From Cycas panzhihuaensis (taxonomy: Eukaryota > Plantae > Cycadophyta): a stretch of DNA of 64,000 bases. Positions 1-64,000 of this stretch are shown here, one piece after another. The position numbers and the translations under genes are program-made. Each line of letters opens with the position of its first letter. Position 1 is the first letter of the stretch. Below the pieces are notes generated by a model. The model was not told the DNA's origin. It worked only from the letters and a program-made list of their open reading frames with translations, and ran no database searches. The DNA lies in assembly GCA_023213395.1 (NCBI GenBank), contig CM041465.1, positions 193,819,741 through 193,883,740 on the forward strand. The letters run 5' to 3'.

Positions 1-465
1 TGTTAGGTTAGGTACAAAGAAACAACTATAATTAGGAAATATGCATCCTAATGAAACCCTCACACTCTGAGGGCCTTATTATTGATTGCTATTTAGTCCT
101 TTTAAGGACACCTATTAATATATAAAATGATATTATTTTTATGATTTTTAGTTATATGGTAATTCACTATTTAAATTATTTTTATGTATGTTTTCTTCTT
201 CATTTACTTACTTGCATTTCCTATTTGATTAGATAGATATTCTATGCTTTCTTTTAGGTTTTTTCCTCTTTTCTCCTTTTGGCATATTATATACACCTAG
301 ATGTTTCCCATTAGCCTAGAATATAGTTGTATTTTATCCTACACTCGTATCCATAGGATGCATGAGTACTTGTAAGAGATATAAGTTCATTACTTACTTG
401 ACATGGATCCCCTTTACTCTTTAGGTCTACTTGTTAAGTTGTATATTTATCCTCTCCTTCCATGA
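1..465 (+). mobile_element. 3' part of the 5' LTR of a degenerate Tat/Ogre-like Gypsy element (Tat0)
   Basis: Colinear homology to 33504-33945 that ends at the same point (atcctc(t)ccttcca). Followed by tggcgactatattgagg (467-484), an Ogre/Tat-type tRNA-Arg PBS. Confidence 0.65.
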
Positions 466-466
466 C

Positions 467-2400
467 TGGCGACTATATTGAGGTCTCATTAGTTGGGTAT
501 GGCATATCATTGTTGATTCTTTTTCTCCATTTCATTTAAGTTCTTTTATTATAGGGTGATGCTCTTGTTAGCACGTGGTGACTTCTCATGAGCACTCATA
601 GACTCTCTTTAATATTATGTTAAGGTGTGAGTATGTATCTCATTTAATATCCTTTCCATCTTAGGCCATATTTCCTAGCTCTTTGCCATTTTACATGCCT
701 TAATGGCAGAGAAATACTATCCATCTTGGGTTACTAACCCCATTCATATAACATAATTATTTACGGTAATCCCCCATCTAACCCAACCATTTCATACCTA
801 CTAGTAGGGGTAACACAACTATGGTGGCATCTATCATGTGGAAACCGCACACCAAGCTAGGGCACTCCCCCAACAAGCTTTATTTTATCATATAATAACC
901 CCACATTTTGTTGGGATAATCCTTATTCATTTCCACTTTTCTATTTTATCCCTCACTAGCCATTAGCCTAAGGGCATTATCCTTTTAAGTCTAAGCCTTC
1001 TGAGGCATGGGTAAATCCCATCACCCCATACTTATATTACCCCATATCCTAACCCTTCGTAACTTGGGTTAGCTTGAGCTTTATTTTATAACCTACTCAG
1101 GTTGTGGCCCATCTTACATTTTCACGTTATATTCAACCTAGCTATGTCTCCTAATAATTAGGGTAGATTAAGCCCCAACCCTAAACTATCTATAATATGG
1201 ATCCCCTCCATCCATATGGGGTCACCCCTTTAGTTGAAAGGCTATATGGATAAAACCCACTTCCTCATCTATCATCTTATACCTTCCCTAACCTATCTAG
1301 ATAATAAACTTGGTAGACCCTACTTGTTTTGCCTTATCGAGCCTAATAGGTCCAATCTACTCTCACTACCTTAAACATAGATATTACCTAGTGGATTTCT
1401 ATATAATAGGGTACTTTATACTAACCTAATCTACTACCAATATATGGAAAATCTCCATCTAGTCCTTTTAGCTACTCCTTACCTAATGATATCCTTGTGG
1501 GAACCATGGGTATGGAACATAATCATCTATTGTGATAACCTTGTACCATGATGTGGTAATAACACATCTAGTTAGGGCAACCCCCCAACTAATCACATAT
1601 CCAATTTTTAGTTAAAAAGAAGGAAAAAAATAGGCCTTTTATTCTAGCATGAAGGGCCCAAGTTTGATCAAGAGACTGGTTTTCTTGGGCTAAGCATGAT
1701 CCACCCTATACCCATAGGCATGAAGAATTACACGTACCTTAGTGTTCCTAGTGTTTTAGAGTTTGATGATAAGAATGTCCCTATGAAAATAATAGGCATG
1801 ATTAATCATGTTTATGGCAACCCTATATACAGTTGGAATAGTCCCTAATATCCCCCCATTATTACATAGGCACCTCTGCCTCTCACCCCTCTTGTACCTA
1901 GTTTTGATCTTGATCCTTTTACATTGGGTGATGAACCTATTATGGGCGATTCCCAATTTGATTCCTTAAAAGAGATCTTTGACCCTCCACTTCTTCTTAA
2001 ATCATTTATATATCTTGTCCTTTCTAAGATATCAAAACCCCATACTAGGATGATTCTTTGAAAGGGTATTAAAAAAATATAAATTGGGAGTATAATGATA
2101 GTCTTTATCCCCCTTTTATACCCTAGGTTAAAGACAAACAAACTTGAATATGATCACCCTAAAAATAATGAAGTGACAATGCCATGTCTAGTCAGGGTAA
2201 TACCCTAAGAATTTCCTTCTTATTAGACCTACCAATAGGAGCAACCCCTTTATAATGGTGTCCCTTAAGTAACAACCATAGACCCATATAAAGCACTACC
2301 TCATTATTTGATAGAAATAACCCAAAAAATTTCTCTAAACTACCAACCACTAAGAAGGTTAAACTATGGTAGTCTTATTTTTGACATAACCATACAATAT
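467..2400 (+). pseudogene. gag: PBS, leader and heavily decayed proline-rich gag of Tat0
   Basis: 1195-1230 (YGMDPLHPYG-like) resembles Tat1 12110-12150 (YGVEPLHPYG). A PKFD gag motif lies at ~1658. Many stops; truncated. Confidence 0.55.
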
Positions 2401-2406
2401 ATTCAG

Positions 2407-2933
2407 TATTAGAATATGTGATACTTTTACATATCTAATATTTAATATAAAGTTATGGATCCACATAACATCCTACTCACAAAAGCATTAATAAGTGTTA
2501 TATGTATAATTATTTATGTAAGCATCCTATTGGATGTTGAAACAACTCAAGAGATATTATAGCCTATTTATGAGATGACATATTTATAAGTATATACACA
2601 CACTACTTGAGAACTTAAGAAAGGTTTGAGAAATGAGATGTAATTATTTAATATCGTAAAGAGAAGTTACCAACTCTAACCTTCTCTCATGATTTTTTCC
2701 ATACTAGGTTTTTCATATATAAATCTATTATCTCTCTTGTGGCATATACATATTCATTACTTTATATTTTATATTATTACTTTATATATTGATCTTACAA
2801 TACTTAAACTGTGTACATTTCTCATAATATGATTGAATTATTATACATCTTTGATATACTTCTATTACACATAATAAGTACATTATAATATGGTATCAAA
2901 GTGAAATTCTAAATTTTTACATGGTATCAAAGC
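2407..2933 (+). mobile_element. Old ~515-bp LTR followed by a tRNA-Met PBS
   Basis: Ends ...ttttaca at 2921, then tggtatcaaagc (2922-2933). Homologous to 28622-29000 plus 33210-33310 (e.g. ttgagaactt[ag]agaaaggt and gatgtaattatt). Confidence 0.6.
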
Positions 2934-4040
2934 TATCGTGAGAGCTTTCTTAGCCATGTTGTAAAAAATCTTATAAAATAGATTGAAGCCTATATAATCT
3001 AGTTGATGAGCTAATTGAGCTAGTAATTTAGCCAAGTACAAAGCTAGGATATAAACTAATACATAGCCAATTATAGAGCTAGTTTAAAGTGTTTTTGATG
3101 AGATAAAAGTTGATTATACTAGTGACATGTGATTGAGAATATGGGATAAGATGAAGATGTTTGAAAGTTGCATACAAATGATGATAATAAGACTAATGGT
3201 ATGCTTATTATTGAATTTATATAGGTATTTATTTTATACATATAGGTGTCATATTTTAGAAGTATGTAGGTGTTAGAGAAGTCCACTAAATGATGAAGAA
3301 TAAATTATTTCCAGTAACATTCACTAATATAGGCTAGCCCCTATAGAAGTGAATGAGATTTAGTAGGATTGGCCATCTCACCAAATCTTAATTAGTAATA
3401 GTAAGATCAACATATTATTATGAAGACTTAATATCTATTAGTAATATAAAATAAGTAGTAGTCATGTACCGATTGATATATAACAAAATAAATTGATATG
3501 CATTATTAAGTAGACATGATATTTTGATACATTTAATTAAATTTGAATCTTTAATAAAGTCTACTAATAAGCCCCTAAACCGTTACTAATCAATCATGTG
3601 AAGGAGCTAATGGAATAAAAAATGTGAAAATAGAGTAGAACAAGATCACAATGATCAATCACTAGTAGCACCATCAACATTCACATGCAGATAGAAATAA
3701 GATCATGTTATTGAAGCCATTATTAAGTACATAGAAAATTTCTAATATAAGCAGTTTTGACTAACACTAGGGTTGGACACCCCTCCAAATATATAGTTTT
3801 GGGGAGGAGGGAAACTCCTCAACCTCTAGAATTCAAACAATAATAAAATATTACATAACTCAACAACTTAACTAAAATCAACTTAACCTTACCGGACTTA
3901 CCTTAACATATGTGCACTCACATGTGTGAAAGGTGGGAGTGGGGTGATGATCATTAACCCCAACATACTCCCCCTTAATAAGCATCCTTAACACCTTCCT
4001 TTCTCCTTGAATTTGGGAAATAGGTGATTGAGGTATACTT

Positions 4041-4145
4041 GAATAAGAGTCTTGTAGCTTTGTCCTTGAAATACAATTTGAAGAAGAACCTTATATCTTT
4101 GTCCTTGAAGTATAGTTTGAAGAAGAATCTTGTATCTTTGTCCCC
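4041..4145. repeat. 39-bp tandem repeat, about 3 copies
   Basis: The core tttgtcc recurs at 4059, 4098 and 4137, in units like gaagaagaatcttgtatctttgtcc. Confidence 0.75.
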
Positions 4146-4329
4146 ATCTTTAATGTGATTATGAACTTGTAATGTCTTCTCTTGAACAATGAGTAAGTAT
4201 TTCTTAGGATAAGTTTTAATGTCTTCATCTTTGATTTCATCTTTTTGATCTTGTACTCCATGGGAATCACTTGTGTTACATACAATCTTATCATTTACTT
4301 CAATATGTTTATCAATCTTGAAATCTTTA

Positions 4330-4703
4330 ACATTGGATGGTGCATCAACCTTGTCATGAGGAGATACCTATTCTAACATCTATTTCATATATAATTTATC
4401 ATCAATATAGTTAAATTCACTTAAGTCAAGCAAATCTCACTCATAAATGGATTCTAGGATGTCCCATGTTTCTTTTGATGTGTTTAATTCCAATATATGT
4501 GTAAAAACATTATCATCTATGGTGGAGTATAAAAAAGAAAGTGTTACATTATCTTTTCTAAGATTTTCTTTATTACTAGGATCATATTCACTTGTTATAT
4601 ATTTCCAAAGATCACTTACCACAAGATGTGTTTTCATTATAATTTTCCATAGTTGAAAATTTTTACCATCAAGTATAGGAAAACTAAGGTTATTTTATGC
4701 CAT
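4330..4703 (-). pseudogene. gag: Copia gag N-terminal half (UBN2/Retrotran_gag_2-like) with a non-canonical tail
   Basis: MA*NNLSFPILDGKNFQLWKIIMKTHLVVSDLWKYI...LELNTSKETWDILESIYE*DLLDLSEFNYIDD. Confidence 0.85.
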
Positions 4704-7700
4704 TGTATGGACTTTAGTGCATGACCAAAAGGAATATGGGATGAATTCCTTTTAGAGTAGAAAATGAAACAACGTATGACTTAAACTTAGAAATGAATCT
4801 TAAATGATATTTTTCAAATTTCTTTCACCATTCAAAAATATAAACTTGAAAATAAATATTCAAATGTCTCTTTTCAAAGAAATAAAAAATGATTTCAACT
4901 ATAAGACAATGATCCATCTTTGATCAATCTTTGAGAACAAGGAATCTATGAGAAAAATTAAATCTATACTCACACCTTCAAGAAAATCTATATTCATTTT
5001 CCTTTCAAAAAAACAAAACAAGATGTATATCTAGGAATGTTCTTTTATGCACTTTGAAAATAAAGAATACTCCTTTTGCACTTTTAAAATAAAAAAATGC
5101 CCCTTTTTGTAATTTTAAAAATAAAATGCTCTCCCTATTTGAAATATTAGATTCCTTTGTAGAAACAAATAAGTACTTTTCCTTTAAAATATGGAAAAAA
5201 TCTTAGAGTGCATAAAATATTTCTAAATGAGAACCAAGTGAGCTTAAAATGAGCTTCTTCAATAAAGTTAAAGAAAGGAAAATATTCTTGATATTTTAAG
5301 AAATTTATCACTTTGAAATAGAGAAAAGAGTTCAAAGTAGTCTAAACTAAAATAAATAAAGTAACTAAGTAGGTTAAATTATACCAAAAATGCTAAAATG
5401 CTTTGCTTTGCCATTAGACCTTCAATAGGCCAATAGTAAGATAAATGAGTTGTAAAATAGCTTAAAACTTAACAAACACTAGCAAATGTTATTAATAATT
5501 AATGATATATCAATCTTAAATGAGATAAATTTAACTTAAAAAAAGGAATTTGGCTCAAAGAGTTCTTAAAGAAAGTCCAACTAGGACTTTAAAGAAGCCT
5601 CAAATTTAGTAGCTTTGTACACTTATAAAATAATGTTAAAATAAGATGAAACCAACTTTAATATAAATATCTATGAAATATCTTTCAAACAAATCAAACG
5701 GTTCATAGATTGGAGCTATGAAGCTCAAGATATTAACAAAACTATGAAAGAAACTCTTTTAAGGTTAATGAAATAAAGAGCAACCAAAAGGTCAATTTTG
5801 ACCTAATAAAACCCTATAAAAATGAGTGAAATCAAATAAACAATAATTTCAAGCTGTAGAGCTCTGAAATACAAACCCAACAAATCTAACTATTTGGAAA
5901 TCTAACTCCTAGTTAAAGAGATATAGCAGAAAAAGTAAGTAATCCTCTCTTATGCAAATACCTTAAAATGAACTAGAGTGCCACTTTTGCCAATTAAAAA
6001 AAAAAAATCAAATCAACACCCAAAAAAAAAAAAGAAGTAGTCAATAATGAAGTTTGCTAAAAAGAGATTACAAAGAAACTAATTTGGGTAAAAAATGATA
6101 TCCTGGTGATAAGATATAATCTGAGGGTAGACTAGGTAGGGATTGACCCTGAGATATCGCAGAAGATAAACCCCTCCGATGCCAGGAGGGTGTACTCACT
6201 CGTTGAGTTCAAAAACTGACTGAATAATATAAAAAATAATCAAGTTAAAAAGTTTATGAACTTTATAAAAAATATAAATCAAATGGCAGATATCAAAGGG
6301 ATATAAAATACAATTAAATTAATTCAAACTTTATAAAATTAATTTATAAACTTTATTTGATAAAATCAAATGATTTTAATCAAATTTTAATGGCGTTAAT
6401 GTCTGTGTGGGTTTGACGATGAACATGAGCAAAAACTGATCAATTCAATCAAACAAAATCTTAGAGGGGAACACAGAGGAGGACATAGGCCTCTAGAGAT
6501 GAGTTCAGAGGTGAAAGACTTGAAGAAATAAAGCAACACAAAGAGAAAAATAATGTTGATAGATGCACGACCAAGTATGGATGCCAAAGGACATAGATGT
6601 TATTTAGGGGCTCTAATCAAGCAACTCTAATAGGAAATGGTCTAGAGGGAGGTTCACAACCCTCACATGCAACCTGAGAAGCCCATAGTGGAAGAAATGA
6701 AAGTTGACTGAGAGGAGGAATGGGTACGCTAAATTAGTGAAGAAGGGCAAACTTTCGAGGAGAATATCTCCCTTCATAAGGAACAAAATCACTATCTGTC
6801 TTTTTCAGTAGGTAGATGGCTCATAGATGAGTCTAATGAGAAGTCATAGGTGAGACTTTTGCTCAATAGATGAAGAGCTAAATCAAGATGATTGCTAGGT
6901 ACCCCACGTTGAAAAACCAATAGCAAATATATCATGTAAATAATATAAAATATTAATCAAATATATCAATGTGCTAAAGTTTAACTATAGAAAAATCAAA
7001 TATATATCAAAATAAAATGAACCAAACTGAACACATAACAATGGTGGATGCAATCTCCTCATGCAATGCCAAAGGAGAATTGATAAATCTATTCACAAAA
7101 GTCTTTAGGATTATTTTAAAATATTATAAAAATAATTAAAAAAACTTATGAAATCACTCAAAAACCTGTACAGAGTGCCTTTCTTATGCCTTTAAGAGTA
7201 TTCTGCATAGATCTATGGAATCTTTATATGTAAACAATCAATAAAGCTTATAACAAGTTGAATAAATCAAATATTTTAGAAAATAACTAAAGTATAGCTT
7301 CTCAAAATGAAAATACTTATAAAAAACTTGAATGTTGTAGGAAGATGTTGTGAGAATATTGTAAATGCCCAATAATCTCTGATAATGCTATAAAAGGTTG
7401 AATGCTTCTAAGATATTGTTCAATAAATATTATTAGCCAAAAATATGCTAAAAAACTTACAGGATCTGAGCTCTAATACCAAATAATGGAATAAAACATT
7501 ATGGAAATAGAGTAGAACAAGATCACAATGATCAACCACTAGTAGCACCATCAACATTCACATGTAGATAGAAAGAAGATCATGTTATTGAAGCCATTAT
7601 TGAGTACATAGCAAATTTCTAATATAGGCAGTGTTGACTAATACTAGGGTTGGACACCCCTCCAAATATATAGTTTGGGGGAGGAGTGAAATTCCTTAGC

Positions 7701-7898
7701 CCATATAATTCAAACAACAATAAAATATTACATAACATGTGTGTAGTCACATGTGTGAAAGGTGGGAGTGGGGTGATGATCATTAATCCCAACATGAGCT
7801 AATACAACCCAAAGCCTAATGAAAAGGAGCTAAGCTAATTTTCTTAAGGATTGCATGATTTTTCATGACATATTGTTACTATTTTAGTCATAACCTTT

Positions 7899-10800
7899 TG
7901 TTTCTTAGCTATCAGGAATGGACATGGATGGCACCTCTATGGAAAGTATAGGTACATTTCTATCCTTTCTTTTTATTAATTTTGGAATATAATTGAATTG
8001 TCACTGGACACATTTTGCATGCTATTGATTGATTGCATGATCGTTATGCCTGGCTTGCCTACCTACTTATGTTTACATCTAATACTTTAGCCTATGACAA
8101 ATTGGGACAAGCATCCCATGGCACTTCATGACCCTCCACCATGCCTCCACATCATCTTCAAGCATTCTTGGCTCCCACAACCTGCTCTTTACCATCTTTT
8201 AGTGTGATGTAATCCCTAACAACCCGTTTAAGCCTAATCGCCATCCTTACTTGCCACTTATTCCTCATTGAGGCCTAGTTGACACCTTTTTCCTGCTTAT
8301 CATGGTCCCACCAGCTCTTAAAATCTCTTAGACGCCCTAACAACTTATTATTTTGGACTCTTAGGGACTAGGACTCCCCTTTTAGGGAGCCTTCTAGGCC
8401 CCCCCCCCCTTTATTTTTCACCTTATTTTGAGCACACCACATCATTATTTGTAGTTCCATGGAAAATTCTATGATACTACGAAGTTTGCCATAGTGCGAT
8501 TGTCCACTCTTAGTTTTTGGCCTAGCCACAACTAGTTTCACATTAACTATGAAACTAACACATAACATTGGGTTATCTCCTACCCTCAACAATCCCTAAT
8601 CACCTGGTAGGTTAGGGTTGGGTTTAAAAACCTAATTTTTGGCTCATTTAGTCTCTTCTCCTTCTTCTCTCTTAGAAAAAAATTGAAAGGAAAGAAAGTT
8701 CTCTTCAGTTACCACCTACTCTTCACTCTTGCCTCTTATTTCCTTAGGGTAAAAACCTTAAGTCGTAGGTCTGCAGTAGCTTGATTTGGATAGGTCCTCC
8801 TCCCAAGTGCTCTGTCAAGTCATTGGTACCAAGTTTTCTTGCAGGTTTCACTTCTTTCTGTCACTATTGCAGGGATTTCTTATCCAGCCTTCAAGGGAAA
8901 CTCTTCTTCCCCAGCTACCTCATGAGGTAAAATTATTTCAAACCAGTTTTAGCAAGGCTTTTTAGACTTGCATATTGTCTCTTTCCTTTGGTAATAGAGG
9001 CTTCTTACATGTTTGTTCAATTTTCTTTGCAAAACCCTTTCATACACCTCTTTTCTGGAAGGTAAACCCTTCCTCTTCTTGGCTTATTTCCCTCACATCT
9101 TGAGGTTTCTCCCTAGTTTCTATAAAGAAGGTTGAGTGAAAAGAGTGTAGCAAAGAGCGAAAAGAGTGTAGCAAAGAGAGAAAGGCGTTTGAGGCTAGGG
9201 TTCTGAACCTCTTGGCTATCTCCTCTAGGGTAACCCCCTACCCTTTGCAACTTTTCTGTCCCTATACCTCTCTTGTACACCTAGAAACTCTTAAGGGAGG
9301 GGATTCTGCTAGTTGTAGTATTGGTAGCTACTTGCAACACCTGTAACTAGCCCTTATGCCCCCTTAAAATTTGATTTTTTATAGCAAGTCCTTATGATTT
9401 ACAAAATTCTAGCTCCAATTTGTAAAAGTTTCATGTTGCAACGTTTGTAGCTTTACACATTTTTTTTTAACAACTTTTACTATTCATAAACCTTGTTGCC
9501 TTCTCTACTGCTTGAAGATCTTAACTGCTTACTTAGTCCATTGGTTAGAGTGCTTGGATATGTGGAGATATCTTACCCAGAGGGTTAGCCATTCTAAGGC
9601 TATCTTTCTCCCCCCTTTTCTACCCCCCTTTTCTCCCATAGCTGTTGAAGCATTCTACATGCATATTAAGTAATATTTGGATCACACATTATGTTTATTT
9701 AAAAGACATCTATATAAGATCAATTTCCTCTTTCTTTTTGTAAGAATATACACACATATACAAATGTACATTTATTCATATATGTATCTAGCACCCTTGG
9801 GAAAGGGAAAACAACTTGTTGTGTAGATTGCAACTTTTGGAACAAGCAAAAGTCATCGTGGTCCTTTTACTTTTATGACATTGCTTTGAACTTTCTTTGT
9901 GAGTAACTCTTTTCTTTTCCTTTTTGTTCCTTTATGCACTAGTTCCTAGGGAAGGTAAGGAAGCTCCACTGGTATTTCTCCCATAACACCAACTGTGGCA
10001 AGGAGCATTAATTGGGCAAAAGTAGATTATGAGGAAAGAGAAGGGCTCGCTACACTAGTTGTGCTAGTTCCAAGTGCACTCCTTCTTACCCTACTTCCTT
10101 GCTTACACTTCTCCCCCTTTTCCCAAGGAAGAAAAGAAGAAAATAGGGAAAAGAAAGGTTACACATACTTTATTGCTTGTAGATTATTTAGTTTGCTCAT
10201 GTAGGGAAAGGAACGATCATTTTGCTTATGTAGGCATTAACCCCACTAGTAGAGTGACTCCCTGCCTCTATTGCATTCCTGTTCCCCTCTTCTTGTATGA
10301 CTCTCACATTTATTAGGGTAAGGGGACAAAGGGTTGAAAGATCCTCCGCCACTACCCTTTTTCTTCCCCATGCATTATTAGGGTAGCATGCACTAGTTGT
10401 TGCATTCTCTTCATATGATTTCTTACTTTCTTGCTTCCTTTCCTTTCGTTGACATTTATAAAAGAAAAAAGAGAGAGGCGAGAATCAAGAGAGAGTGTCA
10501 TTGTTCTTTTCCCTCTCCTTTTAATTTAGAATAAATTAGAAATAACAGCACTTCATAATACCACTCTATTCATTATAAAACAAAATAGAAGATACATTGC
10601 ATAACACCCACACACCTAGTTATCTGCCTAGGGCATTGGAACTTTAGGAGCATCCTCCTCAAGGTGTTCCCCTTTGGTAAGGCATCATCTTGCCTTACCT
10701 CTATTTAGGAGTTGGTCATTCTCTACCCAACTTCCTCTTTGCACCTTTGCTATCCACCATTCCTTTCTTATTTATAGGTATCCCCTTTCTCCATTAGGGT

Positions 10801-11120
10801 CTACCTCCTCCTTTCTCTCTTACCTGGGAAAGGTGCCTATCTTCTCTATCCTCCTTCCCTGACTATTTAGAATAGAAGGGTCCCTTTGAGGCTACTTGGA
10901 AAACTAAGGGAGCCCCTTGCCCATCTCGAATCTGAGAAGGCACTCATCATAAAGGAAGTTTTGTGTGCCATTTGCGGGTCATTGAACTTGCATTCCGATG
11001 CATAAACACCCTTTCTGGGTAATCCTTTCTTTTGCTCCCAAAGATCCTTTTGCCTTGTAATTTCCAATTGTATAGGCTTGATATCCTTATATCCGGTGAC
11101 CCCCCAGAGGTGCACTTCCA
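7899..11120 (+). repeat. 5' LTR of Tat1 (~3.2 kb)
   Basis: The start tgtttcttagctatcaggaatgg matches the start of the Tat2 3' LTR (revcomp from 55597: tgtttcctagcttttaggaatgg). It ends ttcca, followed by PBS tggtgaccatactaggga (11122-11139). 10080-10180 is homologous to revcomp 45640-45760. Confidence 0.75.
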
Positions 11121-11699
11121 TTGGTGACCATACTAGGGACTCGTTAGTAAAGGGTCTATCTTAGTTTCTTTTCTATTGGCCCTACCTCTCCTTTGGTAGT
11201 CCTTCTTGATTCGTTAGGTAACCCTTAATATTTATCCTTTTGTCATTCCTCTCTCTTCTAAATATTAGGAAGGACTTGTATGCAACTATTCTCTCATCAT
11301 TTGCAAGGTCTCCCTCCTTCTTTGGAAGACTCACCTTATTTCCAACTCCCATTGTCTGATTCTAAATTAGCTATGGAAGGATTCTCCTCAGATTGGGCAT
11401 ACCATACCTATGTTTCTGAAACTCACCAACCTTCAACTTCTTTTTAGGGTCATACCCAAGAGGGTGAGGACTCCATCTTCTATCTAGGTGACTAAGAACA
11501 CCTACAGGTTCATCATCTTTGCACCCACGAAGTAGAAGCCTCTTCCCCCATGGGGTATCATCATCTTGGTGACAACACCCATGAGGATCGCCTTGTGGGG
11601 TCCACTTCATATGAGGATCCTTCAACCTCATACAAGTAGGTAGGAACCCCTCTTGTGGATGTGGTGGAAGAACTTAATTAATGATTTCAAGTGGCTAGC

Positions 11700-14600
11700 C
11701 TCTAATCATCACCCAAGTGGTTGGAAAGCATCTTGCGAAGCGTGGCACCCTCCTCCTCCACATTTGCACCCTTACACTCATCTCATTCAATTTTACTATA
11801 TGCACTAAGGCCATCCCTCATTGCTCCTTCCTCTTCTTATGGTTCACATACTTTATGGGCCTCCTCAGATATGCCTACTTCTTAACTTAGTTTGAGTATG
11901 CCTCCTCCTAGTTAGGCAACCACACCTTAACAAATCATGGTTCATCCACCTTTTGTTAGACCTAGGGAGCCTACTTGTTCCCCTACTTCTAGTTGCATGG
12001 GACAAATCCCCATACACCCCCAAGCTTAACCCAAGGATTCCTCCCTTTATGTGCCCTTGGAATACACCTCCCAACCATGGGGGTATGGTAAAAGGAATCC
12101 CCTTCTGGTCTATGGGGTGGAGCCCTTGCACCCATATGGTATTGCACCACCTATAGGTGGCTCATATGGGCAAGATCTAGTCTCACACTCATCCATTCCT
12201 TCTTCTCATATCACTTCTTATGCGATGCCTTCACAAGGAGGACAAGCCCCACCTTAAGGCCTCTCCAAAGTCCTCTTCTAATAAGGGGAATACCCTCAAG
12301 GAGGGATGGGTCATTCCTACCCATCTGCTCCTTTTCCAGTCCCCTCACATCCAAGATTAGTCCCCTCCCACCAAGTAGAAGGAAGTTCATATCCCCTTTT
12401 AGGCCAAGTTTCCGAAGGAGGATTTGGGCACACTTTTCCACTTCCTCCTCCATCCTTCATTGACTTGACAGTTCAACCAAGGGCCCATCCTTCCGTGGAC
12501 TATAGGTTAACTCCCTTGTCGATCAAGGCATTAAGGACTAACTTACCACTTCACCCTCCTGAGGTACCCAAGTTCGATGGAACCTCTTCTTAAGATCTAA
12601 TAGAACACATTTGAAGCTTTTCTATGGTGTGTATTGATTATTAGGCTTATGGTCATATTTTGATGAAACTCTTCTCATGATCCCTGTAAGGTGATGCCCT
12701 CAAGTGGTTCTATCGCCTTCCTACACATTCAATTCACTCATTCCAACAACTTGTAGATGAGTTTATTAACTACTTTGATGTTGCTCACCCCTTTAAAAGT
12801 AGAATGAAGGTCCTCTTATCCCTTAAATAAGGTCAGGAGGAAATGAATCATGATTTTGTTAGGAGTTTTCATGATCTCCTTCACTCCACAAAGGTAACCC
12901 TACCCGAGGAGTTAAAAAGGGATCTTTTTATAAATGCCCTTTGTCCCAAAGTATATGTTGAGGTCTTCAAGATGGGGGTAACAACATGTGACTCTGCCAT
13001 AGATAAATATTTGGATCTCGTGGCTATTAAGATCCAAGTAAGTCTCAAGAAACCTCTTAGGTTATTACAACGATATGAAACACCCCCTCTATCTTGCGAC
13101 ACTAAAACTCAACAACCTTCCAAGTCTTCAACCCATTCAACAGAGAAGATTTTGGATTCATTGACTTCTACCATACATTATTTTGAATATATAATGAAGG
13201 AGCTTAAATTCCAAGCCTCTCCTTCATCACTAATATCTCATAAACCTGTCGATCAAGCCTCCCAACTTACACCTCCCAATAATGGAAATACCTATGCTTC
13301 TTAAGCAAGGAAGATAAACTCTTCCTTAGAGAAGAAATGGTACTCTATTCATGGTGAGTGCTTCTACGAGAACTCGTAATGTAGGGCACAACACTCTAAA
13401 TCAGCCCTACATCATCACTCCTCACCTAAATGAGCATCTAGGCCTAATCTAGACTAACCCCTTCACAGTGATCCCTTCCCCAAACATGAGGAATGAGATC
13501 AACATACCCAACAAATAGGAAATCCAAATAGGAGAAAGTCCTCTAACCCTCGCCCCACACAAGCTAAAAGGGTAAGGGGGTAAGGAACTCTTCCTCCTCT
13601 TCTAATTCTCATCGTCAAACCCCTTCTCCCTCTCGATCCAGAAATAAAGGGAAGAGAGTTATTTGGATGCTTGAGACCATACCTTTATACACTTTGACTC
13701 GGTCTTAAGTAGCTAAAGAAGCCATAGGTGCTTCTTCTTCCTCACATCTTAACCCTCCTTTAGAGAATCCTTCTTCCAAGTTTTCACCGCTTCCCAAGAT
13801 AATCCCCATTTATCCTAGTCATTATGATTTTTGAAGGGTACTTCCCCAACCCACTGGGAAGGTGAAGCCCTTCTCCATCCTCTACAAGCTTCATACTATG
13901 GTTGTAGGGATGTCTATGATGGATGTTTTGAGGAGTTGTCTAGAGCAGCATGCTCTCCTCTTGGAGACTTTAGGGTTGGTCGATGCTTCTATTCATGCCC
14001 TGGGTGTTGCCCCAAGTCATGAACCTATTATCTCGTTTGACCTTAAAGATCTCCCTCCAACCAGTGAAAGGGAATGCTAATGGCACTACCCTTTCTCTAT
14101 ATCTATAGACACCCATTAGTGTACTCTTTAAAGAAATATTGTAGACAAAAGTTCTTCTATAAACACTATGTCCTTACAAATCATGCAAGAGCTAAGCATA
14201 ATGATTCTCGAGTTGGTCCTATGGCATTACCAAGGCTATGATGATAGTGAGAAAATGCCTTTAGGATCTATCTCTATTCCTCTTACCCTCAGGGACAAAA
14301 CCATCCTCACTAATATCATGGTCCTCGATGTTGACATGGACTACAATCTTTTATTGGGACATCCATAACTCTACCAAATGGGAGTCATGTGTTCATCTTG
14401 TTGGGGGCAACTCAAATTTGTCTATAAGGGATGAATGAAGGTTGTTTCCCAAGAGACTCCTCCTATCAAGCAATCACATCAATCTTGTCAAGCAGTTCAT
14501 GACCTGGCGAAGGGGAACAAGGGCCCATATACCCAGGCTTCTTCTTGCTCTATTAACATTCTTAGCTCATCTTGTTTGGAAGAAGGTCCTTCTATTTCTT

Positions 14601-15807
14601 CCTCCAACTTTATTTATTTCGCCCCTATTAGTGTTGAACAATGTTGAGTTCAATAGTAAGGATGAGGACCTCCCTCATCCCATATCCCTCTTGAACATGA
14701 GTAGAGGGCGTTCGCTTCATTTTAGGTCTCAACTTGAAGCTTCTTCTATTGAGGAGCCTAGTCCTTTTTCTGATTCATATGTCATTACTCTCATCTCTTA
14801 TGTGATTTCTCATCTCGCTTCATATTCTACCTCATCGCCCTCTTCGATCGACGAGGCAAGAGAACCTCTTATCACCTATCACAAGAGGTTTCCTTCTGAC
14901 TCTTCTAGAGAGTCTCTCAACTATATTGAGTATTGGGTCGATTGTTATGGCCTTGCAGCTCCTCCTACTCCTTGTTCTTCATCTTCTCTAAGCATAACTA
15001 TCCATAGGGTAGATTGCTTTGAGAATGACGAGGCGTTGTTAGAGCATCTAGTGGGCTCCATGCCCAACCTCCCTCCTGGTCACCATAAACTTGGTTATCA
15101 GAAGATTTTATCCCTTGGGTCACCCCTAGTTAATCTAAGTCCACCTAGTTCCTCTTACTCGCCCCTTCCTATTGACTAAGCCCCTCTTCACTTCGAGAAA
15201 GGGAAGGTTATATGCATGGGGGCAATAAGGGACATCATCCTTTCTCCTGGAAAGGTCATCAAGGTGGGAGCGGAGTGTTCCCTTAGAGAAATGAAGGAAT
15301 ACACCCTTCTTTTTTAGGAGTTCTATGATATCTTCGCATGGGATTATACTAACATGAATGGAATAGACTCATCTTTATCACCCATAACTTTACTACTATT
15401 CTAGGCACTCGCCCCATGCGGCAAAAGTAATGGCCCCTCCATCTTAAACTATCTACCCCTATGAATATGGAAGTGGAGAAACTCTTAGATGCAGGGTTGA
15501 TCACCTTTATCGATTACCCTAAGTGGGTCTCAAATATCGTTTCCATTGCTAAAAAAAATGGAATGATCTAGATATATGTTGATTTCCATAATATCAATAA
15601 TGCATGTCCCAAAGACAACTTCCTTCTACCTTTTATTAATCAAATTATTGATCGAACCACTGGATTTAAAGTTATGTCCTTGATGGATAACTTTTCTAGG
15701 TATAATCAGATCCAGATTTCTCCCAAAGACCATCACAAAATGACCTTCACCACTCTTAAGGGTAAGTTCACTTACAAAGTGATGCCCTTTAGACTTAAAA
15801 ACATAGG
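11700..15807 (+). pseudogene. Tat1 gag, protease and N-terminal RT, with stops and frameshifts
   Basis: ORF fragments at 12306, 12843 and 14168. RT motifs EVEKLLDAG, WVSNIV, YNQIQI and YKVMPFRLKNIG run up to the insertion site. Confidence 0.9.
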
Positions 15808-16614
15808 TGTCATGATTTGAATTTGAATGGGAAAGTTAAAACTTAAATGAATTGAAACAAATCCAAAATAATTTACAATAATATTACATAATATTGAAGA
15901 TATTATGAATTTTCTTACAAAACTCTTTTCTTTGTGCTCTATAGAGCATGCAAAGGACTATTACAACAATTTAGGAGAGAGAAACTAAGTGCTGGGTGCT
16001 CCTTGAGCTGCTACACGTTCTTTGGAACCTTCATCTTTGAAGTTTGCAAAGAGTTTTTGGTTGCTGATAACCAAAAACCTCTTTTCTTGGTGAAGAAATC
16101 TTGCTAGTGTCTCTTTCTTGGACTACTACTGTTGCTATCTTTCTCCCTCAGCTGCAACTTCAATCTTTTGGGCTCCTTCACGATCCCCACAATAGATTTA
16201 TTTTGTTGCACTTCCGTCTTCTTCTCTCTACACAGAATTTCAGTGTTGGAGTTGCTTTCTCTTTCTGGAAAGCGATTTTAGATAACTCTCCTTGAATCTT
16301 GCTCCACTACTGTATATGGTTGCGGTGTCCTCCTTTTCCTGTTGGATTTCTCTATTTTTCTAGCCAAGATCTTGCCATTTAAAACCTTATAATACATTTT
16401 ACTTTGCATAGGTTTTTTATTTTTCTTTTTTCTAATGGATTCCAAAACGATTTAAGAAATCTTATTGAAATCCTTTTAATTCGGTGATTTTTCTCTTTAA
16501 ACGTGTAGAGGACACGTGTGAGAAGTTCCTCCTTGGATTTCATATGAAATAGACTTAATTTGAGCCACTGAAATTGTTACCGTTTTTATTACTTTTCTAT
16601 TTTTCTCGCCTCAT

Positions 16615-16935
16615 GTAGCAGTTGCCGCACCTGCAGTAGCACCTAAGTAGCAGTGACAATAGTTGCCGCAACTGCAGTAGCACCTGAGTAGTAGTGACAA
16701 CAGTTGCCATACCTGCAGTAGCACTTGAGTAGCGATGTGATTCTTTGCACTGCAGAGCACTTTGAGTAGCGATGTGATGGTTGCCACACTTGTAGTAGCA
16801 CTTGAGCGTGATGTGATTGTTGTCACACTGCGCAGAGCACTGAGTAGCAAGTGATTGCCACACCTCTGATGCACTGAGTAGCAGTGACAACACTTGGGTA
16901 GTAGTGACAACACCTTGGTAGCACCTAGTTGCACT
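16615..16935. repeat. ~41-bp tandem array inside the CRM LTR (~8 units)
   Basis: The unit agttgccgcacctgcagtagcacctgagtagcagtgacaac starts at 16620, 16661 and 16702. Confidence 0.9.
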
Positions 16936-17139
16936 TGTAGAAATACATGTTTTTACATTTTTTAAGCATTTTAAAGGTATTTTTTTACTAAATGAAGACC
17001 ATTAAGCCTCTTTAAGGCATTTTTCTACTAAATAAAGACCATAAACATGAAAAACAAAGTATTTTAAGAGTATTATAAACTTAAAGATCTAAAAACAGAC
17101 CAGAACTCCCCTTTTTAGGAGTTCATGGCCTCATGAACT

Positions 17140-20100
17140 TTATAGTTGAAGATGAGGGAATTTGATTTTCCTTATCTCCTTATTGTACCATTTTGCTTTG
17201 CTAGGTACTTGTCCTTTTTGTGTAATTCTGAAGGACTTGATTATGCCCCTTCGAGTCTTGGTCTGCTTCCTTTTAAGAATGCAAAGCTTGTCTTACTTGA
17301 AAAAGAAGTCCATCTTTCAACTGGAAATCAACTACTTTTCCTTGTTGTAGTTGCTCAAAGATAGGCTTGAATGCCTCATCTTTCAAATACAAATCAACAT
17401 ATTCATCGTGGTAGAAAGGTTGAAATTGCATAGCTACCAACAAACTAGAAATACCTTGCTATTGAGGAGGTCTGGACAACAAATCTGCAATCTTATTCGT
17501 CATTCCTTTCTTGTATTTAACCACGATGTGAAACTGCTGTAAATAGGACATCTACTTCATGTGCCTAGCCTACTGCAATTTGGACTAAGTCTGCAAGAAT
17601 TGCAAAAGCTTATGGTTAGTGTGGATGACCACTTCTTTTCCTAACAAATATGGTCTCCAATGCTTCACTGCTTAGTGTAATGCATAGAGCTCCTTATCGT
17701 AAGTTGGGTAGTTTATGGCAGCTCCATTAAATATCTCTGAATAGTATGTTATCAGTTTTCCTTCTTGCTTCAATACTGCTTCCATGGCATAGCCTAAAGC
17801 ATCAGTCTCCAATTCAAATGGCTTCTACAGCGAGGGTAAAACTAACACTGGTGCTTCATAAATTTTCTACTTCAAAAGCCTGAAAGCATTTTCTTGTTCA
17901 TTCTCCCAATGAAACTTTGCATGTCCTCCCATCAATGCATGAAGAGGTGCTACAATTTGAGAGAATCTGAAAATAAATTTTCTTAAATATTGACATACAC
18001 CAATGAAACTTCTTACCTCTGTGGCTGTCTTGGGTGTGGACCAATTAAGAATGACTTTAATTTTTGCTAGGTCAATCTTCAATTCTCCTCCTCCATCCAT
18101 GAAACCTAAGAAGATAAGAGATTACTTTCTAAACTCACACTTCTTCAGATTTAGTTTCAACTGCTACTCTTGGAGAACTTTGAGCACTTGCTTGATATGT
18201 TAGAGGTGCTCCTCCCAAGTATGGTTAAAATTCAGAATATCATCTAGATAAACAATTACAAAGTCATCAATGAAGGGTCTTAATACCTCATTCATCAACC
18301 TCATGAAGGTGGCAGGTGCATTGCACAAACCAAACAGCATCGCCAACCATTCAAACAATCCTTGCTTCGATTTGAAGGCTGTCTTCCAAGTATCCTCCTC
18401 TTGGATTCAAACCTGATGGTAGCCTGATTTCAGGTCCATTTTGTTGAAATATCTTGCCGACTATAGCTGGTCCAACAAGTCATCTATCTGTGGTAAGGGA
18501 TATCTATTCTTTATGGTGATCTTGTTCAAAGCTCGGTAGTCAATGCACATTCTCCATCCTCCATCTTTCTTTGGCACCAAAACAATAGACGATCCACATG
18601 GGGAACAACTTGGCTTGATTACTCCTTGTTCCAAGAGTTCTTGAATCTGCCTCTTAATTTCTTCATTCTCCAAAACTAAGTTTCAGTAGAGACTAAGATT
18701 CGACAAAGGTGAATCAGCAACTAGCTGGATTTCATGTTCAATTACCCTTTTAGGGGGCAACCCTTTTGGCTCTTAGAATACATCATTATACATATTCCTT
18801 AGGCCTTCAATTTACTGCACTTGCTTCCTATCCAGTGCCTGTATTGAGGACTCTGCTTGCTCGTTTTCTTCCACCTTTGGCTTTATCATTAGCAGCACAA
18901 ACTTTCGACAAGCATTAATTAATCTTTTCGCTTGTTGGGAAGATATAAGAGAAATCTTCTTTTATAGCTTTGATGCATTGATCAGATATGATCTCCCATC
19001 CTTGATGAGTCAAATCTTTCTCAGCCTCCTGTGATGAACTCCATCTCTATCATAGAGATATAGGCTGCCAAACACAACTTGACAAACATCTAAAGGGACT
19101 ACTTCACATTCAGCTTCATCAATGAACTTTTCAGATATTGCAAATTTAAACTTACATTGGTGAGTAACCTGCAACTCTAAATCTTTTTGCAACCATCCAA
19201 GAGGATATGGTTTTGGATGTGCATGCATTTTTTATCCCAGTTTCCTTACCAATGCTTCTAAGATTAAATTCTTTTGGCTTCCTCCATCAAGGATGGCATC
19301 AACCATACTTTGCTTCACTTGGATTCTTACCATGAAGAGCTCCTCTCTAATCTCTGTATCAACTTAATGATGGTTACTTTTAGGCTCTACGTTAGCCATG
19401 AGCATTAACTTTTCATTGGCTTCTTCAATACCGTAAACATCTTCATTACCTACAGAGTTAAGTAAAGTTTTACCTTCAGTTTTAACTTTACCTTTCCCCT
19501 TGTTCTTAGGTCATTTCTCTGGGTGTAGGAACTGACAATCTTCTATGCTGTGACCCGCTCGTTTGCAATGAGTATAAGTGACTTTGATTTGGGTAGTATT
19601 AGCTTGTTTCATCTTGCCAAAACCCCTAATGGATTGTTGTCCAACTTTACCTGGAAACCTCATTCCTTGGGCAAGTTTGTTGCTAGCTTCTTGAGGTGCA
19701 AACCTTTTCCTCTCAGCATAAGCCTTCTTGTTCCTCTTTTCTATGGCAATCGCCTTCTTGCTAGCTTCATCGAGCGATTTAACTTTAAATAGTTGAAGTT
19801 CTTGCTGAATATGCTGGTGCAATCCTCCAATATACTTCAGCATGATATCTTTACCCAGTAAAGAGATGCCCAACACAACAGCTTGCTTTTGAAATTCTAT
19901 TCTGTAGTCTTGGACATTTTGGCCTCTTTCGTATCGGTAATATTGCCATTTAATCCTCTATTGCTCTTCATATCCAATAGGATATAATTGCTTCTTTATG
20001 AGGATTTTAAATTGTTGCCAAGTAATTTCATTCATATTATGGGATTTAAGGTATGCATTCCACCAAACTAATGCATGCTTCGATAATTTTAACCTAGCAA

Positions 20101-20542
20101 AAGTAATTTTTTGCAGGTTTTTATACCTATAAATGGAAAAGTATGTTTCCAGTTAGTCCAACCAACCATCTAATTTTTCGGCATCCAAAGTTCCATCATA
20201 GATGGGCAATTCAAGTTTTTCCTCTACCTTGAATGGATGTATGAATACTGCCAGATTTTCATTTTCTTATTGGTCTTCTACTAGCTGTTCATTCATGTCT
20301 TCTTTCATTGGTTCATCTTCTTCCTTCTTTACGCCTTTGGCTGTTGAAGAAGAGGTTGCAACTTGTTGAGAGACTAGTTGCCCCATAGGTTGGGTTAGTC
20401 TGTTGAGGTTTTACTCCATCTTTACGAACCTTTCCTCCATCTTTTGCTCTGGATCAACCATCTTCCTTTGCTATCTATGTTCTTTCTCAAGAGGTTTGGT
20501 TAAAGGTTCACCCATTAACAAATACTTATATCTAGATTTCAT
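17140..20542 (-). pseudogene. gag-PR-RT-RH-chromodomain polyprotein with integrase missing
   Basis: Gag Zn knuckle (YTHCKRAGHSIEDC), IDGGSQKN-type PR, RT ([22 protein letters not shown]) and RH (ETDA...IADLLSR). These are followed directly by KLC-ILKRKQTKTRRGIIKSFRITQKGQVPSKAKWY...FPHL*. Confidence 0.85.
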
Positions 20543-21448
20543 AAAAACTTTCACAATGAAAGCAAGAGGATTTTTTTCTTTCTTTTTCTTTAAGAATCCC
20601 TAAGTTCCCAAGGGTTTCAAGAAAACTAACTTTGATACCAAAATATTGATCTAAATTTGAATGAGAAAGTTAAGACTTAAACCAATTAAAATAGATCCAT
20701 AATAATTTACAATAATATTATATAATATTGAAGATATTATGAATTTTCTTACAAAACTCTTTTCTTTGTGCTCTATGGAGCATGCAAAGGACTACTACAA
20801 CAATTTGGGAGAGAGAAACTAAGTGCTGGGCACTCCTTGAGCTACTACACGTTCTTTAGAACCTCCGTCTTTGAAGTTTGTAAAGAGTTTTTGGTTGCTG
20901 ATAACCAAAAACCTCTTTTCTTGGTGAAGAAATCTTGCTGCCATCTCTTTCTTAGACTACTGTTGTTGCTATCTTCCTCCCTCAGCTGCAACTTCAATCG
21001 TTTGGGCTCCTTCACTATCCCCACAATAGATTTATTTTGTTACACTTTCGTCTTCTTCTCTCTATGTAGAATTTCAGTGTTGGAGTCATTTTCTCTTTCC
21101 AGAAAGTGATTTTAGATAACTCTCCTTGAATCTTGCTCTACTACTGTGTATGGCTATGACGTCCTCCTTTTCCTCTCAGATTTCTCTATTTTTTCGGCTA
21201 AGATCTTGCCATTTAAAACCCTATAATGCGTTTTACTTTGTACATGTTTTCTATTTTTCTATTTTCTAATGGATTCCAAAACAGTTTAAGAAATCTTGAT
21301 GAAATCCTTTTAATTCAGTGATTTTTCTCTTTAAATGTGTAGAGGATATGTATGAGAAGTTCCTCCTCAAATTTCGTGTGAAACAGACTTAATTTGAGCT
21401 TCCAAAATCATTATCATTTTTATTACTTTTCTATTTTTCCTGCCTCAG

Positions 21449-21660
21449 GTAGCAGTTGCCGTACCTATAGTAGCACCTGAGTAGCAGTGATAGTAGTTGC
21501 CACACCTGCAGTAGCACTTGAGTAGTAGTGACAGCAGTTTCCACACTTGTAGTAGCACCTGAGTAGTAGTGATAGTAGTTGCCGCACCTATAGTAGCACC
21601 TGAGTAGGAGTGACGACACCTGGGTAGCAGTGACAACACCTTGGTAGCACCTAGTTGCAC
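21449..21660. repeat. Same ~41-bp array in the other CRM LTR (~5 units)
   Basis: Same unit with fewer copies than the left LTR. Confidence 0.9.
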
Positions 21661-21828
21661 TTGTAAAAATACATTTTTTTACATTTTTAAAGCCTTTTTA
21701 AGGCATTTTTCTACTAAATGAAGACCATTAAGCCTCTTTACGGTATTTTTCTACTAAATGAAGACCATAAACATGAAAAACAAAGTATTTTAAGAGTATT
21801 ATAAACTTAAAGATCAGAAAATGAATCA

Positions 21829-24037
21829 TGCCACTTACTAAAGGGTGATGTAGTTCATCTTTCATGACCTCATAAACAAAACCCTCAAGGTCTTCATGGA
21901 TGACATGATGGGTCTTTCATGTAAAAGGGCCCAGCATCTTGATAATTTACATGCCATCCTTACTAGGTGTTGTAAATATCATGTTAGCTTGAATTCTCTT
22001 AAATGTATGTTTGTCGAAATAACTGACAAACTTTTGGGTTTCTATGTTTCAAAACAAGGAATCCAAATTGACCCCAATAAAGTCAAGGCCATCCTTGACA
22101 TGACTCCTCCCAAGACTTAATGACAAATCAATTCATTTTTAAGTAGGTTGGATTTCCTCAGGTGTTTCTTAGCAAACTTCACCATAAATGCTAAACCCCT
22201 CATTAACTTATTAAAGAACGGGGCCCTTTTTGTTTGGTCTCCAAAGGCCTAGGAAGCTTTCCAAGAACTCAAAAGATCCTTGGCTTCTGCTATGATCTCG
22301 ATGCCTCCCCTCTTTGATTGACCTTTTATCCTTTACAACTCAACTACTGATGAATCCTTAGGGGTCATTCTTTCCCAAGAGGATGATTCGAGAACTAACA
22401 GGGCTATATACTTTATCAGTCACACCCTAGTAGTTGATGAGCTCAATTATTCCCTTGCTAAGAAGGAATGCCTCACCTTAGTGCATACCACTAAGAAATC
22501 CAGGTATTACTTGCTTGGTAACACCACTCAAGTGATCATCCAATATGATCCCTTGAGATATCTCCTAACTTAATCCAACTTTACTCATAGGACTAGTAGG
22601 TTGGTCATCCTCCTTTAAGAATACGATCTCCAAATTGTTAATAAGAAGTCAAAGAAGGAGATGGTGATCACTAAGCAGCTAGCTAATACCCCCATCCCTA
22701 ATTCTTTAAACACTCTTGTTGATGATTCCTTGTCAGACGAGTCTATCCTTTCCATTCAAGACTCGTCCCACCATTCATTAGCTAATAATGAATTGTATGG
22801 GGATATTGTATGATACCTTACTGAATAGTAGTATTGTCCTGATGCTAGTGACAAGTTAAGGTCATGCGTTAGGACCACTACTAGGTAGTACTTCCTCATA
22901 GAGGAGGTGTTGTATAAAAGATCCTTTGATGGGGTCCTCCTTTACTATGTAAACCTTGATGAGGTAAATTAGATACTCCACGAATGCCATAATGACATTT
23001 GTGAGGGCCACTTTGGGGGCTAATCTATGTCCCATAGGATACTTCGCATGGGTTACTATTGGCCGTCCCTTTTTAAGGATGCCCATGCTTATGTTTTGTG
23101 ATGCCACAGGTGCCAAGAGCATGCCAATGTCATCTATTCTCCTTCTGAGGTCCTACACTCTATTATCTCTTTATGACCATTTTCTCAATGGGGATTATAG
23201 CTCATTAGGGCCACAATCCCTTCTTCTTTGTCATAACACAAGTTTATCTTGACTACAACAAAATATTTCACTAAATGGGCCAAAGCAGTCCCCTTGTCTT
23301 CCACTTATAGTAAGACTATAACTACCTTTATCTACCAACATATTATCTATTAATTTGGGATTCATAATGTCTTGATCGCAGATAATGGAACTCCCTTTTG
23401 TAATAAGTAAATGGATGAGCTTTGTAGGAAGTTTTGGATATCGCACAAGACTTCTTGTTCTTATTACCCTTAGGCTAATGGCCAAATCGAGTCCTTCAAC
23501 AAGACTCTTATAAACATCCTAAAGAAAATCATTGCTCAATTCTAAAAGGATTAGCACCTTCAACTTCCCTCTACTTTATGGGCATACCACACTTCCATTC
23601 GCATGGCCATATAGATAACTCCATTCTCCTTTATATATGGAATTGAGATGGTCCTCCCCTTGGAAGTTGAAATTCCCTCCTTGCATGTCTCTCTTTGAGG
23701 TCTTATTGATGAGGAATCCTATCATTAGGCCCACCTCCTTGACCTTGAGGCTTTAGATGAGAGACATTTGGTTGCATATCAAGCGAATCCCACCTCCAAA
23801 GCTAGGCCATAAAGAATGTATAACAAACATCTTCACTCTTACCCTTTGCATCCTGGGGACTACATCCTTAAGCTAGAATACCTCCACAATCGCCTATCTA
23901 AATTCAGGCCTAAATGGGTTGGTCCTTTCATCATTCTCGAAAGTATCAACAATGGCACCTATAGGATTGCAACTCTAGAGGGTATTGAGTTTGATAAGGC
24001 CATTAATGGTAAAATTTTAAAGAAATTATATGTGTGA
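21829..24037 (+). pseudogene. pol: Tat1 C-terminal RT, native RNase H and integrase
   Basis: ATY*RVM*FIFHDL...FMDD; FILYNSTTDESLGVILSQED; ECHNDICEGHFG...YYWPSLFKDA; ADNGTPF; FRPKWVGPF...AINGKILKKLYV*. Confidence 0.9.
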
Positions 24038-24739
24038 CCTTCCCTACTCCCAAGTAGATTAGACATACCCCTTCTTTCTTCTCACTCTGAAATGAGCCTA
24101 AACTATCACTCTAAGAATGTCCCTATTCCCTCTAACCATAGGTGGAATGGAAGTTTAGAGTCACCCCCTCATTTTTATGGTTTCGCTAGTTACATATCAT
24201 CTTTTGTTTCTCCTATAAAGGAAACCTCTCCTCTCCTAGTCGAGCATGTAAACTTCTTTAACTCTCGAGCCTAGAATAGCACCCCAACTAGGACCTCTTG
24301 TTTAAGTATCTATACTCCCTCTTTGTCATTGTTTCCTTTGCATATCCATTGTGCTTTCTCGATGGACATGCCACACATGATATAACAATAAAAACATATA
24401 TAACAATCAGCTAAAACCATCATAATGCATAATCCTTCATGCACCCATGCACCCATATCTCTATGCATCTATCTATCCATTCATATACACAAACACACAA
24501 ATAAAAAATACAACATCATCACAAAACCATCACAATACCATCATCATGGGTTAAATGGGGTACTAATTAGCCCTTATTTATATACATATAAATCATATCA
24601 TACAAGGTCATATAGGACATCAATTAGGTGTCATGCCCTAGGAAGTTGGAATCCTTATAGGGAGGAGTATAATCATGTGCTCATATATGGTGTGACTCCT
24701 TAAAGGTCCAGTACTTTTCTACCTAAAACTAATAATACA

Positions 24740-25392
24740 TCGAAGCTCCTTGGTACCTTGCCCTCAGAGGGTATCATCTCCTCACCAGGAGACCACATTC
24801 CTCCTAGGCTCCTTTGTCGTTACTATGAACTCCCCACCTTTCTCTCCATATGTTAAGGCCTCCTCTGGGTCACCACCATCATATGAGTATGAGACCTTCT
24901 CAATGATGACCTACTGGCGATCTACTCTACTAGCTAATCATATCTCACCTAGATATGACCCCTCTCCCCCTCTGTTACTTAGAGCCTCTCCTTAAGCATA
25001 GCGATCCTGATCTAACTCTCTATATCTTTGCCTACTCCTCCTCCTCCTTAAGTCTCTAGTGCCTAAAGTCAGCCTCATAGGGCATCCTTCTCTGTGGCTA
25101 TCTGGTCCCTCTCTGTGCAAAGTCCATCTAGCTCAACTTGTAGCTACCCTGTCCTCACCTGGTGTCCCTGGGACTTTGATGCCTATATATCCCTAGCTCT
25201 TATTAGTGGGGTAAATTCCGCTCTATATTCCCCTGCTGATTAAGGCTCCTTGCTAACTAGGATGGGAGGTTATCCCTCCACATAGACCTGGGGAAATAAC
25301 TCCCAAACTACCATCTCCAGTAGCCTCATCATCTTTGCTACTCCTACCAAACCATACATACTAGGTGTTAGTCTAATATATCTATATCTATA

Positions 25393-25425
<33 letters not shown>

Positions 25426-25960
25426 CATCTAAATCAAATCAAAGAAAACTATCTAAATAGCTAGTGATTGAAAGATGTCAAGTTAGGGTGGTGTCTCACC
25501 TCCTGGTATGACTGGCTCCTCGACTCTAATGACCACCTCCTCTATAGGAGCTCCTTGAGTAATTACTCCTCCATCCTCTACCTCTGGTACTAACTCTCCT
25601 ATCTCCTGAGTTGTTAGAGTATCTCTTGCATTATCTCCTCCCTCTACCACAACTATTGCTACCTCTGCTACTGCCATCATAACTACTACTATTATAGGAA
25701 CCTTACCCACTACTCTCCCTCTGCCTGTCAGTGCATGTGGTGGTCTATCTCCCCTATCAGGTGTTGATGGCCCTCCCTCACCTCCTGTAGCTCTTGATGA
25801 GCCTGCCCCATCACCCCCATCATCACCTCTACCCTTGTCAAGGTCATCTCCTAACTCCCTTGCCATGTCATCACTCTCCTAGTGTACCCCTCTATATGGG
25901 TCTACCATGTAGTTTACTAGGGTAAGTAGGTTGAGCGATGTCACCTCCATTGACCTCCAT
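24740..25960 (-). pseudogene. 3' remnant of a spliced antisense accessory gene (end of PMD, acidic linker, intron 25344-25499, coiled-coil-like last exon)
   Basis: Donor AG|GTGAGA at 25499, CTAAC branch point, acceptor TTGGTAG at 25344. Splicing is in frame (..IPG-G|VAKMMRLLEMVVWELFPQVYVEG). Homologous to Tat2 59700-60250. Confidence 0.75.
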
Positions 25961-26763
25961 ATATAAACATATATAATCATCTTTAACTAACTGTATTTGT
26001 GTTATAATCTCTCTAGAGGATAAGGACTCCTCATATAATTTATGTCTTATAAGCTGTGATATCTTAAAGATCAACAAATTGAGATCAAGTAGACAATCAA
26101 TGCACTTCTTCAACAAGAGCTTATTCCTAGACTTGTTCCTTTCTACTACTTTAGAACCCCCTCCTTCCAACACCTTATTAATATTTCATCAAAGTTTAAC
26201 TAAAATCTCCTCTATAGCCTTGGAGTTTTAGATAAAAGTATTACTATTTTTATCCAAAATATTAGGCAAGATGCTTAAACCATAGTTAAGAGAAATGCCA
26301 CTCATCTTTCTTCTATGGGTCTAGCTAATACATGGCTTTGATTCTTAACTATATTTAAGGGAATATGAGGTAGATGTAAACACTACTCCCTATTGGAATT
26401 TTTGAAGGGATCTAAGGGTTTTGGTATGTTTCAGAGATTGCCCATATATAAAAATTACATATGCATAAAAATCACCAAATAGAGTAGCTCTGAGTTGCCA
26501 CATAGAGATTGCATATGCCCAAACCTCCTATCATCATCTACTCATATATAACCATGGTGAAATTTATCACCCACACATGGAGAATTTATGAAGAAAATTG
26601 ATCTAAAGATAATATACAATTGATCTATTAGTCCATACAATGAAAGTTTAATCCAGAGAAGAAATAGGTATGATTATTCATTAAAATAAAAAATTTATAT
26701 TTAAATTTCTTAATTAAATTATATTTTATATTATTTCAGACCCATAGGTATCAAATATTATTA

Positions 26764-26767
<4 letters not shown>

Positions 26768-26832
<65 letters not shown>
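26768..26832. repeat. (TA)n(CA)n microsatellite
   Basis: Seen directly. Confidence 0.95.
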
Positions 26833-26833
<1 letters not shown>

Positions 26834-26884
26834 TGCAAATATAAAATTGAATTAAGTTATTTTTGATAAGTTTTAAAATCTATG

Positions 26885-27080
26885 AAGCCCCCTTGTAGTT
26901 CAGTGAATAATCACATAAAGTGAACACATGACTAACAACCCTAGCTGAAATGGGATAAATGATTTTTATTAAGGATTTTATGTGACTAGTGACCCTAGCC
27001 AAAAGGGGCTGAGTGATTTTTCTTAAGGATTACACACTTTTCTATGACATACTAACATTATTTTAAGTATAATGTTTCAC
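26885..27080 (+). repeat. Dispersed repeat related to 3568-3607 + 7800-7898, with an internal ~56-bp duplication
   Basis: Shared aagcccc ... aaaagg[ag]gct[ag]ag...ttttcttaaggatt...atgacata. Confidence 0.5.
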
Positions 27081-29017
27081 TAGAATATCCATTTTTTATC
27101 TTATTAGTTACATTAGAAAGTGAATTTTGAGACAATAAAAAAGAGTGGTTGTAAGGCATATTTTAGAAATCAAATGATAGAGATATCAATTATTAAATTT
27201 AATAAAAATACTCTTAACCTCATAAAAGATGTATTTTATGATCTCTTTTAAGAAAACCTTTAGTATATTTTGATGTTTTCAAAGGCTCTTGATATGATGA
27301 TGATGTTATTATTGATAATTGAAGAATAAAAAAGGGAGTTCCATTTAAAGATAAATAACTTAGCACTCATTTATGATATTTAAAGGCTTATAATAGATGA
27401 AAAAATTATTAAGTAGAACATATTTTAAATGATATTAATATGAAAATATTTTGACATATATTAGATATAAAAAATCCCCTTAGAATTTTAACATTTGATT
27501 TAGTGAAATAAATATCACTAATCAAATTTCAATGATCACCTAGTTTGAATAACTATTTGAATGATTAAAGATACCTATTTTTTGAATGATGATGATGAAA
27601 CCACTTGATATCTTGATAAAGGCCCAAGTTTCATTATTTGATAGAGAGGTAAATTATTAATGAGAGAGATTGAGAATTCTATATATTTTATGAGATAAGG
27701 AAAAGTCTCATATATTGTTTGCTTGGTACACTAATTCAATTATTAAGATTATCTAGTTGATAGAAGAAATGCATTTGTGGATGATAAATTTGACTTACCA
27801 TATATGACAAGAGGCATGGAAACATGCTATTTATATTACCATATCATAACTAATATGTCTTGGCTAAATAATTTAGCCTATTACTAAAGTTAGTAATTTT
27901 TTTTTGATGATATTGATATTTTATTAATGGTTTCTAAAAGAAAGTTATAAGTGTACAAAAGGATCAATGAAGATAACACACAAGATATTTGCTTATATGC
28001 AAGAGGTAATATGAATAATGGTACTCTTGTATAATACATAGATTGTATTGTTAATATCATATACAAGAGGTGACATATTTTATGCTACTCTTATTTGCTA
28101 ATGAGCAACATATAGGAAGCACTTCCTATAAAACTAGTAACTATAGGATCTAGTTATATAGCTATTTTAGTAGATAGTTATTATTTTATATAGATATAAT
28201 TAATTATTTTTATTTTAAAGATTATTAAATACTTATTAATAGATGATATTTTATAACAACTTTACAGATGGAGATATGAAGATGTTCAGGAAAACACTTC
28301 ATATGTCAGTTGATGCTTGATAGATAAATGATAGTTATTCTATAGGTTGATTGTTTATAATTAGTTATTAATAATAATAAATAAATAATAATAAATAACT
28401 ATATATTTACTATAGTTAATTATAGGTATTATAGATTATTGATTATAGGATCTAAGCTTAATGGATGGTAAATTTATAGGTTACAAGTGATGATACATTG
28501 TACATCTTAATATAAATTTTAATATATCTTATAAATTCTAATAAAATGAAGTTATGAAGATTAAAGACTAAGGCTAAATACTTGAAGATGAAGATTTAAG
28601 ACATTAAACATTAAAGGAAAATAATGGAAAATATAATATTATTTGCACATATAATGTTTAGTATTAATGTTGTGAACCCACATACAATTCCACTCATCAG
28701 GTACATTAAGAGATATGATATAAACACATATCCATATACAAATATTATTGAATAGTATAAAGGTTCAATAGAAATAATAGGGTACTTATGAGGTGATTAT
28801 TGATATAAATATATACACATACCAATTGAGAACTTGAGAAAGGTCTATGGCCTAAAGATGTAATTATTCTAATATTTAAGATTAGCTCCCAACTCTATCC
28901 TTCTTCCTAATTTATTTCACATTAGATTTATATATATATAACTATTATCTATCTTATGGTACATGTCTGCTCTATTATATACTTTATGATTTATGTTTAT
29001 CTTGATATATTTAACTT

Positions 29018-29023
29018 ATATAT

Positions 29024-29101
<78 letters not shown>
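29018..29101. repeat. (TA)n(TG)n(TATG)n microsatellite
   Basis: Seen directly. Confidence 0.95.
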
Positions 29102-29118
29102 ATGATATGCATACATTA

Positions 29119-32100
29119 TGAAGGTTTGAAATAATGGAGATAGAGAGGAGCAGTAAGCAGCATTCAATCTATAATAGAGTAAGAGCATAAACCAAATCAC
29201 ATTTATAAAGCCATGCTTGAGAGCATTACAAATTTCCAAATAGTGGTGGTGTCAAAAAACACTAGAGTTTATCACCCCAAAAAATATATAGTTTGAGGGA
29301 GGAGGGAAACCTCCTCAACCTCTAAAATTCAAACAATATTAAAAAAATACTTAACTCAAGTCATGATTAACCTTACCTGACTTACCTTTACATGTGTCTG
29401 CTTATATATGCAAAAGGGGGGAGAGAGGTGATGATTATTAACCCCAACATTCTCCCCCTTAATAGTCATCATGATTATCTTCATTTGTCTTTGAATTTGT
29501 AGTACATGTATTTGAGGAAAACTTTGAAATAGTAATTAAATAAATGCCCTTTAACTTTGTCTTTATCTTCATTGATGTGATCATTAACTTATATCATTAT
29601 CTTTGCAAAGTAGTTTCCTTCAACATAGTATGGTTCAGGTGATCTCCAAGTAGGTGTGGCTTGCTTCAAATGGAGAAGAGTGGCTTCATCTTTTACTTTA
29701 TCTTCTTGATTCTTTATCTTATGAGAATTGATCAAGTTATAGGTATATACAACATAGTCAAATGCAATAATGCGATCATCCATTTGATTTGAGTTATCAA
29801 TATTAGCCTTTTCAACATAAAATACCTACTCTATCATTTGTCTCACATGTACAACATCATCAACATAGTTAAATTCATTTGACTCTAAGGTTTCTCCCTC
29901 ATAAATTTATTCTAGAGTATCCCAAATAGATTTGGATTTAGTTAACTTGCCAATATTAATGAATATCATCATTGATTATACTAAAAATTAATGATATGAC
30001 TTTATTATCCTTTATTAAGTTTTCTTTATAATTTTGTTCATCCTCTAGGTAACCACATTCAACAAATTTCCAAAGGTTATTTGCACTTAGAAATATTTTT
30101 AACAAGCCTTTCCAAATAAGAAAATTAGTTCCACCAAATGTGGGAATTAAAAAATCATCTAGATAAGTTATAAAACTTTTAGTTTATGAACTCAAATAAA
30201 TAGATGAAGGCCTTTAATAAATGAATAACATAAAGTAGTTAATAGATGCTTTTCAACAAATTCCAACATAAATCCTTTAATTAATGTAGGTAAGTAATGA
30301 GATCAAATGCATATCTTTTTAAGATAAATGCTTTCCTTTTGGATGAAACTAAATCAATCAATGATTTTATGCAAACCTTAAAAGTAAAGAGCTAAAGTGA
30401 GCCAAAGATAATTTGAAATATATATACTATCTTTTAGATGAATGCCTTCATAAAGTAATGAAAAATAACTTGATAATAAAGGAAAATGTATGGTTCAAGA
30501 ATATTGTTTGCAATCTAGCTTTCATGAGGGTTTAAATAAGCTTTGAAAAATAATGAAATGCTTTGAATGCTTATATGCAATAGAATGCACCTTGAAAATG
30601 CTTTGAAAGCTTGAAATAAAACCAATTAAACCTTCTCTATATAGATAAAATCATTAAGAGTAAATATGATCTCTTTTAAATCAAAGAAATATGTATATAT
30701 ACTTGAAAAATACATATGGAATAAATCTTAAGTAAATGGCTTCAAAGAGACAATAATTGGCCTAAAAATAGGCAATAACTGATCTTTAGGAGAGCTTTGA
30801 ATCAAATTTATAAGCTAAAAAATAAAATAAAAGCTTTAGATTAGGGTTATAGTGCACCAGTTTGACATTTTTGATTCAAAGAGGGGCTCCTTCTATTTAG
30901 GAGGCTAAAATGGAGCTTAATAGCCATAAAAACCCAATTGTAAGCTTTTAAAACAAGTAAGAGCTACCAATAATTGATTAGTATCTTAATAATAAATAAA
31001 TATGTTGAGTTAGAGTGAAACTTTTACTTGAAATATTTAATAATATGTCTACTTAGGAACAAATATGAGCCTCAATGTTAACCACTTTAAAGAGTTATAA
31101 GACAATTTTAGATTGAAGTAAAATTTATTCCAATGTGAAGAGTATTAAAAACTCTTTTTGACGAATTCAACTATTCAAAAAACAAGCTCCTAGAGCTCAA
31201 GATATTAATGAATGAGTGAGAGGACCCTTTTAAGAGATTAAAATGGAGCCACAGGGCTTAGATGCTACAAACTTTAGATTAAATCTTTGTATAATGATGT
31301 GGAAAAGGTCATATATAGATTAAAGATCCCTTAGTGTGTCTTAAGCTAAAGAAACTTAGAAAAAATACTTTAATATTACTAAAAAATAATGAACTAAGCT
31401 AAATATATTATCTCAACTTCACTAGCTTTGAAAACCTATAAAATACCTTCAAATTAGATAAAACATTATACCATCATGTAGAGGATTAAACTATATTTCC
31501 AACAAAATAGATGGTTTGGAAAACAGAGCTCGTATACAAGAGTTATTATAGAAAAGGTGAAAGGACCTTTTTACAGTTAACAAAGTAAATGCTGAATGAA
31601 GAGGTTACTTCAAATGATTAAATCTCAGTCAAATGGTTTCAAATATGACAAATGAGTAGTCCACAATATAGCTCTCTAAAAGATGAATGTGATGGACCTA
31701 GTTTCACTAAAAATTAACAAGCTGGAGAGAAGATACAATGGAAAAAGTGACAGTAACCTTTTGAGAAAAAATATAAATAAAATTTTAAAATTAAAAAGTG
31801 ACTAACCCTCTTAATACACAGGCTAATGGTTACATAGAGACCAATATGATCCCTAGTTGACTGAAGAAGGGTTCTAAGACCTCAAATATCATTAAAATAA
31901 ATTAATTCAAAGCTATAAAGTTTAACTTTATAAAACATTAATCAAAACATAAATAAATTTAAAAATAAAAAATGTGTAGAGGCTGTGCACACAGATAAAA
32001 ATTCATGGAGCTCATTTTATTTGTACACAACTCATATTATGACAAAATTTTAGAAAAGGCTAGATATCCATACTATAGAGTCACTTCTAAAATTTCATAA

Positions 32101-33204
32101 AGATCTGATGATCATAGAGAGAGAACAAAGTGATTCATCTCAAGAAGGCTGTAAAAGATATATAGATTGTGTAAAGGTCATACAACTTAGTGAGAGCCCA
32201 TAATACTTCAAAGATTACTTACTCTACTTTGTATTAGGTCTACACCACTATCATAAAAGGAACTAGATAAAAAATGAAGCCAAAATAAGTAAATAAGAAG
32301 TGAGGAAGAGGGGTTTTATTGCCAAAATGAGTAACAAAGCTTCTAAGAGGGAGATTTCTTCGTAGGAGCGATCAAATTTGAAACCGCTAAATTTGGTGTA
32401 GAGTTAACTTGAAGAGACTTGAAATGAATGGTCATTGGATAGGGTTTTGGTCATTGTAGAGAGTGCACTAGCCTGTAGAAGTTTAAGTATATAGAGAAAC
32501 TGTAAAAGAATAGTGAAAAAATAATAAAAACTTATAAAATATCAACCAAAACCTTAATATAATTTCTCCAAAGGACTGCTGGGTTGAATACACATGCTAT
32601 TACTACATAAATCCAAAGAAATACTAATTAAATAGAGTATACACACCAAAATTAGCTAAATATTTAATAAAACTATACAAAACTATTAATAAAACTTTAT
32701 AAAGTGATAAAATATTGAATGTTTTTACTTGCCATGAGTAGCTTTGATAGATTTCCTTTTCAAAAAATAATAGATCTTTGCTTGGTATTAAATGAAGCCA
32801 ACTTAAGAAGCTTTAAATGTAGTCCAGGCTCCAAAATGCTAAATGAAATTAAGATCTTGGTCCAATACCAAATGAAGGTTTGAAATCATAGAGATAGAGC
32901 AAAGCAGTAAGCAATATTCAATCTATTATAGAGTAAGAGCATGAACCAAATCACATTCATCAAGCCATGTTTGAGAGCATTACATATTTATAAACAGTGG
33001 TGGTGTAAAAAAATACTAGGGTTTGTCACCCTAGACAATATATAGTTTGAGGGAGAAGGGAAACCTCCTCAACCTCCAAAATTTAAATAATATTAAAAAA
33101 ATACCTAAACTCAAGTTACCATTAACCTTACTTGACTTACCTTCACATGTGTACGCTTACATATGTAAAAGGTGGGAGAAGGGTGATGAGCATTAACCTT
33201 AATA
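29119..33204 (-). mobile_element. Non-autonomous gag-only Copia element (TR-GAG-like) #2
   Basis: LTRs at 29119-29449 and 32873-33204. Perfect TSD catta/catta. PPT ttctccccctt at 29450-29460. PBS-like tccaatacca at 32861-32870. Gag remnant only. Confidence 0.9.
29790..30170 (-). pseudogene. gag: gag N-terminal half with the same non-canonical tail as element #1
   Basis: IPTFGGTNFLIWKGLLKIFLSANNLWKFVE...KSKSIWDTLE*IYEGETLESNEFNYVDD. Confidence 0.85.
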
Positions 33205-33310
33205 CATTACTCATGGAATAATTCATTAATTATATATGGTTATTATATTTTTTCTATCAATATTCACTATATCATAATATGGTATAAAACTTAAATTCTA
33301 AATTCTAATA

Positions 33311-33945
33311 TTTATAATATGGGATGCTAGTATTGATGAGTCCCCACTAACTCATCCATAAGAAAATTGATTCTATGGTCCTAACTCCTTTAACCCTCTT
33401 ACTTTGAACCTCCTTTCCCCATTTTCTAGATTAAGTTTGTTGTATAGGGTTATTTAGGAGTTAAGGTTAGGGTAAATTAATTTGACTTTAGGAGGATTGG
33501 TTATGTTATGTTAGGTATGTAGAAGTGACTACAATTGGGGACATACACCTTAGTGACACCCTTACACTCTAAGAGACTTTTTATTGAGTATTATTTAGTC
33601 CTTCTAAGGATACCTACTAATAGATAAATTGATATTATCTTTATGATTTTCAGTTAGGTTGTAATTTCCTCTTTAGACTATTTTTAGATATGTTTGCTTC
33701 TTTATTTGCTTTCTTACATTTCTTATTTAATTAGATAGAGCTTATATACTTTCTTTTAGATTTTTTTCCTTAGGCACACTATACTCACCTATACATTTCT
33801 CCTTAGCTTAGAATATAGTTAATTTTTTTGCCTACACTCATATCCACAAAATACATGGGTGTCTTATAGGAGTTATAAATTTATGCCTTATCCTCTTCCC
33901 TTCAGGTCTACTCATTGAGTTATATTATTTATCCTCCCTTCCAAT
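33311..33945 (+). mobile_element. Truncated or solo LTR fragment of the Tat0 family
   Basis: 33504-33945 is colinear with 1-465 and has no PBS after it. The left boundary is approximate. Confidence 0.65.
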
Positions 33946-36011
33946 AATCAATACTTTAATCTTTTTAAGATGTTATCATCATCCTATGTCCTTATCTAAT
34001 AAGATAAACCACTACCCATAAGGACTATTTGAGGTTATTTATTCTCTTCATTCATATATCATATCTATATCTTCCCTCTAATCTATAGTTAGATAATTCA
34101 CCTCATAGAAAGAGTATGTAGAAAGATTTCTTACTAGTAATTACATAAACTTTACACAATAAACTTAAGAAATAACCTAAATATTTTAACTTTGAGACCT
34201 TTAACTTAGAAAGCTTACTTCTAACTAAATTTAATGGTTAGTTTTTGTTAGCCCCCACCTACCAATACACACACACATATACACACACAAATATAATCTT
34301 GTTCTAATTTCCATAATAATATTAGTATGTTAATCATTATATTATAGAATAAGCAAGTGATATCTTAGTGATTTTATGTATTAATTTTATCTTACTATTA
34401 ATAGATTATATTTCTACTAGTTCATACTTCTAAAGATGAATGAAATCCCTAGTTAGTTTCCAAGCATAAGCTTAAGGAAAAAATTATGATTCTAAATGCA
34501 TTCCATAACTATTGCATTGCTAATTCACATGACCATGCTTTGATATATCAACAAATACATATCCATGTGTATTGCATAGGGAAGTGTTTCTATGTAAAGA
34601 TGAAGGATAGTTAGATGGATGTGTAGATGCAATAAATTTATGTAAATATTAAGGGTGTAAATATAAGGATGAAATTAAAGAGAAGTAGATTATAGTAGAC
34701 TAAAGAAAACATAAACCAAGTGTATGAATAAAAAAATTCATTTGTTAAAATACCTTATTTCATAGTATATATTTAAATAGATAAACCTTTAATATAATGA
34801 TAATGTATCTATTTTATTTATTATAGGTTAAAATACATTAAAATTCTATTAATAATTATTAAGCAATTTAAATCTACCATGATATAGTTAGACTTATTTA
34901 GATGTTTTATTTTTGAAAAGTATTTATCATTATCAAACATTATAAATCCTTTTATGACAGTTTAGAGTTTGATATACAATTAAGTTTTGGATGCATTCTA
35001 TATTTAAAAATTTCTTATAGCAGTCCCTTATCATTAAAACCATAAAATATTCTTATGAAGATATAAAAATTATAAAACTAATATAAAAAAATTTCATTGT
35101 GATATTTGTGGATTTAGTTGTTATTCAATTATAAATTGATTAAAAAATCAATGAACATAATATTAGATATATCCTTCATTTATCAATATGGCAAGCACTT
35201 GATTTGAATTCCTCCATGGAGTACAAGTTAGTGTATTGTTATTTTTTAAAACTTTGTTGATAATGCAATTATCAATAACTATTTATTTTCCTTTACTTTT
35301 AAAAATTTTGATCCATAATCTTTCTAAGGTTTTATATTTTTAATGTTTTCTTATATTCACTTAGCTCTAATTGGTGGGATAATTATTATTATTAAAGTTT
35401 GGTTAGAATCTATATATTAAGAAGCCAATTTTATTCTTTCTAGTGATAAAAGAGAAGTAATTAATTATTTCATTGTAAAATGATTTGGACTATATAAGTG
35501 TTATAAATCCAAAATTAAAATGGAAAGAAAATAGTTGAATTAAAAAAAAAAAAAAAAAAAAAAAACCATCATCAACTCCAAGTATGTCAAATAGAATAAA
35601 TTACAAATTAAAATAAACTCATAATTTAAACTCTAAAGAACAAGCCTTTATATAGTAGCTTATTTTGATTATTTAAATCAATTTTAATTCTCTTTGAAAT
35701 TAGTAATTTTTTCTTGGTTCATAAGAATGTAACCTTGCTTTAATTATTTTAATGCTTTTTAATTCCATTTGAAATCAATATTTTTTCTTTATATATGGGA
35801 ATATAACATGCCCTATCTTATTAAAAAATGGAGCTTTGTCCTTAAATCTCAAGTATAGGTGGATGATGCCTACATTAGAATTAATGTTTATGTCATGGAT
35901 CCTAGTACAAGTGATGAGGTGTAGGAATATTCGATGACATGTAAGGTTATCATTAAATGTGATGATATATGTCAAGGTAGTTATAAGTAATTATGGATTA
36001 TTACTGATCCC

Positions 36012-36013
<2 letters not shown>

Positions 36014-36063
<50 letters not shown>
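36014..36063. repeat. (TA)n microsatellite
   Basis: Seen directly. Confidence 0.95.
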
Positions 36064-36065
<2 letters not shown>

Positions 36066-36293
36066 CTTATATATTAGGCATCGAGTATTCTTAATAAACA
36101 AAAAAGTAATTAAAAGTAGACCAATTCTACATAACACTTTTGGTGTATTTGTATTTTGATCTTAGTCAATTTACTTACATTTAGTATTAGTCCAAATTGT
36201 AAGAAGCCAATTTTGAGGGATTTACAAGGTGCAGACGAAGTTTGAAAATGAATTTAAAGTGGCCTTCTTAAGCCAAGTATGTCATGGAAATTT

Positions 36294-39071
36294 TGTTAAA
36301 GTATAAACATAGATTGGAGAGAACTTGTTGTTTTCATTATGAGAGATGAACTCTCTCTCTCTCTCTCTATATATATATACATATATGTAATTATAACTAT
36401 CAGGTATCAGACTAACACATGGCACATACATGTTTATGCTACCTCAGTACGTGTCTAAGTGACACTTATCCTTTTTAGATAAAATATTATATTCTAATAC
36501 CCTTTCTTAATGTTTTATCTTTTCAATTCTATCTTGTCTCTCAAAATTTGAAATTTATCTTTGATAAGTGGATTTGTTAAGATGTAAGTAATTTGCTCAT
36601 TCATTAGAAAGTATGTCAGGTCTATTTCTTTATTTTGAACCTTTTATTAAATGAAGTGATTATGCACTTTAATATGCTTTGTTCAAGCATGGAGAACTAG
36701 ATTTCTAAACAACTTGATAACACTTTAATTGTCATAAAATAACATTGTTGATTCCTTTTGGTGTTGATCCAAATCTACTAGAAGTTGTCGTAATTAAACT
36801 ACTTCACATGTTGCATTGACTACAAATTTATATTCAACTTCTATGGAAGAGAGAGCAACTATAGGTTGCCTTTTGCTACTCTAGGAAATTGTTTTTGACC
36901 CAAGAAAGAAACAATATCTACTTATCAACTTCCTTTTTTTCTTGTCTCCTACCCAATCTAAGTCATAATATCCAATTAATTTATTTGATATAGAAAGTAT
37001 ATTACCAATTTTCTATACAACACCTTTTATTTTGACTACTATAGTTTTGATTCCTTTGATGTTTAGTAGGTACTTATCCCTTAACTCTATAGATTTATGA
37101 GAAGAGTAGGGTTTTAAGGATTAGAACCAATCTTCACATCCTATCATATGTCTTGATGCTTTTGAGTCAATGTACCATACCTCTTCATCCTCCAGACTAG
37201 TTGTGAGAGTAATAATGAATGTAGTTTCTTATTCATATTCATTATCTTACTCTTTACTATATTTTCCTATGGGATGTTTCCCTCTCTAGATTTTAGCCCT
37301 TCTTTGAGAACATTAATAGGGGTAATGCCCAGATTGGACACAGTGATAACAAAGATCAAAATCCCTATAACTACTTAAGAAGTACCCTAGTTTACCACAA
37401 TTAAAGCATGCACATACTTCTCTAGGTGGAATGTTGCATCCTTATCCTTGACTCTCTTATTGCCTTCTATGAGATGTGCTTCTAATATCTAGGCCTTATG
37501 CATGACTATGAACTTAACCTCTTCCTCTAGGTCTAAGATGAAGTTTGTTTACAAATGAATCTTCTACTTCTACTATATCTTCATAACACTTATTTCTTTA
37601 TTCTTGTCTTAGTAGTAAACTTATCAAAGTATCAAGCATCATAGTATTGGTCCAATCATTATTCGTTATTGTGTTGACTATGATATCAAAGGATTTTGGA
37701 AGTTTATTGACTATCATTTCTGTAATCTCCTACTTTGAGATGTATACTTTGATACTTAATAGGTCATTTCTGACTTAGATGACCTTATGGATGAATTCAA
37801 AAACTATTTTAATATCTTTCATGTATAACTTAAATAACTCTTCTTCTAGGGTAATGATTCTTACCTATTTTTTTTGGATATATATATTTTTAAACATCTT
37901 CCAAATTTCTTTTGAAGAATTTAGATTCTCAACATAAATGAGAAGAGGGTCAAAGACTAATAATTTTAACACTATCACTCTAGTATTGTCTTTTTCTTCC
38001 TAGTTGGTTTATGCAGTGCCAACAATAGCAAGTTTGGCTTTAGATCCAGTGGCTATACCCCAAGCATTTTTTACCCTTAATAGGGTTTCTACTTTAATTT
38101 TCTAGTCATGATAATTATTTTTAGTTGATTTATCTTGCTTATTTAGAGTTAGAATGGAAGAAGCGATCGTATAACTTTTAATGAGATAAAGAACAAACTC
38201 AAATCTAGACTAGAGAGTGACTATCTATATAACTATATAGATTTTTGTATAAAATTCAAGTGTATGGCTATTAAACAATAACTACCTCAAACTATAGTTC
38301 TTTTTTAGTACAATCCAAATATACAATTGGTTTGACAGATTCTTTCTAAATAGAAAGAAATTTCTTTCGAAACCCCTAGATGGGTGGCTAGGGTTTTATA
38401 AAAAGCTACTCAAATCATAAAAAATAACTAATAAATCTCTTCACAAAAGAACTTAATAGATTTGTATCAATAGTATAAAGATATTTTAGTGACTTTTACC
38501 TAGAGATAGAGTCATATGTTTTTAAAATTTGAGTTTTTCTTCTCAAACCTGTGCACCTAAAAAAGTACCAAAAACTCCTTAGAAATTGGCTCTAATGGAT
38601 TTGATGTAGAAGCGAGAAATGACGAGGATGATCAGATCTACAATCTAGGAAAGTTTAGAAAAAATATGAGCACTTTGGTTTTTCCTGGTCTGTACGACTA
38701 TACAGTTCCATATAATTACTTCTCTATCCCTCTTGAAGATGATCTTTATATCTTCTTATATTCTTCTTCAATTCTTGCTCCTCTTTATTGATTTGATCTA
38801 AGAATTAATCTCTTCTCCTAACTTGGCTTTCCTCAACTAGGACTTTCTCTATTAGATGGGCTTGATAACCTACTCTAACACCATGTTAAAGTATAAACAT
38901 AGATTAGAGAGAACTTGTTATTTTCATTATGAGAGATGAACTCTATATATACAAATATGTAATTATAACCATTAGGCAACTAATTGATGCATGGAACATA
39001 CATGTTTATATTACATCAATAAGTGTCTAAGTGACCCTTAGCCTTCTTAGATATAACACTATATTTTAATA
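36294..39071 (-). mobile_element. Internally deleted Copia (gag-PR joined to RNase H; INT and RT missing)
   Basis: LTRs at 36294-36499 and 38884-39071. PBS ctctaacacca at 38873-38883. Gag, then PR WYIDSKASRHM at ~37145-37177, then RH motifs (SSKRQPIVALSSIEVEYK) from ~36990. TSD is poor. Confidence 0.85.
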
Positions 39072-40257
39072 AAAATAATTTTAAAAACTGAGTACTATAT
39101 GGAAATTTATAAAGTGTTAAAAGTTTATATGCAGTAAATTTTATTTAGTAACTTTCAAAATTTTGTAGGGTTATTTTTATTCATTTACTATGAATAAAAA
39201 AAATTTAAAAGATATGCATTAATTTTTGTGGGGCAAAATTTTGTCTATGAGCATAATTTTTTTGAAACTTATAGAGGAAATTTTTAGGGTTCAGTTTTTT
39301 CAAAGTTAAATTTGTAGGGCACAAAGAAAATTCTTATGTGGTAGATCTCACCAAGCTTAATTATAATAATGTTTAAAATATAGTCAAATGAATCCCATAA
39401 CTATACTTCATTTTATCTATGTGAATAGTGGGTAAACAAAATTACTTAAAAACATAATTACCATGAGTAGTTTTTTGGAGGTATTCATGATTTGAAAAGC
39501 ATAAGTAAATGTGAAGGGATTTGAAACCCATAAGAGTTAATCTTTGAGATCTATGCGATATCCACTATTCTTGTGATCTAAACAAGAGATCATTGGGTTA
39601 TTCACAAAAAATACAATAGGTTTATTAGTAGCCAAAGTCAAAGGTTGGTCTTTATATAAACAAGTATATGCTAATAAAAAATAGTAGATGGGAAATGTAT
39701 GGAAGTTTGAGTTCAAACATAGTAGGGCTAATTTTCTATGATTTAGCAATGACATTAAATAAAGTTATATAGATGACACTATTAAATATAGAAATTCTTA
39801 CTAGGGCATGATAATCAAACAATTGAAGTTTATACAAACTAGATGAAACTAAATGAATAAGAACATGCCCACAATCACCAAAAAACATACATAGTTAAAG
39901 GAGATGTCTTATAAAAATTCTAAACCAAGATGAATTGATTCATAGATGAAGACAAAATTGATCAAATTCATAGAAGAGATTGAGAAAAATTGTTAAAAAG
40001 CTAAAAAATAAGTCATCATTTAAAAAATTTGAGAAACTTTAGCTAATTCCTCCCTCCCCCTTCACCCATTTTTCTAATGTTAATATATAGTTTTTAAGGG
40101 TTTATTGCAAGTCTCCTTTTTGATACCTCCCAGTCACATGGACTATTAGGATGCTATAGAAATTTCTAGTTTTTCTAATACACTAAATAAAAATTTAAAA
40201 GCATATATGAAAATTGATTCTTTATTACATGGTAATATTTTGACTCCCTATATGGTG

Positions 40258-40258
<1 letters not shown>

Positions 40259-40319
<61 letters not shown>
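40259..40319. repeat. (TA)n microsatellite
   Basis: Seen directly. Confidence 0.95.
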
Positions 40320-40321
<2 letters not shown>

Positions 40322-40499
40322 TAACACTTTATGTAGTGGCCAAAGACTTTGAAAAGTATACAAAATAATAAAATCTTAGTGTGTGGTAAGCCAAGGCTAT
40401 TTAATGCCCACTTTTATATGTGATTTTTAATTTTTTTTTGTGAATTTTAATGTTCTATATAAACATGCTACATGGAAAGCTATTTAATTATATCACCTA

Positions 40500-43400
40500 G
40501 AAGAACTAGATGACCAATTTACTTTGATTGAAGGGATCATGGTTGATAGTGTAACGTAAGGTAAGGTACCTATACCAAATGAAAAGACTACCATTAATCA
40601 TGAAAAGGTAGAGTACAAAGGAAAAAAGTGATTTTGCCTTATGACTAATTAATATATCCATTAGTGGAGCTGTAGCAGAAAATGTCAAAAGTCCTAAAAT
40701 ACTTAAGGAAGTATCGAATGCCATCACATCTATCTTAGAGGTAAAAAAATGATGGAAAGTTTATGGTTTCAAAGAGTTAACTCTATAGCCTTATAATAAT
40801 AGGTTTAATGATTAAAAATCTATAAATGGTGAAGGAAATTATTAATTAGATGGGGAATATTAGAGAAAATGCCGACAATAAAGACACCATTATTATACTA
40901 TTAAGGAGATTGCCAAAGAGACTTAAAAAATTTATGATGAGTTCTTTTATATTAGAGAAAGTAAGAAATATCATATTTAATGAGCTAAAGGCATTTTTTT
41001 TGTAACATAAATAGATATTAAAGCATAATATTATTGTAAAATCTTTTGATGCATTCTTAGTGATTTCAAAAGAGAAGAAACCCTTCATTATGAAGAAGAA
41101 GGAACTTAATAACAATAACAATCTACTTAGAAGGGGCAACTAGAATTACTATTATCATAATAAACTAGGCCATTTTAAAGAGGGATTGAAAAAAATGATA
41201 GGATGATCAATAAAATAAGAGAGATTGGTAAAATTAAAAGAAGAAATTATATGTAAGGTACATTTTTGGATAGTCAATCATCTCAATTAACAAGGAAGAA
41301 AAGCTCTTATTGGCAACTTCATAGATGAGTTTGAGGGTATGTGATGCTTATTATATTGATTCAAGGGCTTGTAAGTGTATTACAAGTAGGATTAATTGGT
41401 TCATATACATATGGATAGCAATTAGATAAACAATCAACTTGGGAGATAATAACATGTTGAATGTAGAGGGGATTGAAGGGAGAGTGGGAGTTAGAGGGAA
41501 TAAGACATTATATGAAGGACATCAATGATACCATATTTTTAATATTATGAAGGCAGTGTTAAAGAACACCTGGGGGCCTTATAGCTTGGTATATATAGAT
41601 AGGAGTTGGGTGGGAGCCCATTGTCTATCATCTTTCAGTGTTTAAAAATATCATTTAAAAAATATTAATCATTTGACTATGGTCAGTTAATATTAGCTCC
41701 ACCAACCCAAATGTCGACACACTTATTAATAATCCAAATGAATATTATTTAATATTTCTCCCTCATAATGTTCATTTGAGAAGACTTCAAGCTAATCTCT
41801 AAATTTATGGAACTTAAACTTTTCAAAAACCTTAGTAAAGATATCTGTTACTTATTCTTCTATACTATAATAAGTTAACTCAAACTCACCAGCTTGAACC
41901 AATTCTCTAATGAAATGATGTTAAGTTTAAATATACTTTATTTTGCCATGAAATATTAGATTTCAAGTCATTTGTATGGTGCTTTTGTTATCATACAACA
42001 TTTATGTTGGACCATCTTTTTTTACCTATAAGTCTTGGAGTAATCTTCTTAGCCAAATATTTTCACAAGCTCTTACTACTACTACTTTGTATTCTGCTTT
42101 TGTAATAGACAAGGACACCATGTTTTATTTCTTCAAACTCTAAGATTTTGATGCTAAACCTAAACTAAAGCTATAACCTGATGTAGACTTTCTATGATCA
42201 ATACGACTTGTCTAATTTAAATTTGTATAGCCAACTAGTCTAAAATTTATAAAAGACTTGTAATGTAGTCCATAGCCAACTATGTCTTGTAAGTATCTAA
42301 TGATCCTTTTTGCTACTTACCAATGTGATACTTTGGGATCATGCATGAATCTAGAGACAACACTTACTGCATACATGATATCTAGCTGAGTCAAAGTTAA
42401 GTAGATCAAACTACTAATCAGTTGCTTGTAGAGTGTATGATCAACCAATGCTAATTCTTCATACTTAGATAATTTTGTTTCAACTTCAATTGGTGTAGTA
42501 AGTGCTTTACAATCACTCTTATTGAAGGATAAGACATTATGCAAAGGACATCAATGATAACATATTTTTAATATTATGAAGGTAGTGTTAAAGAACACCT
42601 AGGGGCCTTATGATCTTATATATATATATGAGAGTTGGTGGGTGCACAATGTCTACTATCTTTCAATGTTTAAAAATACCATTTAAAAAAATAGAAATCA
42701 TTTGGCTAGGATTAACTAATGTCAACTCCACCAATCCTAATGTTGACTCACTTATTAATAATCCAAATGAACATTATCTAACAGGGATAGGAGTGGTCCC
42801 ATTCATTATACCTTATAGGTAAGACTATTATATTGAGGATGTGATGTATATATTAGGATTAAAGAATGATTTGATTTTTATCAACTAAATTTAAGATAGT
42901 AAGATGAATATTCTCTTTAAATATAAGAAGGCTATTGATAGTAACTATATGGAGAAAGTAATAGTTGAAGGAGTTAGAGATAGTGATTTTTATATGCTCT
43001 TAGGAAAAAATGTAAACTAAAGAGAATTAATTACTGATGCATTATGTAAAATTCAATTATGGCATCATAGAATAGGTCATTTACACTACTGCTTTCTTTT
43101 TATGATGCATAAACTAAATATGGTACATGGTATTCCAAAACATAAACTAATGAAGATCATTCATAAACCTTGTATTATAGGTAAGCAATATAGGGAGAAG
43201 TTCCAAAATGGTAAAACTTTAAGAGCAACTAAAAATGTTAACCCTTGTACAGTCAAATATTTGTGATTCAATGCTAACTATTTCACTTAAAAATAAAAGA
43301 TATTTCTTGACCTTCATTAATGACTTTTTAAGGAAAGTTTAGGTCTATGATGTAGAGGAGAAATCCTAGACCTTTGGTATTTTCAAGCAGTTCAAGGTGA

Positions 43401-45057
43401 AAGTGGAGAACAAAAGTGGTTAGAGGTTGAAAATTATTAAATTAGATAATGGAGGAGAATACACCTCCAATGCATTTATCCAATTTTGTAAGGATCATGG
43501 GATAAAAAAGTAGTTAATTAAAACATATATTCATCAATAAAATAGAGTTACTTAGAGGATGGATAGGACTTTAGTTAAAAATACCAAGTTGATGATGAAA
43601 ATAATAAATCTCTCATAGTCCTTTTAGGTATACATTTTTGTATAGTAGTATATCTAACCGGTAAGAATATGCCAAAGGTTGTTTAGAATATAATCCTGTA
43701 AGAAGCCTAGTCAAGGAGAAAGCCTATACCGATTCATCTTAGAATCTTTGGAAGAACTATATATATGCATGTCCTAAAAGATAAATGCCAATAATTTGAT
43801 TATAAAAGTTTCAAGTGTATCCCTATTAGGCATAACAAAGAAAATAAAGCATACTAGATATTAGAGTTGGAAATTAGAAAGGTATGTGCAACTTAAGATG
43901 TCTTCTTTGAAGAAGGCAATAAGTAGGTTATTAGTCTATATACTTCAAAAAAGTAACAAGATAAAGGGAAGTATATTAAGGGATAAACTAAGTCAAATTC
44001 TTTAAGGCAATAATTTATTGAGCTAAAGACTTATTAAGAGCCAAAATTTAAATCAAAAGGTGAGGAGGAGGAAGAGTATCAAGATGCTAAAAAATCATAG
44101 CCTAAAGTGTAGCTTGAGGTTACCGCACCTACTAAGAAACTTACCAAATAGTATTTGAAAAGCATAGTAGAAGCTTAATTACCTAAGAATAAAGGGAAAT
44201 ACAAGTTAAGGATAAAACCTAATATGGTTGAATTTGATTTAATGCAAGATATGTTAAATGTTAAAGATCCTTTGAGTTATGAGAAGGCCTACTAGGATCA
44301 AAAGAAGAGAACAATAATATATAATGAAATCTATATTATGAAGTAGAATAAGATTTAGGACTTGATTGATTTACTATAAGGCAAATATGTGATTAGATAT
44401 AAATGGGTCTGTAAGATAAAATTTATATCTAGTACCTAAATTAATAAATAAAAAGTTTAGAGCATACATAAGGTATTAGTTACCCAGATATATTAACTTC
44501 GATAGTAAAAATAGTGACAACTATATTGATACTAGCAATAGTTATATAATTTAAATGGAAATTACACCAACTAATATGAAGAGTTCTTTTCTAAATAGAG
44601 ATCTTAAGGATAAGATATATATAGAACAACCACATGGATATATAACAAAATATAAAGAACACCTTATCTATCACTTAACAAAGCCTTTGTATGGTCTAAA
44701 GAAAGCTCTAAGAGACTAGTGTTTTAAAATGAATAAGTATTTTAAAAATACCTAATTTATGAGGTTTTTAACTAATCTAAACTTATAAATAAAAGTTAAA
44801 GGTGAATAATCAATCATATTTATGGTTTTATGCATGGAGAATCCCATGATCATAGGTAATAATACCTCAAAGGTTAATGACTTAAATGATAATCTTAAGA
44901 TAACATTTAAGATGATAGATCTTAGACTATTCCACTACATTTTAGGAGTGGAAGTTTGGAAGAAGTCTAAAAATGTTATCATTTTATAGGCTTAGTATGT
45001 ATCAAGAGTTCTAAAGGAATTTAGAATAGAGGATTATAAACTAGAATGATCTTAAAG
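40500..45057 (+). mobile_element. Old, highly decayed Copia gag-PR-INT-RT, cut at the RT C-terminus by Tat2
   Basis: PR YIDSRA at ~41352; LWHHRIGHL at ~43058; DNGGEY at ~43445; RT SSFLNRDL, LYGLKKA and MIDLRLFHYILG. LTRs not resolved. Confidence 0.8.
41501..42783 (-). mobile_element. 1.28-kb Copia derivative: two 254-bp LTRs flanking only the RT C-terminus and RNase H
   Basis: LTRs at 41501-41754 and 42530-42783. TSD gggaa/gggat. PPT tttctccctc at 41755. Interior FNKSDCKALTTP...LIYLTLTQLDIMYAV...RKSTSGY. No PBS. Confidence 0.85.
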
Positions 45058-46730
45058 TGTGGGAGAAGCACTATCGTCGAAACCTAACAAACGAGCCTAG
45101 GGTAAATGTGGCAAGCTGGAAGGGAGAACAATACTCCACACCCTACCCAAGGTATCTATGCACCTCTTAGATGTAGAAAGCAGGGTAAGCAACAACCTCA
45201 AGAAGTGCTTATACTACTACCTAGAGTAACCCAGATGAGGATAGACACATGGAGGAGGTTTCACCCCCTAATTTCTAAGGCATGTATAATGACCTAAAGA
45301 AAAGAAGGTAAAATGGATGAATCACACACCTATGAGCCTCTTCTACTTGGTGAATTCAAAGGGAGTTTTTGATAATAGGATGATACATTCTACGAGTTTG
45401 GGAACCTGCAATATTACAATCTTTCCTTTATCTTGAATCTTGTAAGATAAGGAGAGAGTAAGGATGGACCTATTTGCAATATGTGTGGTGGGGATTCTAG
45501 TTGATAACCTAATTCTTTTACTTTTTTTTATTTTCTTTTATTGTATTTGTTGTATATATTTTTTCTTTTTTGTTTTGGAGGTTTATCCTAAATGTAAGTA
45601 ATAATATAAAATGAAAGCCAAAGGAAAGCAATGCTTAAAGAAACAAAGTAAGAAAAAAAGAAATATTTACTTTTCTTCTTTTCTTTTTTTTTTGGGAAAA
45701 AGGAGGGAATTGAGTGATATGAGAAAATAAGAGTAGGAAAAGAGGATGATTAATCAAGGGATGCCTCTCTCTCTCTTTCCTTTCTTTCTTTTTGTTGTTT
45801 CCTACTCCTTCAACCCCAATACCCTTCTTTTCCTCTCCTTTGTCTCTCCTATCTTTTCTTAATAAAATAAAATAAAATATGAAGTGGAACAAAATCAAAT
45901 ATTATGATAAAGTCAAGAGAAGAAGGAATGTATACCCATGATAATGATGTTCGATGGTGATGAATCTCATATCCTCACTTTACATGTGATTGATTTGATG
46001 ATGAGTATGGGAGGTTCACTCACCTCCCCCTGAGAGAAATCTTATAGTGTTTCTGCTTGCCAGTTTCCCTTCTCATAAAAAAGAAGAAAGAAACGAATCT
46101 TGAAAAGAGACAAGAAACCCAAAGGAAACCTCAAATAAGAATCACTACCACTTACCTCTTCTATGAACAGTTGCTACCGATAATGATGGTAAGATCCTTC
46201 ATGAAAATCTTATCGAACCAACAACTTTTCTTCCTCTGTGTATATAGATTAGCTTTCTCTCCCAAAGACATACAACATGCACAAAAATATATCACTCAAC
46301 AATGAGACAATTAGCAATGTCATATAAACTATGGAATGAGAAAATAACATCTACGAACTATCCATTATAAAAATAAGAATGGTAAAAGGAGGTATAGTTG
46401 AGAGCCTCAGAATGGCACCATCTCTCCTATATCATTAGTTTCCCAAGTCCTACTTAGGAAATCTCACCATATGCTTGCAAACCCACTTATCTAGAAGAGT
46501 GAAAATCATCAACATTCAACTTAAGATAGCTTAATATCAAGCAAAGAAAATGGAAGTCTCAAGTAAAAGTCTAAGAAGTATCAGGTGGAGATATGATAAG
46601 AAATTAAAGGAACATTAGCCAACATGAATCATCAAAAATCCTCATAACATGGTTTTGAATATGATGGAAACAAGGAGGAGAATAACAAATCCTAAAGCTT
46701 AGGAGTGGTTTACCATATCTTTTTTTGGAG
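45058..46730 (-). repeat. Tat2 3' LTR, distal part
   Basis: Ends ...cttctcccaca at 45058, abutting the old Copia RT. Homologous to the Tat1 LTR around 45640-45760. Confidence 0.7.
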
Positions 46731-47245
46731 TGTTAGATTATATAATGTAAACTTTATGTTTTATTATGTTTCTTAAGGTTATTATTTAGTCACATGTCTT
46801 AAAAATTATTTAAGTGATTGTAATGTTATAAACTTATGTTTAATATTAACTGATTTGTGGATGGTCATTGAAATGCGGAACTGCATTCCAACAAACCTCT
46901 GTCCTCTTTATTAATCTCCTAAATTTATGGAATTAGTTCTAGGAATCTAGGAGGTATGTCCATATGCCTAAAACAAGGCTATTTTAGGGGGTTGGTTATT
47001 GTGTATTTTGGTTTCAATTATTTATTAATACAAACTAGGTTAGGAGGTGGTTTTTCTTCCCCAGAAGGGGTTTTCCACCTGTCAACCCTGTGTACATGTG
47101 CATTGTCTCTTTCTTGTGTCTCTCTTCTGTTCCTGTGATATTTTGACTGTCTACATGTGCCTATTCTATCGTGGTATCAGAGCATAATACTATAGATATA
47201 GATACTGCTAGAGAACACACTCGGGATTTGTATTAAACATTGGTC

Positions 47246-47461
47246 TTACATGACAATATAAATGTTTGGATTCTCATCACAGAACACTGATGTCTTTAGG
47301 TAGAACCATGGGAATAAGTGACCTTGGAAGGGTTAGCATAACTAAGCTGATAAGGAAATGGCCATAACTCTGCTCTTCTTCCTATTTTTCTCACAAGTCT
47401 TTAGCACCACCTTCTGATCAACATATCCCATAACCATGATCTTGTGCAAGTTAATGTCCAT
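47246..47461 (-). pseudogene. Captured fragment of a heavy-metal-associated isoprenylated plant protein (HIPP) gene: end of HMA domain and CaaX terminus
   Basis: [37 protein letters not shown].../TSVFCDENPNIYIVM* compared with the HIPP consensus ..KVTVTGYVD.KKVLK.VR.TG..AELWP.PY...FSDENPNACSIM*. Confidence 0.85.
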
Positions 47462-47539
47462 CTTGTTCACAGAAAGGATAGGTCTAATCCTTTCTCCTAA
47501 GGCTTGATGAAACACAGTTTTAGTCTGAACACATACATC
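47456..47539 (-). pseudogene. eEF2: Captured fragment of the translation elongation factor 2 GTPase domain (G4 NKMD region)
   Basis: [28 protein letters not shown] compared with plant eEF2 [28 protein letters not shown]. Confidence 0.9.
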
Positions 47540-48639
47540 TATAGAGCTATCTATGAAAGTGATCGTAAAACAGGAGCTAGAACCCTAGTCTAGTACAAGT
47601 AAACCAAAGTTGCAAGGAACAAGAAGAAGAAGAGGACGAGTATTTCTTTGTGGATCTGGGAGAATTGACGCAGTCCTTGTCTGCCATTAATACCAGAGAC
47701 TAGCAAGCCACCATGAAAAACTTGTAGGAGGAGGCACTTGGTCACATTCTCTCACCAAATAAGGATGATTCAGAGCATTATCTGTGTTGATTTTGTGTCA
47801 AGGATGGGTAGCTAAAGAATCATTCTAAGGTCCATATTTGGAATGATTAGAGACCCCACGAATGCTCCTAAAATATAAACCTGAGAACAAAGCTACAAAA
47901 AAAGAAAAGAGGCTTTTAAACAAAGCACTAGCCTTAAGTTGTTGAGGTTAGAGTGAACCTGAAGTCCGGGCCACATAGTATAAAGGATTTCATCCACATA
48001 AGATGATGGCTCAATAGTATCTTTTTCCCTGTTCGGAAGGGAGAAATCAACGTTAGCACCAGACAGTGTTAAACGATCAGTGCACACACTAGATCCTCTT
48101 TGTGGACTATACTTTTTGCCATAACCAGGCTGCCATATACGCTTTTTCTGCTCTACATTTCTTAGCCTCCATAGAGATTCATGATCATAACGGGAGGACA
48201 TTTATTTGATTTACCCCTTCGAATTCAAGCACAGGGAGGATCAGAAGCAAATAAGAGATGAAATCCTTAGAGGTGTTACTCTGATTCCTCCCACAAACTG
48301 ATGAGGGGTTTTGTTCCATAGGGAGAGGGCTCAACAATATATGTGATGGCTTCCTGGTCTAACAAGGCTACACTTAACGAACAAACAAAGGAGAGACGGA
48401 GGGAACCAGCAGCTACCCGCATCTAAATCGCCATCGCTCCAATGCCATCGTCGACATGCAGAAACCCTCACTGCCGCCATGGGAAGAACATGAAAATGAG
48501 GTAGGTTTTCCTCATTTTTACCCCCCGGACCCCAATTTACATTAAAATTTAATTTTGTGTTTTAATTAAAACAAACCTGTCAGGTCCATTTTAGGTTTAG
48601 TTTAGTTTTTTTTTTTTTTTTTAACCTTAATTTAAATTA

Positions 48640-49640
48640 AACTTTAAACCCCCCCTCCATTATACTTTGTATTTTGATTTAAATCAAAGCACCCCCCCCC
48701 CCCCCCGCCCCTTAATAATATTTTTTGATTTAATGAACCACAACCCCCCCTTTAAACACATTTTTATTAAAACAAATTCCTCCCCCCTTTTATAATACCT
48801 TTATTAAAATAAATTTATATACACCCCCTCTTTTATCACTTTGTTATTTAATCAAATCAAACCCCCCCTTAATTATATTTTTATTAAATCAAATAACCTC
48901 CCTTACATTTTATTCTTAACTTTTTTTAATGTTAAAATTAACCCTTCTCCTCTATAATACTTTAATGATAAAACATTAGCCCCCCCCCCCCCCCCCCCTT
49001 TTTTCTTTTAGTATTCTTTGATGAAACATAAGCTCAACCCCCTCTCTTTTTTCTTATTATGTTTGTTTTTTTATTAAATTTTGTATTGTATACTTGATTT
49101 AAATCAAATACAATTCCTTTTTTTTCTATTATGCCTTGATTCTAAGTAAATCTATACCCTTCTATTACTCTTTAATGATTAAAATTAACTCTTTGATTAC
49201 TACATTTTAATGCTAAAAATTATTTCAAATTAATATAGTTAATTTTAAGAAAATTAAAATTAACCTTTTACTTATTATATTTAATCAAATCCATTCCTTT
49301 TATTATATATATATTTTACATTTATTTCTCTCCAACACTTCATTATTAATTTATGAATTAACTTTTTTTTCACACTTAATCTATAGAGTTGAATTATGTC
49401 ATTTAAGCCTTAAAATTACACATCTATTTCTCAAAATAAAAAGGGAAATTAAATACCTTAGTTACAAAGTTGTTTTTAAGTAAAACACTTACTTTATTAA
49501 GGGGAATTGTTTATTTTTTAAGGGGGATTTTTTAATTTTGAAGGGAGATAGTTTCTTTTTATCAAGGGGATTATTTATTAAACAAGGACTTTTTTATTCA
49601 AAGTAAAGGGGGACTATTTCTCTAAGAGGGACTATTTTTC
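48640..49640. repeat. Degenerate ~40-bp array of C-tracts followed by an array of G-tracts in the Copia leader
   Basis: About 10 aacccccc(t)...tttattaaatcaaa units at 48640-49060, fading to ~49300. Then aagggg(g)a units at 49500-49635. Confidence 0.75.
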
Positions 49641-49871
49641 TAAAAGAATTATTTTTCAAAAAAGACTGCTTAAGGAATTATTTTTTAAGAAGTTATTTGT
49701 TTATTTCTATTTAAAAGCACATGATTCTTTTTATATTAAAATCAATTAATGTATACTAAGATGTCTTTATGAATTAGATCTGTTAACAAGATTAGTACTT
49801 TCACTAGGTAATTATTTTTTCAGTCACCTTCATAACTTTTCAATCTACAAATAAACCTCAACACTCTTAAT

Positions 49872-52800
49872 ATGGCATTAATGCCAGGGACAGTCACTTA
49901 CGTTCCAATTCTAGTATTAACTAGCTCAAACTATGATGACTGGAGGAATCACATATCCCATCAGCTCAAACAGTAAAAAGTATGGTGATATATGACAGGT
50001 GAATTCAAAAAACCAAAAGCAGATGCTACTAAGAGTCTTATGGTATATCTGATGAACTTAGATGCCACATTAGGTACCATATTAAACTCACTCTCACTAG
50101 AAATCGGTTGGCAGTTTTCTGAAAAAGATGACTTAGCCAATGTTTGGAAAACCTTAGAAGAAAAATATGACAAGGTTGATACACATCAAGTAGCTATCCT
50201 AGAAGAGCAATTGTATAATCTAACTTTTGATGACTTTTCAAATGTTGAGGATTTTTTAACTAAAATCCAATCAATTAATAAAAATCTAGATAATTACATT
50301 AAATCAAAAACCAAAAAAGGTGATATAGAAAAAATAACTACGCATGTTAAAGATGATGACATGCTCGTATGTCTTGCAGTTAACAAATTACTGAAACACT
50401 TTAATCTTTACCAAGCTGTCAGACAACAAGCTGGCAATCCACCTATCACATTCAATAAGCTGACAAGCTAGCTGATTGAACATCAGACAATGTTAATTAA
50501 AACAGGCGTAATAAAAGATCATTCACAGGCTTTATTTTCTAAAACTAAGCCACAATTTAAAAACAAACAACAGAATAATAATTTTCATAATAATAAAAAA
50601 TTCTAGAAACCTCATCGAGGTTCACCATCTAATTCTCATAATAATGTTAAATATTCTGGTCCAACTAAAAACCAGAATACTTCTAATCAATTCGTTTCTA
50701 ATAGAAACAATGCATCTTTTTCTCAGAACACTAGTTGTGCCTACTATCATAAAAGAGGCCATATTATTGATGTCTGTAGAAGTAGAATAGCTCTAGAAGC
50801 ATGGAAAGTTTTCAAGGGATTGCAAAATAAACCATAATCCCATTCTCAATCCCATTTTCAATCACATTCATAATCACGACCACAAAACCGTCAATTTCAT
50901 AATCGTTCTTTAGCAGTAATAACTTCTACGTTTGTTGCTCCTTCAAACCAACCACCACAATGGATCCTTGACTCTGGTGCATCCCATTATATAATTAGAC
51001 ACCAGAAAAATTTAACCACTTACCAATCCAAAATGAACTCTAAAGAAGAGATTTCTTTCAGTAGTGGTAATCAACTCAAAGTCAAAGGATCTAGTGATGT
51101 TACTCTAAATGATGTTTCAATCAAGGACGTTTTTTATGTACCTAGCTTGTTACCAAACCTCCTCTCAGTTTATGAAATCTATCAGAAAGACCTTGTCATC
51201 GAATTCTGGAAAAATAAAATTGTCATTAAGGATCCATTACACAAATTCAAATGTATTGCCTTAGGACTTGTTGATCATAACATAGGTCTCTATAGTCTGA
51301 CCAGTTTTCAAAATAATAAATCAAAATCTTTTAGTGCTTTTATTGCCAAATCTGACTCAATTAGTAAGCTTTGGCATGCAAGATTTGGCCATACTAGTTA
51401 TGGTAAACTGTAATATTTAATTAAGCATGAAATAGTCCATGGTTTGCCACCCTTAAACACTGTTTATGGTGTTTGTGAAGCTTGTGTAATACGCAAACAA
51501 CACATGGATCCATTTCCATACAAAAATCAATATCGAGCAACTGCTCCACTCGAACTTGTCCACTCTGATATATGTGGACCCTTTCATGTACCATCATACT
51601 TAGGATCTCATTATTTTGTCACATTCATAGATGATTATTCAAGAAAATATTGGGTTTATATGCTCAAAATATGCAGTCAAATATTTGACATTTTCGTTGA
51701 ATATAAAACCTTAGTAGAAAATCAATCTAATTCAAGAATCAAAATATTTTGATCTGATAATGTTAAGGAATATTTAAGTAAAAAATTTATCTCTTTCTGC
51801 AAATCACATGGAATTAAATTCTAACATTCAGTTACATACATACCTGAATAAAACGATGTTGTTGAACGCAAAAACTGTACTCTTATTGAAATGACTCATT
51901 GCATGTTACATGCAAAGAATCTCGATTTAAAACTATGGGTAGAAGTAATTAACTACTCTAATTATTTATTAAATCATTTACCCAATAAATGTCTACAAAA
52001 CATCACTCCAGAACAAAAATGGTCTGGAAGAAAACCATCTATCCAACATTTACGAATCTTTGGCAGTATCGCGTGGGGACATATCCCTCACAAAAAATGT
52101 AAAAAGTTAAATAAAAAAAGTCAAAAATACATCTTCATTAGCTATAGCGAAGAGAGCAAAGCTTATAGACTTTTAGATCCAGTCACACATAATATTTCTA
52201 TTTTGCGTGATATAGTATTTGATGAAGAAGGATCTACTTCAACATCTACTTATGTAGAACTTCCTGTTGAAGATTTATTAACCAACACTCATTTGGTTGA
52301 TCCTTCTGATAAACAAGTTGATTCAGAAATTATATACTCTTTATCAACTCAAGTCTAAAATTGGACTCTATCAGAACCCACTGAAATAGATCCTTCTCTT
52401 CAAGCTAGTACATCAAATCAACCTATAACCTCAGATATAGTTACTCACAAGCAACCTGTTTGGGCAACCAAAACGCTTGTTGATGCTGGATCTAATGTAG
52501 GCAATCCTATTGATACTAGGCACACACGTGCACAAAAACTGCATGAAAATTTTACCTTAATGGCAAAAATAATGGAAAATAATGATCCTAAAACTTTTAA
52601 ACAAGCCAGTAACAATCCTGTATGGCAAGATGCTATGCAGACTGAATTTGCTGCCTTAATTAAAAGTTCAACTTGGGATCTAGTTCCTCTCCCACCTGGG
52701 AAAATTTCGTCGACTATAAATGGGCTTATAGAACTAAATATAATTCAACATGCGCAGTGGAAAATAATAAATCTTGTCTTGTTGCCAAAGGATTTTCTCA

Positions 52801-54126
52801 AATAGATGGCATTGACTAGAATGAAACCTTTGCCCCTATCACAAAGATGAATACAATTAAGACAATTATTGCTCTCACAACCAAGTTTGGTTGGGAAATC
52901 CACCAAATGGATGTTAAGAGTGCTTTCTTGAATGGTGATCTCAAAGAAGAGATCTATATGTCACAACCACCTAGATTCATTGAAAATCCTAATTTAGTCT
53001 GCAAACTTAAAAAACCTATTTACGGTTTAAAACAAGCTCCTCGAGCTTGGTATACCAAAGTCAATGATTACTTAATCCGCATTAGATACACTAGATGTAT
53101 TAGTGATCCAAATCTTTATTTTAAACGTGAAAATGAAAATCTTACCATTATAATCCTCTATGTTGATGACATTATTATCACTAGATCATCAACCCATAAT
53201 ATTCATCATCTCAAATCAACTTTAATGAACAAATTTGAAATGACCGATTTAGGTCTATTACATTACTTTCTAGGTTTACAAGTTTATCAAAATCAATCAA
53301 ATATAACACTATCTCAACCTAAGTATATTCTTGATTTAATTTAGTGGTTTAACATGGAAAATGCTAAACCTGTATCCAATCCTTTACAATTGGGAGTTAA
53401 ATTGTCTACTGATTGTCTAACTCCGTTATGTGATCCAACTCTATATAGACAACTCATTGGTAGTCTAATCTATCTTACTCACACCCGCCCTGACATTTCT
53501 TATGATGTTGCTTTATGCTCCTGATATATGCAACAACCACATAAATCTCACTGGAAAGCAACTAAATGAATCTTACGCTATCTAAAAAATACTGTATTTT
53601 ATGGTTTAACTTATAACTTTTTAATAAACCACTAACATTAATTGGATATACTGATTTCGATTAGGCAGGTGATTTAAATGATTGTAAATCTACTTTAGGT
53701 TATGTATTTATTATTTATTCTTCACCTATTACTTGGTCTAGCAAAAAAATGTAGGCACTAGCATTATTAACAACTGAAGCCTAATATCGAGCATTAGTCG
53801 AAGCTAGTAAAGAAGCACTTTGGCTAAAATCACTACTAAATGAAACTGGTCTAACTCTAAACTCTTCAATTGAAATTAAAATTGATACTCAAGGTACAAT
53901 TGTTATTGCTACTAATCCTATTTCTTATTCTAGAACTAAACATATTAAATTACATCAACATTTTATTCACAATTTAGTTACTGATAATCTTATTTGTTTG
54001 TCTTATTGTCCAACAGATTTACAGATTGTTGACATTCTTACAAAGTCATTAACTGAACCAAAGTTTTTAAATCTCAGAGATTTATTGCAGATAAAAGAAG
54101 TCTCCATCAAAGGGGGATCACCGTGA
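49872..54126 (+). pseudogene. Copia gag-pol polyprotein (gag, PR, INT, RT, RH), disrupted mostly by C>T/G>A stops
   Basis: WILDSGASHY, LWHARFGH, CEACV...ELVHSDICGP...FIDDYSR, HQMDVKSAFLNG, YGLKQAPRAW, LYVDD, VDILTK. Confidence 0.97.
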
Positions 54127-54615
54127 TGAAGCTCTTCTTTTCTCTCCAATTCAAAAGTTTACATTAAAAGGGGATGTTAGATTATATAATGTAAACTTTA
54201 TGTTTTATTATGTTTCTTAAGGTTATTATTTAGTCACATGTCTTAAAAATTATTTAAGTGATTGTAATGTTATAAACTTATATTTAATATTAATTGATTT
54301 GTGGATGGTCATTGAAATACAGAACCACATTCCAACGAACCTCTGTCCTATTTATTAATCTTCTAGATTCATGGAATTAGTTCCAGGAATCTAGGAGGTC
54401 TGTCCATATGCCTGAAACAAGGCTATTTTAGGGGGTTGGTTATTATGTATTTTGGTTTCAGTTATTTATTAATACAAACTAGCTTAGGAGGTGGTTTTTC
54501 TTCCCTAGAAGGGGTTTTCCACCTGTTAAACGTGTGTATATGTGCATTGTCTCTTTCTTGTGTTTCTCTTCTGTTCCTGTGATATTTTGACTGTGTACAT
54601 GTGCCTATTCTATCA

Positions 54616-55597
54616 TGGAGAAAAGTAGCCATTAGCTACACAATAATCATCTCAAGGTCTCTTTCAGTTGTTATGGAAGTACACCTTTGATCCTTACTAT
54701 GCTTTGCTAGATAAATCCTCAAATGCTAGTAAATCTAACAAAATTTTGATAGCATCTCCCCAGCAATTCCTTCTTACCATTGATCTCCTCCTTCCCTCTA
54801 AAAATTTTAGGGGTTTTATAGAAAAAACAAGGGTGAGAGGCAAGTGGTTTCCTACCCATAATGTAGGGGAAACCACTCTGGAATACCATGGACTAATTGA
54901 GAGGTTTAAGGAGATTGGGTACCTTAAACAATAATAAAACTAGGAAAAGGGGAAGATTTAGGGGTTGTTTCAGCCTCAAAGATAGATATGAGTTTCCAGG
55001 ACTGACAAGGTCTATTAAAGGGGTGATCTGGGTGTGTTAATAGTAGACTAACATTAATTAAAACCAAATCTAGGCACTGTGATAATTATGCCATGAATTA
55101 TTTAGCAGTACTATAAAGATCTTCATGGTACTGTAAGGATCTTAGTGATACGGCAACATACATAAAAGTCAAAGTGTCATGACATTAGAGAAGAAAATTT
55201 TATTGTTTTACCTAATCACAGGCTGGTAAGTCTCAGAAATAAAGGTCTGTGGATACTCATTTATCATTGATAAATGGAAACAAGGTAAAACAAGGCAAAC
55301 CATGCAAAAATAATCAATTGAAATAAAGGAATAGGCTACTTGCAAGTGAGGAGGTATCCATTTTCTGACTTAGTAATGCTAATGGAGAGACATAAGGGCC
55401 ATAGACAATGTCTTACTTATCATCAAATGAAAATAGAGGACATGACCTAATTAAGCAAGCAAAAACATCTAGCATCCATCCACCACATGAACCAAATAGA
55501 TGTAAATGAAGAAAGATAGTAAGATGGGTAGAAATCATACCTGTACTTACCATGCTTAATTGATCATCCAAATCCCATTCCTAAAAGCTAGGAAACA
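54616..55597 (-). repeat. Tat2 3' LTR, proximal part
   Basis: Begins TG next to the PPT. The first ~55 nt match the start of the Tat1 LTR at 7899. Confidence 0.75.
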
Positions 55598-56495
55598 CTG
55601 CCCCCTTAGCAGCAAAACCTCTTCAAATCTGGACCTAGAAGATAGTGAATACTACTAACACAAATGATAAGATATGCTATAATAATAATACAAATCATAA
55701 TACATGTGGATGTCACATGGGACTGTGGCTACCATAGTGATATCTCATTAGTAATAGGGGTGGAGGTGGGTTGTCTTAGGCTAGTCATATAGAGGTCCTA
55801 ATGTGGAGATACATAAGCTAAGAGGAGTGGCTAATCAATTATCACATCCCTCCTGAAGGTCAATGACTACATAATCCTAGTGTGTGCAAGAAAAAAAGGA
55901 GCCATACGCTGGGGGGCTTTGTCCACATGGCATGACAAAGTGGGTATCATGACCTAAAAGAGGGGCTTAGAAGCCTAAATCCCCTTGAATACAAGAAGGT
56001 ATACCTCAAATATTCAAAAGGAAGAAGGGGCCCAATGGGCTTGGAGCTGGTCGACATAGTTTTGCTTCATCAACAACTTACTTTTGGAGGTAGATCTTTT
56101 TTTTTTTAGATTTTTTATATTTTATAATTTTTTTAGGTTTTGCTTTCCATATATATATATATAATTTTTCCATTTTATATTTTTTTTAGATTTTGATTAT
56201 TTTATAATAATAATAAATTATTTTATTTTATTTTTGATAATAAAGGCTTGCATGAAAAGTAAATGACAATCCAAGAAAATGTAATATGTATAAATGCATA
56301 TATTAGTTTATCCTTGTTTCGAAGTTATGCAGCAGTTTAGGCTCTTGTTAGAGTGAAAGAGGAAGCTTTAGTGGCATGACCTAGCTTCCACAAAGGGCTA
56401 TTATAAGCCTGGGGTCGCCACCATAGTTTTACCTCATTAATGGGTGCCCCTTGGAGGTGAGGCCAGGGGATGCTTGCCCCATAAGTGAAATAGCC

Positions 56496-56939
56496 TCAAA
56501 AGTTAACTTGATGGGCCAAGGGAGGGTCATCTACTAATAGAAGGTTATGCTCAAGGATGAAGTTAACCAACCTATCAATCTTAGTGTTACGTCCATGGGG
56601 AATGTGATTGATGTTGATGGAAGACAACTGGGCTAGAAGGGATTTAGTAATCATGGCTAACAGTCTTAGTTAAGGGTAAACAAAGCGGTAGACCTGGGTA
56701 AGCTGGGAAACAACAATCTGGGAATCATAATCTAAAATGATAGAGCCGTGATGAAAGCATAGTGCATCAATCAAAGCCTTAATGACAATGATGTATTTGG
56801 CTTTATTATTAGTGGCTTCGCATAGATAGATCCTAGATCAAATAAAAGTATGTATAGAGGGATCTTGAATGACCCAAGTAGCAACAGAAGGCCCCAAATT
56901 CCCATGGCTATCCCCATTGGTATGAATGATTAATTCCAT
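56496..56939 (-). pseudogene. Stand-alone archaeal-type ribonuclease HI (aRH, RVT_3-like) ORF of Tat2
   Basis: One frame, two internal stops: MELIIHTNGDSHGNLGPSVATWVIQDP...YLCEATNNKAKYIIVIKALIDAL...ILDYDSQIVVSQL...YP*LRLL...INHIPHGRNTKIDRLVNFIL. This matches TDGASRGNPGP / TNN.AEY / DSQLVV.Q / HIPR..N..AD.LAN. Confidence 0.92.
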
Positions 56940-58312
56940 AGGGATATGCAATGATAACTCAAGATAAAATCACTTAATAATGGGAAGGTGTGGGAATTAA
57001 CAATCATTAACAAGAAATAAGGTGAGCACACAAATCTGATTGGAATGGTGGAACAACCAGTCTTCGGGAATAGCTAATAACAAAACCAAAGAAAACTCCT
57101 CCAAAATCCATAAAGAGCAATAAGCCATGCTAAGTAGGGTTCAATCACAATTGAGACCATAGTGGGTCCAAGTACCTAGATCTAAACATCCCAAAATAGT
57201 CCACACAACTAGACTCCAACTACATATCATAGGCAGGGATGAGGTTGTCATGTGGCCTACCCTAGGAACCAAATAGGTGGTGATAAATATCACCTACTCG
57301 AAGCATACCCATATATATACATCATTATATATATATATATTTAATTATTATTATTATTCTTATTATTATTATTATTATTTGCATCCTTTTGGACTTCTTT
57401 TCTCTTTTCTTTTTCTTCTTTTTGGATAGCTTCTAGAGGGGATATATAAATAAAGGCTCAAGTGGTGTGAGGTAGGTGCGGCAGTAGGCTGGACCATGAA
57501 GGAACTAAGAACAGTGTCATCATAACAACTTTTAATAGAGCAGGTGCCACATCATGAGATTCAACTGAAGGGGTCAAATCACAAGATAAAAAAGACAAGT
57601 CATGTGATGGTCTCGAGCATCATGAGTGGGGCATGCATGGAGTAAGGTCCTCTGGTAGGTGATCGATGAGGATCTAGGTGGCTATTACTACCAAGGACAT
57701 GTGGGAAACAATCTAGGTAACTGAGCTCAAATCGTAAATAATCTTGATGAAACTCTAATGGCACCTCAACATGTAAGAAAACACATAGGGTATAGAGGCT
57801 ATCATGAAATAGAAAGCAAGTAGCAAGCTATAAAGGTGCTGAAGATTTTATGGTAAAAGAGAAGGAGTAACCTGAAAGAACCTAGGGGTGATAACATGGT
57901 CTAAGTGATCAATAAGGCTATCGAGATATTGAGTATGGCAACACAAGATAATTATAATACGGGTTAGAAAGAATGAGATATGAGGGTCAAATGATATTTG
58001 ACACACATGGGGCTTACATAAGTAATAAATCAAAGATCAGGGTGAAAAATGGATCCCATGGACTATAAACACCTATAGGGGATTAAGTAGGTACCCTAAG
58101 GGGAAAAAGGCTTGCCCAGGAGAAAGAAAAAGTGCATTACCAATGGACAAGAAAATATAACAACAAAAAGAGGACTGGGCATAAGAAGGATCTTTGGCCA
58201 AGCAAAGAAGTGGAAAGAAAGTGTCTAAAGCAAATGAAAATAATGAATCACCAAATAAAGAGATTAACATTAAAAAAAGGGGTGCTAGGTTAGAGGAGAG
58301 AAGGGGTCCTTT

Positions 58313-58320
58313 TATAAATA
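58313..58320 (+). promoter_or_regulatory. Candidate TATA box of the antisense PMD gene
   Basis: tataaata lies ~160 nt upstream of an AG|GTAAGA donor (58478) that could pair with the ttttttatag acceptor at 58920. Confidence 0.35.
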
Positions 58321-58920
58321 ATGTGTTTTCTTAAGGAACACCATTTCATTTTCATGATCACCTTTTAAAAATAAGAGAGAGACCCTCTGTGTCCTACTAG
58401 TTCCTCCACCTTTGCACATCTATTACAGGAGATCTAGCCATTAGATCGACGAGCGAGAGAATCCATAGAGACCATAGGTAAGAGATAGCCTTAGTGCGCC
58501 TAGACCCAGTAAGTAGATTTGATTATTTTGAGTTATTTTGCCTACTTTTTTTATAATGTGAATTTTAGTAGCTGGGTTGTGTCCATTAGGATAGATAGGA
58601 GCTAAATAGGGCCTATTTTGTATTGGGCCAGGGCATCTAATAAATTAAAAAATTTTAATTTTTTTGATATTTATAGGGGGCTTGCCTGGTACCAGAGTAA
58701 TTTTGATAGTATCACAAAATTGTAGTGGTACTGTAGGGGTATACAATGAACTTATTCATAGTACCATAGATGTATTTATAGTATTATAAATATATTTATG
58801 GTACAAAGGATAAAAAGATTTTTTTCTTTGGAATATATATATAGTTTTGAATATAATTTATTCTAATATTTATTTGTCAATGCTTTAAGAATGTTAACAG
58901 ATAAAAATAATTTTTTATAG

Positions 58921-60650
58921 GCCGTTATAGCATTTGATAAATTTAAAAACTAGGGGGATGCCTTACTCACCCTATAAGAGAGATGATGAGTGAGAGGGAT
59001 TGAGAGATTCTACATAGGTATAACTTATTATAAGCCATATCTTCATGACAATACACATTAGATTAGGCCCTCCTAGTCAACATTGTATCTTATTAGGATC
59101 AGAGGAGATAGGTATTCCACTTGCCTCAAGTAGGGGACATCATGATCACACTACGGGATGTCTAATGGATATTATGAGTGCCCATGAGAGGATATCCCCT
59201 AGATTTAGGGGCCCTACCTAGCACGAAAGAGGTCCACTAGGTAGTAACTCACTTTTTTATAGGCAAGGACACTGGGATAGGTACAACAGATTGATGCACT
59301 AAATTTTTACCTTACAAATCCCTCATTGGAGGAAGTTGATTACATTTATAATTCTATTTTAGATATCTTAGAGACACAATTATTGAGAGGTACCTAAAGG
59401 CTGGATGAATGCCATTAGGAGGTGTGAGGTTGGAGAGAGATTGGATTGGGTAGTGATGGTGGTTGCCAACATGAGGGGATGGCTTGACCATATCCAGGCA
59501 GTTAGAAGAGGAGGATTTTCCTACTTCTCCATCCTATAGTGCTAGTTTTTTTATCACTTCTAAGGGGTGGGGCCTATAGTAGGATCATAACCAGTAGGGT
59601 CTCAGGCACGACTACTAAATTGATGGCCCTCATAATTTCATATCCTGGGAGAGCCCGAGTAGGTTCAATTGTAGATGATACTTCCTTAGACCTTTTGGTA
59701 CTAATATACTATATTCGATATCCATACAAGGGTGTCCATTAGGATAGCGATATAGAGGGTGATGAGGATATAGTAGGGGACGCTATAGAGGTAGGAGATG
59801 AGAGCAGAGGTGAGGAGGAGACTACTAATAATGATGAGAGGGAGGGTGATGATGATGATAAGGAGGATGATGCCAAGGATGAGGGAGGCGATGAGGAGGC
59901 CACAACCATACCAAAAGAGGCTCTGGATATACCAGAGGAGGCTCAGGCTATATTAGAGGAGGCTCTAACATGAGGTATCATGTTTTATATTGATATATTT
60001 TTATCAGTCCTTGTTGAGTTATTTTACTTATACATATATATGAGCTTACTAACACATGGACTTTGCTATTTGCAAGGGCTGAGATTACAATAGAGGTGGT
60101 GGTTGACCTCTTTCTAGTAGTATATGGAGAGGGCCAATCTCCCATTATGGATAGTGGGGAGGTTATGTTAGCCCGACCTTATATAGTAGCATTTGGCCCT
60201 CTACTATATGTGAGGGAGATATGGGCAGTTGAGACTCACAATCTTGGTTAGGCTAGAGCCAAGTGAGACTAATTGTAGGCCTAAGTCTAGGAACTAAAGG
60301 CACAAGGAGTGGCAGCGACACCACGAGTAGAAATAACACCACTAGGGACAACCCTAGATATAGACATGTGAGTTGCCACTTTGGAGGCATGACTCATAGA
60401 GATCTAGGAGGATTAGGACCATCTTAGGTCAAGGTATGATCAACTTGTAGACTAAATGGTAGCACAATCCTCAAGGACATACATGACCATGCCATCATGT
60501 GGATGACCTAGAGACAAGGGTTGCTTCAAGATGAGGGGAACAAGGCTAGGCTGACACAATAACTGAGGATAAGCATGGGGGGTATATGGACCATGCCAAA
60601 GGAGAGGAGGGAAGGACCACAAGATGACACTCCATGAGGGCATGGCTAGA
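58921..60650 (+). pseudogene. Antisense Plant Mobile Domain (PMD, MAIN-like) gene of Tat2 with acidic linker, intron 59975-60075 and last exon
   Basis: D*ALLVNIVSY*DQRR*VFHLPQVGDIMITLRDV*WIL*VPMRG (59061-59192) fits the PMD motif AL..RW....TFHLP.GE.TITL.DV..IL.LP..G. DWVVMVVANMRGWL...GGFSYFSIL*C*FFYHF fits the second PMD block. A D/E-rich stretch lies at 59745-59970. Confidence 0.85.
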
Positions 60651-61378
60651 TATATATGTATGTATATATATACTACTTTTTATATAGTAAAGGAGAGTTG
60701 GGCCTCTAGGGGCATAGAGATTATATACATGATTGTACCCCCTAATAAGGATTCCAGCCTCCTCTTAGGATGATACATCCCCATCCACCATGTACTCAAC
60801 ACTTTTGGATATACATAAATATTCATGGGGGCTAATTGGCACACCATCATTTACTTTGTAGCTTTTGTATATTTGTTCTGTGGATGTATCTTTATGTGTA
60901 TGTGATATCACTCCCGCATGTTTATGTCCTTTGCTTATGTATATTTATTTTATCATAATCTCATGTGTATGGAATTGTAGCTTACACATCCAACACACAC
61001 CCACATTCCATATGAAATGGTATCACATGATTGGAGATCTAGTTTACACTCATGGTAGAGTCTCATGCCTTCTCATTATAGGATTGTCATCATCATCATG
61101 TCAAAAGGGTTAAAAGAAAACTAAAATGAGGTGTTGTACATTAGCATAACCCTCAAGATAGGGTGATCTTGGCTCACTTTAGAGCCATGGAGAGGTAATT
61201 GTCACCATACCCCTCATTCTAAGAATGGGAGAAAGCCCATCCTTAGGAGGAGGGATAGCTTAGGCTTATTTCAGAACAGGTTGGTAGTTTAGGCTTGTAC
61301 CAGAGCAAAGTGGCAATTTAGGCTTATACCAGAGCAAAGTTGTCATAGTTGCCTCCCTTACTTTAGAGGGCTAAGAGG

Positions 61379-64000
61379 TTAGCTATAAAATATTTTAAGA
61401 AATTGACTGTTGACAACCTTCTCAAACTTGAGGCCTTCTAAAGTAGTGATATGATATACACCATTATTCAACATATTGATGACAACAAAGGGGCCCACTT
61501 ATTTGGGGCTAAATTTCAAGAGGCAATTGTATAGATATTCGAGTTTAAGGACCTAGCCCAATAAAACTAAAGGACATAGTCGAAGGCAATTATCATGGGT
61601 CTTTTGGGTTTTAGCCTTAGATGCAAGGTTACGTTGATATGTGATGAGGTGTTTTTTATCAAGCACTTCTAGATTAAGAAGATGGGCCTAACGTCACCAC
61701 TCTTTGTCAACAAAATATTTAAGAGACATCCTTAAAGAAGGGATTTCAATTTCTAAGGGAAGGACTACCTCTATCCCATAGACCAAAGAAAAGGGAGTCA
61801 TGTCCATGGTAGTTCTAATTGATGTATGATAAGCCTAGAGACCAGGGTGAAGCTATAAATGATAATCCTTTTGGGATTGACTGACAGTTTTCTTAAGGAT
61901 ATTGGTCAATGTCTTATTAAATACCTTAACCTAACTATTGGCTTCAAGATAATATGGAAATGAAGCTTTATGAGAGATTTTAAACTTCTCATGAAGCTCG
62001 TCCATTTATTTATTATAAAAAAGAATCCTATTATCTGTAATGAGAATATTGGGGACTCTAAAATAAAAAATAATATTTTGAAAGATAAATGTGATGATCA
62101 TCTTGCTTGTCATTGAAGATAAAAAGACCACCTCAGCCCATTTAGTAAAATATTATATTACCATCAGAATAAACTTATATTAGGCCAAAGACAAAGGAGT
62201 TATAGCCCCTATAAGGTCTAACCCCCATTGAGAAAATGGCCATGGTGACATAATAGTATGCAACACCTCAGATGGTTGTGAATCATGTTGATATGTTCTT
62301 GGCATTTAAAGCAATGTATGTCATAGTTATGGGTGTCTTTAAATAATGTTGGCTAGTAATAACCCTAGTGTAATATTCTCTGGGCTATAGATTAACCCCC
62401 AAAGTGTCCCTCACAGATGTTATCATGACACTTATGGAGAATCTGATTAGCATCACTTGAAGTAATACATCATAGAAGGGCACCATCAAAGGAATGCATA
62501 TACAATGTGTCTTTGATGATAAAGTATTGATGGGATAAGGCCTTGATGTGGAATTTAACCTTGTCAAAAGTTTCAATAGGGTATTTCTATTGTGCCAAAT
62601 AGTTGATGATACCATACCATTTATCATTGGCTAGGGGATGGGGATCAACCTCTTGAAGGGCTAAAACTGACTTATCTAAGAGAGAGTCATTGATAGGGGT
62701 CTTAGTTGGGTTGCAAATTAAATAAAGTATATCTTAACTACTTAACCACTATCTTACCTTTCTTAGACTTATGGTTGACAACCTTAAGATCATATTCTTG
62801 TAGGAGAAGGGTCCATTTTCCCATTCTTCTAGTTAAGTCGATCACGTCATAAGATAACGTAACAAGTCTGACTGGACAACAACATACATTATATTTCCAA
62901 GGAGATAATAGCAGAACTTGTTAATGATAAACACTAAGACTAAGCATTCTTTTTTAGCTAGAGGGTAGTTTAGCATCATCTTCTTGGGTCAGCATAACAC
63001 CTATATATTCATCAATTATAGAGGTATAAAGGATAAATGGGTGATCAAACAGGGGAGGTGCTAATACAAGAGCCATAATAAGAGCCTATTTGAGTAGGTG
63101 GAAGGCCACTTAGTCCTTAGGTGTTCACATGAAAGGGGTTCCTTTCTTGAGTAAATTGGTTAGTAATTTAGTGTTGATGGTAAAATCTACTAGAAATCAT
63201 CATAAAAATCTAAGGCATCCTAGGAAGGACTTAATTTACTACTGGGTTTAGGTGGGGCCATCTCAACCATAGCCTTAAGTTGGTTGGGGTAAACTTTAAT
63301 CCCTTTATGAGATATGAGGAACCCTAATAATTTACTAGTAGTGATAGCAAAAATACACTTAAGAGGATTTAAACTAACATGATATTTATGATAATGTGTG
63401 AATATCTTCCTCAAATCTACTGGGTGATTGCTCTGTTTGTGAGATAAGGCCATGAGATCATCCATAAAGACCTCTAGAATATTATTGATGAGGCTATAGA
63501 AGATAAACTGCATAGATCTTTGGTATGTCACTCCAATATTTTTCAAGCCAAAGGTTATAGATTTGTAGGTAAATGCCCCCCATAGGATGGTGAAAGTGGT
63601 CTTGTGGTAATCCTCTAGAGAAATTTGAATCTGGTTGTACCTAGAGAAACTATCCATCAAGGACATTACCTCGAATCTAGTAGTGCAATCAATAATTCGA
63701 TTGATAAAAGGTAACAAAAATTTATCATTGGGACAAGCATTGTTGATATCTCAAAAATCAACATAGATTCTTATCGTTCCATTTTTCTTCATGACTGAGA
63801 CGATGCTAGATACACACTTTGGGTGATCTATGGAGGTGATGAGACCAGTTGCATGCAACTTCTCGACTTCCATTTTCATAGAAACTAAGAGCTTAGGGTG
63901 TAATAGATGCTGCTTTTGCCTAATTGGGTGGGCACCGAGTATGGTGGTAAGGTTATGCATGATGATGGAGGGATCAATGCCCTTCATGTCTGAATAATCC
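61379..64000 (-). pseudogene. pol: Tat2 pol (RT, degenerate native RH, integrase)
   Basis: MKGIDPSII...EVEKLHATG...YNQIQI...FMDD; PFILYTSIIDEYIG; YY*PTLFKD; VGPFVV...NSQFLKIFYS*. Confidence 0.93.

Follow-up and report, generated by a model that had tools for sequence, protein, structure and literature searches.

Host transcript pieces, two of them antisense, behind the primer-binding site of a decayed Copia retrotransposon in Cycas panzhihuaensis

Introduction

The closest described systems are LTR elements that carry parts of host genes. The maize element Bs1 holds partial pieces of several host genes, as does the element described here (Elrouby and Bureau; PMC13317346, PMC5131818), and gymnosperm genomes commonly contain Copia and Gypsy elements that have captured exon pieces, at least two in about 14% of the carriers (PMC13477047). 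The animal LTR retrocopies of Tan et al. (2016, PMC5131818) are alike in their partial mRNAs, few-base microsimilarity, several donors and secondary amplification; in the model given there, they arise by a double switch during cDNA synthesis from element RNA. Transduced genes usually lie in the sense of gag-pol (PMC7264820), and sense cargo is what the standard model of LTR gene capture yields. The plus strands of yeast Ty elements are reported to end once 12 nt of the initiator tRNA have been copied, and these dead-end products pile up in the particles (PMC5371799).

Here we describe an element in a window of 64,000 nt, the whole stretch of DNA analysed (assembly GCA_023213395.1, contig CM041465.1, positions 193,819,741 to 193,883,740); all coordinates below are window positions. 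Directly behind its primer-binding site (PBS) lies a cargo that, judged by its matches, is a mosaic of pieces of at least five host transcripts. The named pieces, from HIPP and eEF2, are on the minus strand, against the sense cargo of the Bs1/Tan model. We put at about 0.5 the probability that the antisense HIPP piece was added by plus-strand strong-stop DNA primed on HIPP mRNA, with the pieces of at least five transcripts copied by the element's own RT.

Materials and methods

Part of the leader is contained in 17 of the 24 public runs listed (8 studies, 12 organism labels; none with more than 24% of the leader words). Donors were sought in run X24, probably an RNA run of a related organism (RNA by guess) with unstranded contigs. 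It behaves as a transcriptome, since its depth is zero over 46742-46812 in the LTR, against 3,600-26,600 in the DNA runs. Ten of its 139,402 records fall on 47100-48585, and the donor fits come from the seven records listed. None of these seven bridges PBS-HIPP or HIPP-eEF2, which says nothing on expression, nor does the lack of a run labelled as RNA among the listed holders of leader sequence. Siblings were sought in DNA runs X1, X2 and X3, which represent three organisms and three studies and of which about 47% each was read. Decay was counted over 42 listed differences from X24 contigs (40 of 45, plus two more), with differences at the ends of pieces lying outside the list.

Results

The element

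The carrier is a decayed Copia retrotransposon (Table 1). Its paired LTRs and the perfect TSD, TGGAG on both flanks, are as a first-pass annotation of this DNA had described them; the LTRs differ at 25 sites (19 transitions and 6 transversions; K2P 0.059) and are about 94% alike. LTR ends of TG..CA type with a 5-bp TSD are those of Copia, the 5' LTR ending in CG through one substitution, and a PBS and a polypurine tract (PPT) are both present, as in Ty1/copia. We take the PBS, TGGTATCAGAGC, to be of the initiator-Met tRNA type. The coding remnants follow the order gag-PR-IN-RT-RH with an RVT_2-type RT, again as in Copia (RNase H by eye only), and Pfam matches comprise Retrotran_gag_2, Pol_BBD, gag_pre-integrs, rve and RVT_2. 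Among the 120 RT matches listed, the relatives bearing names are mostly from pine (PITA_), at 52-58% identity, which points to a gymnosperm as the likely host. The element had been called otherwise complete, which holds in that every part is present, but the gag-pol frames are interrupted by many stops and frameshifts. There were no Rfam matches over 46700-50000.

Outside the cargo, the window consists of repeats. Other LTR pairs lie at 3608-7795, 15813-21821 and 29118-33198, apparently as minus-strand elements, the first and last of them related to each other (about 75%). A 255-nt direct repeat lies within 41500-42781, and 22922-23692 and 61722-64000 are Gypsy-like remnants, also related to each other. 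In the LTR, 47026-47096 holds a 45-nt motif that recurs in a great many unrelated contigs (with summed depth as high as 184,000 and loose ends on both sides) and is likely a conserved LTR core of many families. The leader has C-rich degenerate repeats at 48531-49650, where GC skew falls to -0.68, and then G-tract repeats at 49499-49641; long-range pairing in leader RNA is possible.

Table 1 Coordinates of the Copia element and of the pieces in its cargo
Feature	Positions	Strand	Evidence
5' target-site duplication, TGGAG	46726-46730	+	
Copia LTR retrotransposon, decayed	46731-54615	+	paired LTRs, TSD, PBS, PPT, Pfam domains
5' LTR, 441 nt, TGTT..ATCG	46731-47171	+	
PBS TGGTATCAGAGC, 12 nt	47172-47183	+	
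HIPP 3'UTR piece, 62 nt, cut inside the UTR, without poly(A)	47184-47245	-	X24 record 1
HIPP coding piece, end of HMA domain to stop codon	47246-47458	-	X24 record 1, PDB match
eEF2/HIPP junction, GACA common to both donors	47455-47458	-	X24 record 1 ends at 47458, record 2 at 47455
eEF2 G-domain piece, 83 nt, 28 codons	47455-47537	-	phmmer, Pfam; X24 records 2 (82%) and 3 (86%)
Piece C	47544-47621	possibly sense (+)	1785-nt X24 contig, 6 differences in 78
Piece D	47625-47698	may be sense	1130-nt X24 contig, 8 differences in 74
Two short matches, about 35-40 nt each, to more X24 contigs	47921-48022		depth bins only
Piece F	48020-48325		514-nt X24 contig, 25 differences in 306
AT-rich leader with degenerate C-tract repeats	48531-49950	+	
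gag, protease, integrase, RT and RNase H remnants, Copia order	49989-54123	+	Pfam; RNase H by eye only
Polypurine tract	54166-54174	+	
3' LTR, TGTT..ATCA	54175-54615	+	
3' target-site duplication, TGGAG	54616-54620	+	

The HIPP and eEF2 pieces

Donor contigs of X24 cover 798 of the 1347 bases of 47184-48530. The cargo begins right after the PBS, as had been claimed, and reaches at least 48325, far past 47551, where the first-pass annotation had ended it. As in Bs1 and the retrocopies of Tan et al., partial host mRNA pieces lie between two LTRs. None of the five identified pieces matches other DNA of the window.

Both peptides that had been read on the minus strand are given by its translation, and the claims of 28 eEF2 codons and of about 60 nt of possible 3'UTR are borne out by the pieces in Table 1. 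The eEF2 peptide matches yeast eEF2 in the PDB (phmmer, E 9e-8) and Pfam GTP_EFTU (E 3e-6), the only family found in a six-frame Pfam scan of the leader (one of seven queries). Three X24 contigs lie on this piece, one of which goes on as ALVVVDCVEG / RCFLELQVDG, eEF2 on both sides (by eye). They diverge from the window by 14-18%; the actual donor paralogue may therefore be absent from this set, in which case the HIPP/eEF2 junction is read from relatives. For the HIPP peptide, with an X at its frameshift, the best PDB match is the modest one to rice Os01g0507700 (151 aa, E 0.0012); the piece has no Pfam HMA match and no candidate in a word-based protein search, and its C-terminal 28 residues, searched alone, had no match. 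X24 record 1, a 920-nt contig, fits 47198-47458 at 93.6% in two parts, 47297-47458 and 47198-47301 (7 differences in the latter), with 317 more nt past the fit; beyond the junction it continues as HMA-type sequence, ..KLKGVDSVDI (by eye). X24 thus supplies both of the donors that the first-pass annotation had named. The eEF2 and HIPP pieces each presumably derive from within a single exon.

Two changes mark the HIPP piece: a 76-nt deletion between 5-nt direct repeats (47297-47301) and an extra base at 47395 that the X24 donor lacks. Since the two cancel, eEF2, the HMA part of HIPP and the HIPP end share one register. The in-frame fusion that had been reported therefore stands as to register, but there is no intact ORF, given the extra base, the deletion and two stops. 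The CaaX end fared likewise: its cysteine is kept in the X24 donor but gone from the window copy. The stops in the shared register fall where the donor contigs differ from the window, and at 47343 most sibling depth differs too. Because the two changes cancel and the stops lie at such sites, an open antisense eEF2-HIPP frame in the founder of the family is possible; by a rough estimate, chance alone would produce one in a few percent of comparable cases, and it was noticed post hoc.

Further pieces of the cargo

Pieces C, D and F match their X24 contigs at 89-92% identity, and X24 cover is absent at 47699-47920 and from most of 48326-48585. The plus strand of piece C has a purine fraction of 0.63 (p 0.03, one of 12 stretches tested). 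The plus frame of piece D reads EEEDEYFFVDLGEL, which to us resembles the tail of a WRKY group IIe protein. Because C is purine-rich and D WRKY-like on the plus strand, these two pieces may be sense-oriented. Searches did not bear out a WRKY identity of piece D: the PDB offered a match at E 2.9 only, the atlas was blank, and no paper had both WRKY and DLGEL. A word-based protein search with piece D gave no match among 18 candidates at E up to 10.

Piece F has no frame open across its whole length. A minus frame of 102 codons matches an insect repeat protein and an 84-aa Logan protein (E 7e-12) that belongs to no Pfam family and was probably called as a gene by chance on related DNA; against the PDB, piece F gave E 0.14 or worse. 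Within it, at 48041-48320, DNA contigs skip 71-181 nt, and five of the six listed joints of this kind lie here. Siblings keep losing parts of the cargo.

Decay of this copy

Among 34 transitions between donor and window, 31 run from donor C/G to window T/A and three in reverse (p 4e-7). In the spans scored, mutated sites make up 11 of 30 CG, 11 of 36 CHG and 5 of 86 CHH positions (Fisher p 1e-5). This CG/CHG-enriched pattern is the signature of a methylated, unselected copy, and we infer methylcytosine deamination as the cause of decay. Cargo and donors diverge by 6-11% (eEF2 14-18%), of the same order as the LTRs (5.7%), and the values by piece (6.4, 14, 7.7, 10.8 and 8.2%) show no trend towards greater divergence farther from the PBS. 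The copy is a fossil, with a frameshift, stops and the CaaX cysteine lost, and its cargo is most likely a passenger without function.

Siblings and build-up of the cargo

All three DNA runs have many diverged contigs on the cargo. Two of these, X2 record 10 and X3 record 25, align ungapped through the site of the HIPP deletion at about 90% identity, and in X1, X2 and X3 alike the whole DNA depth at 47395 has the extra base. Because siblings in three organisms have both the deletion and the extra base, both changes predate amplification. The first-pass annotation had proposed looking for the cargo in family copies and had set its presence in this copy only against its own reading; these siblings carry it. 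The shared changes also indicate secondary amplification, as in Bs1 and the Tan-type retrocopies. The HIPP/eEF2 joint was bridged by none of the 24 DNA pieces listed (of more than 11,000), metagenome scans found neither it nor the PBS/HIPP joint (0 each), and X3 record 25 reaches past the PBS junction towards the LTR by only 24 nt.

X24 record 4 (382 nt, depth 138) fits 47459-47538, that is, the eEF2 piece with almost the same ends, next to a neighbour other than HIPP. By eye, its loose end can be aligned to piece C with one gap, 26 of the 30 letters agreeing (chance below 1e-8 ungapped). If X24 is RNA, a relative of the chimera would be transcribed. The existence of an eEF2-C module without HIPP favours stepwise accretion over serial switching in one round, and suggests that the cargo was built up stepwise. 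We had also considered record 4 as an intron-retaining eEF2 transcript, an idea dropped because its flank aligns to piece C.

Among DNA contigs, X1 record 2 (378 nt) has the deleted HIPP form over 47267-47395 (129 nt), and its other 249 nt are not listed as fitting; it may come from a sibling whose HIPP piece has a neighbour other than eEF2. Summed DNA depth, which is not a copy number, is 687, 1820 and 3190 over 47452-47522 in eEF2 versus 190, 74 and 20 in the adjacent HIPP bin, and the eEF2 piece may be amplified in other repeats.

Junctions

The HIPP and eEF2 donor contigs overlap on four bases, so the microhomology that had been predicted between them is real; it had been placed at 47456-47461, but the bases shared exactly are 47455-47458, with six of seven alike over 47455-47461. 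Microhomology occurs at all three breakpoints that have a visible donor side (PBS/HIPP 4 nt, HIPP deletion 5 nt, HIPP/eEF2 4 nt), a count that covers these three, with the loose ends of pieces C, D and F outside it. Such microsimilarity at switch points is also a feature of Bs1 and the Tan-type retrocopies.

At the PBS, the HIPP donor 3'UTR is in register at 47180-47183, the last four of the 12 PBS bases. By eye, the loose end of X24 record 1 agrees in register with the window at 10 of the 12 positions 47180-47191, and past them at 1 of 12; the tool alignment of this contig stops at 47198, and similarity beyond that was judged by eye. The chance of a 4/4 match is about 0.5-1%, and that of 10/12 about 1e-4 to 5e-4 (binomial, before allowing for window choice). 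At 47191 all covering DNA contigs (5, 15 and 3) differ from both window and donor, so that either the in-register match is one position weaker or the alignment is shifted.

Discussion

A proposed plus-strand primer for antisense capture

A first-strand switch onto mRNA gives sense cargo, so antisense cargo needs either an antisense template or second-strand copying. The first-pass annotation had proposed serial template switching at microhomology: real donors are indeed joined at microhomology, but an ordinary switch would give sense cargo, and the eEF2-C module without HIPP points to stepwise growth. Priming by plus-strand strong-stop DNA, which we favour, would explain orientation, position, microhomology and the 3'UTR-first order together, although it rests on one event. 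A plus strand ending in its 12-nt primer copy would anneal to the 3'UTR of HIPP mRNA through the last four PBS bases, and its extension on the mRNA would put antisense cargo directly behind the PBS, 3'UTR first. The strand would run from the 3'UTR into the coding region, skip 76 nt between the 5-nt repeats and pass onto eEF2 at the four shared bases. It could return to element sequence at the eEF2 piece either by copying eEF2 mRNA in the same round or, more likely, on an element that already carried eEF2 and piece C. The chimera was then amplified, siblings in three organisms keeping the deletion and the extra base, and decayed in a pattern that we ascribe to methylcytosine deamination. The HIPP junction falls at PBS base 12. 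The 12-nt stop is known for yeast Ty and would have to hold for this plant lineage too; short PBS matches are common in plant elements. A later deletion pulling older cargo to the PBS would leave identical microhomology at the PBS end.

Template copying from RNA of some kind, whether through plus-strand priming or through first-strand switching on antisense RNA, is probable. The latter route would combine switching as in Bs1 and the animal retrocopies, on RNA that was already antisense (natural antisense, an RDR-made strand or a transcript of an element with inverted pieces), with a later deletion at the four shared bases that moved HIPP to the PBS. Switching of this sort is documented with short microsimilarity and several donors (PMC5131818), X24 record 4 has the eEF2-C module in another context, and the 76-nt gap is an internal microhomology deletion of the kind required. 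We nevertheless consider this route unlikely: it calls for antisense RNA of two unrelated genes, of which the data examined show no sign, and for a deletion ending exactly at PBS base 12. Repair of a break in the leader of an integrated copy, filled by templated insertions of genomic DNA or cDNA in either orientation and amplified afterwards, seems to us quite unlikely. Microhomology joints and mixed orientation are typical of repair filler; pieces C and D, if really sense, may fit such an origin equally well, and intron loss is not among the evidence for an RNA template. Against this, all five identified pieces match transcripts, though repeats make up most of the genome, no other stretch of the window resembles any of them, and the start of the cargo at the PBS end would be a coincidence.

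A Pack-MULE, Pack-CACTA, Helitron or LINE retrocopy nested in the leader of this copy is very improbable. Such elements do carry multi-gene chimeras in either orientation (PMC13317346), and the first-pass annotation had named a Pack-MULE or Helitron insertion with its own termini as what would overturn its reading; the cargo largely refutes that. It has no TSD around it and no terminal inverted repeat, the best score equalling the shuffled mean (107 of 200 shuffles as high), and the longest flanking duplication is the 5-nt ATATA. The marks of a LINE processed pseudogene, poly(A) at the mRNA 3' end and a TSD, are absent around the cargo: there is no poly(A), no run of A or T of 8 or more before 48606, and HIPP is cut 317 nt before the contig end. 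Siblings in three organisms share the cargo, which a nested insertion in this copy would not explain. Helitron ends were screened as motifs only, and these are too common to decide.

Beyond the single event, strong-stop plus-strand DNA could be a recurring capture primer that stacks antisense host pieces behind the PBS over cycles, and the founder of this family may have had an open antisense eEF2-HIPP-CaaX frame; we regard this extension as doubtful. If true, one could trace the birth of an antisense additional ORF, a type described as being of unknown origin, and young copies transcribed from their LTRs would already supply antisense RNA against eEF2 and HIPP.

Effect on host genes and wider meaning

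Transposon siRNAs arise from both strands, whatever the orientation of the cargo. The first-pass annotation had suggested that element transcripts or siRNAs could target eEF2 and HIPP mRNAs. On the sequences compared, the HIPP cargo would be close enough for cross-matching small RNAs (no listed difference at 47403-47427), and eEF2 as seen would not; the sequence and contig data examined hold no evidence that the cargo regulates either gene. In a conifer, donor genes have higher methylation and, when syntenic, no substantial loss of expression (PMC13477047).

The antisense junction at the PBS end leads to a specific prediction that can be tallied: captures in antisense should be concentrated at PBS ends, share 3-5 bases there and read from the 3'UTR. 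If true genome-wide, plus-strand priming would be a second route of RNA-based gene duplication, would give dead-end plus-strand DNA a role, and would provide an origin for antisense ORFs and for natural antisense RNA against host genes. If the prediction fails, this locus is one more decayed multi-gene capture.

Comparison with known systems

Copies of Bs1 share their switch points as this family shares its deletion and extra base, but Bs1 is a transcribed and translated chimeric gene, whereas here the named pieces are antisense, lie in the 5' leader of an element that retains gag-pol, and have decayed (PMC13317346, PMC5131818). In the animal LTR retrocopies, cargo replaces internal ORF sequence by a double first-strand switch (PMC5131818); here it abuts the PBS in reversed orientation, and all gag-pol remnants are present. 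The antisense additional ORFs of Grande, RIRE2 and Retand resemble our cargo as family-wide antisense sequence inside a plant LTR element, but as described they are intact, lack a host homologue and are placed between pol and the 3' LTR, whereas our cargo is upstream and broken, with identifiable donors (PMC7264820). The gymnosperm capture survey does not use the word antisense in its main text and, in its available part, gives no PBS-linked mechanism of the kind proposed here (PMC13477047). The plus-strand strong-stop DNA of yeast Ty1 and Ty3 ends after 12 nt of the initiator tRNA, which equals the length of our PBS and the site of the HIPP junction; it is described as a dead end, and priming on host mRNA is what we propose in addition for this element (PMC5371799).

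Older retroviral work on strand-transfer errors may cover plus-strand capture. In the literature searched, which left most subscription papers outside, we found no antisense, PBS-abutting capture by plus-strand priming in an element with an intact domain set. Bs1 and the gymnosperm elements already document the capture of several genes by plant LTR elements; the antisense form abutting the PBS appears, within that literature, to be new.
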